57,323 nucleotides of DNA from an uncultured Clostridia bacterium (GTDB lineage: Bacteria > Acidobacteriota > Blastocatellia > UBA7656 > JADIYM01), in the NCBI GenBank assembly GCA_964641945.1, contig CAZXLQ010000002.1, forward strand, positions 1-57,323. Reading direction: 5' to 3'. Positions 1 through 57,323 of the stretch are shown piece after piece. The position numbers were made by a program, and so were the translations under genes. Below the pieces are notes generated by a model, which did no database searches, had not been told where the DNA came from, and saw only the letters and a list, made by a program, of their open reading frames with translations. Within the stretch, counting starts at the first letter, position 1. Every line of letters begins with the position of its first letter.

Positions 1-224
1 CACCGCGGCTGGAGTCCGCTCGTCGGTGCACATCGCGAACTGGCGGCCGGACGCTCCCGGCGCTGACTCGACTTGGCACCTATGACCGCGCCGAGAGGTG
101 TGTGGTTTGGACATGCTCTAGCAACGGAGACGGCGCCGATTCCGGCGTCGCGAGGATCCTAACTCCCCCGCCACCTGGTCTACCGCAGACTTCCGCAAAA
201 ACCGCATTTCGCACCGCGAAGTAG

Positions 225-2018
225 CTAGAATCCGGGGCCCTTCCAGTCACCAGAGAGCGGCGCACTCGCAGCGGCTCCATATGAGAACGAGAGGTCTGCC
301 GGACCCGAAGAATTCGCGTTTCGAACGAAGAAAGTTGAAGAGCCTGCTGCGTAGATGCCGATCGTATCGCCGCCGACGCCATCCCAGTTTCCAGCGAGCG
401 GTACGAAACCTGCACCGCCCGGACCGAACTGGAACGCGACGTCCGCCGCTCCGGACGCATTCGAGTTCTTCAGGAAGAACACTCCCGTCGAAACGACATA
501 GACGCCGACCGTATCCGTGCGGGTCGCGTCCCAGTCGCCGACGACCGGCAGCGCGACGCCTCCACCGGGACCGAACGAGAAGACCGCATTCGCCGGACCG
601 GGGCTGTTCGAATTTCGAAGGAAGAACGTCCCCGTGGATGCGAGATAGAGCCCGACGGTCTGGATTCCGTCGCCGTCCCAGTCTCCGACGACGGGTGCAT
701 ATCCCCCGCCGGCAGCCCCGAACTGGAACGCCGCATCGGCTCCGCCTCCGGAATTCGAGTTCCTGAGAAAGAACGTCGACGTCGCCGGATTGTAGGCGCC
801 AATCGTTGTCGTGCCGTCACCGTTCCAGTCGCCCGACAATCCCACGAAGCCGCTACCTCCGGGGCCAAACGAGAGAATGGTGTCGGCGACACCTGAGGCG
901 GGCGAATCCCGCAGAAAGAAGGCGCCCGAGGACGACACGTACGTCGCAACGCCGTCGAACCCCTTGTTCGGCGCCGACGGAAAGGCGAACGACCAGAGGC
1001 CCGACCCGATGTCGCTCAAATACACGTTCGTCGAGCCAGCACCGGACCGATCGGCAAAGATTCCCCATGCGCCGACAAAACAGCCGGTCCCGCCGCCGAA
1101 GGTGGGATAGTCGGCAACCTCGAACGGAGTCACCGGATTCGTCACGTCGATGATGCGGAGCCCGTGGCGGTAGTAGGACATGTAGATTCGGTCGTCGACC
1201 CACATGCCGTTGTGGACGCACGTGTTGCCCTGATCGAAGACGCCGTACTGCGACACGAACGTAATGGTCGGGAGGTTCGAAACGTCCCAGATCTTCAGAA
1301 TGCCGGTGCCGCACGTCTCGTCGGTCGTACAGACGTAGTGACCGTCACCGCTCGGCCAGATGTTGTGGGTGTATGAGCCCGGGATTGTCTGAACGCCAAG
1401 TGAGACCGGCGCCGCGGGATTCGAGACATCGAGAATCTGGAAGCCGCCGTCGCCGTTCGCGAGATACGCCCGCATGCCCCGCACCGTCAGGTCGTGGCAG
1501 CCACCCGGATTGTCGAACGTCGTGATCGCCTGTGGGGAAGCCGGATTCGTCACGTTCACAATGTGCAGATTCGAAGCGCTCGCATCGTCGACGTAGTAGA
1601 GCGTCGGGCCATTGATGAACAGGTCGTGCACGCCGGATGCACTGGTGTTGAACCGCGTGACGAAAACCGGAGTCGCGGGAACCGTGATGTCGACAATGTC
1701 AATGCCGGCGGAATCGAGCGCAACATAGAGGAAGTTGCCCTGAGCCTGCAGGTCCTTCACCCACGAGGAATTCGACGTCGAATAGGTGCCGACGAGCGCG
1801 GCATTCGAAGCATTGGCGATGAAGACCTTGCCGGGAGTCGACAGCGTTCCGATGAAGGCCAGTCCATTGTGGTAATAGACTTCTGAGTACTGGCTCGCAC
1901 CGGCGTAGGTCTGGTGTCCCGAAACCGTCACTCCGGTACCCTGGGCGAGCGCCGAACCGGATACATGCACCAAGAGCATCAATGCACAAACGGACTGGAG
2001 GAGTGTCTTCAATGTCAT
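225..2018 (-). CDS. Secreted LVIVD-repeat beta-propeller protein with C-terminal FG-GAP/VCBS-like tandem repeats
   Basis: 597-aa ORF with an AAGGAG RBS upstream and signal peptide MTLKTLLQSVCALMLLVHVSGSALAQG. Repeated xIDV(T/S)NP motifs are present (GIDIVDITVP, LHIVNVTNP, FQILDVSNP, LKIWDVSNLP, LRIIDVTNP). The C-terminus has about five ~47-aa repeats of the form GDW(D/N)GDG...G(V/L/I)Y...TFFLRNSNS. Confidence 0.8.
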   Translation of the reverse strand: MTLKTLLQSVCALMLLVHVSGSALAQGTGVTVSGHQTYAGASQYSEVYYHNGLAFIGTLSTPGKVFIANASNAALVGTYSTSNSSWVKDLQAQGNFLYVALDSAGIDIVDITVPATPVFVTRFNTSASGVHDLFINGPTLYYVDDASASNLHIVNVTNPASPQAITTFDNPGGCHDLTVRGMRAYLANGDGGFQILDVSNPAAPVSLGVQTIPGSYTHNIWPSGDGHYVCTTDETCGTGILKIWDVSNLPTITFVSQYGVFDQGNTCVHNGMWVDDRIYMSYYRHGLRIIDVTNPVTPFEVADYPTFGGGTGCFVGAWGIFADRSGAGSTNVYLSDIGSGLWSFAFPSAPNKGFDGVATYVSSSGAFFLRDSPASGVADTILSFGPGGSGFVGLSGDWNGDGTTTIGAYNPATSTFFLRNSNSGGGADAAFQFGAAGGGYAPVVGDWDGDGIQTVGLYLASTGTFFLRNSNSPGPANAVFSFGPGGGVALPVVGDWDATRTDTVGVYVVSTGVFFLKNSNASGAADVAFQFGPGGAGFVPLAGNWDGVGGDTIGIYAAGSSTFFVRNANSSGPADLSFSYGAAASAPLSGDWKGPGF

Positions 2019-2102
2019 GATCCGTCTCCTTCACTGCAACCGCACGTATTTCGTTCTTGCCACCCGATCAGGAGCGTCCTGCGCATCGAGGTGATACGCC
2101 CT

Positions 2103-2927
2103 TTATCGCGATTTGCGGCGATTGGGGCTGGCGGCCTCGAATGTCAGCGTCGTGAAGTCACTCTCCCAGTTCCCCGTTCCCGGTGCCATTCGAAGATCCG
2201 TACCTCTCAGCATCCAGCGACCGGCTGAACCTATCCGAAACGCGACACGGCCGTCGACATCGGTGCGACGCAGATCGACGGATTTGCCGTTCGGTCCGAC
2301 AAGCCCGACCGCAAATCCTGCCGCGGCGACGCCGTTGCGCAGGACTCGGACCACGAGATCGTCGCCACGCTTCACGGTCGTCGGATCGACCTCCGGAACG
2401 AGCTCGAGCCGCAAGCCGACCGGTTCGGCCCACGAGCGGTCGCCGTCGAAACGCCCGACGCGCACGAACGTCTTCGCGTGCTTCGCATATGTCTCGTGCC
2501 ACACCCGCGGCTCCGGAGACGATGCCCAGGCCTTGCGGACTTCATCCGACGCTCCGATCTCGTCGAGATACCCCTCCACCTGTGACGGCGTCAGGTCGAG
2601 CGACTTCGGCGCAAGAGAGGCCCAGATGGTGGCGACTCCCTCGACTGAGGGTCGGGTTCGCAGCGACAGCGAGCGCCGCGCCGCCGTCCGGGCATCGATC
2701 GACGACACCTTGCCACCGAGACGCATTGACGCGACCGAAACGCGATCCGGCTTGATGGCGACTTCGAGCGCCGGGTAGTTCATTCCGCTCGTCAGCTCGA
2801 TCACAACGGGACTGCCGGCCGCGGCTCTGAACGAACGTGGGCCCATCCACGTGTCGTGAGCCGGTGTCGAACCGGCGGCAATGACAAGCCCGGCAAGTAC
2901 TGCCAGTCCACGGGTTGCGATCTTCAT
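2103..2927 (-). CDS. DUF4198-like periplasmic protein (NikM/CbiK-type metal-binding family)
   Basis: Start moved to the internal ATG (MKIATRGLAVLAGLVIAAGSTPAHDTWM), which is preceded by AGGAGG. It has a signal peptide followed by an HDTW motif, and the start lies 2 nt after the stop of the upstream kinase gene. The family assignment is from memory of the N-terminal motif only. Confidence 0.6.
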   Translation of the reverse strand: MKIATRGLAVLAGLVIAAGSTPAHDTWMGPRSFRAAAGSPVVIELTSGMNYPALEVAIKPDRVSVASMRLGGKVSSIDARTAARRSLSLRTRPSVEGVATIWASLAPKSLDLTPSQVEGYLDEIGASDEVRKAWASSPEPRVWHETYAKHAKTFVRVGRFDGDRSWAEPVGLRLELVPEVDPTTVKRGDDLVVRVLRNGVAAAGFAVGLVGPNGKSVDLRRTDVDGRVAFRIGSAGRWMLRGTDLRMAPGTGNWESDFTTLTFEAASPNRRKSR

Positions 2928-2928
2928 C

Positions 2929-4041
2929 CTAGCCTCCTTTTCCCGCTGAGCCGTCTGCGGCGCCTTCGCCGGCCGGAAGTGTAAGTCGGAATACGGCGCC
3001 CGCATCGCCATTGCGGACGGTGATCGAGCCGCCGTGCTCGGCGACGATGCGGTAGGCGATCGAGAGCCCGAGACCGAGGCCCCGCTCCTTGGTGGTCACG
3101 AACGGATCGAAGACGCGATCGAGCAGGGCTGGGTCGATTCCCGCGCCCTGGTCAGCAACTTCGATCGAAACGATTCGTTCGTCATCACTCAGCTCAGTCC
3201 GGACCCGAATCCGTCCGCCGTCGGGCATGGCGTCGAGCGCGTTGAGAAACAGATTGATGAGCACCTGCGTGAGCTGCTCCGAGTCGACCATCGCGAGTGG
3301 GGACTGGGACGACGACGCGATTTCGAACAACACGCCCCGACTCGCAGCCCGGTGCTCGACCAGTGTAGCCGTCGTCCGAACGAGACGATCGACATCGGTC
3401 GGAGCGACCACGGGCTTCGGCGGGCGAGCGAACGTAAGGAAGTGCTCCACGATCCCGTTCAACCGTCCGATCTCGCGAAGGGCGATACCCGCGAATTCGC
3501 GCCGGGGACTGTCGGTTGCGATCTCGTCCTGGAGAATTTCGACCGCTCCCTGAATCGATGCGAGCGGATTGCGGATCTCGTGGACCACAGACGCCGAGAG
3601 CTCTCCAAGCGAAGTCATGCGATCGGCCTGTACCAGCTGATCGAACGTTCGGCGCAGTTCCGCGTAAGCGCGGCGGAGTTCCTCGGCGGATCCTTCCGCA
3701 CGCAACCGTGCGTGACGCGAACGGTCGCCGAGCACGCCGACGGCGACTCCGACGACGTTGAACAGCACGATCTCGAGATACTGGTTGATCGCATAGGCCG
3801 GCGCTTCGTGGTGCCAGTGCAGCGCAATGTGCGGAAGGTAGGCTGCGCTCGCGAAGAGCGCAGCCGCGAGCCCGCCGCGCAACCCGAAGGCAAGCGCGGC
3901 GACGATGATCGGGACGTAATATGCGCGCTGCAGGATCTCGTGGACGACGATCTGATCGAGCGGCGCCAGCAGGTGAAGGGCCGTCACGGTGATGATGGCC
4001 GCCGCGATCGCAGCACCGCGCAGAACGTCCGATCTCTTCAC
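2929..4041 (-). CDS. Sensor histidine kinase (HisKA + HATPase_c) with a membrane-embedded N-terminus and no obvious periplasmic domain
   Basis: H-box is SVVHEIRNPLASI; N, G1 and G2 boxes are present (LINLFLNALDAM, DQGAGI, GLGLGLSIA). About four N-terminal TM helices carry a HIALHWHHE cluster. GTG start overlaps the upstream stop (GTGA). Confidence 0.85.
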   Translation of the reverse strand: MKRSDVLRGAAIAAAIITVTALHLLAPLDQIVVHEILQRAYYVPIIVAALAFGLRGGLAAALFASAAYLPHIALHWHHEAPAYAINQYLEIVLFNVVGVAVGVLGDRSRHARLRAEGSAEELRRAYAELRRTFDQLVQADRMTSLGELSASVVHEIRNPLASIQGAVEILQDEIATDSPRREFAGIALREIGRLNGIVEHFLTFARPPKPVVAPTDVDRLVRTTATLVEHRAASRGVLFEIASSSQSPLAMVDSEQLTQVLINLFLNALDAMPDGGRIRVRTELSDDERIVSIEVADQGAGIDPALLDRVFDPFVTTKERGLGLGLSIAYRIVAEHGGSITVRNGDAGAVFRLTLPAGEGAADGSAGKGG

Positions 4042-5441
4042 GACTCGGACTCCTCGTCACCGCTGGCTGGATCGACCGTCAACCCGTGTTTCTGCATCCG
4101 GTAGATGAGCGCGCTGCGCGTGATGCGCAGAAAGCGCGCGGCGCGGGTCTGATTGCCGTCGTGCCGCTCGAGGGCGAGTCGAAGCAATTCGCGCTCGACG
4201 TCGTCGAGCGACACGCCGTCCTCCGGCAATTCGAGGACGACACCGGCGACGTGGCGCGCACGATTGCCGATTGCCTCCGGCAGATCGTCGAGCGAGAGGA
4301 CCTCGGTCCGCGCCAGAACCACCATCCGCTCGATGACGTTCGAAAGCTCGCGGACGTTGCCGGGCCAGTCGTGCGAAGCCAGGGCCTCGATGACGCTGCG
4401 ATCGAGCCTGATACCGGACCGTCGGTGCCTCTCGAGGGATCGCGCAAGAAGGTGGGCGGCGAGCAGCGGGATGTCTTCGCGACGGTTCCGCAGCGGCGGC
4501 AGCTCGATCGGCACGACCGCAAGCCGAAAGAAGAGGTCTTCGCGGAACTCGTGCCTTCCGACCAACGCACCGAGGTCGCGATTCGAGGCAGCAATCACCC
4601 GGACATCGATGGCTCGTGGAGCGGACTCGCCGAGACGCACGACCTCGCGTTGCTCGAGGACGCGAAGCAGTTTCGGCTGAAGCGCGAGTGGCATCGAGCC
4701 GATCTCGTCGAGAAACAGGGTCCCGCCGGACGCGGCCTCAAATGTCCCGGTCGCATCCGTGGTCGCACCGGTGAAAGATCCCTTCCGGTGGCCGAAGAGC
4801 TCCGACTCGATGAGCGATTCGGGAATGGCGGCGCAATTGATCGCAACGAACGGCCCGGTCGCGCGCGGACTCGCGAGATGGATTCCCCGCGCAATCATTT
4901 CCTTGCCGGTGCCGGACTCGCCGGTCAGCAGAACGGACACGTCTGTTTCGGCGACCCGTTCGGCCATGTCGAGCACACGGCGCATCGCCTCGGACTCTCC
5001 GACGACGTTCTCGATGCGGTAGCGTTCGTGGAAGGCCCGCTTGAGCTGCCGGTTCTCGGAGATCGCCGCGCCAAACCGCAGCGCCTTCGCCACCGTCGCG
5101 AGCATCTGATCGCGGTTGTACGGCTTCGTCAGGTAGTCGAAGGCGCCGGCGCGAAGCGCCTCGACCGCCGTTTCCATGTCGCCGAATGCCGTCAGCACGA
5201 TGACCGGCGTCTCGGGCTGTACGGCGCCGATTCGACGGAGCAGGTCGATGCCCGAGATCCCGGGCATGCGGACGTCGGTGAGAACGCAGTCCACGTCGCT
5301 CGCCGCGACGTGCTGCGCCGCACTCTCGCCATCCTGAAGAGACGTCACCGCATGGCCGGCCTCAGTGAGCTGAAACTCGAGGATCCGCCGTATGCTCTCG
5401 TCGTCTTCGACGACGAGCACACGAGCCTTCCGCTTCGTCAT
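4038..5441 (-). CDS. Sigma54-dependent response regulator (NtrC/ZraR family: REC-AAA+-Fis HTH)
   Basis: Start at MTKRKARVLVVEDD, an ATGA overlap with the upstream gene. Walker A is GESGTGKE, the sigma54-contact loop is GSFTGA (GAFTGA variant), and the C-terminal HTH is AARFLRITRSALIYRMQKHGL. The longer 616-aa ORF in the track is an Arg-rich artefactual extension. Confidence 0.9.
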   Translation of the reverse strand: MTKRKARVLVVEDDESIRRILEFQLTEAGHAVTSLQDGESAAQHVAASDVDCVLTDVRMPGISGIDLLRRIGAVQPETPVIVLTAFGDMETAVEALRAGAFDYLTKPYNRDQMLATVAKALRFGAAISENRQLKRAFHERYRIENVVGESEAMRRVLDMAERVAETDVSVLLTGESGTGKEMIARGIHLASPRATGPFVAINCAAIPESLIESELFGHRKGSFTGATTDATGTFEAASGGTLFLDEIGSMPLALQPKLLRVLEQREVVRLGESAPRAIDVRVIAASNRDLGALVGRHEFREDLFFRLAVVPIELPPLRNRREDIPLLAAHLLARSLERHRRSGIRLDRSVIEALASHDWPGNVRELSNVIERMVVLARTEVLSLDDLPEAIGNRARHVAGVVLELPEDGVSLDDVERELLRLALERHDGNQTRAARFLRITRSALIYRMQKHGLTVDPASGDEESES

Positions 5442-5941
5442 CACTCGCCCGCCCACACCCGAGTCGCCTCGAGCGCCTTCACGGCGTCGTCTGTTCGGCC
5501 GGAGCGCACGAGCTCGGAGAACTCCAGATAACCGCGAGAAAGATCGTCGACGCGTTTCGCGTCCGCGGAAATGGCGTGCACGATCTCCATGGCCCGTTCG
5601 TCGTTTCGCACCGATGGCATCGCCGAGATGAGCCGCCCGTTGCTGACCAGCCGGACCGCCGGGCTGTCGACCCGTCGATGGAAGGCCACGATCGCATCCT
5701 CGAGCGCCTCGAGCTCGCGCTCGCGCCAGTTCGACCGCCACAGCGCCCAACCGAAGGCCACGGCCACGGCGACGAACATCGAACGGAACACGACCTGAGT
5801 CGCTCCCGGGTTGAAGACCTCGGCGATGAAGGAACTGGCTCCGAACGGTTCGCCGATGTGGCGATGCATGACGGCGTCGACGAGCCACATGAGCAACCCG
5901 AGCGCGCCTCCGAACACGATTTCCTTGTAGCGCCTGAGCAC
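5441..5941 (-). CDS. Small membrane protein of unknown function, translationally coupled to the sigma54 activator
   Basis: 166 aa with two predicted TM helices followed by a helical cytoplasmic tail. High GC3. It starts 15 nt downstream of the RND pump stop and has an ATGA overlap with the next gene. Confidence 0.6.
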   Translation of the reverse strand: MLRRYKEIVFGGALGLLMWLVDAVMHRHIGEPFGASSFIAEVFNPGATQVVFRSMFVAVAVAFGWALWRSNWRERELEALEDAIVAFHRRVDSPAVRLVSNGRLISAMPSVRNDERAMEIVHAISADAKRVDDLSRGYLEFSELVRSGRTDDAVKALEATRVWAGE

Positions 5942-5956
5942 GGCGTCCTCCTTCCC

Positions 5957-8900
5957 CTACGTCCCGGGATTCGGCAGCGGATCGAGCGGCGCTCCGGGGG
6001 ACCCCGCATGCGGCTTCCCTGTTTCCGGCGCCGTCGGTCGGACTTCGCCGTCGCGCTCGCGAATGACGCGTTCGGCAATCTTTCGCCCATAGAGCGAGAA
6101 GATTGCTGGCGTGACGAGCTGATCGAGCAGTGTCGAAGTCAGAATACCGCCGAGCAGAACGACGGCCATCGGATGCAGGATTTCCTTGCCGGGCTGGTCG
6201 GCAGCCAAAATCAGCGGAAGCAGTGAGAGTCCCGCAATGAGCGCCGTCATCATGACGGGCACAAGCCGTTCGAGCGATCCCCGGATGATCATCGACTCCG
6301 AGAATTCCTCGCCCTCTTCGCGCAGCAAGTGCATGTAGTGAGAGACCATCATGATGCCGTTCCGACTCGTGATGCCGATGAGCGAGACAAAGCCGACGAG
6401 CGTTGCAACCGAGAAGACGCCTCCGGTGAGAAACAGCGCCGCGATCGCTCCGATCAGCGCCAGCGGCACGTTCACGAGCACCTGGAGCGCCGAGCGCCAG
6501 TCGCCCAGGGCCTTGAAGAGTAGCAGGAAGATGGCGATGAGCGAGAAGAGCGACAGCACGAGCAGCCGCTGGGTCGCCTGCTGCTGCGCTTCGAACTGAC
6601 CGCCGTATTCCACGAAGTAGCCCTCGGGGAGCCTGGCCCCGGCCCCGATGCGCTGCCGCATTTCGGCCACGACGGAGCCGAGGTCGCGCCCGGCAACGTT
6701 CGCCGAGATGACGATGCGTCGGAGTGTGTTCTCGCGCAGCACCTGGTTGGGCCCGGGCAGCGATTCGATTGCGGCGACGGCCGACACGGGGATCTGCGTG
6801 CCCTGGGGTGTGTCGATCGTGACGGCGCGCAGGGCGTCCAGACTGCCGCGCGACGCGTCGTCGAACCGCACGACGACGTCGAACCGGCGCTGTCCCTCGA
6901 GCGCCTGCGAAACCCGACGTCCGTTGAGCGCCATCTGGAGCGTCTCGGCGACCTCGCCCGGTCGCACTCCGTACCGCGCGGCAGCCGTTCGGTCGATCGT
7001 GTACCGGATCTGCGGTATGAGCACCTGCTTCTCGATCTGCACGTCGACGGCGCCCGGGACCGTCGTCATGAGGTTGCGGATCTCCTCCGCCGTCGAGCGA
7101 AGCTGCGCGAGGTCGTCGCCGAAGAGCTTCACGGCGATCTGCGCCCGCACGCCCGACTGAAGATGGTCGATGCGATGCGAAATCGGTTGGCCGACACTCG
7201 TGTTCACGCCGGGAATGAGGGCGAGCTTCTCGCGGATGTCGGCGAGGACCTCGTCGCGCGGGCGGCCGTCGTGGTCGAGGTCGACGTCGATTTCGGTGTA
7301 GTGGACGCCCTCGGCGTGTTCGTCGAGCTCAGCGCGACCGGTACGCCTCCCGGTCGAAATGACATCGGGCACTTCGAGCAGCAGCCGTTCGGCAATCGAT
7401 CCGATCCGATCGCTTTCGGCTAGGCTCGTCCCTGGCTCGGCGAAGACGTTGATCGTGAGCGTTCCCTCGTTGAACTCGGGCAGAAAACTGGTTCCGACGA
7501 ACGGAAGCGCCGCCATCGACACAACGAAGAGCAGTGCGGCCGTCGCCACGACCTTCCACGGATTCCGGAGCGTCCGGCGAAGCAGGCGCTCGTCCCAGCG
7601 CTTCAGGAATCGCACGAGCCAGCTGTCACCGCCGTCGTCCCGGAATTTCATCTTCGGCAGCAGGAACGACGCGAGAACCGGCGTCACCGTGAGGCTCACG
7701 ACAAGCGACGCAAGCAGCGACGCGATGTAGGCAAGGCCGAGCGGAGCGAGGAGCCTGCCTTCGACGCCGGTCAGCGCGAAAAGCGGCAGAAAGACGAGCG
7801 CCACGATGAACGTCGCGTAGACGATGCTCGACCGGACCTCGAGCGAAGCGCGGAAGATCACCTCGATGACGGGGCGCGGCGCGGCAAGCAGACGGTTCTC
7901 CTTGATCCGGCGAAAGATGTTCTCGATATCGACGATCGAGTCGTCGACGAGCTCGCCGATCGCCACGGCCAGGCCGCCGAGCGTCATCGTGTTGATGGAC
8001 GAGCCCGTCGCCCAGAAGACGAGAAAAGCGATGACGAACGAGAGCGGAATCGCGGTGAGCGTGATTGCCGTCGTCCGCAGGTTCATCAGGAAGAGGAACA
8101 GCACGATGACGACGAGAATCGAGCCGTCCCTGAGCGCGTGAAGGATGTTGTCGATCGACGTGTTGATGAAGTGCGCCTGGCGGAAGAGCTGCGGGTTGAT
8201 CTCGATGTCGTCGGGCAGCGTGCGCCGAAGGTCCGAGATGGCGGCATCGATCGTGTCGGTGAGCTCGAGCGTCGAAGCGCCCGGCTGTTTCTGGACCGAC
8301 ATGATCACGGCCGGTTTGCCGTTGGCTCCCGCGTCACCGCGCTTGATTCTCGGACCGAACTCGACCGTGGCGACGTCGGCCAGCAGCACCGGCGTGCCGT
8401 TGCGGTACGCGACAGCCGTCTGCCCGAGCTCTTCCGGCGTGTAGAACCGGCCAAGCGTCCGGACCAGGTACTCCTGCGACTGCTCGTCGACGAAACCGCC
8501 CGTTGCGTTCACGTTCGACTGCTCGAGCGCCGCCGAGACTTCCTCGATCGTGACGCCGAACTGGGCGAGCTTCTGCGGCGAGACGAGCGCCTGGTATTGC
8601 TTCACACCGCCACCGATGTTGATGACCTGCGAGACGCCGGGGATTGTCAGGAGGCGCGGCCGAATCGTCCAGTCGGCCACGGATCGGACCTCGAGCGGAT
8701 CGGTCTCGCCGGACTTCGAGCTGACGGAGATGAGCAGGATCTCGCCCATGATCGACGAGATCGGCCCCATCGTCGGGGCGACGCCCGGCGGGAGCTGTTC
8801 GCGGGCAAGGGTCAGCTTCTCGGAGACGAGCTGCCGGTTCTTGAAGACGTCGGTGCCCCAGTCGAACTCGACATAAACGATTGACAACCCGATGCCGCTC

Positions 8901-9154
8901 TGCGAACGAACGCGCGTGACGCCGGGCGCCCCATTCATCGCCGTCTCGATCGGATAGGTGACGAGGGACTCGACTTCTTCCGGAGCGAGTCCCTCGGCCT
9001 CCGTGAGAATCGTGACGGTCGGCCGGTTCAGATCCGGCAGGACGTCGATCGGCAGCTTCACCGCCACGTAGCTGCCCCAGACGAGCAGCAGTGCAGCGAC
9101 CGCCACGACGAGCAGCCGGTTGTCGAGCGACCATCGAATGAGCGCGTTGAGCAT
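5957..9154 (-). CDS. CusA/CzcA-family heavy-metal efflux RND transporter (pump 1)
   Basis: 1065 aa. The N-terminus MLNALIRWSLDNRLLVVAVAALLLVWG...LPIDVLPDLNRPTVTILTEAEGLAPEEVESLVTYPIE is typical of the HME-RND family, with a 12-TM architecture. Confidence 0.9.
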   Translation of the reverse strand: MLNALIRWSLDNRLLVVAVAALLLVWGSYVAVKLPIDVLPDLNRPTVTILTEAEGLAPEEVESLVTYPIETAMNGAPGVTRVRSQSGIGLSIVYVEFDWGTDVFKNRQLVSEKLTLAREQLPPGVAPTMGPISSIMGEILLISVSSKSGETDPLEVRSVADWTIRPRLLTIPGVSQVINIGGGVKQYQALVSPQKLAQFGVTIEEVSAALEQSNVNATGGFVDEQSQEYLVRTLGRFYTPEELGQTAVAYRNGTPVLLADVATVEFGPRIKRGDAGANGKPAVIMSVQKQPGASTLELTDTIDAAISDLRRTLPDDIEINPQLFRQAHFINTSIDNILHALRDGSILVVIVLFLFLMNLRTTAITLTAIPLSFVIAFLVFWATGSSINTMTLGGLAVAIGELVDDSIVDIENIFRRIKENRLLAAPRPVIEVIFRASLEVRSSIVYATFIVALVFLPLFALTGVEGRLLAPLGLAYIASLLASLVVSLTVTPVLASFLLPKMKFRDDGGDSWLVRFLKRWDERLLRRTLRNPWKVVATAALLFVVSMAALPFVGTSFLPEFNEGTLTINVFAEPGTSLAESDRIGSIAERLLLEVPDVISTGRRTGRAELDEHAEGVHYTEIDVDLDHDGRPRDEVLADIREKLALIPGVNTSVGQPISHRIDHLQSGVRAQIAVKLFGDDLAQLRSTAEEIRNLMTTVPGAVDVQIEKQVLIPQIRYTIDRTAAARYGVRPGEVAETLQMALNGRRVSQALEGQRRFDVVVRFDDASRGSLDALRAVTIDTPQGTQIPVSAVAAIESLPGPNQVLRENTLRRIVISANVAGRDLGSVVAEMRQRIGAGARLPEGYFVEYGGQFEAQQQATQRLLVLSLFSLIAIFLLLFKALGDWRSALQVLVNVPLALIGAIAALFLTGGVFSVATLVGFVSLIGITSRNGIMMVSHYMHLLREEGEEFSESMIIRGSLERLVPVMMTALIAGLSLLPLILAADQPGKEILHPMAVVLLGGILTSTLLDQLVTPAIFSLYGRKIAERVIRERDGEVRPTAPETGKPHAGSPGAPLDPLPNPGT

Positions 9155-9184
9155 CTTTCTCCCCGAGCAGCGGCGCGTTCGGCG

Positions 9185-10081
9185 CTAGGCGCCGATCTGC
9201 AGGACGAATGGCACCGTGATGACCTTACCGGCACGCTGGAACTGCGCCCACACCTTGTAGAGACCGGCCTTCGGAAACTCGGTGTGCGCCATGACCTGAC
9301 TCGGACTGCCGGCCGCCTCGTGCGTGTTGCCGTGCGACCCGCCGTGATTCATCGCGCCATGGTCCATCCCCCCGGAATGCGCGTCCCCTTGGCCGTCCAT
9401 GTCTCCCGACATCGGATGGGCGTGCAGGAACTCCGAACCATCCTGGCTGATGAGGACGAAGTGGGCGTATTCACCGAGGTACTTCTCGAGGTTCGTGACC
9501 GGGTTGCCGCTGACCGCGTCCTTCACGTCGAAGTACAGCGTCGTGGGAGACCCGGGTTTCAATGCGCCGTCCGGCCGCAGTGTCACCGTGAGTCCATCGA
9601 CCGATTTCACGAGCGACGTATCGGCGACGAGCGCCTCTGGCGCACGTTGCGGTCCTTCGACATTGACCGGGATCGTGTCGACGGTCGCCTTGCCGCCTTC
9701 GGGCTTGTAGTCGGCATACAGCAGATACGGCCCACCGCTCGCGAATGTGTGCGTAACGGTCAGGCTGCCGTCGGCATTGGCCTGCGGGTGAATGTGGCTG
9801 AAATCGGCGAGGTCCTTCGAGACGACGAGCAGGTGCAGGGTCTTTTCGTGGACGACATCGAGGTTCCTGACGACGGCGCCGGAGGCATCCTTGACCGTGA
9901 ACGTAAGCTTGACCGGCTCACCGGCCTTGATGGTTGCCGGCTCCGTTGTCAGCTGCGCCTTCGCGACTCCCGTGGGCGTGGCTTTCTCAGCGGGCGCTCC
10001 GCCGCACGCAATCAACAGGGTCGCTCCACCAGTCAGCGCAACGGTCAGACATCCGATCAACAATCGATTCCCTGTTCGCAT
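9185..10081 (-). CDS. Lipoprotein with two tandem Ig-like (YtkA/FixH-like) domains and a His/Met/Asp-rich loop; putative periplasmic metal binder
   Basis: Start at MRTGNRLLIGCLTVALTGGATLLIACGG (lipobox), preceded by AAGGAG. Two related halves each end in an H-x-HP motif (FSHIHPQ and FLHAHPM). The second half carries HPMSGDMDGQGDAHSGGMDHGAMNHGGSHGNTHE. Confidence 0.65.
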   Translation of the reverse strand: MRTGNRLLIGCLTVALTGGATLLIACGGAPAEKATPTGVAKAQLTTEPATIKAGEPVKLTFTVKDASGAVVRNLDVVHEKTLHLLVVSKDLADFSHIHPQANADGSLTVTHTFASGGPYLLYADYKPEGGKATVDTIPVNVEGPQRAPEALVADTSLVKSVDGLTVTLRPDGALKPGSPTTLYFDVKDAVSGNPVTNLEKYLGEYAHFVLISQDGSEFLHAHPMSGDMDGQGDAHSGGMDHGAMNHGGSHGNTHEAAGSPSQVMAHTEFPKAGLYKVWAQFQRAGKVITVPFVLQIGA

Positions 10082-10125
10082 GGTTCTTACTCCTTCTTGG
10101 CGCCTTATTGGGCGCATTCCCGCAA

Positions 10126-12048
10126 CTACGGCTTCGTTGCACGAAGCTGGTACAGACCCTCGACGACGACGGCGTCGCCCGCCTTCAGGCCGGATGTCAC
10201 CGCGACGTACTCCTGACCCTCGCCGCCGATGGTGATCGGCCGCCGCTCGAACGACTCGCCGCCCGTGTGGACATAGACGTAGGTCTGGCCCTGATCGGAC
10301 ACGACGGCCAGCCTTGGAATCGCCAAAGCCGGGACCGCATCGGTCGTGTCGATCGTTACGTCGATGAACTGACCGTCGCGAAGCTGGTTGCCGGGATTCG
10401 GCACTGTGAAGACGACGGGCAAGGTGCGGGTCGCGGGATCGACGATCGACCCGATCGACACCAGTCGTCCGTTCCCCTCCCCGATGCGATAGACGACGTC
10501 CGGCTGTCCCGACAGGGTGAACGTCGCCGCGGTGAGGCCGCGGATCGCTTCGAGATGTCCCTCGAAGACTCTGGCCTCGACGTAGATACTCGACAGGTCG
10601 ACGATGCGCACGAGCTCGACACCGGCGTCGACCTGCTGGCCGCTCGTTGCGAGGATGTCGGTGACGATGCCCCCTACTGGCGCGATGAGCGGAAACGACC
10701 GGGATGCGCCCGTCGATCCGATGGACTTTTCGGCGACGGCAGCCTGCGCGTCGGCGGCCCTGGCGCCGGCCTCGGCCGTTGCGACCTCGAGCTCGGCGAT
10801 CCGCACGGCCGCTTCGGCTTCGTCGAGCCGCTTCTTCGGCGCCGCACCGATCTCCACGAGCGCTCTGGCTCTTGTGAGCTCGCGCTCGGCGACGGTGAGT
10901 CGCGCCCGCGCCTGGCTTGCTTCGCTTCGCTGCGCTGTCGCCAGCGCGCGCTGCTCGAGTGCGCGCGAGCGCAACTCGACGCGTTGGCCCTCGAGTTGCG
11001 CCTGTTCGGACGCGCCAAGCACTTGCTCGATCGATCCGATCGCCTGGCCGCGGCCGACGCTCGCGCCGATCCGAATGCCACCACCGAGCGTCAATCGGCC
11101 TGAGACCGGCGGCGAAACGATACCCTTCGCATCGGGCCGCGACTGGACCACGCCCGGCGCCTTGACACCGGCGACGACCGGACGCTCACCTGCTTCGACG
11201 GTGCGAATGCCGAAGAGAAGTTGTGACTGCTTCGGGATCGAAACGCTCAGGATCGATCCCGCCTCCGGTGCCGAGGCTGGTCCAGCCGCGGCGGATCCAC
11301 CGGGTTCCCGCTGCTCTCGTATTGGAACGAGCAACGACACGGCAGCGATGCCTGCGAGCAGGAGCGTGGCCGAGGCCGCGATTGGCCGGATCGGTCCTCG
11401 AAAGACACCCTGGTCGCGACGGCCAATGATCCGGAACGCCGGCAACGTCGCCGCAGCGCCGACCAATACGGCCAGGAGCCCATACCAGAAGAAGGCATTG
11501 ACCGGTGCCGCAATGATCGCAAGCGGAAAGTCGGTCGCGATCGTCCTCCCGTCCGACGTACGGACGTCGACCACGAGCCGTGCATCGCCCTGATCGTCGA
11601 AACGCATCGTCGTTGAATAGGCGCCGGACTCGGACGACGCCGCGATGCTCACGGGTTTGCCCGCAGCAGCGCCCGACAGCAGCGTCGGCGTGAGGCTCAC
11701 GGTCGCACCGACGATGGGCACGTCTCCGGTCGGGCCCCCGAATCCCCCTTCGACGAGCTCGACCACCGTCACTTCGACGAGCACCTGTTCGCCCGCCCGC
11801 GGGTCGATCGGCGAGTGCCAGAGCCCGACGCGGAACTGGCCTCCGTCGGTCGTGACGGTTCGTTCGGCGCGCCGACCGGGCGCACCGGCCGTCGACGCTC
11901 CGCTCGTCGCTGTGGCTTTCGGCGCCGCGGAGTCGTGACTGTGATCGTCGCCGCCATCCGCCAACGCCATCGCCGGGAGAATTGCGAGTAGCGCCGCGAC
12001 GGTCGAGAGCCGCACGAAGGCTCGCTGACTTGTGGAAGACGTTCGCAT
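10126..12048 (-). CDS. RND periplasmic adaptor (MFP/HlyD-type) with a ~250-aa N-terminal extension (signal peptide, His-rich tag, Ig-like domain, TM hairpin)
   Basis: The C-terminal ~380 aa has typical MFP features: a coiled-coil hairpin rich in A/E/R, then a beta-barrel and membrane-proximal domain (LIAPVGGIVTDI..., VYVHTGGESFERRPITIG). The N-terminus is MRTSS...ALADGGDDHSHDS, followed by a beta-rich domain and two TM helices. Confidence 0.85.
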   Translation of the reverse strand: MRTSSTSQRAFVRLSTVAALLAILPAMALADGGDDHSHDSAAPKATATSGASTAGAPGRRAERTVTTDGGQFRVGLWHSPIDPRAGEQVLVEVTVVELVEGGFGGPTGDVPIVGATVSLTPTLLSGAAAGKPVSIAASSESGAYSTTMRFDDQGDARLVVDVRTSDGRTIATDFPLAIIAAPVNAFFWYGLLAVLVGAAATLPAFRIIGRRDQGVFRGPIRPIAASATLLLAGIAAVSLLVPIREQREPGGSAAAGPASAPEAGSILSVSIPKQSQLLFGIRTVEAGERPVVAGVKAPGVVQSRPDAKGIVSPPVSGRLTLGGGIRIGASVGRGQAIGSIEQVLGASEQAQLEGQRVELRSRALEQRALATAQRSEASQARARLTVAERELTRARALVEIGAAPKKRLDEAEAAVRIAELEVATAEAGARAADAQAAVAEKSIGSTGASRSFPLIAPVGGIVTDILATSGQQVDAGVELVRIVDLSSIYVEARVFEGHLEAIRGLTAATFTLSGQPDVVYRIGEGNGRLVSIGSIVDPATRTLPVVFTVPNPGNQLRDGQFIDVTIDTTDAVPALAIPRLAVVSDQGQTYVYVHTGGESFERRPITIGGEGQEYVAVTSGLKAGDAVVVEGLYQLRATKP

Positions 12049-12056
12049 CGTGGTTC

Positions 12057-12668
12057 TCAGTGGCTATGCGCCTTGCCGTAGAGCGTCTGCATCACGTGCG
12101 AGTCCTGTCGCACGGCGTCGGCGATCGCTTTCGCCGTGGCTTCGTCGACGCCCGCGGCCTTGATGTCCTTCCCGACGGCGATGGCGTCGTCGTGCCCCTT
12201 GTTCTTGAACTGCGAAAGGAACGCTTCGTCCACGCCTGCAGCCCGAACTTCGCGAATCATCGGCAGGCCGTTGTGGCTGTCGTAGACGATGACGAGCTCG
12301 GTTCCGCCCGCCTTGACGACGGTTGCGGCGCCGATCTGCTTGCGAGCGCCCGAGCCGGTCTCGTAGGCGATGTAGGTGTGGTGGTCGCGGTCGGCGATCT
12401 TCGTCTCTGTACCCTTCTCGACCGTGGCGACCTGCTCGTCGGTCAGAGCCTTGTGCTCGATCGTCACCGATTGCGCCGTCGCGAACACAGCCTTGACGGC
12501 TGCGGGCACGTCGTCACTGGTCGCCTTCGGAGCGTTCGCGGCCGACGGCGCGGCGGCATCCGGTTTCGCGGTGGGCTTTGCCCCATCGCCGGCAGGCGGC
12601 GAGCCGGAGCACGCCGTGAGGCCCGAAAGCGCCGCCGCAAGAAGAAGAATCGACAATCGAATGTGCAT
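12057..12668 (-). CDS. Lipoprotein of unknown function
   Basis: Signal peptide and lipobox MHIRLSILLLAAALSGLTACSG. High GC3. Tightly packed between the OMF gene (stop 3 nt upstream) and the adaptor gene. Confidence 0.6.
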   Translation of the reverse strand: MHIRLSILLLAAALSGLTACSGSPPAGDGAKPTAKPDAAAPSAANAPKATSDDVPAAVKAVFATAQSVTIEHKALTDEQVATVEKGTETKIADRDHHTYIAYETGSGARKQIGAATVVKAGGTELVIVYDSHNGLPMIREVRAAGVDEAFLSQFKNKGHDDAIAVGKDIKAAGVDEATAKAIADAVRQDSHVMQTLYGKAHSH

Positions 12669-12670
12669 GG

Positions 12671-14152
12671 TCAGTTTCCTTTCAATTCGGTCGTGCCGTC
12701 CGGCGTGCGAGCCGGTGGCGTGATGATGGGCGCACCTTCCGAGGCAGGACCCGGTGGCGCCGGGATCGGTGTGGGCGGTGTGACACGCTCAACGGTCACG
12801 AGTGGAGCGCCGACCGCCGCTTCGAGGACCGCCAGGGCCGCATACGTGTCGCGAAGCGCGGCTGCGTACGCCGTCTCGATCTCGACCGTCCTGCGCTGCT
12901 CCGCAAGGACGTCGAACACCGACAGTCCGCCGAGCCCATAGGCCTGCCGGACGCTTGCGAGCGCCCTTCGCTGACGCGGGAGCATTGCCGTCGCGTAGAG
13001 CGTGAGAGACTCGGAAGCGGCACGGTAGCGCGCGAAGGCGTCGGCGACGTCACGCGTGATCGTCGCCTCGACCGCTTCGCGCTCGGCAAGTGCCTGCGAC
13101 CGGGCGGCCACGCTCGAGAGGATCTCGCCCTGGTTCCGGTTGGCGACCGGGATTTCGATCGAGATGCCGAACCTGAGCGTTCGCTCCGGGAGCGTACCCG
13201 TTACAGCGCCTGACTCAACGTTATGAAGCGTGGACGTCGAGTACCGAACGGAGGCGACGACGTCGGGAGTGCGCCCCGCCTCGGCAAGCCGCAATCGTGC
13301 CGCGGCGGCCTTCTCGGCGGCGCGCGCAGCGATAAGTTCGGGCCGAGACTGCCGGGCGAGCAGTGAGAGTTCATCAGCACTCTGGGCCACGAGCGGTGGC
13401 GACTCCGGAAGCGGTGCGATGACAAGCGCTTCGCCTGGAGCAAGTCCGACAAGCTCGCGAATCCCGGCGACCTCGACAGCGAGGCTTGCACGGGCTTCGA
13501 TCATCTGGACGCGAAGGCGGTCGGACTCCTGCTCGATGAGCGCGAGGTCGAGCCCCGACGCGTCGCCTTCGGCGAGCCGCGCTCGAGTCAGTCGCGCGAG
13601 ATCGTCATTGAGTCGCACGAGCTCGCTGTAGGCGGCGAGCAGCCGGTCGGCGCCCTGCGCGCGAGCGACGGCGCCGCGGACATCAGCCGAGAATCGATTC
13701 AGCACTGCATCGACCCCTGCTCGCGCTCGTTCGGTCTCGGCCTCCGCGACGTCGATGCGGCGTGTGCGCTTTCCGCCGAGCTCGAATCGCTGCGCGACGC
13801 CAACCTCGAATTCCTGCTTGTTCGTCTCGCCGAAGATCCCGGGCGGACCGACGACGGTCTCGAGCTCGGGATTTGGTCGAAGGCCTGCCTGCACTCGGGC
13901 GCCTTCGGCAATGTCGACCTGCAGTCGCTCGGCCCGAAGAGCCGGACGCCGGCTACGTCCGAGTTGAATGATCTGGTCGACCGTTTGTCCCGCCGTGTCG
14001 AAGAGCTCGCTCCGGTAAGGTGCGACGGCTGGGGGTGCCGCAGTCGCGGGATTCGCGGACTCCTGCGCGGACGCAATGCCAGGCCCGGCGATAGACAACG
14101 CGAGCACCACGGCTGCACACACGAGCCGGCGCATACGGTGAATGCGCCTCAT
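12671..14152 (-). CDS. TolC/CzcC-family outer-membrane efflux factor (OMF 1)
   Basis: Start set at MRRIHRMRRLVCAAVVLALSIAGPGIASAQ, which forms an ATGA overlap with the upstream ORF stop. An alternative ATG lies 18 nt downstream. Two repeated helical OEP-type halves are present. Confidence 0.85.
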   Translation of the reverse strand: MRRIHRMRRLVCAAVVLALSIAGPGIASAQESANPATAAPPAVAPYRSELFDTAGQTVDQIIQLGRSRRPALRAERLQVDIAEGARVQAGLRPNPELETVVGPPGIFGETNKQEFEVGVAQRFELGGKRTRRIDVAEAETERARAGVDAVLNRFSADVRGAVARAQGADRLLAAYSELVRLNDDLARLTRARLAEGDASGLDLALIEQESDRLRVQMIEARASLAVEVAGIRELVGLAPGEALVIAPLPESPPLVAQSADELSLLARQSRPELIAARAAEKAAAARLRLAEAGRTPDVVASVRYSTSTLHNVESGAVTGTLPERTLRFGISIEIPVANRNQGEILSSVAARSQALAEREAVEATITRDVADAFARYRAASESLTLYATAMLPRQRRALASVRQAYGLGGLSVFDVLAEQRRTVEIETAYAAALRDTYAALAVLEAAVGAPLVTVERVTPPTPIPAPPGPASEGAPIITPPARTPDGTTELKGN

Positions 14153-14739
14153 ACCGGTATCGCAACGGCGTTTCGGCGTCTCGAAATGCGCGGCCACAGA
14201 GCCACGACCCAGATGCCGGCAACGACCAGGAAAAACGCCGAGATGACGAGCGTGAACGGCGAGAGGGCGGACCTGCTGCCGACCGGCGCGGCCTTCGGTG
14301 CAGCAACGGTCAATGCGCCAACCTTCACGTCGAAGGTCTCGCCTCCGCGCTCGATCTGGACTGCGAGATCGTAGGTGCCCGACGGTTGCGCCGAGACGTC
14401 CGCAAACAGCATTCCCGGAATTTCACCAGTCGCGGCGCTCGTTCGAACGCTGCCCACGACGAGCGTGAGCTTCGCATCCGCGATCGGCGCGTTCGTGGCG
14501 GCATCGGTCAGGAAGAGCTCGGCGAGCCAGGGCGTGTCGGGAAGGACGGCGTCGTGTTTGACGACGATCTCCATTTCATGCGCTGTCGCGGTTCGAACGA
14601 CCTTCGAGCCGGCTTCGTTGACGACCTTGGCGGCGTCTTCACTGTGGTCCTCGCCGCCGTGTCCCAGAGCCGGCATCGCTGAGACAAGCGCAGCTGTCAA
14701 GACGAACAGAGCGACGGTGAAACGATGGAGCCTTCGCAT
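14149..14739 (-). CDS. Secreted, C-terminally TM-anchored His-tagged Ig-like protein; stand-alone paralogue of the adaptor N-terminal module
   Basis: 196 aa. Signal peptide, then a mature N-terminus HGGEDHSED, a beta-rich domain, and a TM helix (LSPFTLVISAFFLVVAGIWVVALW). It is the first gene downstream of a consensus sigma54 promoter. Confidence 0.65.
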   Translation of the reverse strand: MRRLHRFTVALFVLTAALVSAMPALGHGGEDHSEDAAKVVNEAGSKVVRTATAHEMEIVVKHDAVLPDTPWLAELFLTDAATNAPIADAKLTLVVGSVRTSAATGEIPGMLFADVSAQPSGTYDLAVQIERGGETFDVKVGALTVAAPKAAPVGSRSALSPFTLVISAFFLVVAGIWVVALWPRISRRRNAVAIPV

Positions 14740-14780
14740 ATCTTGATCCTCCCCCGACTAACGAGAACCTCAGGGACGTA

Positions 14781-14795
14781 GCAAACAACGTGCCG
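14781..14795 (-). promoter_or_regulatory. Sigma54 promoter P1 (GGCACG-TTGT-TTGCT) for the 10-gene RND1 operon
   Basis: The minus strand reads CCGGCACGTTGTTTGCTAC, an exact GG-N10-GC match to the extended consensus. The -12 element lies ~40 nt upstream of the ATG at 14739. Confidence 0.75.
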
Positions 14796-14894
14796 GGCCG
14801 ACACCGGGACACGGTCGACGCAGAAGTTGCTGCGATAGATGCCCTAGTGAATCCATTCGGCACGATACTTAGTATGTTGGACGCGCCGCCAAAC

Positions 14895-14930
14895 GTCTGG
14901 TTTCAGACAGCGGGCTGTTTGAAACCAGAC
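14895..14930. promoter_or_regulatory. 36-bp near-perfect palindrome (17-bp arms, one mismatch); candidate enhancer (UAS) for P1
   Basis: Sequence is GTCTGGTTTCAGACAGC-GG-GCTGTTTGAAACCAGAC. It is centred ~117 bp upstream of the P1 -24 element and contains GTCTG-N4-CAGAC, which is also found upstream of P5. It could alternatively be the terminator hairpin of the decayed upstream gene. Confidence 0.45.
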
Positions 14931-14971
14931 AGTCCGTTCTAGCGTTGAAGGGGTTCGAGCACGTCGCGCCG

Positions 14972-15217
14972 TCAGTCAGCTTGTCCGCGCAGCATCCGCG
15001 TGCCGTAGGACCACACGTAGTCGCCGGCCTTGTCAGGCGTGAACTCGATCGTCGTCGTCGTTGATCGAGGGCACGTCGCGCGCAACTCCGAAGTGGCCGA
15101 ACACAACGTGCTGGCTGCACTGTGCCACTCGCACTCTCGGTGGCCATGTCGCGTGCGCCGACTGCACATTCCGGCACGCCATGCTGCCATCCGGACCTCG
15201 GTCTAGACCGAGGTCAT
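14972..15217 (-). pseudogene. Decayed cupredoxin-like (plastocyanin/EfeO-N type) gene remnant
   Basis: A GGGAGGA RBS and ATG are followed by an in-frame TAG after 4 codons. One frame gives ...CSQHVVFGHFGVARDVPSINDDDD and, after a frameshift in the GAC repeat, IEFTPDKAGDYVWSYGTRMLRG. The expected family motif is ...EFTP.KAGEY.F.CGMGMLRG, and the Cys/Met ligands are mutated. Confidence 0.5.
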
Positions 15218-15366
15218 GTAAATCCTCCCGTCGGCGTCGGCGAATAGGTACAGCGCCGCGCCTCCGGTCGAGGAAGAGTCCTGACTTTGCGATCGGCCTC
15301 GGCCCGGGTTGCAGCCCGAGCCGGGATCGAGGCCGGGCGCGTCGAAGATGACGAATCTGTCACGTA

Positions 15367-15825
15367 TCAGGAACCCGCCGGTAACACCTTGATCGTGTCA
15401 ACCTTCAGGTAGTGCTTGTCGCCCTCATGCCGCGCCGTTCCCGTGACTTCAGCGTGGACGCCCGTGTGCGCGGTCCAATCCTTACCATCCTTCTTGAGCG
15501 ACATCTTGCCGTCCTCGAGGATGTATAGCCGAGTCTCACCGTTCTCGGTCACCGCGAGTGCACCGGGCACGTCACTCTTGGCGCAGCGGACGGCACATGT
15601 CTTATCAGCCTCGGTCCCGTAGGCAACCGTCTTGCGATCGGCTTCAAACCAGCACATCGAACAGACGACCTGGCCTCTGAGCGTAACCGTCGCGGCGGAA
15701 GGATGCGCATGCTCGTGTTGATCGGGTCCGTGTTCTGCGTGGTTGTGTTGGGCGCGAACGGGCATCGTGGCCGCGCCTGCGACCAGCAACATCACGCTCG
15801 CGAGAGAGAATGCAAGGGTCTTCAT
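15367..15825 (-). CDS. Secreted His-rich, four-Cys protein of unknown function (last gene of the DUF2318-ABC cluster)
   Basis: Start at MKTLAFSLASVMLLVAGAATMPVRAQ, preceded by AGGAG. The mature N-terminus is HNHAEHGPDQHEHAH. A CxxC-X17-CxxxC pattern is present (CSMCWF...KTCAVRC). Confidence 0.65.
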   Translation of the reverse strand: MKTLAFSLASVMLLVAGAATMPVRAQHNHAEHGPDQHEHAHPSAATVTLRGQVVCSMCWFEADRKTVAYGTEADKTCAVRCAKSDVPGALAVTENGETRLYILEDGKMSLKKDGKDWTAHTGVHAEVTGTARHEGDKHYLKVDTIKVLPAGS

Positions 15826-15901
15826 TCGATCACTCCTTCTGATTGACAGTCGTATTTCCGGTTCATCTCCTTCGAATCCGCTCGGACCCGATACACGGCG
15901 A

Positions 15902-16663
15902 TCACCTTCGTGACTCGACGGCCGCGCGGTCATGGTCGTCGAGGAACTCGGCCTGTGGATCGCGTGCGGGGTCGGAGTCGCCCAACGAGCTGTCACCGAC
16001 TACCTGCCCGTCGAGGAGGCGTACGACCCGGCGAGCGAGGCGGGCGACCGACTCGTCGTGCGTGACGACGACGACCGTGTGTCCGGCGCGGTTGAGTTCC
16101 GAGAGCAACTCCATTACCGCTCGACCGGTGCCGCTGTCGAGGTTGCCTGTGGGCTCGTCGGCCAGGATGAGCGGGGGCTCGTTGACCACGGCTCTGGCGA
16201 TGGCGACGCGCGCCTGTTCGCCGCCCGAGAGCTCCGACGGCAGACGACGCTCCATGTCCCCGAGGCCGACCGACTCGAGCGCTCGAAGCGCCAGCTCCCG
16301 CTTCTCTCGCGCCCCCAGCCTTGTGACGACGAGCGGGAGCTCGACGTTCTCGACCGCAGTCAGGTATGGCATGAGGTGGTGTTGCTGGAAGACAAAGCCG
16401 AGGTATTCGTTCCGAAAGTCGGCCCGCCTCTCATCAGTGAGCCCGTAGACGTCGATTCCTTCGAATCGGACGCTCCCTCGTGTCGGCTTGTTCATTGCGC
16501 CGAGAATCGTCAAAAGTGTCGACTTGCCCGAGCCCGATGGCCCCATGAGCGCGACGAACTCGCCCTCGGAGATCGAGAGGTCGACGCCGTCGAGCGCCGG
16601 CAGGTCGGCCACCGCGTAAAGCTTCCAGACATCCTCGAGCGAGATGAAGTCCCGATCAGACAT
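15902..16663 (-). CDS. ABC transporter ATP-binding protein (MacB/LolD-type)
   Basis: Start at MSDRDFISLEDV. Walker A is GPSGSGKST, the signature is LSGGEQARVAIARA, and Walker B is LILADEPTGNLD. It overlaps the permease gene by 8 nt. Confidence 0.9.
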   Translation of the reverse strand: MSDRDFISLEDVWKLYAVADLPALDGVDLSISEGEFVALMGPSGSGKSTLLTILGAMNKPTRGSVRFEGIDVYGLTDERRADFRNEYLGFVFQQHHLMPYLTAVENVELPLVVTRLGAREKRELALRALESVGLGDMERRLPSELSGGEQARVAIARAVVNEPPLILADEPTGNLDSGTGRAVMELLSELNRAGHTVVVVTHDESVARLARRVVRLLDGQVVGDSSLGDSDPARDPQAEFLDDHDRAAVESRR

Positions 16664-17927
16664 TGCGGAGCGCCTCCGTGGGGTCGAGTCGCGAGGCCCT
16701 GAGCGCCGGATAGAGAGCGCCGAGTGCGCCGAGCGCGACCGCGCCGCCAACGGCGACGAGCGCGACGATCGGGTCCGCCTCGACGGCCAGGGCGGCCCCT
16801 TGCGTGAAATACCGAATGGCGAGCGCCCCGACCCCGAGCCCGAGCCCCCAGCCGACGAACCCTCCGACCGCGGAAACGGCCGCGATCTCGATGCCGAGGA
16901 TGCAGAGGATGTGCGACCGGCGGAAGCCGACCGCGCGGAGGACGCCGATTTCGCGCCGCCGCTCGGTGACCGAGCTCGTCACCGTGACGAATACCAGCAG
17001 CGCGCCTACGACGAGAACGACCATGGCGAGCGCCGCGCCGAAGCGGCCGACGCGCGCGAGCGTCATCGAGCGGGCCTTGACGGCCTGCTGCACGGCCGTC
17101 ACCTGCGCGTTCGGAAGTGCGTCCGAGATCTGGGCGACCATCATCTCGACCGGACATTCGATGCAGAGCGCCGAGACCTCGACGAGGCTCAGCTCGCCGG
17201 GCCGGCCGAGGAGTTCCTGGGCCGTGGCAAGGTCGACGAACGCCATCCGGTCGTCGGCCGAGCCCACGGGCGCAAGCACGCCCGCGACCCGGAAATCGCG
17301 CCCGCCGAGCCTGACCAGGACATGGGCGAGCTCGACGGGGCTCGCTTCCTGCGTGCCCTCGGCCGGTTCCGCTCTCGTCGCTCGACCTGCGTGCGTCGCG
17401 TGGCGCGACGCGTCTTCGGACTCGGGCGCCTCGGCCGCGACGCCGGCGAGCACGGCCGCAGCCTCGCTGCCGAGCAACACCTCGTCGCGAGCGGTGGGGA
17501 GGCGGCCGTCGACGTGCCACCATGACTTCAACCGGGTCGTCTCCTCGAAGTCGACGCCCGCCACCGGGACGCGCCGGCCTCCGGCGTCGACCGAGCCGAC
17601 GAGCGCAGGGGCGACGACGGCGAGTCGCTCGGCGTATTCGATCGAGCGAATCGCATCGAGATCCTCGAAGCGAAGCCGCTCGACCTCGTAAGAGACGCCC
17701 GAGACCGAGACTCCACCGTAGCTCACCTCGAGGCCGTCGGTGCGCGGCGCAACGACGATGTTCGCGCCGTAGCGGTCGATCTCCTCGCCAAGGTGACGTT
17801 CGAGCGCCGTCGTGACGCCGGCAAGCGCCACAGCCGTCGCGACGCCGATTGCGAGCCCGACGGCGACGAGCGCGGCGCGGGCCTTGCCGCGCCGCAGGTG
17901 CTCAAATGCGATGCTCGCGAGTCTCAC
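16656..17927 (-). CDS. FtsX/MacB-type ABC transporter permease
   Basis: GTG start gives VRLASIAFEHLRRGKARAALVAVGLAIG, 10 nt after the upstream stop. It has a large periplasmic domain between TM1 and TM2 and a C-terminal FtsX-like 3-TM bundle. The start codon is uncertain. Confidence 0.75.
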   Translation of the reverse strand: MRLASIAFEHLRRGKARAALVAVGLAIGVATAVALAGVTTALERHLGEEIDRYGANIVVAPRTDGLEVSYGGVSVSGVSYEVERLRFEDLDAIRSIEYAERLAVVAPALVGSVDAGGRRVPVAGVDFEETTRLKSWWHVDGRLPTARDEVLLGSEAAAVLAGVAAEAPESEDASRHATHAGRATRAEPAEGTQEASPVELAHVLVRLGGRDFRVAGVLAPVGSADDRMAFVDLATAQELLGRPGELSLVEVSALCIECPVEMMVAQISDALPNAQVTAVQQAVKARSMTLARVGRFGAALAMVVLVVGALLVFVTVTSSVTERRREIGVLRAVGFRRSHILCILGIEIAAVSAVGGFVGWGLGLGVGALAIRYFTQGAALAVEADPIVALVAVGGAVALGALGALYPALRASRLDPTEALRNV

Positions 17928-17937
17928 AAGCAGCGCC

Positions 17938-18573
17938 TCAGAACCACCGGACGCCGGACGCGACGTCACTTCGTTTGACGACGATCGAATCGCCAGCGGT
18001 CGTAGACGGAAGCGAGATCGGGTGGCAGCCGCCCTTGCCACCCATTTCGGTAATCTCGGCGATGGCGAACGTCTTGCCACACTTGCGGCACTGCATGTGG
18101 TCGCCCTTCTGGACGTAGCCCTTCTTGGCCTCCGCGCAAACCTGGCATGCATCGAGCGCAACGTGTACGCGGCCCGCGGCGTCGCGCACGGCGAAGAACG
18201 GCACCTTCGTTCCGTTCATGTCGGCCGTGAAGAAGGCCGCCTCTGTCGTGATCCCGGCCGCGGGCACACGGACCACCTCACCGTCGAACGCAATCGGCTT
18301 GGCCGCCGACGCTGACGCCCCGGACGGAGCGCCGTTGTTACTCGCGACGCCTGTGGCACCGGTCGAGGGCGCCGCCGAGCCTCGGTCGACTCCCTCGCCT
18401 GAGTTGCCCCCTTTCGTGAAGAAGAACGCACCTGCAATCACGATGGCAACGGCGACGAACCCGACGAGGAGGGCGCTGCGGTTCCCTACTGACTTTGGCC
18501 GGGTTTCGTCGAAGCGGAGCCGCTTGCGATCTCGGTTCCCAACCGTGCTCTGGTCCGTGTTACTCATACTCAC
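17938..18573 (-). CDS. DUF2318-type membrane-anchored Cys-rich protein
   Basis: N-terminal TM helix (ALLVGFVAVAIVIAGAFFF). The extracytoplasmic domain carries CQVC...X17...CRKC plus GGCHP. The DUF2318 assignment is from memory of this architecture next to FtsX/ABC genes. Confidence 0.65.
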   Translation of the reverse strand: MSMSNTDQSTVGNRDRKRLRFDETRPKSVGNRSALLVGFVAVAIVIAGAFFFTKGGNSGEGVDRGSAAPSTGATGVASNNGAPSGASASAAKPIAFDGEVVRVPAAGITTEAAFFTADMNGTKVPFFAVRDAAGRVHVALDACQVCAEAKKGYVQKGDHMQCRKCGKTFAIAEITEMGGKGGCHPISLPSTTAGDSIVVKRSDVASGVRWF

Positions 18574-18638
18574 CTCTCACTTGACCGCGACCTCAAAGTG
18601 GTTCGTCAAACAGTGTAGCGCGCGAAGATAAAACCAAC

Positions 18639-18812
18639 TTAAACGTGTCGACGTGGCGCGGCGGACTCCAACACGTCCTCGGGGGCCGGGATGATCTCGG
18701 GCTCGAGCGCGTCGGCGACCTCGTGGACCGGTGCTGCATCGAGGTGCGAGTCCTCGGGCCAGATGAAGTTCTCGTCGTCAAGGGTCATCCTGCATGTCCC
18801 GCACTGTTTCAT
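18639..18812 (-). CDS. Possible 57-aa acidic CxxC protein translationally coupled to the GH57 gene
   Basis: Not in the ORF track (below 60 aa). Sequence is MKQCGTCRMTLDDENFIWPEDSHLDAAPVHEVADALEPEIIPAPEDVLESAAPRRHV. It has an ATGA overlap with the GH57 stop and a strong GC3 bias. Confidence 0.45.
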   Translation of the reverse strand: MKQCGTCRMTLDDENFIWPEDSHLDAAPVHEVADALEPEIIPAPEDVLESAAPRRHV

Positions 18813-21268
18813 GATGACTCCTCTCCTTGGGCAACGGCAGCGTTGCGTGTGACGTTCGAAGTGACCTGTCTCGCATCGTCGACACCTTCATCCTCGCGTT
18901 CGCTGGGGTATCGCGACGCCATCGAGTCGATCACGTCGGCGGCGGGTCGCGCACCCGCGTCGCGAGGCGACTCGCGAGCGGAGTCCGCGTCGCCGACACG
19001 CACCCGCGTCACGCGCGCTTGGCAGCAAGAGTGCGTCTTCGTGCAGCCCTCGTGCTGGCATTCGAACATGAACTCGAGGAGGCTGGCCTCCGCTCCGAAG
19101 GGCCCGAGCACGAAAGAGTATCGACCCCTGCCCGCCATTACGCCGCCTTCGGGCGCGAGGTCCGCGCTCTCGGGTGCCGTGCCGTCGATCATCCAGCTGA
19201 GCCTCCCCGGGCAGTGCGTGCGGATCGTCAGGCGGTCGCGCGGTCCGACGCCGGCGACGGGCCGGCTGTGGGTCCAGACGACCGTGTGCAGCGCGATGTG
19301 CTCGTCGAGACGGCGCGGTGCGGCGGCGCCGAGCGACGCGTAGATCGCTTTCAGATGGCCCCGGTACACCTCGTCGAAGACCTCGTCGCGCCCCGAGTTC
19401 TGATCGTCGCCGTACCACCAGAACCAGTCGCTGCCCTCGGCCATGTAGGCCGAAAGGTAGGCCGACGGCGCGTCGGCCGGGGTCGCGCCGCTTGCGGCGA
19501 GAAACCGCCGCGCTTCGGCCAGGAGCCGCCACGCGCGGTTCTCCTCGTCCTCGCCGATCCACGTTCCGAGGTCGACGCCGGGCCGCGACCCCGCTTCGTC
19601 GATCCACGACCCGGTGAACAGGTCGTAGATTGCGGGCATCCGGTCGATCGGATGCGGCGCGACGCGGCGCAGAGCGTTGCCGCGGATGTACTCGCCGAAC
19701 GTCACGGTCCGCAGCTCGGGATCCCGCTCGAGCAGGTAGTACAGGGCCCGCAGGAACGGCCTGGCGTCCTCGCGGTACGACCCCCACGCGTTCTCGCCGT
19801 CGAGCGCGATCGCGAGGACTCGGTCGCCGGTGTCGCCGACCCGACGAGCGAAGCGCCCCTTCACGTCCGCGACGAATGCGCGAGCGGCGGCTTCGGGATC
19901 GTCGTACCGCCGAAAGTGGAATCCGATCGCGTCCGAGAGCCACGTGTCGCGGAAGTACACACACGGTCGCTCGAGATCGAAGGGGCGGTAGGGCTGGCAC
20001 AAGACGTCCGGAAGGTCGGCGTCGTATCCCCACCGGCCCGACCGCGCCAGGACGCCCTTGTCGGACGCCACCCACTCAATCCCATTTTCTTCGAACAGTG
20101 GAAGGACATCGTGCCCAACCGCGCCCTCCGCGGGCCACATGCCGGTCGGCCGCCGACCGAAGGCCCCCTCGTACCATTCGACGGCGAGCCGCACCTGTGC
20201 CGCCGCGTCTTCGGGGTAGTGGAACCGCAGAGGCAGTTTGGTACCCGGTCTATCCAGGGTCGCCCGATCCGTATCGACCAGCAACGGGAGGATGGGGTGG
20301 AAGAACGGCGTCGTCGAGATCTCGATCTGCCCGCAGTCCTGGAGGTAGCGGTGTAACGGGATGATGGCCTCCATGATCTTGTACTGCTCTTCGACCATCT
20401 CGTCGAGTTCGCTCGTCGTGAAGCCGCGCCCCTGCTCGACGAATCGCCGCACGCTTGCCGTCTCGCCCGTCGCGAGGTGGACGACGCCGTCGCGGAACTC
20501 CTTACCGAACCAGGCGAGGTTGAACCACATCTGCAGGTCGCGCACATCCTGCGCGTCGAAGGCCGCTCCTTCGTGCCGCTGCGCGAACAGCTCCGCGTAG
20601 CGCTCGTGGCCGAGGATCTGGTTGTGCCAGTCGGCGTCGAAGAAGCTCGACAACACGGCTTCACGCTCGGCGTCGTCGAGGAGTTCAGCCGGCTTGAGCG
20701 TGAGGTCGAGGGCACGGTCGGTGGCGCCTCGCTCGACGTAGTCCTCGATCTGCCACGCGAGAGCGGGCGTCAGGTTGATCGTTAGATGCAGATCGGGGTG
20801 CGCCGCGACGAGGTGCGCCATCGAGTAGTAGTCGCGTATCGCGTGTAGCCGGACCCACGGCAGCGCGTAGCTCCCATCCTGAACCGGGTGAAGCTCGTTT
20901 TTGTAAACCGGCTGGTGGTGGTGCCAGAGCATCGCGACGAAGAGCTTCGGCCCGACACGAAACGAGAAGTCCTCGGTCGCCGCGTCGCCGTCGTCGCCGC
21001 GCGCCCGGATGCGGTAGGTCACGTCGTCGCCATCGGCGAATGGCCCGAGGGTCGCAGACCAATAACTGTTCTCGCCGCGATTCTCTCGCCATCCGCATGG
21101 CGCGATGTCGGATCGCAGCCCGCCGTCCGTGCCGCGAACCCTCACCTCCACCCATACCCTTTGCCTCGGCGCGACGGGCCACGTGCCCGCTTGCATGGTC
21201 GCCCTCTCGCCCGCGCTGACCCGCCGCGGCTCTCGCTGAGCATCTGGTGTCGAGTGCCAGACATGCAT
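18809..21268 (-). CDS. Glycoside hydrolase family 57 protein with N- and C-terminal extensions
   Basis: 819 aa. The GH57 core motifs are MLWHHHQPVY..., PWVRLHAIRDYY and TINLTPAL. GGAGGG RBS. It has a ~110-aa N-terminal beta-rich domain and a long C-terminal region. Confidence 0.8.
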   Translation of the reverse strand: MHVWHSTPDAQREPRRVSAGERATMQAGTWPVAPRQRVWVEVRVRGTDGGLRSDIAPCGWRENRGENSYWSATLGPFADGDDVTYRIRARGDDGDAATEDFSFRVGPKLFVAMLWHHHQPVYKNELHPVQDGSYALPWVRLHAIRDYYSMAHLVAAHPDLHLTINLTPALAWQIEDYVERGATDRALDLTLKPAELLDDAEREAVLSSFFDADWHNQILGHERYAELFAQRHEGAAFDAQDVRDLQMWFNLAWFGKEFRDGVVHLATGETASVRRFVEQGRGFTTSELDEMVEEQYKIMEAIIPLHRYLQDCGQIEISTTPFFHPILPLLVDTDRATLDRPGTKLPLRFHYPEDAAAQVRLAVEWYEGAFGRRPTGMWPAEGAVGHDVLPLFEENGIEWVASDKGVLARSGRWGYDADLPDVLCQPYRPFDLERPCVYFRDTWLSDAIGFHFRRYDDPEAAARAFVADVKGRFARRVGDTGDRVLAIALDGENAWGSYREDARPFLRALYYLLERDPELRTVTFGEYIRGNALRRVAPHPIDRMPAIYDLFTGSWIDEAGSRPGVDLGTWIGEDEENRAWRLLAEARRFLAASGATPADAPSAYLSAYMAEGSDWFWWYGDDQNSGRDEVFDEVYRGHLKAIYASLGAAAPRRLDEHIALHTVVWTHSRPVAGVGPRDRLTIRTHCPGRLSWMIDGTAPESADLAPEGGVMAGRGRYSFVLGPFGAEASLLEFMFECQHEGCTKTHSCCQARVTRVRVGDADSARESPRDAGARPAADVIDSMASRYPSEREDEGVDDARQVTSNVTRNAAVAQGEESS

Positions 21269-21283
21269 CGACTGTCCCTCCTC

Positions 21284-21427
21284 TCAGACTCCGAGACTTC
21301 GGCGATTCCACGACGGCATGGGCCTCGTGACCGGCCAACAGATAGATCGACCCGCCGCGACGAGCACGCTGAGCGCGATCGTGCTCCAGGCCGTCGATCC
21401 GATATGCTGTTTGCTGTTTTCCACCAT
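21284..21427 (-). CDS. Possible 47-aa single-TM leader ORF upstream of GH57
   Basis: Sequence is MVENSKQHIGSTAWSTIALSVLVAAGRSICWPVTRPMPSWNRRSLGV. It has GC3 bias, ends inside the GH57 RBS region, and begins ~83 nt downstream of sigma54 promoter P6. The RBS is weak. Confidence 0.3.
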   Translation of the reverse strand: MVENSKQHIGSTAWSTIALSVLVAAGRSICWPVTRPMPSWNRRSLGV

Positions 21428-21509
21428 GACCGTACCTTTGCGGTGGCGAGCCTAAAGCGACCGGCGGTGTGAATCCGGGCCGCGGGGTCGCTCTCGCCGT
21501 ACAGAGTGG

Positions 21510-21524
21510 GCAACTGGCGTGCCG
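21510..21524 (-). promoter_or_regulatory. Sigma54 promoter P6 (GGCACG-CCAG-TTGCC) upstream of the GH57 cluster
   Basis: The minus strand reads GCCGGCACGCCAGTTGCCC, an exact GGCACG-N4-TTGC match. It is intergenic and correctly oriented. Confidence 0.65.
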
Positions 21525-21666
21525 GCGCGCGGCCCGGCGACATCGCGCGAGCATCAGGGGCGCAAACCTTGATGAGCAGGGCGCCACGGGCGGCCTCGTC
21601 CAGATGCCGCGAGGCGCGATCCCAATCCGGGGTGCGGAAAACCGCGCTCCCCGCCGCGAACTATTC

Positions 21667-21720
21667 CGTAAGTTTATATTCTATTTAGATTTACGAGTTT
21701 ATCTTGTGTTTATGTTCGTC
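21667..21720. repeat. AT-rich block with four phased (G/A)TTTA(T/G) boxes (copy A)
   Basis: Sequence is CGTAAGTTTATATTCTATTTAGATTTACGAGTTTATCTTGTGTTTATGTTCGTC, with box spacing 11-14-11. By hand alignment, 46 of 54 positions are identical to the reverse complement of 43712-43765. Confidence 0.6.
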
Positions 21721-21869
21721 TGACGCTCTTGTTATCCGACGCTGGCTTTGACGGACTCAGCGTGCCACTTGTCGCGACGCCAATTGAGCGTTGGCGGAGC
21801 AGCGTTCGGCCCGGAGGCCCGAAGCAGGCGGCTTTCTCGTTTCACAGACGAGAGGCCAAATCCAGATCG

Positions 21870-21885
21870 CGGTACGGCGATTGCC
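21870..21885 (+). promoter_or_regulatory. Sigma54-like promoter retained in the OMF relic (CGGTACG-GCGA-TTGCC), pointing at the LTXXQ gene
   Basis: Correct GG-N10-GC spacing. It is identical in core to the element upstream of OMF 2 (43539-43554). Confidence 0.4.
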
Positions 21886-22127
21886 GAAGAAACGTCGTAC
21901 GCATGTCGATCGCGATCTCGGGGGCGCGCCCCCCAACTGCTTCTTGATGACGTCATCGCGGAGGCACTCGAGCACAACCCGGTGCGAGAACTCTTCAGTC
22001 CCAGAACGGCCAGCAATGCCGAGGAATAACTGATTTAGGAACAGTTATCGTGAATTTAACAACTGCGATGGGATCAATGTACAGAAGGGCGCAAATCATT
22101 CGATCTTGGCAGCGGGCGCGACGGCCG

Positions 22128-22143
22128 TGGCGCTTTACTTGCT
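22128..22143 (+). promoter_or_regulatory. Weaker sigma54-like promoter P3 (TGGCGCT-TTAC-TTGCT) upstream of the LTXXQ gene
   Basis: Correct GG-N10-GC spacing with TGGC and TTGCT. It lies 117 nt upstream of the ATG at 22260 and has two mismatches in the -24 half. Confidence 0.35.
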
Positions 22144-22259
22144 CTTCCGAATGGCGTCTCCGATCCATTGCCTTGTCGTTGTCGGGATGCGCGAGCACGT
22201 TATGTTCGATGTTCCCGCAATCAACAACAGAATAGCCAATGCCCGATAGGAGGTTTGTC

Positions 22260-22799
22260 ATGGAAATCACCGTGTTCCGACGATCCATCGCGACGGTGCT
22301 GCTCGCGATGCTCGTGCCAGCGGCTGTCGTGGCGCAGCACGACAAGCGACCGCCGGCGGCACGCGGAAAGAGCACCTTTCTCGGAGACGGCATGGGTACG
22401 ATCACCCCGAGCCTCATGGAGGTCGCGACGAAAACGAACCTCTTTCTCGCGATCGCCGACCAGATCAGTTTGACCGAGGCGCAGCGCCGCGAGATCACCG
22501 ACATCGTATTTCGATTGCAGCGCGACGCCGGTGAGACGAGGGGCGACCTCGGCGTGGCGCAAGCGGAGTTTCAGCGTATGCTCGGCCGCGACCGAATCGA
22601 CCTCGAGGCGCTCCGAACCAATCTCGCTCAGGTCCGTGCGCTCGAGACCGACCTCGAGTTCCTCACCTTCGAGGCGTTGCTGCGGGCGATCGGCGTCCTG
22701 ACGCACGAGCAGCACCTCCGCGTCATCGGCCTCGCGACGATGCCAGGTCGCGCACAGGCCGCCGCCCCCGTGCGGCCTGGCCCGGACGAATTCCGCTAG
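22260..22799 (+). CDS. LTXXQ-motif periplasmic protein (Spy/CpxP/ZraP family)
   Basis: Start at MEITVFRRSIATVLLAMLVPAAVVAQ, preceded by TAGGAGG. Two LTXXQ motifs are present (SLTEAQRREI and VLTHEQHLRV) in a helical, charged sequence. Confidence 0.75.
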   Translation: MEITVFRRSIATVLLAMLVPAAVVAQHDKRPPAARGKSTFLGDGMGTITPSLMEVATKTNLFLAIADQISLTEAQRREITDIVFRLQRDAGETRGDLGVAQAEFQRMLGRDRIDLEALRTNLAQVRALETDLEFLTFEALLRAIGVLTHEQHLRVIGLATMPGRAQAAAPVRPGPDEFR

Positions 22800-22910
22800 G
22801 ACTCGCGCTCCGGCAGGACTCGTAGCTGTACGCAGAGGCGCGAGCGTCGACGGCAGCGGCGAGCGGGAGTCGCACGCCGACGGCGATGTCCGGACGGGCA
22901 CATTGTCGGG

Positions 22911-22980
22911 GGAGTGCAAGGGCAAGGAACGGACGAGGACGGGTCAACAGTTCTCGCCAATCCGTCGTCGTGTCCACGAT
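22911..22980. repeat. 70-bp direct duplicate of an internal MFS-gene segment
   Basis: About 64 of 70 positions match 24433-24502 by hand alignment (the region encoding DTTTDWR.LL.R.RP.LALAL). It abuts the transposase fragment. Confidence 0.7.
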
Positions 22981-23330
22981 AGGCGCGCTGCGCCTCCTCG
23001 GTCATCTGCCAGTCGCTGATTCGCTTGAGCTGCTTATAGGCAACACCCTGCGTGATCTGGGCCATCGTGTGCAGGCCGATGTTGCAGCCGTGCGCCAACG
23101 TTGCTGCCAGGATCATGCACACGTCTTCGGAATCCCGTCCTCCTCGCTGGGCCGGAGACAGGAAGTGATCGGTGAAGCGCAAGTCGTTATCGACCTCGAT
23201 GAGCAGGTCCGGAAGCCGGCTCGTGCGCATCTGCCTGGTCAGCCATCGTTTCAGGTCGCCCAGCCGTGTTTGCGCCGCTTCGTCCAACGTCTCGGTGGCG
23301 TCGGTGGACAGGCGCCATCTGCCTTTGTCC
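22981..23330 (-). mobile_element. Internal fragment (~116 aa) of a Tn3-family transposase
   Basis: Sequence is ...RLPDLLIEVDNDLRFTDHFL...DSEDVCMILAATLAHGCNIGLHTMAQITQGVAYKQLKRISDWQMTEEAQRA. This resembles the central DDE_Tnp_Tn3 region. It is truncated at both ends by unrelated sequence, and no terminal inverted repeats were recognised. Confidence 0.6.
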
Positions 23331-23748
23331 ACCGATGAGCGACAGCTTTCCAGGCCACATCATTTCCTGCTGTGACGGTGACGATGCGGCGGCTCGACGG
23401 GTCGCCGTTCTGGACGTCGAAGGGGACGATGCTCCCCATCGAGTCGACCTCGAACATCGGCTGAGGCCAGGCTTTCGCTTGCGGAGTGCGAGCCTGCATT
23501 GCATCGAAGCTGCGAGCCATGGCCGCGATCGCGGGGTTGTGCTCGAGCGCGTCATCCACCAGCTCGCGGAGCACCGCGACGGAGTGTGCGGGCACGGAGC
23601 GCTCCGGCACCGGTGCGGCGATATTGATCGAGGGGCGCGGCGCAGGAAGCTCTGCCGAGCTCGACGGCTGCGCCTGCCCGTAAGCGCTCGTGCCGGGAAG
23701 CGTGAGCACGATGAGTACGAGAGCCCTCAACGCCTTCTTCGTATGCAT
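23331..23748 (-). pseudogene. 5'-truncated copy of an OMF gene (N-terminal ~135 aa), interrupted by the transposase fragment
   Basis: GGAGGA RBS and signal peptide MHTKKALRALVLIVLTLPGTSAYGQ. The segment VDDALEHNPAIAAMARSFDAMQARTPQAKAWPQPMFEVDSMGSIVPFDVQNGDPSSRRIVTVT is about 80% identical to OMF 2. A frameshift follows, then QEMMWPGKLSLIG, and homology ends. Confidence 0.7.
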
Positions 23749-23902
23749 GGCATGTCCTCCGGGTTCCTGGGGCCAGGCCGTTCTTCGCTCGAGCCGACGG
23801 CAACTGCCGTGCCAGTCAACGTGGATTCGTGGGCAGTCATCGGTCGGCGCAGTCACGGATTCCCTCGCGAGTTGACGTCCGCTGTTGCGGTCGTTTTCTT
23901 CA

Positions 23903-25138
23903 TCAAGCGAGTCTGGCCTCGCGAGCCCGATCCAGCACGTTCCAGGCGACCATCAATGCGAGCGCGACCAGCAACGCACCACTGAGCAAATACGGCGCGT
24001 CGACATGCCAGATGAAGAGCATACCGCCCAGGAGGGGTCCGATCGCCTGTCCGAGACTGTTGGCGGCGTTCTGAATACCGAGCGACGCCCCGGTACTTCC
24101 TTCTCCGCCGCGCGTCGAGATGAGGGCCGCCAGATTCGGCGCGATGAAAGCCATCCCGAATGCGAGCAATGCGACAAAGGCGAAGACAAAGAACGATGTC
24201 CGAGCTGTCGCAAGCAACGCGATGCCGGTACCCATCAAGGCAAAGCCAATGCCAATCTGGAGCATCTCGCCAACTCGTCCGGCAAGGAATCCAACAGCGC
24301 CTGCCTGAAAGACGGTCATCACCAGGCCGCACACGACAAAGATGTATCCGACCTCGACGGGTCCGAAATCGAACTTCGCCTTCGCGTAGAGCGCGATCGT
24401 CCCCTCGAACATCGTCAGGGCAAGTTGTCCGGCGAGTGCAAGGGCAAGGAGCGGACGAAGACGGATTAACAGTCCTCGCCAATCCGTCGTCGTGTCCACG
24501 ATCGGCTCATCCGCCGGTCCTGCTGGCCTGGACTCCGGCAGCCAGCGCAATGCCGCAAACAGCGTCACAAGACCTAACACCGCTGCCGCAAAAAACGGAA
24601 TCGAAAAGGCGTCAAACGTTAAGTGGCCGATGCTCCATCGCAAATGAATCTCACTGCGAGACAGCAATCCGCCAAGTGCTGGTCCGACAACGACGCCGAG
24701 ACTCACCGCCGTGCCGAGCCACGCCATTCCGCGACTTCGCTGCTCTGGCGTCGTCATATCGGCAACGTAGGCCGCAGAAACCGGCAATGTCGCCGACGAC
24801 AATACTCCTCCGACGATTCGCGCTGCGTACAAGAGCCACAGCGACGTGGACAAACCGAACATCACTTGCGCCACAACGTAGCCCGCGATGCCAATGAGAA
24901 TCAGCGGTCTCCTGCCGATGCGATCCGACCAGCGTCCCCACAAAGGTGCGAAGACGAGTTGAGCGAGCGCGTACACACCAGTCAAAAGGCCGACGTGCAT
25001 CACCATTGACTGTTGCGTCGATCCCTCTTCCAACGCGAGGCGCTCCACGTAGAAGGGCAGCACGGGCATCGTAATGCCCAGGCCGATCATGACGACGAAC
25101 AGGCAGGCGAGAAGTACGAAGAGGTGCTTGTTGATCAC
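23903..25138 (-). CDS. MFS transporter (DHA1/tetracycline-efflux-like, 12 TM)
   Basis: 411 aa. Motif A-like sequence is GRWSDRIGRRPLILIG. The hydropathy pattern is typical of the family. Confidence 0.85.
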   Translation of the reverse strand: MINKHLFVLLACLFVVMIGLGITMPVLPFYVERLALEEGSTQQSMVMHVGLLTGVYALAQLVFAPLWGRWSDRIGRRPLILIGIAGYVVAQVMFGLSTSLWLLYAARIVGGVLSSATLPVSAAYVADMTTPEQRSRGMAWLGTAVSLGVVVGPALGGLLSRSEIHLRWSIGHLTFDAFSIPFFAAAVLGLVTLFAALRWLPESRPAGPADEPIVDTTTDWRGLLIRLRPLLALALAGQLALTMFEGTIALYAKAKFDFGPVEVGYIFVVCGLVMTVFQAGAVGFLAGRVGEMLQIGIGFALMGTGIALLATARTSFFVFAFVALLAFGMAFIAPNLAALISTRGGEGSTGASLGIQNAANSLGQAIGPLLGGMLFIWHVDAPYLLSGALLVALALMVAWNVLDRAREARLA

Positions 25139-25265
25139 GCCGAGGTCCTTCCGTGCGATGCGCTACAGGCGGTGACACGCACGGGCCGAGTCGCATCAGG
25201 CTCGCGACACCTGAGGACCGTTGGCGCGTTGCTTCTTGTCCAATTGCCGGCAAGGGGCTGTGGAC

Positions 25266-25280
25266 GCAACCCTCGTGCCG
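25266..25280 (-). promoter_or_regulatory. Sigma54 promoter P5 (GGCACG-AGGG-TTGCG) for the MFS transporter
   Basis: The minus strand reads CGGCACGAGGGTTGCGTC, an exact GGCACG-N4-TTGC match ~125 nt upstream of the ATG at 25138. Confidence 0.7.
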
Positions 25281-25352
25281 ACAAACGACGTCCTGAAATC
25301 CCGCTTTTCGTGCGTACTTTCTCGGACGAAGCGGAGCATCGCCCCACGAAAT

Positions 25353-25366
25353 GTCTGTCTTCAGAC
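25353..25366. promoter_or_regulatory. GTCTG-N4-CAGAC inverted repeat; candidate UAS for P5
   Basis: Sequence is GTCTGTCTTCAGAC, 73-86 bp upstream of the P5 -24 element. The same 5-4-5 element (GTCTGGTTTCAGAC) lies 100-113 bp upstream of P1. Confidence 0.4.
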
Positions 25367-25864
25367 ACGTCGATGTCTGCAGAGCCGTGATTCCCTGTCA
25401 TGGCAGCGACAGGGCCAACAGCGAGGAGCAGGCGACCGTCGCTGGAGACCTGCACGTTGTAGGGAGAGATGGACGTCGCAATCGATTTGACCTGACCGGT
25501 GCTGAGATCAATCACGGTGATGGAGTTGCCCCGCCCGTCGGCCGTAAACGCGAAACCCGCCCCCGGCAAAACCTCCGACGAGGCGGCGGCGGAAGACCCA
25601 TTGGAGTTGCCTGTTCGCTCCTGGTGAACGGCAGCTGGCCGTGAACAGGCGGCTACGAGAACAAACAGGGCCGTGAGTAATGCAGGCCAGGCGAATTTGT
25701 TCATTGAAAAGTCCCCCTTTTCGGAGATCCGAGTTGCCCGGAACCGTCTCTCCGGAGCGGGCAATCGGTGTCTCGAGTCGCTCACCAGTTGCGATCTCGG
25801 ACAGGCACATCGAATCGACAGAGACACGGCCAGCCGCACGCCAGTCGCTCTCCTTCCGTTCATC

Positions 25865-26260
25865 TCACACGGCGCCCTGCGACTTCTCCAGGCGGTGGAC
25901 GCTGACGGTGCCGCAGCAGCCTCCGGCGCTGTCTACGACGGGCAGGCTCGTCGCGCCGTGCTCGTGGAGTTTCCGGCGCGCATCGTCAACGGGCTCGTCT
26001 GCGCCACAACACGCCGACAACGGTCGCATTATCTCCTCGACGCGAACGGCCGAGGCATTGCGGTCTTCGGCAACCACGCCGCAACAGACATCGCGCTCGG
26101 TGACGACGCCGACCATCTTGAGGGTGTCTGTATCCTCGACGACAGGCGCGCAACCGCAGCCTGAATCGCGCATCGCCCGGGCGGCGTGTGCCGCCGTGTC
26201 CCGTGGCGAGCAGCACGAGGACGCTTCAATTGGTGTCATCACTTCATTGCAACAAGTCAT
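25865..26260 (-). CDS. CBS-pair domain protein with 12 cysteines arranged as five CC pairs and one CGC
   Basis: 131 aa with CBS-like periodicity (MTP...P.DT...A...M...G.G..PVVED...L.GVVTERDV, then EEIM...ADEPV..A...L.EHG...LPVVD). Cys pairs are TCCN, SCCS, GCGC, VCCG, ACCG and GCCG. Confidence 0.75.
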   Translation of the reverse strand: MTCCNEVMTPIEASSCCSPRDTAAHAARAMRDSGCGCAPVVEDTDTLKMVGVVTERDVCCGVVAEDRNASAVRVEEIMRPLSACCGADEPVDDARRKLHEHGATSLPVVDSAGGCCGTVSVHRLEKSQGAV

Positions 26261-26478
26261 GGTTTTGTTCTCCTTCAGATCGCATGATCAAGATTAACGA
26301 GCGTGGCGCTCAGCGCGACAACGAGGCAATTGTCACATCGATGACCGGTGTCGCGTCGCCCGCATCATCACGTGAACGGAACGGCGCTGTGCCTACCTTT
26401 CGAACCCCACCCGAAACCCGATGCGTCCGTGACCAAGCACACCTGGATCAACTACGACGCGTCCATCCAGCTAGTCAT

Positions 26479-26643
26479 TCACGCCTCGGCTGCCTTGCTT
26501 GCATACTGCTCCGGGTGTTCATCAAATTTCGTTTTGCAGCCTTCGCCGCAAAAGTGATACGTGGTCCCCTGGTGTGTTGACTGCAGTGCGGCCGTTTGAT
26601 CTTCGATCGTCATGCCGCAGACAGGATCTGTATGTGTCGCCAT
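26479..26643 (-). CDS. YHS/TRASH-domain mini-protein
   Basis: Start at MATHTDPVCGMTIEDQ...YHFCGEGCKTKFDEHPEQY, preceded by GAGGAG. The ORF-track start lies 30 codons further upstream. Confidence 0.8.
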   Translation of the reverse strand: MATHTDPVCGMTIEDQTAALQSTHQGTTYHFCGEGCKTKFDEHPEQYASKAAEA

Positions 26644-26805
26644 TGGTTTGTCTCCTCTCAAGTTGAAAGTTCGAAAACTGTCGCATGCACTGACCTCAGC
26701 GCACTCCGGTGACACCGGTCGATGCAGGGGCAAGGATTAGTACGGCTGCGCACTCTGGCGACGGTGCTGGGATGCAATGTGCACGTGCCCGCATTGTTGT
26801 GTCCT

Positions 26806-29391
26806 TCAACGAGTCGTTCCGGTTGCTGACACCGCTGGGACGGCATCGCCGTTTGATGTCGGCTTCGGGATGGCGGCACCCAGTGCAGGCGCCGAGGACT
26901 CGGTCATCTTCACGCGCTTGAGCAACAGCGCGTTGGCGACCACGATCAAGGTTGAACCGGACATCGAGAGTGCTGCGACCTCGGGGCTCAGCAGCCATCC
27001 GGTCATCGGATAGAGCACGCCGGCGGCGAGCGGGAAGGCAATGACGTTGTATCCGGCGGCCCACCACAGGTTCTGCCGCATCTTGCGCCTCGTGGCACGG
27101 CTCAGGATGACGGTGCCGATCACGTCGAACGGGTCGCTCTTCATTAGCACCACATCGGCGGTCTCCATTGCCACGTCCGTGCCCGCGCCGATGGCGATGC
27201 CAACGTCAGCCTGCGCCAGCGCCGGTGCATCGTTGATGCCGTCGCCCACCATGCCGACGCGCAGCCCGCGCGCCTGCATCTCTTTGACCTTCTCCGCCTT
27301 CTCGCCCGGCTGGACCTCGGCGAAGACCGTCGTGATGCCGAGCGCTTTGGCAACCAGGTTGGCAGTGCCTTGATTGTCACCCGTCAACATCGCCACCTCG
27401 ATGCCGAGCGCCGCCATTCGGTCGATCGCCTGTTTCGCGTTCGGGCGAATCGCGTCGGCGATGGCGATGAGTCCGCCCGCAAAACCATCAATGGCGCAGT
27501 AGACGACGGTGTTTCCTTTCTGCTCGAGCGCCCGCGCCCGGTCGTCCAGTCTCTCGAGGGAAATGCGGTTGTCGTCCATCAGCTTGCGATTGCCGGCGAG
27601 CACTGTGCGCCCGTCGACGGTCGCACGCGCGCCGTGCCCCGGAATCGCCTCGAAATTCGACGGCGCGCTGAGCGTCACGCCGTCAGCCTTCGCCTTCTCG
27701 ATGACGGCTTGCGCCAGCGGATGCTCACTCGATTGCTCGAGCGACGCGACGAGCCGCAACAGTTCCTTGTCATCGACAGGCGTTGCGTCGACGACGATCT
27801 CAATGACTTGAGGCTGGCCAATGGTGAGCGTGCCCGTCTTGTCGAAGATGATCGCTTGCAGTCGGCCCGCCTCTTCGAGCGCGGTCGCATCCTTGAACAG
27901 TACGCCGTTCTCGGCGCCCTTGCCGCTCGCGACCATGATCGCCATGGGCGTCGCGAGCCCAAGCGCGTCGGGACAGGCGATGACCACGACCGTAATCGCG
28001 AGCAGCATGGCGAAGACCGCGGTCGCTCCGGCGAGCCAGAACCAGACTACGAACGTTGCGAGGCCGAAGACGACTGCCGAGATGGTCAGCACCTGCGCGG
28101 CGCCGTCGGCGAGTCGCTGCGACGGTGCTTTGGAGTTCTGCGCGGCCTGGACGAGCTTGACGATCTGGGCGAGTGCGGTTTCGGCCCCGACTCTGGTGGC
28201 GCGGAAGCGAAACGTCCCAATCTTGTTGATCGTCGCGCCGATGACCGCATCGCCGACACCCTTTCTGACAGGCATACTCTCGCCCGTGATCATTGATTCG
28301 TCGACGTTCGACTCGCCCTCGATCACGTCCCCGTCCACCGGGAGCTTGTCGCCCGGGCGGATCATCACGATGTCGCCCGTGACAACCTCGGAGGTCGGAA
28401 CCTCGACAGGCAGACCCTCGCGTATCACCGTCGCTTTCGGCGGCGCGAGGCTGAGAAGCGTCTGAACGGCTTTCGATGCTCCGGCCCGAGCGCGCATCTC
28501 CAGCCAGTGCCCGAGCAGAATGAAGACGAGCAGCATGGCGACCGCTTCGTAGAAGACTTCGGCCGTGAAGAAGAAGGTGGCACCGACGCTGAAGAGATAG
28601 CCCGCCAGCACGGAGAGTGAAACGAGCACCGCCATGTTGGCGACACCGTTCCTGAGCGCCCGCCACGCGCCCACGTAAAAGACCCACCCGCCGTACACGA
28701 CCGCCGGAGTTACAAGCAGAAACCCCAGCAGTTCCTTCGAGATTCCAAACGGCGTTGACAACGCAATGCCAGTGAGTTGCTGGAACATCGGCGCGTAGAG
28801 GTAGATGAGGAATGCGAGGGCGAGCGTTACGAAGAAGCGGTTGCGCATGTCGCGCACCATCCCGTCCATTGACGCTCCCATCCCGTGACCCATCTCCTGG
28901 GCCATCTCCGTCTTGTCCCGCCCCATCTCGTACGCCCTATGACCGGCGTGATCGTCAGCCTTCGCGACGCTCGCGGGCGGCCGGGGTTCAGCCTTGCCCT
29001 TGTGCTCCAGCGGTTTGACAACTTGTGGCGTGGCTGGGGCTGCCGCCGTGATTCTCTCGGCAATCGGTTTGAGCGCCGAGGGCGTCGGAGACAGCGGCCC
29101 GTCATGACCCTGATGCTCCATCGCGCCGACAGCCGGCGTCTCAGCCGGTGTGTCCGGCTTGCAAACGTGCGCCGGCACGACCGCGCCGCGGCAGTGGTAT
29201 CCGCAATCGGCAATGAAGCGGTTGATGTCATCCAGCGCGACGCGAGCCTCGTCGTAATCGATGGTCGCCGTACCAGTCAGAAAGTTGACGTCCACGCGCA
29301 CGACACCGGCGCGGCGTCTGAGCCGCTTCTCGACGCCTGCGTGGTCGAGAACTGACATCATCCCGTCGATTGCCACAGATGTTGTCTTCAT
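26806..29391 (-). CDS. Heavy-metal P1B-type ATPase, CopB-like, with a CPD transmembrane motif and a degenerate HMA domain
   Basis: Start at [10 protein letters not shown]. Catalytic motifs are TGES, DKTGTLT, SEHPLA and [12 protein letters not shown]6 reads [12 protein letters not shown], and TM8 reads MSGST (P1B-3-like MSxST). The N-terminal ferredoxin-like domain has GMMSVLDH instead of GMTCxxC. A His/Met-rich linker is present ([31 protein letters not shown]). Confidence 0.9.
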
Positions 29392-29614
29392 GATTTGCGT
29401 CAGCGAAGCCCTGAGGATGATTCGCCTGCCCACCGCACATGAACACTCCGGCGTCGCCGCCGATGCTCGAGCCGCGGGCAGGCTCGCGAACTGAAGAAAC
29501 CCGTTGTGATCTGTCGGTGCGAGACGGTTGTTTCTCGGGAAAGGAAGAAACCGGCGGCCTGCCTGCGCTAGAAGCACCGTGACGAGAAACTGAGTCGCTC
29601 GACGAACCTCCAAG

Positions 29615-29630
29615 GGCAATCAGCGTGCCA
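29615..29630 (-). promoter_or_regulatory. Sigma54 promoter P2 (TGGCACG-CTGA-TTGCC) for the ATPase operon
   Basis: The minus strand reads GATGGCACGCTGATTGCCC, a full consensus match. The -12 element lies ~225 nt upstream of the ATG at 29391. Confidence 0.75.
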
Positions 29631-30024
29631 TCAGCCGAAGACGCATCGATGCCGCGCGTTCGTTGCTGCAGATGAGACCTGCGCCAGCATGAATGGATGC
29701 GTTCGTTGCACAACATCCGTACAGGTGCACCAAAGCAGGACACTCGTCAAATGCCAAATGAATGCCGCAGGATGGAGAGTCCGACACTTGCCTTGTGTTC
29801 CGGACGAGCGACGCACAGTTCATGCCAAAGACCTCGCCGGGGAGGCCGCCCCTCCCGAAAGGACCTGAATCCGGAGCACGAGTGACGGGCTATCCTCGAC
29901 GTTTTGGGTCGGCGGCGGATTGAAATGAACGTGGCCGGAAGCGGCGGGCCGGATCCATGCCAGCACGCTGGCCCGAATCGAACTCCGGCCCTGCGGGAGC
30001 TCTCGCGGCCGCACCTTTCCTCGA

Positions 30025-30038
30025 GGCACGTGAATTGC
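30025..30038 (+). promoter_or_regulatory. Sigma54 promoter P7 (GGCACG-TGAA-TTGCG) for the Met/His-rich protein operon
   Basis: The plus strand reads GAGGCACGTGAATTGCGCT, an exact GGCACG-N4-TTGC match ~185 nt upstream of the ATG at 30222 and divergent from P2. Confidence 0.7.
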
Positions 30039-30221
30039 GCTAGGGACTGCAGGTAGGTGCGACTCCGTCGCCGTTATTCGAGACAGTCATTGCCCGGCGT
30101 CGACTGGAAAACAGCGACCGACGCGAACGGAGTGAAACGCGCCCCACGAGACCCGGTGCATGAGCGCCGAAACACGGAATTCGAGCGTGCTCGTCCACGA
30201 GCACAGAAGGAACGACCAATC

Positions 30222-30767
30222 ATGAAGACAAGAGCAGAGATCTCGATAGTCGCGTTGCTCGCGCTGACGATATTCGGCGCGGGAAGCGCGATGGCGCTCG
30301 CCCGACAGCATCATGGTGCGGAAAAGCCGATGCAGCACGGCACGGGGAAAATGGACATGTCCGGAATGATGGCCGAGCCGCACCACGTGCTCGCCATGGC
30401 CTACATGCAGAACCTGGGAGCATTCACGCACGCCCTGCGCCATCAGTCCGAAGCGGTCAGTCCGCTCGACGCGGCCTTTGCCCGCTCCGCGGTCGATGAG
30501 ATCAAGCGGAGCTTCGACGAGATGGAGAAGCATCACGGCGAGCACATGAAGACGATGAGCACTGAAATGCGCACGCACATGGAAGCGATGATGAAGGAAA
30601 TGGGTATGCACCGGGCCATGCTCAAGGACTCGGTCGGTGCTCTCGACAGGGACGTTCAATCCGACCATATCGACGCGAAGAAGGTGGCGGCGGACTGCGC
30701 GGTCATTCTCGAGCATCTCGATGCGATGTCGAAGATGCACGCCGACAAGAAGCCGATGAAGATGTAG
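30222..30767 (+). CDS. Secreted Met/His-rich all-helical protein (possible CopM/DUF305-like periplasmic copper binder)
   Basis: Start at MKTRAEISIVALLALTIFGAGSAMALA. The mature part has HHGAEKPMQHGTGKMDMSGMMAEPHH and EKHHGEHMKTMSTEMRTHMEAMMKEMGMH. The family name is a guess. Confidence 0.65.
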   Translation: MKTRAEISIVALLALTIFGAGSAMALARQHHGAEKPMQHGTGKMDMSGMMAEPHHVLAMAYMQNLGAFTHALRHQSEAVSPLDAAFARSAVDEIKRSFDEMEKHHGEHMKTMSTEMRTHMEAMMKEMGMHRAMLKDSVGALDRDVQSDHIDAKKVAADCAVILEHLDAMSKMHADKKPMKM

Positions 30768-30786
30768 TCGTCGTACTTCGTGCTCC

Positions 30787-30827
30787 GTCACGTCGCCGCG
30801 CGACGATCGCATCGCGCGCCACGTGAC
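30787..30827 (+). terminator. GC-rich imperfect hairpin after the Met/His-rich gene
   Basis: Sequence is GTCACGT..GCGCGA-loop-TCGCGC..ACGTGAC, 20 nt after the stop codon. There is no U-tract, so its terminator function is uncertain. Confidence 0.25.
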
Positions 30828-30931
30828 CGAGTCCGCGGTGGAATCGGACGGCTCCTGCACTTGTCAAATTGCGTCGAACAGGGGGAACACCATAGAGTCT
30901 CGGTCTTTCGAACCGGTCGCACAGTAGGCCC

Positions 30932-31123
30932 TTGAACGTTGCACTTGTCGTTGTCGTCGCACTCGGGGTGATCCTCGGCATCGGAGCCTGGACGGGATCT
31001 CGAATCAGCGGCGGAATGATGGGAAATAGAATGGTCGGCGGGTTCAGCTGGATGTGGATCTCGGCTTTTCTGGCTCTCGGTGCGGGCGTCGTCCTTCGGT
31101 GGATGATCTTCGTTAGGAGGTAG
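30932..31123 (+). CDS. Possible small two-TM membrane protein
   Basis: 63 codons with a TTG start. Hydrophobic segments are [17 protein letters not shown] and [18 protein letters not shown]. No clear RBS was seen. Confidence 0.35.
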
Positions 31124-31253
31124 TCCGGTCGCCGGTCCTCATGCACGGCGCGACGGCAATAGCCGACGAACGAAGCTTGGATGCACCATATCCATGCGCG
31201 ACGTGGGCCCGCGACTGCTCGTCAGTTCATTCGATCGGTCAAGGAGCATGAAA

Positions 31254-31661
31254 ATGAGCGCAGAACAACCACGAATCTCTTCGTATGGCTACAGCCGCAC
31301 ACTTGACGTCCCTTTCGGGGAAGCAGTGGAGCGTGCACGCAAGGCTCTCGGCGTCGAGGGCTTCGGCGTGCTCTGCGAGATCGACATCCGCGGAAAGCTG
31401 AAGGAGAAACTCGGCGTCGACTTCCGGAACTACGTGATTCTCGGCGCCTGCAACCCGGCACTCGCGTACGAGGCCCTGCAGGAGGAGATTGGCATCGGCC
31501 TGCTCCTGCCATGCAACGTCGTTGTCTACGAGGATGAAGGGCATATCGAGGTCTCTGCCGTGGATGCGGCGAGAATGCTCTCGATTGTCGGAAATCCAAA
31601 CCTGTCGGCGGCTGCCGACCAGGTGAACGAGAGGCTTCATCGCGTCATCGACAACCTTTAA
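31254..31661 (+). CDS. DUF302-domain protein
   Basis: Second ATG chosen because AAGGAG lies 7 nt upstream. The sequence ...[40 protein letters not shown]...[12 protein letters not shown] is typical of DUF302. Confidence 0.75.
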
Positions 31662-32010
31662 GGAGGTCGAGTCGACGTATCTTCGAGAGTGAGTCGTTTC
31701 GGCGATGGAGCGGTATTCCCATTTCACCCTGGACCTGTGAGCGAGTCGGGAGCCCACGGGTCCGAGCGTACGGTTCCTGCCGTATCCGAACATGTCGAGA
31801 CGCTCGGGGAGCGACGTCGGGCCAGTCGCCGGGCAGCGTTTCAGCAGTGCGAGCGAGCAGGCCGCACAGGACTGCATCGATCCCCGTCAACGGGACCCGC
31901 TTGCGGTACTGATCCTGCCAAGTTATCGGCCGGTCCCGAGAATGGCGCTTACCCACGCTGCTCGAGACAATGTGACGAGTCATAGGACGGAGCTGCAAGA
32001 AGCACAGTGC

Positions 32011-32508
32011 CTACTTGCGCTCCGACATCGCGAACGCTCGCCCGGCAATCCACGCTGTAAGCCAGAACGCAAACGGAAAGAGCAGGAGTAGCTGGGCCAC
32101 CGGCAGGACCGATACACCGATACCGGGAATTCGCGGATTCTCGGCCGAGTAACTCCAACGACCGGACGCAATGGCGTACAGCTCAACGGCAACGCTCATC
32201 ACGAGAGCCGTGCCGACGAGCGAGCCCCATACCTTCCATGTCCACCCGTCGAACGGCCAGTTCCATCGACGTGTGGCAAGAGTAACGGTTGTATATGCCA
32301 GCCACGTCATCGCGACGTCCCCGAGTGTCGCCCGCACCATGTCGACTTGAGTCGGAGCTTCCGTAGCATGCACGAAGAAGGCACCGCATTGAGCGTTCTC
32401 CCAAGCGAAGTGGAGGGCAAACGCGATGGCGCTCAGAAGTGCCACGAACCTCGCATCCACTCGATCCGTGGCTCCCGACTCCGTCACAATCTCCTCGTGT
32501 CGACCCAT
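32011..32508 (-). CDS. Integral membrane protein of unknown function (last gene of the cus2 operon)
   Basis: Start at MGRHEEIV. Four or five hydrophobic helices with an HFAWENAQCGAFF motif. High GC3. Confidence 0.55.
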   Translation of the reverse strand: MGRHEEIVTESGATDRVDARFVALLSAIAFALHFAWENAQCGAFFVHATEAPTQVDMVRATLGDVAMTWLAYTTVTLATRRWNWPFDGWTWKVWGSLVGTALVMSVAVELYAIASGRWSYSAENPRIPGIGVSVLPVAQLLLLFPFAFWLTAWIAGRAFAMSERK

Positions 32509-32635
32509 GCCGGCTTGTCCTCCGCGCGATCGACCCGCACACCGGCAGGGTCGCGACTGATTTTTGGGACGCCACTTCTCTGGAGTGCCATCGAGCCCGC
32601 CGCGATCCGCGACGGGCACCTTCAGCAATCGCCCT

Positions 32636-33493
32636 TCACACTCGGATCAGGTCGACGGAAACCTCGAAATCGTCCGAAACCGTGAGGATGTGATTCGGAG
32701 CGACCCGTTTCCAACCGCGTCGTTCCTCCGTGAGAGGCTCGGAAGCGACGATTACCGACGGCTCGTCGGGCGGCCGACGTTCGAGCTTCGCCATTCCGTC
32801 GTCGAGGACGAGCTTCAGCCCAACGGCGAAATAGAGCGACACCGGCTCGAGCTGTGAGTCCGACCCGTAGCGGGCCATCGCCAGTCGCTCGCCGTCGGTG
32901 ACCGCGAAATTGTAGAAGGAAGGGGCGCAAACGCCGGCCTCCGAGGACCAGCGCTCGAGCCGTCGGATTGTCTCGACGAGCGCCTCACCCAGCGCGCTCG
33001 CCGAGTCGGGGCTGCCATCGCGAATGAGAGAGAGGAACACCGCGAAGGCGTGCTCGGAATCGGTCGTCCCCTGAATGCTCTCGTAGGCCGCGTCGTCGAG
33101 CGACGCGCGCAGTCGCCGCTTGATACTCGCGAATCCACCAATCGCGCCGTTGTGCATCCAGAGATAGGGGCCGCACTGGAACGGGTGGCAGTTCTCCTCG
33201 GAGACTCGCATCCCCGCGGAAGCGGCTCGCACGTGGGCGAAGAAACAGGGCGACCGGATGTGCCCCGCAAGGCGGCGCAGGTTCTGATTCCCCCAGGCGG
33301 GAGTCACGCTCGTGAAGACGCAGGGGGTCGCGTCCACGCCCGGTACGTACCACCCGACGCCGAATCCATCTCCATTGAGTGGTTCGGCCCGCTCGCGAGC
33401 CTTGTACGACTGCGTGATCAACGAATTCGGCGGTCCACAAAGCAGCTCTTCGAGAAGCAGCGCTGGCCCGCGATAACAGATGAACCTACACAT
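32636..33493 (-). CDS. Class-II (Ntn) glutamine amidotransferase, YafJ/EgtC-like
   Basis: N-terminal MCRFICYRG provides the Cys nucleophile directly after Met1. NGDGFGVGWY and HPF...WMHNGAIGGF motifs are present. It overlaps the upstream YHS gene by 8 nt. Confidence 0.75.
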   Translation of the reverse strand: MCRFICYRGPALLLEELLCGPPNSLITQSYKARERAEPLNGDGFGVGWYVPGVDATPCVFTSVTPAWGNQNLRRLAGHIRSPCFFAHVRAASAGMRVSEENCHPFQCGPYLWMHNGAIGGFASIKRRLRASLDDAAYESIQGTTDSEHAFAVFLSLIRDGSPDSASALGEALVETIRRLERWSSEAGVCAPSFYNFAVTDGERLAMARYGSDSQLEPVSLYFAVGLKLVLDDGMAKLERRPPDEPSVIVASEPLTEERRGWKRVAPNHILTVSDDFEVSVDLIRV

Positions 33494-33665
33494 CGTGCGC
33501 CACGTCGAGGGCGGGCGCCTCCTCGCCGGCGTAGTCCTCCGGATGGCGCTCGAATTCGAGCAGGCAATGCTCTGAGCAGAAGAGATAAACGCAGCCGCCG
33601 TATTCGAGCTCGAATGTCTCGGAGTCTCGACTGACGGCCATGCCGCAAACCGGATCCCAGGTCAT
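33486..33665 (-). CDS. YHS/TRASH-domain mini-protein
   Basis: Start at MTWDPVCGMAVSRDSETFELEYGGCVYLFCSEHCLLEFERHPEDY, with AGGAGG 7 nt upstream. Confidence 0.8.
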   Translation of the reverse strand: MTWDPVCGMAVSRDSETFELEYGGCVYLFCSEHCLLEFERHPEDYAGEEAPALDVAHDV

Positions 33666-33724
33666 ATGAACACCTCCTTTCAGCATTGTCACCGTCGGGC
33701 CGCGGCAGCGGATGCGATCTCCGC

Positions 33725-35269
33725 CTAAACGGCGATCTCGAAATTGCGCGCCATACCGGCGTCGGAATGCTCGAGGTTGTGGCAGTGCACGAGATACACG
33801 CCCGCGAAGTCGTCGAACCTCACCAGCACGCGCACTCGTTCGCCCGGCATCACCAGTACCGTGTCCTTCCATCCCTCGTCGACGAAACCGGCTGACACCG
33901 ATCGCCACCCGGCTTCGAATCGAGGGTCGATCTGTCGCTCGAAGACCTGAAACTGGAAGCCGTGAAGATGGATCGGGTGCGCCATACCCGCACCGTGCAT
34001 TCCGGCGCTCGTGTTCTCGATGTCCCAGGCCTCGAGTGCACCGAGGCGCACGACTTCGTCGGGCAGGACTTCGTCCATCTCGAACGTGCGACCGTTGATC
34101 GACCAGCCGAACGGCGGATCCATGGTGAGCGCGAGGCGGCGCGGGCTGACCGCATTCGTCGCGTCCTCGAGCCGATAGCGGGAAATGGTCGACAAGCGCG
34201 AGGGCATCTCGAATCCCTGCGGCCCACGCCGCCGCATCCGGACGGTGAAGACGGAAAACTCGGCCCCGTTCGGGATTCTGGTGTTGCCCATCATCCCGCC
34301 CATGTCCGCTCCCGAGAATGCACGACTCAGCATCCGGAGCGACGTGCCTTTGCGATAGCGCCGGAAGTCGGCAATCACGTCGACGCGCTCGCCCGGCGCG
34401 AGGGTCACGTAGGGCCGGGCCAACGGCGCTTCGAGCAGCCCCCCGTCGGTCGAGATGACGGTCAAGGGCGACTCGTCACTCCATCCGAGCTTGTAGATGC
34501 GCGAGTTCGACGCATTGACGAGCCGCAGGCGATAGACCGACCTCTGCACATCGAGCGTGAATCCGGCCCGCCCGTTGACGAGGATCGTATCTCCAAGCGC
34601 GCCGCCGAAGTGGCCGCCGTGTCCCATCGAGGTGTACGTGAACTGGTTCGCCGAGTCGAATGACCGGTCCTGGATCACGAGCGGGATGTCGTAGTCGCCC
34701 GATGGCAGACGCGCCGCGTCTTCCTCCTCGTCGGAGACGAGGAGCAATCCCGCGAGACCGTTGTACACCTGCACGCCCGTTCGACCGTGTGGGTGGGGAT
34801 GGAACCAGTAGGTGCCGGCCCGGTCGGTGATCGGAAACTCGTACGCGTATTCGGCACCCGGCGCGACGGCGTCGCGGGGATGGCCGTCCATTTCCGGTCT
34901 GACGTGCATGCCGTGCCAGTGCACGATCGACGGCTCACGCAAACCGTTGATGAATCGGACTCGCATCGACTGGCCGCGTCTCGCACGGATGATCGGACCA
35001 AGATACCCGTCGGCAATCGGCGTCGCGGCCGACGCGTCGCCGACAAGCACGCGAGCCGTGTACGCCCACGTGTTCGTTGTACGTCCTGGAAGCAGCTGCG
35101 ATGTCGCGGGCGACGCGGTCAATTGGAGGTCGAGTCCAGCGGCCGTCTTCGTCGATCCCTCGATGGTCTGCCCGTCCAGTGCAAGCACGGGTCTGGCTGC
35201 AAGTGTGCACATCCCCAATCCGACCCAGGAGAGGAAATCGCGCCGGTCAAGCGTCGTTCTGGACGACAT
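33725..35269 (-). CDS. Multicopper oxidase (CueO/CopA/PcoA type), TAT-exported
   Basis: Twin-arginine signal is SSRTTLDRRDFLSWVGLG. Copper-ligand motifs are HWHGM, WFHPHPHG, HPIHLHG and HCHNLEHSDAGM. Confidence 0.9.
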   Translation of the reverse strand: MSSRTTLDRRDFLSWVGLGMCTLAARPVLALDGQTIEGSTKTAAGLDLQLTASPATSQLLPGRTTNTWAYTARVLVGDASAATPIADGYLGPIIRARRGQSMRVRFINGLREPSIVHWHGMHVRPEMDGHPRDAVAPGAEYAYEFPITDRAGTYWFHPHPHGRTGVQVYNGLAGLLLVSDEEEDAARLPSGDYDIPLVIQDRSFDSANQFTYTSMGHGGHFGGALGDTILVNGRAGFTLDVQRSVYRLRLVNASNSRIYKLGWSDESPLTVISTDGGLLEAPLARPYVTLAPGERVDVIADFRRYRKGTSLRMLSRAFSGADMGGMMGNTRIPNGAEFSVFTVRMRRRGPQGFEMPSRLSTISRYRLEDATNAVSPRRLALTMDPPFGWSINGRTFEMDEVLPDEVVRLGALEAWDIENTSAGMHGAGMAHPIHLHGFQFQVFERQIDPRFEAGWRSVSAGFVDEGWKDTVLVMPGERVRVLVRFDDFAGVYLVHCHNLEHSDAGMARNFEIAV

Positions 35270-35413
35270 GGTTCACCTCGAGTTGGTGAGCTTGCCTCTT
35301 TCGAGGAAACGCCGAGAGTCATAGCCTCGGCACCGTGAGAAGTCGCAACGAAATCGACGCGCCGCCAGAAGGACCATGATGATAGTACTCCTCGTGCGTA
35401 CATCACGCCTGAA

Positions 35414-38400
35414 CTACACCGAAACGGGATTCACGGCAGGCGCCGTCCACCGTGCCTTCACCTCGCCGTGCCACCTCCAGAGTGCGAAGATCGCCGGATA
35501 GACGGCGAGCTCGAGCACGAACGACGTGAAGATGCCGCCGATCATTGGCGCCGCAATGCGCTTCATCACGTCGGCGCCGCTCCCCGTCGACCACATTATG
35601 GGAACGAGTCCCATGAACATCACCCCCACCGTCATCACCTTCGGCCGCAGCCGCTTGACCGCGCCGTCCAGAACCGCCAGTCGCAGGTCGTTCCAGTTGC
35701 GCATCAGCCCCTTCTTCTTTCGGTCCTCATACGCGATGTCGAGATAGAGCAGCATGAACATCCCGGTCTCGGCATCGACGCCCATCAGCGCGATCAGACC
35801 GACCCAGACGGCGACGCTCATGTTGTAGTCGAGCGCGTAGAGGAACCAGATCGCGCCGACGGCCGAAAACGGGACCGCCACGAGGATGAGCATCGTCTTC
35901 GCGACCGACCGCGTGTTGAGGTAGATCAGCAGGAAAATTGCGAAGATCGTGATCGGAACGACCACCATCAAGCGCTCCTTCGCGTGCTCCATGTTCTCGA
36001 ACTGTCCGCTCCAGATGAGCTCGTACCCGGGCGGCTGCTTGACGCGTTCGCGAACCGCCTTCTTTGCGTCTTCGACGTAGGACCCGACGTCGCGCTTCGA
36101 CGTGTCGAAATCCACGAAGACGTATCCCGACAGGCGGCCGTTCTCGTTGCGGAGCATTGCCGGCCCTTCGACGAACTTGATCTCGGCGATCTGGGCGAGC
36201 GGGATCTGCGCCATGCCGTCCATTGAAACGAGCACGCGGCCGAGCCGGTCCGGGTCGCTTCGGAAGTCGCGCAGGTACCGAACGTTGATGGGGTATCGCT
36301 CCCGCCCTTCGACGGTCGTCGAGACGTTCTCGCCGCCGATAGCCTGCATCACGGCCATGTTGGCTTCCTCGACGCTCAGTCCGTACCGGGCGAGCTGCTC
36401 CCGTTTCAACTCGAAGTCGAGAAAGTACCCGCCGGCTGTCCGCTCCGCGAACACGCTCTTCGTTCCCGGCACGTCGGCCAGGGCGCCCTCGATCTCGAGC
36501 CCAACGCGCTGGATCTCGGCCAGGTCCGCACCGAGCACCTTGATTCCGATCGGGGTCCGTACGCCGGTCGTGAGCATGTCGATCCGGCCCTTGATCGGCA
36601 TGGTCCACGCGTTCGTGACGCCCGGGATCTGGAGCGCTTCGTTGAAGCCGCCGGGACCGTAGATGACTTCGTCGACGCTCTTGTGGTCCGGCCACGCGCG
36701 ACGGAGCAGCCCCTGAAGCCAGTCCGGCGCCCACGAGGAGTACCAGCGTTCCGACTTCGGCCACTCGGACTCGGGCTTGAGCACGACCACGGTTTCGAGC
36801 ATCGAGAACGGCGCCGGGTCGGTGGCCGTGTCGGCGCGACCGGCCTTGCCGAACACCCGTTCCACCTCCGGGTAGGACTTCAGGATTCTGTCCGTCGTCT
36901 GCAAGAGGGTGTTCGCCTCGGTCACGGAGATGCCGGGCATCGTCGTCGGCATGTAGAGAAGCACGCCCTCGTTGAGCGGCGGCATGAACTCGGAACCGAG
37001 CTTCTGGAATACCGGCACGGTCAGGGCCACGACGAGCACGGCCATGCCGATCGTCAGCCACGAGTTCCGGAGCACCCACTCGCAAACCGGGTGATAGAGC
37101 TTCATCAGGGGACGGCTGATGGGGTGGTTCTCTTCGCTGTGGATCTTGCCGACCAGAACGGCGTTCGTGACCCGGGCAGCCAGCTTCGGCCTGAACACGT
37201 ACGGATCCATTCGCGTGAACATCAGCCGGATCGCCGGGTCGAGGGTGATTGCAAGAAACGCCGCGATCGCCATCGCGAAGTTCTTCGTGTAGGCGAGCGG
37301 CGAAAAGAGCCGCCCTTCCTGCCCTTCGAGCGTGAAGACGGGCACGAACGCGACGGCGATGACGAGAAGCGCGAAGAAGCTCGGGCCTCCGACCTCCTTC
37401 ACCGCTCCGATGACGACGTCCTTGTAGTTGCCGGGACGTCCGTCCGCATTCCAGTGCTCGAGCTTCTTGTGTGTCTGCTCGACGACGACGATCGCCGCGT
37501 CGACCATCGCGCCGATGGCAATCGCAAGGCCACCGAGCGACATGATGTTCGCCGTCATTCCGCTCCCGTACATCGGGATGAACGCGATGACGATCGTGAT
37601 CGGAATCGTGACGATCGGCACGAGCGCCGACGGGAAGTGCCAGAGGAAAATCATGATCACGAGCGAGACGATCAGGAGCTCCTCGACGAGGGTGCCCTTG
37701 AGCGTTTCGATCGAACGCTCGATGAGCTCGGCGCGGTCGTAGGTCGTGACGATCTCGACGCCTTCGGGGAGCGAAGGCTTCAGCTCCTCGATCTTGTTCC
37801 GAACGCGCTCGATGACGTCGAGGGCGTTCTCGCCATACCGCATGATGACGATGCCGCCGACCGTTTCGCCCTGCCCATCGAGCTCGGCAACGCCTCGCCG
37901 CATGTCGGGACCGAGCGCCACGACGCCGAGGTGCTTGAGCAGGACGGGCGTCCCGCCTTTCGCGTTCGTCGCGACAACGATGTTCTCGATGTCTGCGACG
38001 CTCTTCACGTAGCCGCGGCCGCGAATCATGTACTCGCGGCCGGCGACTTCGAGGAGGCGTCCTCCGATTTCCTGGTTTCCACCGCGCACGGCCTCGAGAA
38101 CGCGCTCGAGCGTCACGTTGTAGGCGGCCAGGGCGTTCGGGTCGAGGTTGACCTGATACTGGCGGACGAAGCCCCCGAGCGGCGCGACCTCCGCGACACC
38201 GGGCAGCGACTGCAGCGCGTACCGCAGGTTCCAATCCTGGAAGCTGCGCAGCTCCGCGAGATCGAGGTTCCCCGTCCGGTCGACGAGCGCATACTCATAG
38301 ACCCAACCGACGGCCGTCTCGTCCTTCGCGAGCTCGACGGTCACGCCTTCGGGCAGCCGCGGAGTGACGTTGCTCAGGTACTCGAGCGTGCGGCTGCGCG

Positions 38401-38713
38401 CCCAGTAGATGTCGGTCCCCTCCTCGAAGACGACATAGACGTACGAGAACCCGAAGTCCGAGAAACCTCGAATGTCCTTGACCCGCGGCATTCCGAGCAT
38501 CGACGAGACGATGGGGTAGGTCAGCTGGTCCTCAACGATGTCGGGACTGCGGTCCCATTTCGAGTAGACGATGACCTGCGTATCCGAAAGGTCCGGGATC
38601 GCGTCGAGCGTCACTCGGCGCATGGACCAGACCCCGCCGATCGTCAGGGCGCCGACCGCCAGGAATACCAGGAACGGGTTTCGCGCCGAGGCCTCGATGA
38701 TGCGATTGATCAT
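35414..38713 (-). CDS. cusA: CusA-type Cu(I)/Ag(I) efflux RND transporter (pump 2)
   Basis: 1099 aa. The N-terminal 180 aa aligns closely by eye with E. coli CusA (DAIPDLSDTQVIVYS..., GFSYVYVVFEEGTDIYWARSRTLEYL, GWVYEYALVDRTGNLDLAELRSFQDW). Confidence 0.9.
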   Translation of the reverse strand: MINRIIEASARNPFLVFLAVGALTIGGVWSMRRVTLDAIPDLSDTQVIVYSKWDRSPDIVEDQLTYPIVSSMLGMPRVKDIRGFSDFGFSYVYVVFEEGTDIYWARSRTLEYLSNVTPRLPEGVTVELAKDETAVGWVYEYALVDRTGNLDLAELRSFQDWNLRYALQSLPGVAEVAPLGGFVRQYQVNLDPNALAAYNVTLERVLEAVRGGNQEIGGRLLEVAGREYMIRGRGYVKSVADIENIVVATNAKGGTPVLLKHLGVVALGPDMRRGVAELDGQGETVGGIVIMRYGENALDVIERVRNKIEELKPSLPEGVEIVTTYDRAELIERSIETLKGTLVEELLIVSLVIMIFLWHFPSALVPIVTIPITIVIAFIPMYGSGMTANIMSLGGLAIAIGAMVDAAIVVVEQTHKKLEHWNADGRPGNYKDVVIGAVKEVGGPSFFALLVIAVAFVPVFTLEGQEGRLFSPLAYTKNFAMAIAAFLAITLDPAIRLMFTRMDPYVFRPKLAARVTNAVLVGKIHSEENHPISRPLMKLYHPVCEWVLRNSWLTIGMAVLVVALTVPVFQKLGSEFMPPLNEGVLLYMPTTMPGISVTEANTLLQTTDRILKSYPEVERVFGKAGRADTATDPAPFSMLETVVVLKPESEWPKSERWYSSWAPDWLQGLLRRAWPDHKSVDEVIYGPGGFNEALQIPGVTNAWTMPIKGRIDMLTTGVRTPIGIKVLGADLAEIQRVGLEIEGALADVPGTKSVFAERTAGGYFLDFELKREQLARYGLSVEEANMAVMQAIGGENVSTTVEGRERYPINVRYLRDFRSDPDRLGRVLVSMDGMAQIPLAQIAEIKFVEGPAMLRNENGRLSGYVFVDFDTSKRDVGSYVEDAKKAVRERVKQPPGYELIWSGQFENMEHAKERLMVVVPITIFAIFLLIYLNTRSVAKTMLILVAVPFSAVGAIWFLYALDYNMSVAVWVGLIALMGVDAETGMFMLLYLDIAYEDRKKKGLMRNWNDLRLAVLDGAVKRLRPKVMTVGVMFMGLVPIMWSTGSGADVMKRIAAPMIGGIFTSFVLELAVYPAIFALWRWHGEVKARWTAPAVNPVSV

Positions 38714-38719
38714 GGATGC

Positions 38720-40402
38720 CTACTTCCGTTTCGGAGACTTGCTCTTGCCGGTACGGACCGGCTCGAGGTTCATCCCGCAGTACGGGCATTTTCCCGGCTG
38801 GTCCGAGATGTAGCTGGGGTGCATCGAGCAGGTCCACTTGCCTTCGACAGGCTCCTTTGGCGGGGCCGCCGACGGCTTCGCTCCAGAGCTGGAGTGATCC
38901 GTCTTCGAATGATCAACCGGCGCCGGGTCCGGCGCGGGAGTCTGGTTCGATCGATCCGCCGCCGGGGCCTCACCACCGGCCGGCGCGCCGCCGTGACCCG
39001 CGTGCGGTCCTCCCATCGCCGCTGCCGCGCTCTTGAGCTGGCTCTCGGAGTCGACGAGGAAATTCCCCGACGTGACGACGCGCTCGCCGGCCGCGAGCCC
39101 GGCCAGCACGACGTACTTCCCTTCGAACCGCTCGCCGATCGTGACCTCGCGCGGCTCAAAGTATCCGCCTTCGAGCGCGACGAAGACCCTGTCCTTGAGG
39201 CCCGAACGCATCACGGCCTCCTCGGGCACGAGCAACTGCTCGCCGGAGTCGACGGCGATCTCGACGTCGGCGTACATGTCGGGCTTGAGCTCGAAGCGCG
39301 GGTTCGGCAGGTCGATCCGCACCTTCAGCGTCCGCGTGTCGGCGTTCAGCTCCGGATAGATGTACGAGACCCTGCCGCGGAACGAGCGGCCCGGAAAGGC
39401 CGCCAGCGTGACCGTCGCCGGTTGCCCCACCCGCACCTGGGCCGACTCGTACTCGTAGACGTCGGCGATGATCCAGACGGTCGAAAGATCCGTGAGGGCG
39501 TAGAGCTCCGTCTCGGAAGTCACACGCTGTTTGAGAAATGCATTTCGCGCCGTGACGAATCCGGTGGCCTGCGCGTGAAGGGTGATCGTTCGCGACGCAG
39601 TTCCGCGCTTCTCGATCGCGTCGATCTCTTCAGCCTTGAAGTCGAACAGCTCGAGCCGCCGCCGCGCGGCCCGGTAGAGCAGATCTCCACTCTCGGGAAC
39701 GCCGGCGACGCCGCTTCCCGCGAGCTCCTGTCGCGCTCGACGCGCGAGCAGCAGCTCCTCCTGTGTCTGGTGGATTTCCGGACTGTAGATGTCGACGAGT
39801 GGTTCGCCCACACCGACGAGTTTGCCGACGGAATCGACGTGCACCCGCTCGACCCAGCCGTCGTACTTTGCGTGCACCTTGGTGACCTTGGTCTCGTCAT
39901 AGGCGAGCCGGCCGACGGCGCGGATCGATCTCGACACCCGTTCGGAGGTGACGTCGCCGAGCCGGACACCGATCAGCTGCTGTTTCTGCGCGCTGATCTC
40001 GATGACTCCCGGCGGCAGAGTCGAGTTGCTCGCGCCGCCGTCGGCGTACACCGGGACGAGGTCCATTCCGCAGTCGGGCGCCGTCCCCGGCTTGTCGGAG
40101 GTGTAGGCCGGGTGCATCGGGTCCACCCAGTACAGGACCTTCCGTTCTCCGGCGTCCTCCTCCGTTTTTCCCATTCCGAAGAGTCGATCCCGAAAGGCAT
40201 ATGCGCCTCCGGCCGCAACAAGGATGAGGAGGACGACGATGGCCGTTCGGCCACTTCGCGAAGGTGAGCCGGAACCCCTCTGGTCGGACTCGGAAGCGAC
40301 GTTGTCGGACTGCTGCACCGGCTCGTCAATGCTGCGCTCGGACCCAGATCCTGTTTCGGTGCCCTGCGGGTCCTTCGCATCGTCATTGTCGATTGTGCTC
40401 AT
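38720..40402 (-). CDS. cusB: CusB-type RND adaptor carrying heavy-metal-binding (HMBD/YHS-like) motifs at both ends
   Basis: 560 aa with an MFP core. The N-terminal motif is YWVDPMHPAYTSDKPGTAPDCGMDLVPVY and the C-terminal motif is WTCSMHPSYISDQPGKCPYCGMNLEPV. Confidence 0.85.
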   Translation of the reverse strand: MSTIDNDDAKDPQGTETGSGSERSIDEPVQQSDNVASESDQRGSGSPSRSGRTAIVVLLILVAAGGAYAFRDRLFGMGKTEEDAGERKVLYWVDPMHPAYTSDKPGTAPDCGMDLVPVYADGGASNSTLPPGVIEISAQKQQLIGVRLGDVTSERVSRSIRAVGRLAYDETKVTKVHAKYDGWVERVHVDSVGKLVGVGEPLVDIYSPEIHQTQEELLLARRARQELAGSGVAGVPESGDLLYRAARRRLELFDFKAEEIDAIEKRGTASRTITLHAQATGFVTARNAFLKQRVTSETELYALTDLSTVWIIADVYEYESAQVRVGQPATVTLAAFPGRSFRGRVSYIYPELNADTRTLKVRIDLPNPRFELKPDMYADVEIAVDSGEQLLVPEEAVMRSGLKDRVFVALEGGYFEPREVTIGERFEGKYVVLAGLAAGERVVTSGNFLVDSESQLKSAAAAMGGPHAGHGGAPAGGEAPAADRSNQTPAPDPAPVDHSKTDHSSSGAKPSAAPPKEPVEGKWTCSMHPSYISDQPGKCPYCGMNLEPVRTGKSKSPKRK

Positions 40403-40455
40403 TGCGGCTCCTCTTCATGTCACTGCCCGTGTGGCGCACGACGTGCAGCACGACG

Positions 40456-41214
40456 TCAGTGCTGATGCTCCGCCGGTGGCGGCGCTGCGACGCGCAACGG
40501 AGCCGGACGGTAGATCCGCTCCCAGATTGCCTCGTAGGCTGCGTCCGGCATGGCTTCCTTCACCGCGAACGTGTAGGCCTTTGGCCCGCCCGATTCGCGC
40601 TCCCAGGTCGCGAGCTCGAGCCGGAACGGGTCCGGCCGGCTCACGCCTCGAAGATCGGACCAGAGCCACGTGCGCGATCCCTTTCCCGAGTCGGAAACGA
40701 AGACGAGCCGGTCGTCGTAGACCGCGATCGTCCCCTGGCAACCACCGAACCGGTGGTGGTGCTTGACGGCCAACTCGGCGATCGGCTGCCCTTCCCGGTC
40801 GGTGAACCAGGTGATGAACGGCTTCGGCATGCGGCTGCGCAGAAAGTCACTCACTTCGCTCGTCAGCTCGCCGCCGACGATCTCGAGCGTGAAGACCCTG
40901 TCCATTCCAAAGAACTTGTTGTCCTCGTAGGTCGTGATTCGAATTCGGGTCTTCGAAAGGACTTCGAGCCGCTGGATGTCGCGATACGTCCACGATCCGC
41001 CGTGCTCGCCGTCCTTCGATCGATACTCGACCTTCTCGGCGGTAAGCGTCAGCGTGCCGTCGCGGTCTCGCAGCATCCGGCCGTGCCGGACGGTAAACGT
41101 GTACTCCTGTGCATCCGGACCGTCCGCACTCGCCTTCGTCGACAACGACACCAGCGCCAGCGCGCACGCCGCGAGTGCCAGGATGACCCTTGTCGTGATG
41201 ATTCCGCTCTGCAT
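40456..41214 (-). CDS. Secreted protein of unknown function with two related ~100-aa repeats
   Basis: Start at MQSGIITTRVILALAACALALVSLSTKASA, preceded by GGGAGG. The two halves share a G.L.L....V.F.S......W.Y.DI pattern. An HHHRFGGCQG motif is present. The track ORF of 476 aa is an artefactual extension. Confidence 0.6.
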   Translation of the reverse strand: MQSGIITTRVILALAACALALVSLSTKASADGPDAQEYTFTVRHGRMLRDRDGTLTLTAEKVEYRSKDGEHGGSWTYRDIQRLEVLSKTRIRITTYEDNKFFGMDRVFTLEIVGGELTSEVSDFLRSRMPKPFITWFTDREGQPIAELAVKHHHRFGGCQGTIAVYDDRLVFVSDSGKGSRTWLWSDLRGVSRPDPFRLELATWERESGGPKAYTFAVKEAMPDAAYEAIWERIYRPAPLRVAAPPPAEHQH

Positions 41215-41233
41215 CGTGCGCCTCCCGATCCGA

Positions 41234-42136
41234 CTATTCCTTCCTGTCCCGTTGCGGCTCCGCGTCCATTCGCGACCAGATCGCGAGAACGGACGGGACA
41301 TACGCCAGCGTTTCGGCCGGCAGGAGCCGTCGCCTCGACATCTCGTCAAAGTCCCGGACTCCGGTCCGGCGAATGACGCTCCAGACTCTTCCCTCACCTG
41401 CGTTGTAGGCTGCGAGCGCGAGCTTCCAGTCGCCGAACTGGCCGTGCAGATCCCGCAAATACCGGGCTGCAGCTCGCGTCGCAAGCGCAGTGTGGGTCCG
41501 ATGATCGACCGCACCGTCAACCGAGAGCCCGTATCGGCGCGCAGTCGCCGGCATGAACTGCCACACACCGCGAGCGCCCTTCGGCGAGAGCGCCATCGGG
41601 TTGAACCCGCTCTCGACATACGCGACCGAGAGCAGGGCAAGCGGCACTCGCTCCTCGGCGAGTATCGGGCCGAGCGACACGCGCGCGGCGGCGAGTCGCG
41701 TGTGAAGCGCCCGGGGCAAGGGGCGCGCGTCGGGAAACACGAACCGCTCGGCAAGAGGCGTGGGCGACAAGGCCTCACGTTCAAGGGCGATCGCCTTTGC
41801 AAGTTCCCCGGCGAGGCTGTCGACGCTCGCGGGACCGAGCTCGGCGGCGATGTTCTCCGCAAATGCGAGAGAGGTGCTGGCCGCAACCATGTCGCCGCGC
41901 TTTCGCGCCACGACGCCTTCCGAGACGTGACGCGACGCTTCGATCACCTGCTCCGCGGTTCGAGCGCTTGCCTCGATCGAGCTCTCGATCCGCGCCATGG
42001 CGAGCGATACCGGATCGGTGGCGGGCTCCGGGGACGGCGCCTGCCATGCACCCGCCTCCGAGCCGAACGCGAACACGATGGCCAGGAGTGCGAGGATCGC
42101 TCGTTCGATCCGGAGAGACTTTCGGGAATCCGTCAT
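41234..42136 (-). CDS. Lytic transglycosylase (SLT domain) protein
   Basis: The catalytic region is LLSVAYVESGFNPMALSPKGARGVWQFMPATARRYGL, followed by AAYNAGEGRV. An N-terminal signal/anchor is present. It overlaps the OMF stop by 4 nt. Confidence 0.8.
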   Translation of the reverse strand: MTDSRKSLRIERAILALLAIVFAFGSEAGAWQAPSPEPATDPVSLAMARIESSIEASARTAEQVIEASRHVSEGVVARKRGDMVAASTSLAFAENIAAELGPASVDSLAGELAKAIALEREALSPTPLAERFVFPDARPLPRALHTRLAAARVSLGPILAEERVPLALLSVAYVESGFNPMALSPKGARGVWQFMPATARRYGLSVDGAVDHRTHTALATRAAARYLRDLHGQFGDWKLALAAYNAGEGRVWSVIRRTGVRDFDEMSRRRLLPAETLAYVPSVLAIWSRMDAEPQRDRKE

Positions 42137-43464
42137 CGGAGTAGCCTGCCGACGAGTGGCTCGATCATGGCAATGGCCTTCTCGAGGTTCGCCAGCTGTT
42201 CGTAGTAGCCGAGCTCGTAGGTAAAGAGCGTCTTCAGGTCGTCGAGCAGCATCAGGAAGTCGATGCCACCGGTTTCGTACGCGGCGATCCCGGACTCGAG
42301 CGTGAGCGTCGCCTGCGGTATCGTGGCCGTCGCGTAGAGATCCGCGAGCTTCTCGGACGTGAGCGCCATGAGATAGGCGTCCTTGATCTTGAAGAAGAGC
42401 AATGCCTGGGCGCTCTCGAGCCGCTTGCGTTCCGCTGCCATTGCCGAGGAGGCTTCGGCGACTGCCGGACGCTGTCTCTGCCAGAAGTAGAGAGGGAGCT
42501 TCACGCCGAACATCACGCCGTGCATTTCGGGCATGCCGGGCCGGTTGACGTAGGTGTAGGCGACGGACATGTCCGGGTAGAACTGCTTCTCGGCGAGCCG
42601 CAGGGCGAACTGCTCACGGTCGATGCGGCTTCTCTGCTGCCTGAGGATCGGGCTTGCCTGCGCCATTTCGTTGAGCAGATCGAGCGTGAAGTCGATCGGC
42701 CGCCGGACGATGTCCGCCGGCGCACCGAGCGGCGAGTCCGGGTCGCGGTACATCAACACGTTGAGCCGGGCCGCGGCCGACGCCTGGCGCTGCTCGAGCA
42801 TCGTGAGCATCTCGGTCATCCGCGTGACCTCGAGCTGCGCCTTCAGCAAGTCCTGCTGCATGCCCTTGCCGACGGCATACCGAGCCTCGGCGATCTTCGT
42901 CACGCGCTCCATCAGCAGCCGGTTCTTCGTGACGGTCTCGATGGCTTTCGCCAGGTAAGCAAGGTCGAAGTAGACGGCCTTGACGTCGGCGACGACCATT
43001 CGGCGAGACTGCTCGAAGGCCCACCACTCGGCTTCGGCCTCGGAGCCGGCCATCTTGCCCATCAGCGCGAGCTTGCCGGGCCACATGATCTCCTGTGTGA
43101 CGGTCACGATGCGGCCGCTCGACGGGTCGCCGTTCTGGACGTCGAACGGAACGATGCTGCCCATCGAACCGACCTCGAGCATCGGCTCGGGCCAGGCCTT
43201 GGCCTGCGGCACGCGAGCCGTCATGGCGTCGAAGTTGCGCGCCATCGCCGCGATCTCGGGGTTGTGCTCGAGCGCCTCGGCGATGACGTGATCAAGAAGC
43301 AGTTGCGGGGGTGCGTCCGGCGCGGAGCCGGCGCGAGCTTCTGCGCGAGGCGGTGTCGGCGTCGCGGACCCCGTCTCCATTCTTCCCTGCGCGAAAACAC
43401 TGCCGTGGGAAAGAACCACGGTCGCCACTGACACGGCGGTGAGTACTCGGTTCGTTCGGTTCAT
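42133..43464 (-). CDS. TolC/CusC-family outer-membrane efflux factor (OMF 2)
   Basis: Start at MNRTNRVLTAVSVATVVLSHGSVFAQG, preceded by GGAAGGA. It has a typical two-repeat OEP sequence. Confidence 0.85.
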   Translation of the reverse strand: MNRTNRVLTAVSVATVVLSHGSVFAQGRMETGSATPTPPRAEARAGSAPDAPPQLLLDHVIAEALEHNPEIAAMARNFDAMTARVPQAKAWPEPMLEVGSMGSIVPFDVQNGDPSSGRIVTVTQEIMWPGKLALMGKMAGSEAEAEWWAFEQSRRMVVADVKAVYFDLAYLAKAIETVTKNRLLMERVTKIAEARYAVGKGMQQDLLKAQLEVTRMTEMLTMLEQRQASAAARLNVLMYRDPDSPLGAPADIVRRPIDFTLDLLNEMAQASPILRQQRSRIDREQFALRLAEKQFYPDMSVAYTYVNRPGMPEMHGVMFGVKLPLYFWQRQRPAVAEASSAMAAERKRLESAQALLFFKIKDAYLMALTSEKLADLYATATIPQATLTLESGIAAYETGGIDFLMLLDDLKTLFTYELGYYEQLANLEKAIAMIEPLVGRLLR

Positions 43465-43538
43465 AGGCCGTTTTCCTTCCTGCGAGCCGAGTCGACGTGC
43501 CCACGAGATCACGAATCGACACGCGCGCGAGTTCCTTG

Positions 43539-43554
43539 AGCAATCGCCGTACCG
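43539..43554 (-). promoter_or_regulatory. Sigma54-like promoter P4 (CGGTACG-GCGA-TTGCT) for the OMF2-cus2 operon
   Basis: The minus strand reads GCGGTACGGCGATTGCTC, with correct GG-N10-GC spacing, ~75 nt upstream of the ATG at 43464. The same element is conserved in the relic copy at 21870-21885. Confidence 0.55.
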
Positions 43555-43711
43555 CAATTCTGATCCGGCTTCTCGACTGGACTTCGAGCAGTTCGCCAGC
43601 ATCGTGCCTAAAGACCAGGCGCTGCTCCGGGCCGGGCGCAATTGGCGTTGCCTGTTCGACTTCCGCTGCATTCGAGTCCGCAACAGACAGCGTCGGACAG
43701 CAAGAATGCCA

Positions 43712-43765
43712 GACGAACATAAATACAACTTAAACTCGCAAATCTAAACGCAACATAAACTTACG
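43712..43765. promoter_or_regulatory. AT-rich block with four phased TAAA(C/T) boxes (copy B) between OMF 2 and the divergent response-regulator gene
   Basis: It is the reverse complement of copy A with 8 mismatches in 54. Box spacing of 11-14-11 bp is preserved. Candidate functions are an OmpR-family binding array, a DNA bend, or the promoter of the divergent two-component operon. Confidence 0.4.
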
Positions 43766-43939
43766 AAATAGTCCGCGCCACGGTGAGTCATTCTTCTCAT
43801 CGAGCGAATCGCGAGGTGCGAGGTTGGGCCCGGTTGGCATCACGTGGTGAATTCCAACGTCCGAACTCAACCTGCTGGCGAAACGGCGGTAGACTGGTCG
43901 TCTTCCCAAATTCAGGACACCCGGGATGGACAGGATCGG

Positions 43940-44632
43940 ATGCGAGTTCTCGTTGTCGAAGACCAGAAAAACGTCGCACGCTTTCTCGCAAAGGGTCTGC
44001 GCGAACAGGCCTATGCCGTCGATGTCGCCAGAGATGGCCTGGACGGGTTCGCCATGGCCGATGCCACGCAATACGACATCATCATCCTCGACCTCATGTT
44101 GCCCGGAATCGACGGCTTCGAAGTCTGCCGGCGCCTTCGCGCCCGTGGCTCGGAAACGCCGATCCTGATGCTCACGGCTCGGGACGATCTGAGCTCGAGA
44201 GTCGAGGGCCTCGATACGGGAGCGGATGACTACCTGACGAAGCCGTTCGATTTCGACGAGTTGCTCGCTCGAATGCGCGCCCTGCTGCGCCGAGGGTCTC
44301 GCGAGTACCGGCCGCCGTCGATCTCGGTCTCAGACCTCGAGCTCGATACGACAACGCACGGAGTTCGGCGCGCGGGGCGCGAGATTGCGCTCACCGCGAA
44401 GGAGTTCGCCCTGATCGAATACTTCCTGCGTCATCCTGGACGGCCGATCAGCCGGGTCGAGATCGCAGAGAACGTGTGGGACGAGTCGTTCGATCCGTTT
44501 TCGAACACGATCGAGGTCTACATTGCGCGCCTCCGAAAGAAGATCGACGGAGAGTCTGCCGTGAAGCTCATTCACACCCGACGCGGCGTTGGCTACGTGC
44601 TCGAGCCACGCGGCGAGGCGGAGGAGGCGTGA
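43940..44632 (+). CDS. OmpR/PhoB-family response regulator (CusR/CopR-like)
   Basis: Start at MRVLVVEDQKNVARFLAKGL. The REC domain has DLMLPGIDG. The winged-helix C-terminus is LTAKEFALIEYFLRHPGRPISR...IEVYIARLRKKI...IHTRRGVGY. Confidence 0.9.
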   Translation: MRVLVVEDQKNVARFLAKGLREQAYAVDVARDGLDGFAMADATQYDIIILDLMLPGIDGFEVCRRLRARGSETPILMLTARDDLSSRVEGLDTGADDYLTKPFDFDELLARMRALLRRGSREYRPPSISVSDLELDTTTHGVRRAGREIALTAKEFALIEYFLRHPGRPISRVEIAENVWDESFDPFSNTIEVYIARLRKKIDGESAVKLIHTRRGVGYVLEPRGEAEEA

Positions 44633-46167
44633 CGGCGCGTCGCGCCGGTCTCTTCGGCACCATTCGAGCGCGCCTCGTCGCGCTCAGTGTCGGGGTGCTC
44701 GCCGTCTCACTCGCACTCTTCGGCTACTTCTCGTACGCCGTGTTCTCGTACTCGCTCTGGCAACGCCACGACGCGGGACTCGAGGCGACGGTCGACACGG
44801 TTGCAACCGCATTCGAGACGGGCATCAGGGTCGAGAAGGGCGACGAGCTCGAAGCGGCGCACCACATGCTCAACGAGCTGAGGTTCCCGAGCCGCAGGAT
44901 TGGCGTGTACACGCTCGACGGCAAGCCCTTCCCTCGCGAGCGCTCGAAACCCGACGACCCGCACCACGCACACGGACCCGAGGTCGATCTTTCGGAGTCT
45001 GAGATCGTTTCGCTCGTCCGCGAGTACGGCCTCGACGAAAGTCTCGGCAAGGCCGTTTTGCTCACGCGCGAAAAGGAACACGGCGCGGTGCGGATATGCC
45101 TGGAAGGGTTTGGTTCGACGACGGGCAGCAGGTACGTGATCGTGGTGGAGGAATCGAACGCGGACGTTGCGGCGACGATCGCGCTGCTCCGGAATGCGCT
45201 CGCCGTCGCCGTGCCGTTCTTCCTCATCGTTGCGTGTGTGGCCGGCTGGTTTCTCGCCGAGCGCAGCCTCGCACCGATTGCCGCGATGTCGGAGCGCGCC
45301 CGGACGATTGGTGAGACGAATCTCGATGCCAGGCTGCCCGTTGCGAACGAACGAGACGAGCTCGGCGAGCTCGCTCTCGTCTTCAACGAGCTGCTCGACC
45401 GGCTCGAGCGCGCGTTCGGCCAGCTCGAACAGGCCTACGGCCAGATGCGGCAGTTCATCGCCGACGCCTCGCACGAGCTCCGGTCACCGTTGGCGGCGGT
45501 TCGCGGCGAAGTACAGGTTGCGCTCAAGCGTCCCCGCGACGAGGCCGAGTACCGCGAATCGCTCGACGTCATCCACGACGAAGCGAGACACATGTCGAGG
45601 ATCGTGGAGGATCTGTTCATGCTCGCCCGCGCAGACGCCGGCGAGCGTGTGGTCAATCGCGTTCCCCTCTATCTCGACGAGCTCGTCGTCGAGTGCTGTC
45701 GCATCGTTCGACCTTTGGCTGAAGAGCGTGGCGTTGCATTCACGGTGGAGCCGGTCAATGGCGAGATCGAGGTCGTTGGCGACGAGGTGCTCCTGCGCCG
45801 GGCGGTATTGAACCTGCTCGACAACGCCGTGAAATACACGGAGTCAGGCGGGGCGGTCCGCGTCGCCGTGATTCGCGATGATGACGATGTCAGGGTAGAC
45901 GTCTCGGACACAGGCGTCGGGGTACTTCCCGAGGATGTCGAGCGGATTTTCGAGCGCTTCTATCGCGTCGACAAGGCTCGTTCACGCTCGGACGGCGGCG
46001 CTGGCCTCGGGCTCTCGATTGTCCGCTGGGCCGTCGAGGCCCATGGCGGTTCCGTTTCGGTTCAGAGCGAACTCGGCCGCGGCAGTACCTTCTCGATCCG
46101 GTTGCCTGTCGATCCGGCGCCGCGACATGGCCCAACCAAGATCAAGGAGACGATGGCGGACGCGTAG
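44629..46167 (+). CDS. Sensor histidine kinase (CusS/CopS-like: TM-periplasmic-TM-HAMP-HisKA-HATPase)
   Basis: GTG start overlaps the regulator stop (GTGA). The H-box is FIADASHELRSPLAAV, and the N and G boxes are LLDNAVKYT, DTGVGV and GGAGLGLSIV. Confidence 0.85.
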   Translation: MTARRAGLFGTIRARLVALSVGVLAVSLALFGYFSYAVFSYSLWQRHDAGLEATVDTVATAFETGIRVEKGDELEAAHHMLNELRFPSRRIGVYTLDGKPFPRERSKPDDPHHAHGPEVDLSESEIVSLVREYGLDESLGKAVLLTREKEHGAVRICLEGFGSTTGSRYVIVVEESNADVAATIALLRNALAVAVPFFLIVACVAGWFLAERSLAPIAAMSERARTIGETNLDARLPVANERDELGELALVFNELLDRLERAFGQLEQAYGQMRQFIADASHELRSPLAAVRGEVQVALKRPRDEAEYRESLDVIHDEARHMSRIVEDLFMLARADAGERVVNRVPLYLDELVVECCRIVRPLAEERGVAFTVEPVNGEIEVVGDEVLLRRAVLNLLDNAVKYTESGGAVRVAVIRDDDDVRVDVSDTGVGVLPEDVERIFERFYRVDKARSRSDGGAGLGLSIVRWAVEAHGGSVSVQSELGRGSTFSIRLPVDPAPRHGPTKIKETMADA

Positions 46168-46229
46168 GCGCGGACGGCGCCCAGTCTATCCACGGCGCGT
46201 GTTCGAGAGCAGCGTGCCACTCACGTAAG

Positions 46230-46324
46230 GATCAGAACCGGGAGCGGTAGCGACCGGGTGGTCATCAAAGCTCACCTCGTCCGGCCACACGACGACCCGG
46301 TCGCTACCGCTCCCGGTTCTGATC
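46230..46324. repeat. 29-bp perfect inverted repeat (long GC-rich hairpin, 37-nt spacer) between convergent genes
   Basis: GATCAGAACCGGGAGCGGTAGCGACCGGG at 46230-46258 is the exact reverse complement of 46296-46324. Confidence 0.8.
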
Positions 46325-46444
46325 TGGAGACGCGTGGACGGCTCCACCATGCGTGCCTCATTAGGACCGCAACCTTGTCATTGCAGCGAGGATCATCTTC
46401 TTCGACGGAGACTGGAGGAGGGCGCCGCCCTCCCGGTAGAGACG

Positions 46445-46771
46445 TCAGCCGAAACTCGACGGCCGCTTCTCGACCTCCGGTCCCTCGACGTCGATGCCAT
46501 CAATCACGACGCTCGGCGAGCCGTGAAACTTGAGGCGCTCCGACGCCGCGAGACTGCGCACGACAACGACGCGAATTCTCACCTTCCGGTCGAGTTCGCG
46601 CCCGCATTCTTTGACGGTCGCGACCGCGTCCTTCCACGCTCCGCATTCACCCGACCTGTAGACGACGACGTCGACCGGCCCGGTGCGGGGTCCAGGTCCG
46701 GATCCGACGTCGGCACCCGCCGGCAACGGATCGGCGCCAGAGGCCCCGGCAGAGAACAGAACAAGGAACAT
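46445..46771 (-). CDS. Secreted thioredoxin-fold-like protein lacking the canonical CxxC
   Basis: Start at MFLVLFSAGASGA. The sequence VDVVVYRSGECGAWKDAVATVKECG...VVVVRSLAASERLKFHGSPSVVIDGIDVEGP matches the pattern V.VLY..GCP......EA..L.F.GSPT..V.G.D. seen in small Trx-like proteins of mer/ars/cop loci. Confidence 0.5.
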   Translation of the reverse strand: MFLVLFSAGASGADPLPAGADVGSGPGPRTGPVDVVVYRSGECGAWKDAVATVKECGRELDRKVRIRVVVVRSLAASERLKFHGSPSVVIDGIDVEGPEVEKRPSSFG

Positions 46772-47042
46772 CCCAAGTCTCGCACCGCGCTTAGCCCACG
46801 AATCGTGAGCACATCCGCCGCCGCTTCCGGTGTCTAGTTGCGGACGACGCGAGGTCCACTGCGTCAAAGTCTCGCTCTGGGCGTGGTCTGGCACGATTTG
46901 TTTTCTCCGTGTCACGAGGTGGAACTGCAGAAGCTACCATCCGTAGCAGCGCTGTCCATAGGTCTCCGAAGTTTGCCGGGCGCATGATCCCGCTCGATTG
47001 TTCGAGAAGGATCACCGTGCTACCGTTTTCGCGTTGGAATCC

Positions 47043-47447
47043 ATGACTACCTGTTCCCCACGTTCTGAATGGTCTCGTGCGACTCTGCACGGCTGGCTCG
47101 CAATCGTCTTGCTCGTGATTGCGGTCGTCGATCTCGGCACGACCCTTCCATGCTGCGCCGAGGACTTCGGACTCCCGGTATGCGCCGCTGACTCGGGAAG
47201 CCCGATCGCAGCCGGACGTGGATTCGAGCAGGCGCACGAGCAAGAGTGTCTGCCGTCCTCGGACGAGAGGTCGACGGATCATCCTGTCACCGATTCGGAT
47301 GGCTGCTTCTGTTGCGCGCTCGGAACGCTTGCCATACTGCCGGCCGCCGAACAGCCTTCCGAATTCAAGCCGGCACTCGAGCCTCGTGCCGTGACTCTCC
47401 CGACTTCGCCGCCGAGCAGTCCTTTCCGACCTCCGCGAATCGCCTGA
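47043..47447 (+). CDS. Small Cys-rich membrane-anchored protein of unknown function heading the RND3 operon
   Basis: 134 aa from the internal ATG, with a TM helix (LHGWLAIVLLVIAVVDLG). Cys clusters are LPCCAEDFGLPVC, ECLP and DGCFCCA. The C-terminus is FRPPRIA. Its GC3 is lower than the neighbours'. Confidence 0.5.
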   Translation: MTTCSPRSEWSRATLHGWLAIVLLVIAVVDLGTTLPCCAEDFGLPVCAADSGSPIAAGRGFEQAHEQECLPSSDERSTDHPVTDSDGCFCCALGTLAILPAAEQPSEFKPALEPRAVTLPTSPPSSPFRPPRIA

Positions 47448-47647
47448 CCTGAACGCGCCGTTTCGTCGGCGCCCGTGAATCGGAACCGAGACCGGTGCCG
47501 ATTCTCGTGTCGGTTGCCGGCCTGTCCTCGCGAACGGGCCGTCCGACCGTGTTTCCACGCATTTCCGGAAAGGCGATCCCATGCTCCGATATTTCAATGG
47601 CGTACACGCGCCAGCCGGGAAGCTTCGCGTCAGAAAGGATGAAACCC

Positions 47648-49096
47648 ATGACCGATAAGACCATCCCCAGGGAGGAACGAACTTCGGCTGGTCCTGCAAA
47701 CGACGGGGTCACGGATGTGGCCGTCCCGGGTCCGAACCGCCGCCGGCTCATCGGCATCGCCGCCGCAGTCGCGCTCGTCGTGTTTGTCGCCCTCTTCGCC
47801 TTCTGGCCCCGCGGGAAGACGACCGTCTCGGTGCGCGAGACGCCGCCCGTGCTCGAAGGCCACGAGGAGGGCGGCGAGCATACCGACGAGCACAGCCAGG
47901 AAGGCGTCATCGAGCTCGAGGACGGGACTGCCGAACTGATGGGCGTCGAGACCGAGGAGGCCGTGGAGGCCGGCATCGACGAGACGATCGCGACGACGGG
48001 CCGGGTGCTCGTCGCGCCGAACGCGCAGGCCATCGTCGGCGCGAAGGTCTCTGGCCGCGTCGTTCGTGTCTCGGCCGAGCCGGGGCAGGCAGTCCGTGCC
48101 GGGCAAACGCTCGTCGTCGTCGACAGCCCCGAAGTTGCCGAGTTGCGAGGTCAGCTCGCCGAGGCGCGGGCTCGCGTATCGATCGCGGAGGCGGCCGTCG
48201 CGCGTGTCGGAAAAGCCGAATCGCGGTCGGCGGCCATCCAGGCGAAGAACCGCCTGGATCTCGCCGAAACCACGGTCAACCGCAAGCGGCGACTCGTCGA
48301 GATCGGCGCCGTCGCGCGCAGCGAGCTCGAGGCGGCCGAAGCCGAGTTCCGCAACGCGAAGGCCGAATACGACTTCCAGTCCAACGTCCAGGTCGCCCGT
48401 GAGCAGTCCGAAGCGAAGGGAGAAGCCGAAGCCGTGCGCGCCACGGCCGCCCGGCTCGCCGACCAGCTTTCGGCCCTCGGCGCCTCTCCGAATGCGAAGG
48501 GTGGCCAGATCGCGCTCTCGTCGCCCGTTTCCGGCACCGTCATTGATGTGCAGGTCGTGGTCGGCGAGGCCGTGACCCCCGACAAGGCGTTGCTCACGGT
48601 GATGAACCTCTCGAATGTGATCGTCGAGGCACAGCTCCCCGAGTCGCAGGCGGCTCGGATCGGCCGTGGACGGCGCCTCGTGGCGCGCGTGCCCGGCGTA
48701 CCCGACGGCGTCTTCGAGGGGACGGTCGAGTCGATTGGCCAGATGGTCGATCCTGCGAAGCGCACGGTCCCCGTGAGGGCCCGAGTCACGAACACCCGGT
48801 CCCTGCTTCGGCACGAGATGGGTGTCGAGGTGCAGATCGCGTCCGGCGAGCGAAAGCAGGCGGTCACCGTCGCGGTGACGGCGCTCGTCGACGAGGAGGG
48901 GCTCAAGGTCGTGTACGTCAAGGAAGGCGAGCGCTACGAGCGTCGCGTCGTGACCGTCGGTGCGATCAGCTACGACCGCGCCGAGATCCTCTCAGGCGTC
49001 GAGACGGGCGAAGACGTCGTCTCGAAGGGCGCCTATCAGCTTGCCAACGCCCGCAAGGGAGGCGGCGAGGAGGGAGGGCACGACGATGACCACTGA
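47648..49096 (+). CDS. RND periplasmic adaptor (MFP) with an acidic/His-rich N-terminal periplasmic stretch
   Basis: Start at MTDKTIP, with AAAGGA 8 nt upstream; an alternative ATG lies at 47639. After the TM anchor comes EGHEEGGEHTDEHSQEG. The MFP core follows (VVVDSPEVAELRGQLAEA..., VVYVKEGERYERRVVTVG). Confidence 0.85.
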   Translation: MTDKTIPREERTSAGPANDGVTDVAVPGPNRRRLIGIAAAVALVVFVALFAFWPRGKTTVSVRETPPVLEGHEEGGEHTDEHSQEGVIELEDGTAELMGVETEEAVEAGIDETIATTGRVLVAPNAQAIVGAKVSGRVVRVSAEPGQAVRAGQTLVVVDSPEVAELRGQLAEARARVSIAEAAVARVGKAESRSAAIQAKNRLDLAETTVNRKRRLVEIGAVARSELEAAEAEFRNAKAEYDFQSNVQVAREQSEAKGEAEAVRATAARLADQLSALGASPNAKGGQIALSSPVSGTVIDVQVVVGEAVTPDKALLTVMNLSNVIVEAQLPESQAARIGRGRRLVARVPGVPDGVFEGTVESIGQMVDPAKRTVPVRARVTNTRSLLRHEMGVEVQIASGERKQAVTVAVTALVDEEGLKVVYVKEGERYERRVVTVGAISYDRAEILSGVETGEDVVSKGAYQLANARKGGGEEGGHDDDH

Positions 49097-52000
49097 CGCG
49101 CGGCGTTCTGGACTGCTCAACCTTGTCATCGAGACGTCGATCCGAAATCGGCTGATGGTCGCCTTCTCGATCGTGCTCGCCACTGCACTCGGCGTTCTCG
49201 CGTATCGAGCGCTCGAGACGGACCTGTTTCCCGACCTCTCCTCGCCCGTGATCACGGTGATCGTCGAGAACCCGGGACTCGCGGCCCAGGAGGGTGAAAC
49301 ACTCGTCGCGCGGCCCCTCGAGTCTGCATTCCGCAGCCTGCCGAACGTCGTGCGGGTGCGAAGCGAGTCGGAGGTGGGCGTCGTCACGGTTCGCACCGAG
49401 TTTCGGTTCGGCACCGATTACTACCTCGCGCGCCAGCTTCTCGCGGAGCGTCTGGCGACGGCGGCGAGGAACTTCCCGGACGGTACGGAGCCGCCGGTTC
49501 TCTCATCGGCGGCCTCCCGCCTCGGTGAGGTGATGCAGTTCTACGTCGCCCGAGAGCACGAGGAGTCAGGCGCGAAGACGCCGCTCGAGCTCACGGCACG
49601 CCCACACGACGATCGTGGCGACGAGGCCGGTGCCGAGAAGGCGCACCGCGACGAAGGCGGCGCGCCCTCCGTGGAACAGGGCGAGCACGCCGGCGACGAA
49701 CATGACGACGACAAACAGATCGGCCAAGCGGACGAGGACCTTCGCGACGCGGACTCCGGCCCGAACGCCTCACCCGCGGCGCCGGCCGGCCCGCCAGTCG
49801 ACCCGACCGCTCTCGAACGCGCGGCAGCCGAGTCGGCGGCCAACAAGGAGCTCAAGGAGACCGCCGACTACCTGATCCGGTACAAGCTCCAGACCGTCCC
49901 CGGCATCATTCGCATCACGTCGCACGGAGGCGAGCGCCGCCAGTACGAGGTCACGCTCAACCCGGAGCGAATGCGCTCGTACGATGTCTCGCTCGACGAA
50001 GTGGTCAAGGCACTCGCAGAGTCGAACGAGAACTTCTCGGGTGGATTCATCACCAGAACTGCGACCGAGATGGACGTGCGCGGGCTCGGACGTATCACCT
50101 CGCTCGAGGACGTCGGCCAGGTGGTCGTCGCCGTTCGCGACAACGTGCCCGTGCTCGTGCGCGACGTCGCCGACGTGCGCGACGGATCCGCCATCCGGCG
50201 GGGCATTGCCCGCGTCGACGGCAAGGAAGCCGTCGTCATGACGGTCGCCAAGCAGTTCGGCTCCGATACCCTGACGGTCGTCGGGAGCGCGAAGAAGGCC
50301 CTCCGCGAGCTCGAGCCGTATCTGCCGGCGGGTGTCACGACTCACGTGATGTTCGACCAATCGGAACTGATCGGTGTCGCGACCACGACACTCGAAGAGG
50401 CGCTCCTCGTCGGCGGTGTCGCCGTCGTGCTCGTCATCTTTCTCTTCCTCGGGAATGTGCGTTCGACGCTCGTCGCGGCCGTGACGATCCCGGTGGCGGT
50501 CGTGATCAGCTTCGTTTTCCTGAGGCTTGCGGGGGTTTCGCTCAACATCATGTCGCTCGGGGGCCTGGCTGTCGGGCTCGGCATCATGGTCGACGCGGCG
50601 ATCGTCGACACCGAGAACATCTTCCGCCACCTCAGGGCGCGCCCCGACGAGCCGCTCGCTGCCACACTTCGCGGCGCAAGCGAGGTCCGGCGCCCGGCTG
50701 CCTACTCGACCGCGATCATCATCGCGGTCTTCCTTCCGCTGCTGTTCCTGTCCGGGCTCGAGGGGAAGATCCTCGCGCCGTTCGCGATCACGGTCGTCGT
50801 CCTCATGGCCGTGGGCCTCGCGCTTTCGCTCACGCTCACGCCGGCGCTCTGCTACACGCTCCTGCGGAAGGTGGCGCCGAAGCTCGACGAGGAGAGCTGG
50901 CTTGCGAGGCAATGCGAGAAGGTCTACGAACCGGTCCTTCGGGCGTCGCTCAGGCGGCCGCTCGTCGCCGTCGCGAGCGCGCTCGGAATCTTCGTCCTCT
51001 CGCTCGTGAGCTTGCCGTTTCTCGGTACCGAACTGCTCCCGAAGATGGACGAAGGCGCGATCCTCGTCTCGATGAATACGCCCTCGGGCACGTCGCTTGG
51101 AGAGACGGATCGGGTCGCGTCGCAGGTGACGCGAATCCTCGAAGGCGGGCCCGACATCGCTGCCGTCATCCAGCCGGCCGGCCGGGCCGAAGGCTCAGAG
51201 GACCCGATGCCGGTCACAAATTCGGAGGTCTTCCTTCAGCTCGTCGAGCGCGAAAAGCGCGAGCACACGATTCCGGAGATCGAATCGTGGGTCCGCGAGC
51301 GGCTCGAGGCGATCCCGGGCGTCTCGGCCGAGATCACGACACCGCTGCAGATGCGCATCGACGAATCGATCTCGGGGACGTCGGCCGCGCTCGCCGTCAA
51401 GGTCTTCGGCGGCGACCTCGAGACCCTCGCCGCGAAGGGCGCCGAGGTCAAGGAGATCGTCGAGAAGGTGCCCGGCGTCGTCGACGTCAAGCTCGAGCAG
51501 CTCGAGGGCATTCCGCAAGCCATTATTGCTGTCGACCGCGCGCGAGCGGCACGTTACGGCCTGAACCCCGGCGACGTGGGCCATTCGGTCGAGGCTCTGC
51601 TCGGAGGACTCGAAGTGACGACCGTGCTCATGGACCAGCTCAAGGAGTACCCGGTCGTCGTGCGGCTGCCAGTGCAGTCGCGCGACGATCCGGCGAAGCT
51701 CGCCGGTCTGATGATCGATACGCCGACCGGCGCCAGGGTGCCGCTCTCGGACATTGCCGACGTGCGCATTCAGCGCGGTCCCGCGACGATCAAGCGCGAG
51801 GACCAGGTCCGTCGGATTCAGGTGACGATGAACGTCGAGGGGCGCGATATCGGTTCGGTCGTCGGCGACATCGAAAAGGGGCTCGCTGGACTGAGACTTC
51901 CGCCCGGGTACTTCGTGAGCTACGGCGGCGGGTACGAGCGACAGCAGGAGCTGGCAGGCCAGCTTCTGGCCGTCTTCGCCGTTTCGGCTCTTCTCGTTTT

Positions 52001-52523
52001 CATCCTGCTCTACCTGGCGTTTCGGTCGATCTGGCAGGCGCTGCTCATCGTCGCGACGATTCCCCTCGCGCTCGCCGGCGGCTTCCTGGCCCTGTGGCTG
52101 ACCGGCACGACGCTCAACGTGTCGTCACTCATCGGCCTGCTGGCTCACTTCGGCCTCTCGGTTCAGAAGGGGCTCATCATGGTCGAGTACGTGAACCAGC
52201 TGCGGTCCGAGGGACAACCGCTTCGCGAGGCGCTTTACCTCGGGGCGCGTACCCGAATGCGGCCGGTGCTGATGACGGCGGCGTCCGCGGGCCTCGGAGT
52301 CCTGCCGATCGCGATCGGGTGGGGTGCCGGGGCGGAGTTGCAGCAACCGCTGGCGATCGCGCTCATCGGGGGCCTCGTGACGTCGACGATCCTGACGCTC
52401 GTGGCACTGCCCGCGCTGTACGAAATCGGCGAAGGGTGGCACCTCCGGCTTCAATCGACGTGGAACGGATGGTCGCGAGGTGCGGGTGCCGAGCCGCCGG
52501 CGCCGGCCGCAGTTGGCGGCTAA
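49086..52523 (+). CDS. CusA/CzcA-family RND transporter (pump 3) with a ~90-aa acidic/His-rich periplasmic insertion
   Basis: Start at MTTDARRSGLLNLVIETSIRNRLMV, an 11-nt overlap with the adaptor gene. The family N-terminus is LETDLFPDLSSPVITVIVENPGLAAQEGE. The extra segment is EHEESGAK...HDDRGDEAGAEKAHRDEGG...GEHAGDEHDDDKQIGQADEDLRDADSG.... Confidence 0.9.
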   Translation: MTTDARRSGLLNLVIETSIRNRLMVAFSIVLATALGVLAYRALETDLFPDLSSPVITVIVENPGLAAQEGETLVARPLESAFRSLPNVVRVRSESEVGVVTVRTEFRFGTDYYLARQLLAERLATAARNFPDGTEPPVLSSAASRLGEVMQFYVAREHEESGAKTPLELTARPHDDRGDEAGAEKAHRDEGGAPSVEQGEHAGDEHDDDKQIGQADEDLRDADSGPNASPAAPAGPPVDPTALERAAAESAANKELKETADYLIRYKLQTVPGIIRITSHGGERRQYEVTLNPERMRSYDVSLDEVVKALAESNENFSGGFITRTATEMDVRGLGRITSLEDVGQVVVAVRDNVPVLVRDVADVRDGSAIRRGIARVDGKEAVVMTVAKQFGSDTLTVVGSAKKALRELEPYLPAGVTTHVMFDQSELIGVATTTLEEALLVGGVAVVLVIFLFLGNVRSTLVAAVTIPVAVVISFVFLRLAGVSLNIMSLGGLAVGLGIMVDAAIVDTENIFRHLRARPDEPLAATLRGASEVRRPAAYSTAIIIAVFLPLLFLSGLEGKILAPFAITVVVLMAVGLALSLTLTPALCYTLLRKVAPKLDEESWLARQCEKVYEPVLRASLRRPLVAVASALGIFVLSLVSLPFLGTELLPKMDEGAILVSMNTPSGTSLGETDRVASQVTRILEGGPDIAAVIQPAGRAEGSEDPMPVTNSEVFLQLVEREKREHTIPEIESWVRERLEAIPGVSAEITTPLQMRIDESISGTSAALAVKVFGGDLETLAAKGAEVKEIVEKVPGVVDVKLEQLEGIPQAIIAVDRARAARYGLNPGDVGHSVEALLGGLEVTTVLMDQLKEYPVVVRLPVQSRDDPAKLAGLMIDTPTGARVPLSDIADVRIQRGPATIKREDQVRRIQVTMNVEGRDIGSVVGDIEKGLAGLRLPPGYFVSYGGGYERQQELAGQLLAVFAVSALLVFILLYLAFRSIWQALLIVATIPLALAGGFLALWLTGTTLNVSSLIGLLAHFGLSVQKGLIMVEYVNQLRSEGQPLREALYLGARTRMRPVLMTAASAGLGVLPIAIGWGAGAELQQPLAIALIGGLVTSTILTLVALPALYEIGEGWHLRLQSTWNGWSRGAGAEPPAPAAVGG

Positions 52524-52551
52524 CAATCAGATCGATGGATAGGAGGAGCCT

Positions 52552-53205
52552 GTGAGCGAACAGTTCATCACGATCGGCATTTCGGACCGGGCCGCGCTCG
52601 TGCGACGTGGGCGGCGGCTCGAGTACTTCACGATTGCCTACAACAGCCTTGAAGGGCTTTTGGCAGTCTTTCTGGGTCTGCTCGCTGGCAGCATCGCGCT
52701 CGTTGGCTTTGGCTTTGACAGCGTAATCGAGGTCACCTCGGGCGCGGCACTGCTCTGGCGACTCGGTGTCGATGCAGACGCCGCGAAACGCGAGCGGGCC
52801 GAAGCGACAGCGCTCGCGGTCGTCGGCTGGTGCTTTCTCGCTCTCGCGGCTTATGTCGCCTACGATTCCATCGCGTCGCTCGTGAGGCGCGAAGCTCCTG
52901 AGGAGAGCTTCCCGGGAATCGTGCTTGCGGCGGCGTCGCTCGCGATCATGCCGCTTCTGGCACGAGCCAAGCGGCGCGTGGCGGCTGAGATCAGCAGCGG
53001 GGCGCTCACGGCCGACGCGAGGCAGACAGTGCTGTGCACGTACCTCTCTGCCATCCTGCTCGGCGGTCTGGCGCTCAACGCGCTCGCCGGCTGGTGGTGG
53101 GCGGACCCGGTCGCCGCACTCGTCATGGTGCCGATCATCGCCAAGGAGGGCGTCGACGCGCTGCGTGGCAAGAGTTGCTGCGATGACGCTGGGTGTCACT
53201 CCTGA
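52552..53205 (+). CDS. CDF-like six-TM cation transporter lacking a C-terminal cytoplasmic domain
   Basis: GTG start preceded by AGGAGGAG. The sequence LEYFTIAYNSLEGLLAV...GFGFDSVIEVTSG...TADARQTVLCTYLS resembles short cation-efflux proteins. It ends in KSCCDDAGCHS. Confidence 0.65.
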   Translation: MSEQFITIGISDRAALVRRGRRLEYFTIAYNSLEGLLAVFLGLLAGSIALVGFGFDSVIEVTSGAALLWRLGVDADAAKRERAEATALAVVGWCFLALAAYVAYDSIASLVRREAPEESFPGIVLAAASLAIMPLLARAKRRVAAEISSGALTADARQTVLCTYLSAILLGGLALNALAGWWWADPVAALVMVPIIAKEGVDALRGKSCCDDAGCHS

Positions 53206-53259
53206 ACACGCCGGAAGAGCGCCCTTGCTCGACTGTCGGTTCTCTCGTTGCAGCGTCAG

Positions 53260-54543
53260 CTACGGACGTCGCGGCGTCTCGCGCATTCGTCCGGCGACGA
53301 TCATCCCAGATGCGAACGTGAGCGCGGCGACGAGCCACATCGCGGCCGAGAGTCCCATTGCGTCGGCCGTCGCGCCCGCGACTATCGCGCCGATCGCGTA
53401 GCCGAGGTCGCGCCAGAGCCGGTAGACGCCAACCGACGACGCCCGCCACGACGGGTGCGCGACGTCGCCGATAGCCGCGAGCAGCGTCGGATATACCATC
53501 GCCGTCCCGAGGCCGAGCAGCGCCGCTGCGGCAGCGAACATTGCGAATCCCGGCGCGACGGCAATTGCCGCGATCGCTCCCGCCTGCACCCACATACCCG
53601 ACGCGATGAGCCATTTGCGCCCCACGCGGTCGGACCAGGCGCCGGTCAGGATCTGCGCGAGGCCCCACGTCGCAGGATAAACCGCCGCAAGCGTTCCGAT
53701 CTGTTCGAGGTTCATTCCCGCTGCAGCGAAGACGAGCGGAAAGAGCCCCCATGCCATGCCGTCGTTGAGGTTGTTGACGAGCCCCGCCTGACTCACGCTC
53801 GAGAGGTTCCGGTCGACGAGCGTCGTGCGCCAGAAGACCTCCCGCTGCGAAGGCATGCCTTCCGGCGGAAGCTCGCCGTGGAGCTTCGATTCGGCATCTG
53901 CGTGGTGCCTCGTCTCGCGGACCACGAAGGCCGAGAGCCCAAGCCCGACCGACACGAAGACCACGCCAAGGTAGAAGGGCTCGGGTCGCAGTCCGTACCC
54001 CGCCGCTACGTAGCCGGTCGCGAGCGCCGCGCCGGCGAGCGCGAAGTAACCGGCGAACTCGTTGAGCCCCATGGCGAGCCCGCGCCGCGCGGGCCCCGCC
54101 AGGTCGATCTTCATGATCACGGTCGTCGACCAAGTGAGCCCCTGGCTCGCCCCGAGCAACACGTTGGCCGCCAGGACCCAGTTCCAGCTCGGCGCCCACA
54201 TCAGCATGAAGGGTACCGGCACGGCGACGAGCCAACCTGCGACAAGGACCGCCTTGCGGCCCACGCGGTCCGATAGCCGACCGGCGACGTAATTGGTCAA
54301 CGCCTTGACGACGCCAAATACGACGATGAACGAGAGGATTGCGGTTCTGGCGGCCAGGTGGAACTCGGTCTCGGCGATCGCCGGCAGGATGCTGCGCTCG
54401 AGCCCGACCATCGCGCCCACGAAGGCATTGACGAGGACGAGCAGGCTGAACTGACCGAGGTTGGCTCGCAGTCCGAGCGCGAGCGGCGACTCGGACGGCA
54501 CCATTCGCGGTTTGACCGTCGCATTCGAGCTATGCCCTCCCAC
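53260..54543 (-). CDS. MFS transporter (12 TM)
   Basis: 427 aa from a GTG start; the exact start is uncertain. Motif A-like sequence is GRLSDRVGRKAVLVAG. It lies 21 nt downstream of the ArsR-rhodanese gene. Confidence 0.8.
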   Translation of the reverse strand: MGGHSSNATVKPRMVPSESPLALGLRANLGQFSLLVLVNAFVGAMVGLERSILPAIAETEFHLAARTAILSFIVVFGVVKALTNYVAGRLSDRVGRKAVLVAGWLVAVPVPFMLMWAPSWNWVLAANVLLGASQGLTWSTTVIMKIDLAGPARRGLAMGLNEFAGYFALAGAALATGYVAAGYGLRPEPFYLGVVFVSVGLGLSAFVVRETRHHADAESKLHGELPPEGMPSQREVFWRTTLVDRNLSSVSQAGLVNNLNDGMAWGLFPLVFAAAGMNLEQIGTLAAVYPATWGLAQILTGAWSDRVGRKWLIASGMWVQAGAIAAIAVAPGFAMFAAAAALLGLGTAMVYPTLLAAIGDVAHPSWRASSVGVYRLWRDLGYAIGAIVAGATADAMGLSAAMWLVAALTFASGMIVAGRMRETPRRP

Positions 54544-54564
54544 GGCTCTCGTACGGCTGGATGA

Positions 54565-55248
54565 TCATCGCTTGACCTCCTCGTCTTCTCTGATCTCGAC
54601 GGGATGCCCTTCGGCGCTCCACTCGGGAAATCCGTCGACGAGACGACGCGCATTGCGCCCTGCGGCCCGCAAGGTCTCGACCGCGCGGTGCGACCAGACG
54701 CAGTAGGGGCCGCGGCAGTAGGCGACGACCTCCTTGCTCCGCGGCAACTCGCCGAGCCGCTCCTCGAGCTCGTCGATGGGAATGGAGACGGCGCCCGGGA
54801 CGTGGCCCGCCTCGAATTCCTCGGAGGGCCGAACGTCGAGGACGACGACGCGCCCCGATCTCGCGCGCTCGAGCAACTCGTGCCTCGGCACGGGCTCAAG
54901 CTCGTCGCGATGGCCGACGTAGGCCGAGACGATGCGGTCGACCTCGGCGAGCCGTCGCTCGGCAAGCGCACGCACCGACTGCAGCAGATCGTAGACGCCT
55001 GGCTCGGCGAGACGGTAGTAGACCCGCAGTCCCTGCTTTCGCGACTCGACGAGCCCTGCCTCGCGCAGAACCTGTAGATGACGCGACCCGTTGGCCACCG
55101 ATAACGAGGCGCGTTCGGCAAGCACCTCGACCGAGCGTTCACCTTGCGCGAGCACGTCGAGCAACTCCAGGCGCGCGGGACTCGCAAGCGCCCCGCCGAC
55201 CCGCGCGAACTGCTCGTACAACCTGTTCTTCAACTCCCGATCGCTCAC
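54565..55248 (-). CDS. ArsR/SmtB-family transcriptional regulator fused to a rhodanese domain
   Basis: GTG start preceded by GAAGGAGGG. The wHTH is LASPARLELLDVLAQGERSVEVLAERASLSVANGSRHLQVLREAGLVESRKQGLRVYYRL. The rhodanese half is VVLDVRPSEEFEAGHVPGAVSIP...VVAYCRGPYCVWS. Confidence 0.85.
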   Translation of the reverse strand: MSDRELKNRLYEQFARVGGALASPARLELLDVLAQGERSVEVLAERASLSVANGSRHLQVLREAGLVESRKQGLRVYYRLAEPGVYDLLQSVRALAERRLAEVDRIVSAYVGHRDELEPVPRHELLERARSGRVVVLDVRPSEEFEAGHVPGAVSIPIDELEERLGELPRSKEVVAYCRGPYCVWSHRAVETLRAAGRNARRLVDGFPEWSAEGHPVEIREDEEVKR

Positions 55249-55266
55249 GAGTTCCCTCCTTCTGAT

Positions 55267-55294
55267 ATTCAAGTAATTCGTTGAATACTTGAAT
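55267..55294. promoter_or_regulatory. Candidate ArsR operator: nested palindrome ATTCAAGTA-N10-TACTTGAAT
   Basis: It sits in an AT-rich patch 19 nt upstream of the ArsR-rhodanese start. The 9-bp arms are exact reverse complements, with an inner TTCAA/TTGAA pair. Confidence 0.45.
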
Positions 55295-55790
55295 TGAGGC
55301 GCTCGTGTCAAGCGAGGGCAGTGCGCACGATCCGCGCAGCACACAACCGATTGCGAGCGGCCTTACAGTCTGTCCGCGAGCAAACCGGACGGCGCGAGTG
55401 CGCGAATCGTCTTCGCCGCACGCGCGCCTCTCGGCTAACCGGCGGCCGTAACGCACCGACCGCGGAGCGGTCGCATCTTCAGTCCCAAAGATAACGTGCG
55501 TCGTAGGCGACACCGGGCTCGTCGAGCATTGAAACCAACTCCTCGTCGCAGGACACGCGCCGGTGGTGCTCCTCAGTGCGACCGCTCCGCGGTCAGTGCG
55601 TGACGGCTGGCGGTTCCCGCGGTCGCCGACCAACGGCTATCCGGAATCGGCATTGACGGCTCGAGGTCGCCCTCAGGGCCGGGTCGTTGCGGCTCGAGGC
55701 CGCATCCGCAACAATCGTCTTCGCGTCGGCACCCGCGAATGACTCCTGTACTGCGCCACTGCCCGACTCGTCGACAGCACTCGTTGCGAT

Positions 55791-57119
55791 ATGAAACCTG
55801 GTGTCCCCTTCGAGAAAACGACCGGCATCGTGGAGGCTCTCCTGGAGATCCGCGAACGCACCCTCGAGCTCGTAGCCGATCTCGACGAGGAGAGGATGCT
55901 CGGTCCCCGGCTTGCGATCGTGAACCCGCCGCTGTGGGAGATCGGTCACGTCGGCTGGTTCCAGGAGTATTGGGTCCTCAGACACACGCGCGGACTCGCC
56001 CCGCTCCTTGCGAGAGGCGACGCCGTCTACAACTCCGCGGTCCTCGCCCACGACGACCGCTGGGATGCCCCCCTGCTCTCGATATCCGAGACGAAGGACT
56101 ACCTCGGTCGCGTCCTCGATCGTGTCGTCCAGGGCTCGGAGCGAGATCGCACGGACGCGGAGCGATATTTCCTCATCCTCGCGCTGCTGCACGAGTGCAT
56201 GCACGCCGAGGCGTTCACCTACACGCGGCAGACCCTCGGTTATGCCGCTCCCCGATTCGTCGATCCACTGATTTCGAGCCAGGTGCACGAGGCCGCCGGC
56301 GAGTCGCTCGGCGACGCCTTTGTCCCTGGAGGGAAGCTCCTTCTTGGCAGCACACGCGTCGAAGGGTTCGTCTTCGACAACGAGCAGTGGGCGCACGAAG
56401 TCCCGATCGAGCCGTTCCGCATCGCTCGAACTGCAACGTCGAACGGCGAGTTCCTGGCCTTCGTCGAAGCAGGAGGCTACCTGACTCGTGAGTACTGGAG
56501 CGACGAAGGCTGGAGGTGGCGAGCGGAAACGAGCGCCGATCATCCGGTGTACTGGCTGCGCTCGGATGGCGAGTGGGTTCGGCGAGAGTTCGACAGACTC
56601 GTTCCGCTCGACGACCGACTCCCGGTCCTTCACGTCAACTGGTACGAAGCCAACGCGTACTGCAGGTGGGCGGGACGCCGCCTCCCGACCGAGGCGGAAT
56701 GGGAGGCCGCGGCAGCCGCCGACGTGTGCCGGGACGGCGCGTCGCTCGACGGTCGAAAGCGCAGGTACCCCTGGGGCGAGGACCCGCCGGACCCGCGCCG
56801 CGCCAACCTCGACTGGCGCGTGGGCGGCACCTTGCCCGTCGACGCGCTCACGGAAGGCGCGAGCGCCGTGGGATGCCGGCAGATGATCGGCAACGTCTGG
56901 GAGTGGACCGCAAGCGATTTCCACCCGTATCCGGGCTTCGAGCCGGGACCGTACAAGGAGTACTCGGCGCCGTGGTTCGGGACGCACAAGGTGCTCCGGG
57001 GCGGGTCGTGGGCGACGTCCTCGCTCGTCGCCCGGCCTGCATACCGGAACTTCTACACCCCGGAACGCCGTGATGTGTGGGCAGGCCTTCGCACCTGCGC
57101 GATCCAGGATTCGCCGTGA
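55791..57119 (+). CDS. EgtB/SenA-family sulfoxide (or selenoxide) synthase: DinB_2 + FGE-sulfatase domains
   Basis: 442 aa. The DinB-like N-terminus is NPPLWEIGHVGWFQEYWVLRH. The FGE/SUMF1 C-terminus has HVNWYEANAYCRWAGRRLPTEAEWEAAA, GNVWEWTASDF and RGGSWAT. Confidence 0.8.
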   Translation: MKPGVPFEKTTGIVEALLEIRERTLELVADLDEERMLGPRLAIVNPPLWEIGHVGWFQEYWVLRHTRGLAPLLARGDAVYNSAVLAHDDRWDAPLLSISETKDYLGRVLDRVVQGSERDRTDAERYFLILALLHECMHAEAFTYTRQTLGYAAPRFVDPLISSQVHEAAGESLGDAFVPGGKLLLGSTRVEGFVFDNEQWAHEVPIEPFRIARTATSNGEFLAFVEAGGYLTREYWSDEGWRWRAETSADHPVYWLRSDGEWVRREFDRLVPLDDRLPVLHVNWYEANAYCRWAGRRLPTEAEWEAAAAADVCRDGASLDGRKRRYPWGEDPPDPRRANLDWRVGGTLPVDALTEGASAVGCRQMIGNVWEWTASDFHPYPGFEPGPYKEYSAPWFGTHKVLRGGSWATSSLVARPAYRNFYTPERRDVWAGLRTCAIQDSP

Positions 57120-57323
57120 GAATCGGACTCGTCACCCCGGCCTCAGCCCGCTCGCGTTTCGGAAACCGCATCACGGCAGAGCGTTGGTCCAGTATCCTGC
57201 GCGAACTCGGGCACCGCGCGACGGTCGCCGAAAGCTACGGCGGCGAGGGGTACGACCTCTTGGTCGCGCTGCACGCCAGGCGCAGCCACGCGGCCGTTCG
57301 GGCCTTTCGACGGCATCGCCCAG
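57116..57323 (+). CDS. 5' part of a glycosyltransferase-like gene (SenB/TIGR04348-like?), running off the window
   Basis: Not in the ORF track. GTG overlaps the upstream stop (GTGA). Translation is VRIGLVTPASARSRFGNRITAERWSSILRELGHRATVAESYGGEGYDLLVALHARRSHAAVRAFRRHRP, with very high GC3. The family assignment is from memory of similar N-termini. Confidence 0.5.
   Translation, partial: MRIGLVTPASARSRFGNRITAERWSSILRELGHRATVAESYGGEGYDLLVALHARRSHAAVRAFRRHRP

Follow-up and report, generated by a model that had tools for sequence, protein, structure and literature searches.

Few regulatory modules in biology are as widespread as the CBS pair, for which, to our knowledge, hardly any role has been described other than the sensing of adenosine-containing ligands. 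Soft-metal sites are typically marked by vicinal CC and CxC motifs, as in ArsD with its three vicinal Cys pairs, MerA/MerT and the metallothioneins. The vicinal Cys pairs of ArsD were described previously (PMC2440759), and ArsB of O. tritici was reported not to function properly without the CBS ORF of the arsRDA-cbs-B genes (PMC2440759). CBS domains also regulate MgtE, CorC, ClC and similar transporters (PMC6429129). In the published definition, each ligand cavity of a CBS pair is made up of three blocks: the linker with a short helix ahead of beta1 of one motif (block 1), beta2 of the same motif, bearing 'h y y' h' P' (block 2), and beta3 of the other motif with the first turns of the next helix, bearing 'G h h T/S x x D/N' (block 3) (PMC6429129). 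The gene content of the B. cenocepacia low-oxygen (lxa) locus and of the DosR regulon, used below for comparison, was taken from PMC3721108.

Here we describe a stand-alone CBS pair, designated CBScc, in which twelve cysteines are arranged in vicinal or near-vicinal pairs. No paper on a Cys-lined, vicinal-Cys or metal-binding CBS module, and nothing relevant on CBS proteins of Nitrospira or on Rv2626c disulfides, was found in the literature searched, and NCBIfam has no specific model for it; likewise, an earlier note on this DNA, made from its letters, was aware of no described metal-sensing CBS module. The Cys-lined CBScc proteins are an undescribed family within the known CBS-pair superfamily.

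Results

The CBScc Gene and Its Surroundings

The window, that is, the whole stretch of 57,323 nucleotides analysed, has a G+C content of 64.8% and several overlapping shadow ORFs around the CBScc region. It constitutes a metal island of 57 kb with three RND systems, two of them of the heavy-metal (Cus) type, and further carries a multicopper oxidase, a CDF transporter, the YHS gene, a DUF302 gene and a Metal_resist protein, together with sigma54 and CusS-like two-component systems and a Tn3 transposase fragment. The GH57 gene of the window had its best genome match at only 62% identity, with mixed phyla among the matches. The annotated features of the CBScc region are provided in Table 1.

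Table 1. Features of the CBScc region; positions are those of the window.
Feature	Position	Strand	Evidence or description
DHA1-type MFS transporter	23903..25138	-	Pfam MFS_1, E=2e-58
Probable decayed remnant between CBScc and the MFS gene	25135..25863	-	Lipoprotein-like beginning, then degenerates
Gene for the Cys-lined CBS-pair protein CBScc	25865..26260	-	ATG start, 131 aa; ORF listing, Pfam CBS, AF2, Foldseek
Codons C115-C116	25913..25918	-	beta3 of CBS2, immediately before G117-T-V-S120-V-H-R123; predicted block 3 of cavity A
Codons C84-C85	26006..26011	-	End of inter-motif linker and beta1 of CBS2; predicted block 1 of cavity B
Codons C59-C60	26081..26086	-	First turns of helix alpha2 right after D57; predicted cavity B side
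Codons G51-V-V-T54-E-R-D57	26090..26110	-	Canonical 'G h h T/S x x D/N' ribose-binding motif, intact; predicted cavity B
Codons C35-G36-C37	26150..26158	-	With A38-P39, the 'h y y' h' P' adenine-pocket motif, beta2 of CBS1; predicted block 2 of cavity A
Codons C16-C17	26210..26215	-	Linker end and beta1 of CBS1; predicted block 1 of cavity A
Codons C3-C4	26249..26254	-	N-terminal linker and short helix before beta1; predicted block 1 of cavity A
5' leader of the CBScc gene	26261..26312	-	Shine-Dalgarno sequence and small GC hairpin
YHS/TRASH-domain protein	26479..26733	-	Pfam YHS, E=2.5e-18
Copper-type P1B ATPase	26806..29619	-	Pfam E1-E2_ATPase, Hydrolase and HMA; NCBIfam ATPase-IB1_Cu, 604 bits

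The earlier note had announced a 131-residue protein with 12 Cys (9%), none of them isolated, in the contexts TCC, SCC, GCGC, VCC, ACC and GCC, and the ORF and residue listings gave exactly this. The cysteines amount to 9.2% of the residues and are found, in that order of contexts, at positions 3,4/16,17/35,37/59,60/84,85/115,116, forming five CC pairs and one CGC, while the Cys content of the 27 other proteins of the window was 0.61%. When the residues of CBScc were shuffled, an arrangement with all 12 Cys at most two residues from another Cys was obtained once in 200,000 shuffles. The proposed CBS-domain nature was borne out by the profile check, as PF00571 (E=3.9e-19, 69.1 bits against a cut-off of 24) covered two stretches corresponding to two tandem CBS motifs and was the sole Pfam match of the protein. 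The codon-position GC bias at the locus was typical of coding sequence and the protein is predicted to be cytoplasmic from the absence of a signal peptide.

Within the 5' leader, a Shine-Dalgarno sequence (GAAGGAG) was located at about 26270-26276, some 9 nt before the ATG, and the terminator scan revealed the small GC hairpin at 26298-26312. Upstream comparison and pattern search showed that a related leader accompanies the CBScc gene in other loci; the conserved form, TGAATTTCGATCT...CTGAAGGAG, was specific to the CBScc gene and absent upstream of other island genes (pattern search). The leader had no match to an Rfam family. An operator or regulon motif shared by the regions upstream of the CBScc genes and of the island genes was sought and not found, no FNR, DosR, CsoR or CueR-like box was recognised by eye in the upstream regions, and no sigma-70 consensus promoter was found on the CBScc strand within 23800-30200.

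The gene is placed, as had been noted, between the P-type ATPase and YHS genes and the MFS transporter, all of them on the minus strand according to the ORF listing and Pfam. The real start of the YHS protein is likely the ATG of MATHTDPVCGM near 26643, and that of the ATPase likely lies near 29391. This ATPase has CPD in its transmembrane motif, a subtype noted previously (PMC5552934), together with MSGST, a His/Met-rich N-terminus and an HMA fold devoid of CxxC. The ORF separating CBScc from the MFS gene had neither a Pfam nor an NCBIfam match and was not picked by the codon-position GC filter; it is probably a decayed remnant outside the system.

Predicted Fold and Ligand Cavities

The AF2 model built with 128 diverse sequences was confident (mean pLDDT 93.7, pTM 0.87), and a run with 59 close homologues alone gave a pLDDT of 49. 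The model has the canonical Bateman topology, in which beta1-alpha1-beta2-beta3-alpha2 is repeated twice, with, among other elements, a helix at residues 55-63 and a strand at 114-120. Foldseek returned 420 matches in the PDB at E<=0.001 and the top 50 listed were all CBS proteins. Hrp1 (1y5h/1xkf) was among the best ones, with TM values of 0.76-0.83 and an rmsd of 2.2-2.5 A, in agreement with the sequence search of the PDB (phmmer E=4.3e-5); 9Z6R, MJ0922, MJ0100, CBSX1/2 and 4FRY were further top matches.

The two ligand cavities were assigned by laying the published block definition on the sequence motifs and the AF2 secondary structure. By this assignment, cavity A would comprise C3, C4, C16 and C17 (block 1), C35-G-C37-A-P39 (block 2) and C115-C116 followed by G117-T-V-S-V-H-x (block 3), so that eight Cys (3, 4, 16, 17, 35, 37, 115, 116) would lie on its three blocks. 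Cavity B would be formed by C84 and C85 (block 1), A-T-S-L-P107 (block 2) and G51-V-V-T54-E-R-D57 with V-C59-C60 (block 3), and four Cys (59, 60, 84, 85) would flank it. The motifs of the two cavities differ accordingly. The ribose motif belonging to cavity A, that of CBS2, reads GTVSVH(R/H/G/S) and has lost the Asp/Asn, the pocket motif of CBS1 being C-G-C-A-P; the ribose motif of cavity B, the GVVTERD of CBS1, is intact, and the pocket motif of CBS2 is A-T-S-L-P. From this mapping, the thiols may cluster in space. Neighbours within a strand, for instance 115 and 116, project from opposite faces of the sheet, so that the eight Cys cannot all line one pocket.

The earlier note had the cysteines occupy normally hydrophobic beta-strand positions, which held only in part. 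Among 201 relatives with less than 50% identity, sites 35, 60, 115 and 116 are indeed usually V, I, L or M, but sites 37, 59 and 84 are usually small (A, S or T) and sites 4, 16, 17 and 85 are mostly already Cys. In the AF2 model, C3 (in a bridge), C17, C37, C85, C115 and C116 are in beta-strands, whereas helices contain C4, C59 and C60, and loops contain C16, C35 and C84.

Selection on the Cysteine Sites

Conservation was assessed on a set of 56 distinct orthologues, drawn from Nitrospirota, Acidobacteriota and Gemmatimonadota, with identities of 64-99%. Cys was kept in 98.2% of the cells at the 12 Cys columns, compared with 82.8% at the other columns, so that the possibility raised in the earlier note, namely that homologues might lack the pairs, turned out negative. 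The best 120 of the 1058 homologues mentioned below gave a similar picture, with 99.4% conservation at the 12 Cys columns versus 87.6% at the remaining ones. Cys was present in all 56 genes at positions 3, 4, 16, 17, 37, 115 and 116, in 55 at position 59 and at each of positions 84 and 85, in 54 at position 35 (His in the other two) and in 49 at position 60, where His was found in six genes and Tyr in one. The sole recurrent replacement was therefore His, which appeared six times as C60H and twice as C35H; this change (TGC to CAC) requires two nucleotide changes. Both TGT and TGC were used at every Cys column, and given this turnover the sites had time to mutate. As to the nucleotide motifs, G51, T54 and D57 were unchanged in 56 of 56 genes and V52, V53, E55 and R56 were at least 97% conserved; position 123 of the CBS2 ribose motif was variable (H, G, S or R).

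These alignments indicate that strong purifying selection acts on the Cys pairs throughout the close homologues of CBScc. Retention of Cys together with replacement by His is the pattern to be expected of metal-ligand residues, unlike that of small hydrophobic fillers or core positions.

Distribution and Ancestry of the Family

A search of 5.8 billion proteins yielded 1058 homologues of CBScc; the best 120 of these cluster representatives were 77-99% identical and nearly all of them 127 residues long. In an exhaustive HMMER search of 1.8 billion representatives, only 12 matches were below 1e-30, followed by a sharp drop, and the next relatives beyond the family were stand-alone CBS pairs with 30-45% identity. 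The cultured nitrite oxidiser N. lenta encodes an orthologue (WP_121990535.1). A scan of species-representative genomes gave 53 CBScc loci, most of them not from Nitrospira. The idea of a Nitrospira-specific family was consequently rejected, since orthologues with 64-84% identity to CBScc, accounting for most of the 53 loci, occur in many metagenome-assembled genomes (MAGs) of Acidobacteriota and Gemmatimonadota. Within Acidobacteriota they were found in Thermoanaerobaculia, Vicinamibacteria, Pyrinomonadaceae, Blastocatellia, Bryobacterales and Chloracidobacterium; these phylum assignments rest on MAG labels, of which single ones can err, and the overall pattern is consistent. Because identity is so high across phyla, the sequences suggest that CBScc spread between them by horizontal transfer.

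A profile search uncovered an abundant subfamily with the consensus MKCxEIMTxxPxCCLPxDT...GIVTDRDLAxKVVAEGRD...VTC...HQVRRIPVVD...EISK and exactly four Cys, matching C4, C16, C17 and C85 of CBScc. This pattern was present in 111 of the 201 relatives with less than 50% identity; in this set, retrieved with a Cys-rich query and hence biased, Cys occupied site 17 in 96%, site 85 in 91% and site 16 in 76% of the sequences. Other relatives hold subsets of the remaining CBScc Cys sites, and Cys at 35, 60, 115 and 116 co-occurred among the distant relatives with phi values of 0.3-0.53, which are to be read with the phylogenetic non-independence of the sequences in mind. From this comparison, Cys 4, 16, 17 and 85 appear as ancestral to a large Hrp1-like subfamily, and the 12-Cys CBScc as the extreme of a trend in which the ancestral four were supplemented by a second group and by Cys 3 and 84.

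Genomic Context of the Orthologues

Neighbourhoods were compared in nine annotated contigs and the 53 genome loci, with neighbours grouped by clustering of all ORFs, and genes were counted in the 34 loci that were non-redundant and extended over at least 8 kb. The neighbourhoods are a co-oriented yet shuffled mosaic of two gene themes. Metal genes (P1B ATPase, RND or His/Met-rich periplasmic protein) were present in 20 of the 34 loci and energy or stress genes (phosphoketolase XFP, acetate kinase AckA, G6PD, glycoamylase, Zn-ADH or Usp) in 19; nine loci had both themes and four had neither. The energy genes outline a route from glycogen through glucose, the oxidative pentose phosphate pathway and phosphoketolase to acetate kinase, and a LOG-like 'lysine decarboxylase' and a cation ATPase also recur near CBScc.

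The ATPases adjoining CBScc were of the CPD type with MSGST (10), of the CPC type with YHS/HMBD N-termini (8), of the CPH type (4) and of the P2 type (2). The order ATPase-YHS-CBS of the window recurs in one locus (L010), YHS is fused to the N-terminus of the CPC-type ATPases near CBScc in other loci, and a copper ATPase starts about 60 nt or less past the CBScc stop in two loci (L036 and L051). Cus-like RND systems, YHS/TRASH proteins and His/Met-rich periplasmic proteins are other recurrent metal neighbours. The MFS family of the window (neighbour cluster 7) was found in 12 loci and is the immediate upstream neighbour of CBScc in 8 or more other loci. Given that three ATPase subtypes are involved, the link between CBScc and a copper pump would have arisen repeatedly rather than descending from one inherited operon.

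A fixed copper operon was rejected as a description of these loci, as gene order is shuffled and energy or stress genes are equally frequent neighbours, and no fixed transporter partner of CBScc was found among the 34 loci. The copper and transporter context assumed in the earlier note is thus upheld as regards the copper-type P1B ATPases (CPC, CPH and CPD), the YHS/TRASH proteins and the RND systems, but it is neither copper-specific nor tied to a single transporter. Metal genes were absent from the three neighbourhoods of the 4-Cys subfamily that were compared, in which we found acetate kinase, a Crp-family regulator, Usp, PNPOx, ferritin and trehalose synthase.

Discussion

Starting from the fold, the positions of the motifs, the conservation of the cysteines with its codon signature, their replacement by His and the neighbouring genes, all of them observed, we infer the clustering of the thiols in CBScc, metal binding, the identity of the metal and the partners of the protein as follows. 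The segments that hold the adenosine ligand in a Bateman protein of the Hrp1 type would have been re-lined with thiols, and a metal-thiolate centre with one or several thiophilic ions would form in cavity A, Cu(I) being the best candidate in view of the neighbouring genes. CBScc would thereby buffer or sense cytoplasmic Cu(I), while cavity B probably still binds an adenosine nucleotide, and the metal signal might be integrated there with adenylate status. The protein would act in trans on partners of the same mobile stress/metal island, for instance the copper ATPase or the MFS transporter. We give this reading, in which a cytoplasmic buffer or sensor holds a thiophilic metal, most probably Cu(I), at a thiolate site, a probability of about 0.4. 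Cu(I) toxicity to Fe-S enzymes peaks under low oxygen, which plausibly ties the copper genes to the energy and stress genes near CBScc. A more ambitious claim, namely that CBScc would be the first CBS-fold protein in which the canonical cavity binds Cu(I), another soft metal or a cluster through eight invariant Cys while the second cavity reads adenine nucleotides, the whole acting as a horizontally spread two-input sensor or buffer linking copper or redox stress with energy status, is rather doubtful.

The main alternative is that the cysteines hold an Fe-S cluster, form a Zn/thiol switch or make reversible vicinal disulfides, so that CBScc would sense O2, NO or redox state in a low-oxygen or dormancy response like those of DosR and lxa. 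Cys-to-His exchange is also known for Fe-S ligands, and therefore the replacements found at positions 35 and 60 count for this explanation as well. The closest structural relative is Hrp1 (Rv2626c), a member of the hypoxia regulon, and the 4-Cys subfamily is found beside Crp/Fnr-type regulators, Usp, PNPOx and acetate kinase. The recurrent neighbours of CBScc itself (Usp, acetate kinase, Zn-ADH, the LOG-like protein and the cation ATPase) match the lxa/DosR content (PMC3721108). The Cu(I) reading is weakened by the 4-Cys relatives, whose Usp/Crp/acetate-kinase surroundings lack metal genes, by the energy and stress genes, which are as frequent near CBScc as metal genes, and by the opposite orientation of strand neighbours such as C115 and C116. 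However, vicinal Cys offer a poor geometry for ligation of a cubane Fe-S cluster and CxxC spacing is absent, there is no match to the HdrB CCG domain and there are no Fe-S assembly genes nearby, and the repeated adjacency to three classes of copper ATPase and to YHS would be left unexplained. We consider this main alternative unlikely.

The invariant GVVTERD argues for a persistence of ordinary nucleotide sensing in CBScc. CBScc could be a common adenine-nucleotide-binding CBS subunit that acts in trans on the MFS transporter or the P-type ATPase, its Cys being merely small hydrophobic or structural residues. The intact GVVTERD and xPVV motifs agree with this, as do the MFS gene directly upstream in at least 8 loci and the copper ATPase within about 60 nt in L036 and L051, and there are precedents both in the regulation of transporters by CBS domains (PMC6429129) and in the ars operon of O. 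tritici (PMC2440759). Nevertheless, structural Cys would be expected to drift to A, V, S or T, whereas the sole recurrent change in the 56 genes is to His; moreover, the second ribose motif has no Asp and no transporter is a constant partner, which makes such a subunit an improbable explanation. Finally, in a GC-rich region with several overlapping shadow ORFs, it must be considered whether the pairs are lineage-specific noise or an annotation artefact of a shadow frame. This was excluded by the Pfam CBS match, the strong Shine-Dalgarno sequence, the coding-type codon-position GC bias, the more than 1000 homologues with Cys conserved across phyla and the confident AF2 model.

If the thiolate-site reading is true, metal or redox sensing joins the repertoire of the CBS fold, and CBScc could give a function to part of the Hrp1-like group, whose founder is a tuberculosis latency antigen of unknown function. 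The family, shared by bacteria of soil and water, is found in nitrite oxidisers (Nitrospira) and in dominant soil phyla, on mobile islands where copper efflux genes are joined by a survival pathway leading from glycogen to acetate, and it may bear on how these bacteria withstand copper and a shortage of oxygen in soils and in wastewater treatment. Since the protein is small and soluble, the hypothesis is directly testable.

Comparison With Described Systems

Like Hrp1/Rv2626c of M. tuberculosis (PDB 1XKF and 1Y5H), CBScc is a lone Bateman module of about 130 residues with no other domain, an organization comparable to that of the stand-alone CBS pairs 4FRY, 9Z6R, CBSX1/2 and MJ0100. It shares with Hrp1 the 'GhVTxRD' and 'xPVV' motifs and a Cys at the position of C17, and the relatives of CBScc are found in neighbourhoods of the stress or low-oxygen type. 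In contrast, identity to Hrp1 is only about 20%, CBScc has twelve invariant Cys as against none to four in relatives and one degenerate ribose motif, and its gene often adjoins copper efflux genes. Membership of the Hrp1-like group gives CBScc no mechanism.

With ArsD, MerA/MerT, the metallothioneins and Csp, CBScc has in common a Cys content of about 9-10%, CC/CxC motifs, a cytoplasmic location and genes beside a metal pump. The folds are different, a CBS pair in CBScc versus a thioredoxin-like fold in ArsD, a four-helix bundle in Csp and no fold in metallothionein, and there is no sequence similarity. Membership of the metallothionein or Csp families was rejected because the fold is a Bateman module and CBS is the sole Pfam match, and the invariant nucleotide motif GVVTERD contradicts a simple metallothionein. 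An ArsD metallochaperone was discarded as well, with no ArsD match in Pfam or NCBIfam and a CBS-pair fold. The HdrB CCG domain was considered on account of the three CCG motifs (VCCG, ACCG and GCCG) and rejected for lack of a PF02754 match at E<=0.01 and of CxxC; the Cys spacing of CBScc also differs from the CX31-39CCX35-36CXXC of CCG domains. CBScc thus stands outside the metallothionein, Csp, ArsD and CCG-domain families, though it may work like them.

In ars operons (O. tritici, and the transposons of A. caldus and L. ferriphilum) a small stand-alone CBS ORF likewise lies beside a metal(loid) pump, as CBScc lies beside P1B ATPases in many of its loci. In this comparison, made by description only, no Cys-pair signature is reported for the ars ORF, and its fixed operon position differs from the shuffled context of CBScc. 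TA0289 (PDB 1PVM and 2QH1) is a CBS pair with a Cys-ligated metal site and a structural match to CBScc (TM about 0.75); its metal is held in a separate C-terminal rubredoxin/Zn-ribbon-like Fe domain, whereas the Cys of CBScc are within the Bateman module. As to gene content, CBScc resembles the B. cenocepacia lxa locus and the DosR regulon, which contains Hrp1, in having Usp, acetate kinase, Zn-ADH and LOG-like genes as neighbours.

Conserved leader of the CBScc gene and its genomic surroundings

The gene of CBScc, the 131-aa CBS-pair protein with 12 paired cysteines, is preceded by a conserved 5′ leader consisting of TGAATTTCGATCT, a stretch of 5–9 nt and CTGAAGGAG. In six of the loci carrying CBScc orthologues (L004, L006, L011, L013, L017, and L025) its position relative to the start codon is about −35 to −42, and it accompanies the CBScc gene irrespective of which gene is found upstream. 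The leader sequence was not found upstream of other genes of the island, and the comparison with Rfam gave no match. The copy in the window is diverged and contains a small GC hairpin. It must be noted that two or three CBScc paralogues were found inside a few kb in some Acidobacteriota loci (L035, L041, and L044), and that four giant proteins of 1100–3200 aa matched in the HMMER search (P0123, P0125, P0131, and P0132) aligned with the query in 5–9 separate CBS stretches. The annotated features of the window are provided in the table.

Features annotated around the CBScc gene in the window
Feature	Position	Strand
MacB/FtsX-type ABC transporter	15902–18161	−
FtrD-like membrane iron-sulfur protein	17938–18573	−
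GH57 glycoside hydrolase	18809–21268	
Tn3-family transposase DDE fragment and adjoining short partial MFS-gene duplicate (DTTTDWRELL...)	22723–23332	−
Decayed lipoprotein/beta-propeller-like ORF, between CBScc and MFS genes	25135–25863	−
CBScc leader	26261–26312	−
P1B ATPase	26806–29619	−
His/Met-rich secreted protein, 236 aa	30057–30767	+
Class-II glutamine amidotransferase (GATase_4)	32636–33493	−
ArsR-rhodanese fusion	54565–55344	−
EgtB-like protein (DinB_2 + FGE-sulfatase)	55791–57119	+

The region shows signs of being a rearranged mosaic, namely the Tn3 fragment with its MFS duplicate and the decayed ORF. The FtrD-like gene, just upstream of the metal genes, adjoins those of the ABC transporter and the GH57 hydrolase.

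Metal, putative thiol and carbon genes in the regions around CBScc

The transmembrane metal motif of the P1B ATPase is CPD, not CPC or CPH; MSGST is present, the N-terminus is His/Met-rich and the HMA fold has no CxxC. Ten ATPases adjoining CBScc orthologues are of the CPD type, an atypical P1B-3 subtype with one earlier mention, in a survey of Rhizobiales (PMC5552934). The secreted His/Met-rich protein had no match in Pfam or NCBIfam. Since its family recurs near CBScc in eight other loci, it may represent an undescribed periplasmic copper-binding protein. Also within the island are the EgtB-like, GATase_4 and ArsR-rhodanese genes, a possible sign of chemistry involving sulfur and low-molecular-weight thiols of the ergothioneine type.

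A co-oriented set encoding glycoamylase/GH15, ROK kinase, G6PD, 6PGD, phosphoketolase, acetate kinase, Usp, a LOG-like protein and Zn-ADH recurs in L001, L004, L006, L008 and other loci, which suggests a glycogen-to-acetate survival pathway island common to Nitrospirota and Acidobacteriota. This gene set is reminiscent of lxa, the low-oxygen locus of Burkholderia.

Follow-up and report, generated by a model that had tools for sequence, protein, structure and literature searches.

The window analysed here, a DNA stretch of 57,323 nucleotides, contains an intact and complete P1B-type ATPase gene (26806..29391; this and every other feature located below lies on the minus strand). Judged from its sequence, the product belongs to the already-described CPD subtype of the P1B-3 (CopB) lineage, a clade that is much larger than in the account of 2017. 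We consider the protein to be a functional ATP-driven heavy-metal exporter whose substrate is most likely copper, as Cu(I), and we give this reading a probability of about 0.6. The residue that follows the proline of membrane helix M4 is the main handle for sorting P1B pumps into metal classes, and in this pump that residue is an aspartate, Asp475.

The gene and its catalytic core

The pump is encoded by a reading frame of 861 codons without interruption. Its start was placed at an ATG at 29391, which gives an N-terminus that agrees with those of the homologues. An upstream TTG at 29619, chosen by the ORF finder, was dropped in favour of this ATG because the homologues begin with MK(T/E)T. The 861-residue protein scored 619 bits with the NCBIfam model TIGR01525 (cut-off 346) and 605 bits with TIGR01511, the NCBIfam copper P-type ATPase model (cut-off 397), and Pfam identified the E1-E2_ATPase and Hydrolase families in it, plus HMA. 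All the catalytic P-type motifs are intact: TGES at residue 369 (28276-28287) in the actuator domain (28132..28449), and DKTGT at 517 (27829-27843), SEHPL at 555 (27715-27729) and GDGIND at 716 (27229-27246) in the phosphorylation and nucleotide-binding domains (27133..27894). Eight membrane helices were predicted in an AF2 model (residues 175-198, 219-247, 253-274, 281-314, 423-453, 458-488, 754-797 and 803-825), with the C-P-D tripeptide in the sixth of them. The catalytic motifs, the family score and the eight helices with an x-Pro-x motif in M4 identify the protein as a P1B (heavy-metal) P-type ATPase. The AF2 model, built from 55 relatives, reached a mean pLDDT of 63.6 and a pTM of 0.46; this confidence is too poor for the geometry of the metal site, and the model was therefore used for secondary structure only.

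Authenticity of the CPD motif

Located in the translation and seen in independent runs, Cys473-Pro474-Asp475 are encoded by the codons TGT CCC GAC at 27967..27975, exactly where the initial annotation had read them. That annotation had named an error of sequencing or assembly in the Asp codon as a finding that would overturn its claim, and such an error is ruled out by independent assemblies, independent runs and the relatives of the pump. A protein identical to the pump was called on 5 contigs from different assemblies. All the words sampled (100%) from an 801-base stretch spanning the Asp codon were present in at least 20 public runs from at least 10 studies, and contigs from four of these runs span the codon with zero differing letters. 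A survey of how often CPD occurs, also proposed at the outset, revealed a large multi-phylum clade in which the motif is invariant: it was present in the best 120 protein clusters (120/120) and in each of the 79 GTDB loci that were readable. The Asp codon is GAC in 41 and GAT in 41 of 82 loci, and the tripeptide is written in 12 codon combinations; the use of both Asp codons and the variety of combinations thus show selection on the amino acid. The CPD change is real.

The transmembrane metal site

In the AF2 model the CPD motif is carried by helix M4 (sequential TM6, residues 458-488; 27928..28020), and the M4 motif is invariant in alignment A1. The other residues of the site were located by motif and alignment: N774, Y781 and N782 in helix M5 (27001..27132), and M810, S813 and T814 in helix M6 (26917..26985), within the motif MSGST (residues 810-814; 26950-26964). 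All three groups (CPD, CPH and CPC) conserve Y781 and N782, and M810 and S813 are universal. The Thr at position 814 of this pump is replaced by Ser in most clade members. The MSGST motif had been matched to the MSxST signature of CopB. It does fit that signature in this pump but the match is not clade-wide, as most CPD pumps have MSGSS. M253, E298, C473, Y781, N782, M810 and S813 are conserved across the CPC, CPH and CPD groups and all of them are present here. Within the M4 motif, the three groups are told apart by position 475 alone, which is D, H or C in 100% of the members of each. D475 aligns with C382 of Archaeoglobus fulgidus CopA, and the YN and MxxS ligands of the two proteins also align. 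Asp475 is placed 44 residues before DKTGT, the same spacing as that of the Glu of TPE in Escherichia coli MgtA.

With CPD as its M4 motif, the pump departs from both the CPC of P1B-1 and the CPH of P1B-3. The P1B-3 patterns N(x)5GYN(x)4P in M5 and MSxST in M6 are both present. Of the P1B-1 patterns, N(x)6YN(x)4P fits M5, and M6 has ST in place of SS. Neither the M5 Lys and M6 DxG of P1B-2 nor the SPC or HEGxT signature of P1B-4 was found in the pump sequence.

The N-terminal region

The protein begins with an HMA-fold domain (residues 1-66; 29194..29391) in which GMMSVLDH (residues 10-17; 29341-29364) replaces GMxCxxC. The Pfam HMA match was weak yet above threshold (28.4 bits for residues 8-66, against a cut-off of 24.8) and it was found in 55 of 55 aligned relatives. 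In the AF2 model residues 2-62 show a beta-alpha-beta-beta-alpha secondary structure with a pLDDT of about 78-86, in agreement with the HMA match. No CxxC occurs in this fold in any of the 188 aligned clade members (0/188). The initial annotation had described a ferredoxin-fold domain without its Cys pair, with GMMSVLDH in its place, and both points are confirmed. It had also read an SxxD motif there, which holds only in part: S13 is kept in 157 of the 188 sequences, but at position 16 Asp occurs in 61 of them and Ser in 105.

The HMA fold is followed by a Cys/His tail, C63-G-Y-H66-C67-x7-H75-x-C77 (29161..29205), a candidate relocated metal site. Conservation in the tail among the 188 CPD pumps is 97% for P73, 87% for C67, 82% for H75, 66% for C77 and 55% for H66. 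The linker of residues 78-185 (28837..29160) ends in a juxtamembrane motif, E-M-G-H-G... The region between residues 64 and 184 (121 residues) contains 8 His and 8 Met, 6.6% each, compared with 1.4% His and 3.7% Met in the whole protein, so the earlier description of a His/Met-rich linker after the HMA domain is well founded. Within the juxtamembrane motif, M167 is present in 187 of 188 sequences and G168, H169 and R183 in all 188, and M175, M178 and M182 are conserved in 89-96% of them. The motif is common to the staphylococcal CPH CopB, in which it reads GHMVMEFRNKFF. The CGYHC-x7-H-x-C tail and the invariant M-G-H motif ahead of the first membrane helix are better-conserved candidate metal sites than SxxD. 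Neither the Cys/His tail nor the M-G-H motif appeared in the initial annotation.

Phylogenetic position and comparison with known pumps

In an NJ tree of 161 sequences and 700 columns, rooted with ZntA, the CPD and CPH pumps formed one clade against the CPC pumps (100/100), with a support of 99 for CPH alone and 88 for the main CPD clade. The support of the joint CPD and CPH clade was 99-100/100, and its CPH branch includes the plasmid CopB of Staphylococcus equorum. The CPD and CPH pumps have in common the CopB-only residues L435, A439, G443, P754, A785, S811 and A821, and also the juxtamembrane motif GH...M..M..RN(R/K)F. The tree, these residues and the motif bear out the assignment of the pump to the CopB lineage. 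Comparison with the P1B classes, another check that had been suggested, grouped it with CPH and outside CPC, and the ZntA models scored far below their cut-off (341 against 1240).

The initial annotation had set the CPD motif against the CPC, CPH or SPC of P1B pumps. CPD is not without precedent, since a 'novel CPD motif' subtype of P1B-3, group VIc, was already reported in the Rhizobiales survey of Cubillas et al. in 2017 (PMC5552934), on the basis of three sequences from plasmid-borne pumps of Xanthobacter, Nitrobacter and Bradyrhizobium (PMC5552934). As for whether CPD pumps are a characterised subgroup, the subgroup is indeed described, but no transport, ATPase or resistance assay for any CPD pump was found in the literature searched. 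The window protein resembles that subtype in the CPD of M4, the YN(x)4P of M5, the few N-terminal His, a length greater than that of a typical CopB and its placement beside the CPH pumps (PMC5552934). It differs in the MSGST of M6, which is MSGSS in the group of Cubillas et al., and in coming from a non-proteobacterial lineage. Full-length matches with 54-55% identity were found on plasmids of Nitrobacter X14, Bradyrhizobium BTAi1 and Xanthobacter Py2, and of these three the Nitrobacter X14 copy is the one whose CPD was read directly. The closest relatives, with 77-89% identity, were pumps of Gemmatimonadaceae and Pyrinomonadaceae MAGs. The CPD clade comprises hundreds of species of Acidobacteriota, Gemmatimonadota, Chloroflexota, Proteobacteria and Actinomycetota, and it is often found on plasmids, of which there are many.

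Among the named systems, CopB (P1B-3; A. fulgidus, Enterococcus hirae, staphylococcal plasmid) represents the sister or enclosing lineage of the pump (100/100). The two share lineage-specific residues, N(x)5GYN(x)4P, MSxST and the His/Met motif before the first membrane helix, and the soluble domain of the window pump is slightly nearer to that of A. fulgidus CopB (243 bits with 3SKX) than to the CopA domain (230 bits). However, the window pump has Asp where CPH has His, it adds an HMA-fold domain of about 65 residues and the Cys/His tail, and its 121-residue linker region contains 8 His whereas about 20 His fall within the first 60 residues of its S. equorum counterpart. Against the P1B-3 pattern of a His-rich metal-binding N-terminus that lacks an HMA domain, the window pump shows a modestly His/Met-rich linker ending in a CopB-like GH...M..M..RNRF, with an HMA-fold domain present too. 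With CopA (P1B-1; 3J09, and L. pneumophila 3RFU) the pump shares the eight-helix core, the A, P and N domains, and the entry Met, YN and MxxS ligands, and it passes the cut-off of the NCBIfam copper-ATPase subfamily. Its best PDB sequence matches were CopA structures (E 5e-166), with A. fulgidus CopA 3J09 at the top, and its best solved relatives are all Cu(I) pumps (A. fulgidus CopA, HMA4, L. pneumophila CopA and ATP7B). It differs from CopA in having CPD instead of CPC and an HMA domain without CxxC, and it lies outside the CPC group in the tree. What the pump has in common with ZntA/CadA (P1B-2), apart from both being P1B ATPases, is a membrane site that includes an acidic residue. The similarity is one of chemistry only: in the window pump the Asp belongs to M4, in ZntA to M6, and the window pump has no M5 Lys and no DxG.

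Gene context in the window and in other genomes

A gene for a 54-residue YHS/TRASH protein with the pattern C9-x22-C32-x3-C36 (26479..26643; Pfam YHS, 67.8 bits) is located 162 bases downstream of the pump gene on the same strand, and this gene order was identical in every contig with an identical pump. The protein is a candidate cytoplasmic copper chaperone for the pump. Beyond the YHS gene the apparent operon continues (23903..26260) with genes for a CBS-pair protein (25865-26260) and, at 25135-25863, a lipoprotein-like product whose C-terminus is aberrant, and then for an MFS exporter that is DHA1/Tet(A)-like (23903-25138). A CcoA-like copper importer was considered for the MFS partner and rejected because the protein scores as a DHA1/Tet(A)-like exporter. 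The ORF at 25135-25863 was compared with the DUF6629 neighbour in Nitrobacter and no similarity was observed.

The window also carries a copper island (33486..43728) that encodes a second YHS/TRASH ORF (33486-33665), a CueO-like multicopper oxidase (33725-35269), a CusA-like RND pump (35414-38713), a CusB-like adaptor with HMBD (38720-40402), a 476-residue ORF and an outer-membrane factor (42133-43728). A Tn3 transposase fragment is found beside these resistance genes (CusCBA, CueO-like), and DUF302 is also encoded in the window. Neither another P-type ATPase nor CopZ was found in the window. The idea that a mobile island is the cause of the identical sequence in many metagenomes was not supported because a GH57 gene that lies outside the island is just as widespread.

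Eighty pump loci from other genomes were inspected. Ten of them have a YHS relative no more than 6 kb from the pump, and an MFS relative was detected by tblastn near the pump in 31, directly downstream and on the same strand in 15; in Nitrobacter the MFS gene overlaps the pump gene by 4 bases. In favour of copper, multicopper oxidases were present near the pump in 13-16 of the 80 loci, DUF2933 in 14 and ICMT-like methyltransferases in 26, and the last two families accompany copper-induced merR-copA islands in Alteromonas (PMC8478169). In Rhodococcus plasmid pRHL3 the CPD pump is beside a CPC pump, a CsoR-type regulator, HMA proteins and a multicopper oxidase. The commonest immediate neighbours in the 80 loci were MFS (14/150) and PPK2 (10/150) genes, together with genes for universal stress proteins and carbon metabolism. 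They are not copper-specific, which counts against a copper pump.

Proposed function and alternative readings

If the pump exports Cu(I), the metal would be captured in the cytoplasm by the YHS/TRASH protein, the Cys/His tail and the Met-Gly-His/Met-rich juxtamembrane motif and handed over at the membrane platform to M253, the entry Met. In the membrane it would be bound by Cys473 and Asp475 (M4), Tyr781 and Asn782 (M5) and Met810 and Ser813 (M6). Phosphorylation of Asp517 would then lead to occlusion of the copper and to its release into the periplasm, where the neighbouring CueO-like oxidase and CusCBA-type system could handle it. Asp475, which occupies the position taken by the second Cys in CopA and by the His in CopB, may act as a third ligand or as a residue for proton-coupled release. 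Several points weigh against Cu(I). A carboxylate is an unusual Cu(I) ligand and fits Cu(II), Zn(II) or protons better, position 475 is that of the cation-binding Glu of P2/P3 pumps, and no CueR-, CsoR- or CopY-type regulator was found adjacent to the pump in the window. If the substrate is plain Cu(I), a carboxylate can stand in for thiolate or imidazole in a copper pump.

The leading alternative, though unlikely, is that of an altered selectivity, in which the pump takes Cu(II) or a harder divalent ion (Zn, Co, Ni, Fe, Mn, Pb), or performs proton counter-transport via Asp475, and the CPD clade is a functionally distinct P1B subgroup and not a group of copper(I) exporters. D475 is invariant and distinct from His or Cys across a deep phylogeny even though His and Asp codons are one base apart, an indication that the states are not interchangeable. 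In P2/P3 pumps the corresponding place is taken by the M4 Glu, and a carboxylate there is used by the Ca, Na/K and Mg pumps. For divalent ions ZntA relies on CPC and on a membrane Asp that is essential. An altered selectivity would also be in keeping with the loss of both Cys from the N-terminal HMA fold in every member of the clade and with the non-copper genes that are immediate neighbours in many genomes. The substrate of CopB itself is disputed between Cu(II) and Cu(I), and later work, in a 2018 paper, reportedly argued for Cu(I). For A. fulgidus CopB, Cu(II) is cited as the substrate (PMC5552934). On the other hand, the signatures of the divalent subgroups (M5 Lys, M6 DxG, SPC, HEGxT) are missing from the pump, the pump keeps every soft-metal ligand (Cys, Met, Tyr/Asn, Ser) of the Cu(I) pumps, and the window carries a copper/silver island. 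Moreover, copper in the cytoplasm is Cu(I), which would leave an exporter of Cu(II) with no obvious substrate pool. We think it doubtful that the invariant Asp gives the CPD clade an ion specificity or coupling unlike those of CopA and CopB; if it does, the candidates could be Cu(II), another borderline or hard divalent ion, or an obligatory proton counter-transport via the carboxylate. The CPD clade would then be a functionally new P1B subgroup with its own N-terminal Cys/His and Met-Gly-His sites and, in part of the clade, with YHS/TRASH and MFS partners.

Arguments have been made for both Cu(I) and Cu(II) as the cargo of CopB-type pumps, and a strictly conserved natural lineage with His changed to Asp is a ready-made experiment on this point. 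Cultured carriers exist in Pseudomonas, Cupriavidus, Ralstonia, Bradyrhizobium and Rhodococcus, among them Pseudomonas proteolytica DSM 15321, Cupriavidus consociatus and Rhodococcus jostii RHA1. The substrate of CPD pumps, once known, would sharpen the reading of metal resistance in metagenomes.

Rather improbable is a role in housekeeping or stress instead of detoxification, as a low-flux copper or cation ATPase that supplies a periplasmic or membrane enzyme, such as the adjacent multicopper oxidase, or that maintains ion balance at low oxygen or in stationary phase. A multicopper oxidase gene was indeed an immediate or near neighbour of the pump in 13-16 of the 80 loci, and in Proteobacteria the genes found with the pump often include those for a beta-CASP RNase, PPK2, phosphoketolase, acetate kinase and universal stress proteins. 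The set is reminiscent of the lxa island of Burkholderia cenocepacia, which is activated by low oxygen and likewise has an induced 'cation-transporting ATPase' and a metal-dependent RNase (PMC3721108). However, the likeness to the lxa island is one of gene content, and the surroundings of the window pump are classical resistance genes (CusCBA, CueO-like) by a Tn3 transposase fragment. The frequent plasmid carriage of these pumps also fits an accessory resistance better than housekeeping.

An artefact or decay, with the Asp codon an error or the ORF a pseudogene, has a negligible probability: its sole weak point in favour is the region upstream of the pump gene, with no recognisable Shine-Dalgarno and, in 29392-30218, no convincing promoter, operator palindrome or Rfam match, and it is refuted by the identical sequence in independent assemblies and runs, the unbroken frame with complete catalytic motifs, and the invariance of CPD in about 200 relatives with synonymous codon variation.

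Expression of the pump gene is suggested by identical fragments in RNA libraries from sludge, wastewater and compost; these are contig-level matches of low depth in which DNA carry-over is possible. Joints observed in reads at 27252 and 27824 corresponded to cross-matches of other P-type ATPases at GDGIND and DKTGT and not to rearrangements.

The pump gene and its place among P1B ATPases

The pump, an 861-aa P1B ATPase encoded at 26806-29391 (-), is read here as a copper exporter of the CopB lineage in which Asp stands in place of a His or Cys ligand, with a probability of about 0.6. Its ORF ends at 26806 and the frame is open as far upstream as a TTG at 29619; the start was placed at the ATG at 29391, and the N-terminus so defined agrees with the start of every full-length relative. 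All the catalytic P-type motifs are found in the product, namely TGES (residue 369), DKTGT (517), SEHPL (555) and GDGIND (716). The CPD motif (residues 473-475, codons TGT CCC GAC, 27967-27975), MSGST (810-814) and GMMSVLDH (10-17) were recovered at the positions reported in the initial annotation. Pfam identified E1-E2_ATPase and Hydrolase domains and a weak, above-threshold HMA domain at residues 8-66. The NCBIfam cut-offs of the heavy-metal TIGR01525 (619 bits) and copper TIGR01511 (605 bits) models were exceeded, and the scores against the CopA and ZntA equivalog models fell far under theirs.

When 1.84 billion representatives (clusters at 50% identity) were searched, seven of the best 150 matches carried CPD and the remainder were mainly CPC pumps, with a few CPH pumps. 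A neighbor-joining tree (161 sequences, 700 columns, rooted with E. coli ZntA), which takes in E. coli CopA and the His-rich plasmid CopB of Staphylococcus equorum, grouped the CPD and CPH pumps with a bootstrap of 100/100; CPH pumps alone reached 99/100 and the main CPD clade 88/100. Residues L435, A439, G443, P754, A785, S811 and A821 are common to CPD and CPH pumps and absent from CPC pumps, and both groups show a GH...M..M..RN(R/K)F motif directly before the first membrane helix. The CopB-like assignment made initially is therefore well founded. By strict sequence signature, the pump is neither P1B-1, as it has no CPC and no CxxC, nor P1B-3, as it has no CPH. Two deep CPD lineages, with the representative proteins P0121 and P0123, split off close to the base of the CPD/CPH group, on either side, and this placement hints that Asp may be the earlier state at this position. 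Both proteins have His-rich N-termini, with one CxxC also in P0121, and in M6 they read MSLSS and MSAST.

A full-text search for CPD together with P1B vocabulary led to one relevant paper, Cubillas et al. 2017 (PMC5552934), where CPD pumps are listed as a new subtype of P1B-3, without experiments. Thus, the subgroup had already been described, as was initially considered, yet not with a known specificity. Plasmids of Xanthobacter, Nitrobacter and Bradyrhizobium, the genera treated in that paper, with a homologous pump were among the best plasmid matches (54-55% identity). In occurrence the pump is ordinary; it adds a member to a large, uncharacterised subtype that had been noticed before, and its interest lies in being a natural variant at the key selectivity position.

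Transport site and N-terminus

In the alignment with A. fulgidus CopA, D475 falls opposite C382. Besides this position, Cu(I) in CopA is bound by the Cys of CPC, the Tyr and Asn of M5 and the Met and Ser of M6; all of these ligand positions are present in the pump and conserved in the CPC, CPH and CPD groups, and the same is true of M253 (the entry Met) and E298 (Glu). The CPD Asp lies 44 residues before DKTGT, which is the spacing of the Glu in TPE of E. coli MgtA, and hence where P2/P3 pumps have their cation-binding M4 Glu (PEGL in SERCA). This equivalence fits the main rival reading, in which the carboxylate would turn the pump towards Cu(II) or a harder cation, as put forward in the initial annotation, or would add proton coupling. 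So does the finding that Asp, His and Cys are kept strictly and deeply apart, though one base parts the His and Asp codons. Against this rival, which is rather unlikely, the soft-metal ligands are kept, the P1B-2 and P1B-4 signatures are missing and the gene context is that of copper.

Residues 2-62 were predicted as beta-alpha-beta-beta-alpha and residues 64-173 as disordered, in a model that is poor overall (pLDDT 63.6). No CxxC was found in the N-terminal HMA fold among 188 aligned members of the CPD clade. As for the SxxD proposed for this fold, S13 is indeed common (157/188), whereas at position 16 Ser occurs as well as Asp. Better conserved than the features first listed, and absent from that list, are a Cys/His tail and a Met-Gly-His motif (residues 63-185 with the Met-rich region, 28837-29205 (-)). 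The tail, C63-G-Y-H-C67-x7-H75-x-C77, follows the HMA fold (C67 87%, H75 82%, C77 66%). In the motif at 167-169, M167 occurs in 187 of 188 members and G168 and H169 are invariant; M175, M178, M182 and then R183 follow before the first membrane helix. Both regions are candidate relocated metal sites and, by inference, the likelier places of metal handling in the cytoplasm.

Gene neighborhood

Downstream of the pump, on the same strand, lie genes for a YHS/TRASH protein of 54 aa, in which the C-x22-C-x3-C pattern is intact, and for a CBS-pair protein, a lipoprotein-like ORF whose C-terminus is aberrant (25135-25863 (-)) and the gene of a DHA1-type, Tet(A)/DHA1-like MFS exporter (23903-25138 (-)). 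The lipoprotein-like ORF, without family match, has its lipoprotein-like start at an internal Met (MNKFAWPALLTALFVLVAACS), then a beta-propeller-like segment and an Arg-rich, low-quality end, and may be what a frameshift or a truncation has left. MFS exporters of this type are linked to CPD pumps repeatedly across phyla, in 31 of 80 loci (one copy is at 11433-12713 of locus L081). In 15 loci the exporter gene is directly 3' of the pump gene and on its strand, and in Nitrobacter the two genes overlap by 4 bases. Upstream and divergent are a DUF302 gene and one for a secreted His/Met-rich protein of 182 aa with a signal peptide (30219-30767 (+)), which had no Pfam or NCBIfam match and a relative in one of 80 loci (L012). 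Further along, the island encodes a multicopper oxidase (CueO-like), a CusA-like protein, a CusB-like protein with HMBD, an outer-membrane factor and a histidine kinase. Since a second small YHS/TRASH ORF (33486-33665 (-), MTWDPVCGMAV...CVYLFCSEHC) directly follows the oxidase gene, the island has two TRASH proteins; neither a CopZ-like protein nor another P-type ATPase was found in the window. In the copper exporter reading, the YHS protein and the pump's own N-terminal sites would feed copper to the pump, which would pass it on to the CueO-like and CusCBA systems of the periplasm.

The Cus-like operon contains two ORFs for which no family matched, one of 476 aa between adaptor and outer-membrane factor (40456-41886 (-)) and one of 113 aa after the latter (43730-44071 (-)). 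A Tn3-family DDE transposase fragment adjoins a weak 'Heavy-metal resistance' (CpxP/Spy-like) ORF (22796-23332 (-) and 22239-22799 (+)) at the edge of the pump operon, on the side opposite the Cus/CueO-like genes. Three separate RND (AcrB/CusA-type) pumps occur in the 57-kb window (5957-9154, 35414-38713 and 48960-52523), and each is accompanied by adaptor or outer-membrane genes of its own.

No universal partner gene was found across the 80 loci; neighbors include genes for ICMT/PEMT-like methyltransferase (26/80), MFS (18-31), DUF2933 (14), PPK2 (13), multicopper oxidase (13-16), beta-CASP hydrolase (12), YHS (10) and DUF6629 (9). DUF2933 and an ICMT-like gene accompany copper-induced merR-copA islands (PMC8478169). 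Proteobacterial loci (L016-L080; e.g. L024, L041, L081) often carry PPK2, universal stress proteins, phosphoketolase and acetate kinase, as well as thymidine-phosphorylase-like and PRPP-synthetase-like proteins and beta-CASP RNase, a gene set reminiscent of the lxa island of Burkholderia cenocepacia, a low-oxygen stress island (PMC3721108). A metallation or stress role for the pump, which fits part of this proteobacterial context, is improbable.

Conservation of the CPD motif

An artefact at the Asp codon, the sequencing or assembly error once considered, is excluded by the identical protein in separate assemblies and runs and by the invariant CPD of relatives. Five contigs of separate assemblies encode the identical pump, followed by the same downstream genes, and an 801-base stretch around the codon is complete in no fewer than 20 public runs, which come from at least 10 studies (sludge, soil, biofilm); four of these runs gave contigs that span the codon, with zero differing letters. 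The sequence (I/V)ACPDALGLA(T/M)P was present in 120/120 best protein clusters, with identity down to 60%. Scanning GTDB with one genome per species gave at least 592 pump relatives, from which 80 loci were kept, and all 79 readable ones have CPD. Because GAC and GAT are evenly split (41 each) across 82 loci and Cys-Pro-Asp is written in 12 codon combinations, purifying selection is, on codon evidence, acting on the Asp residue.

Distribution and host

Carriers of CPD pumps belong to Acidobacteriota, Gemmatimonadota, Chloroflexota, Actinomycetota and Alpha-, Beta- and Gammaproteobacteria, with cultured Pseudomonas, Cupriavidus, Ralstonia, Bradyrhizobium, Mesorhizobium and Novosphingobium. Many plasmids carry them, and the M4 sequence of Rhodococcus jostii RHA1 pRHL3 was read directly. 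The nearest named relatives of the window pump are in Gemmatimonadaceae MAGs (88-89% identity). Identical fragments of the pump gene occur in RNA libraries from sludge, wastewater and compost; they are not quantitative and are consistent with expression in situ. Three test stretches of the window (19200-20200, 27600-28400 and 36500-37500) had 100% of sampled words in many metagenomes of many studies, which covered sludge and wastewater, soil and compost, and biofilm. By this distribution the host seems to be a cosmopolitan and nearly clonal bacterium of wastewater or soil, and the picture is not that of a travelling island.
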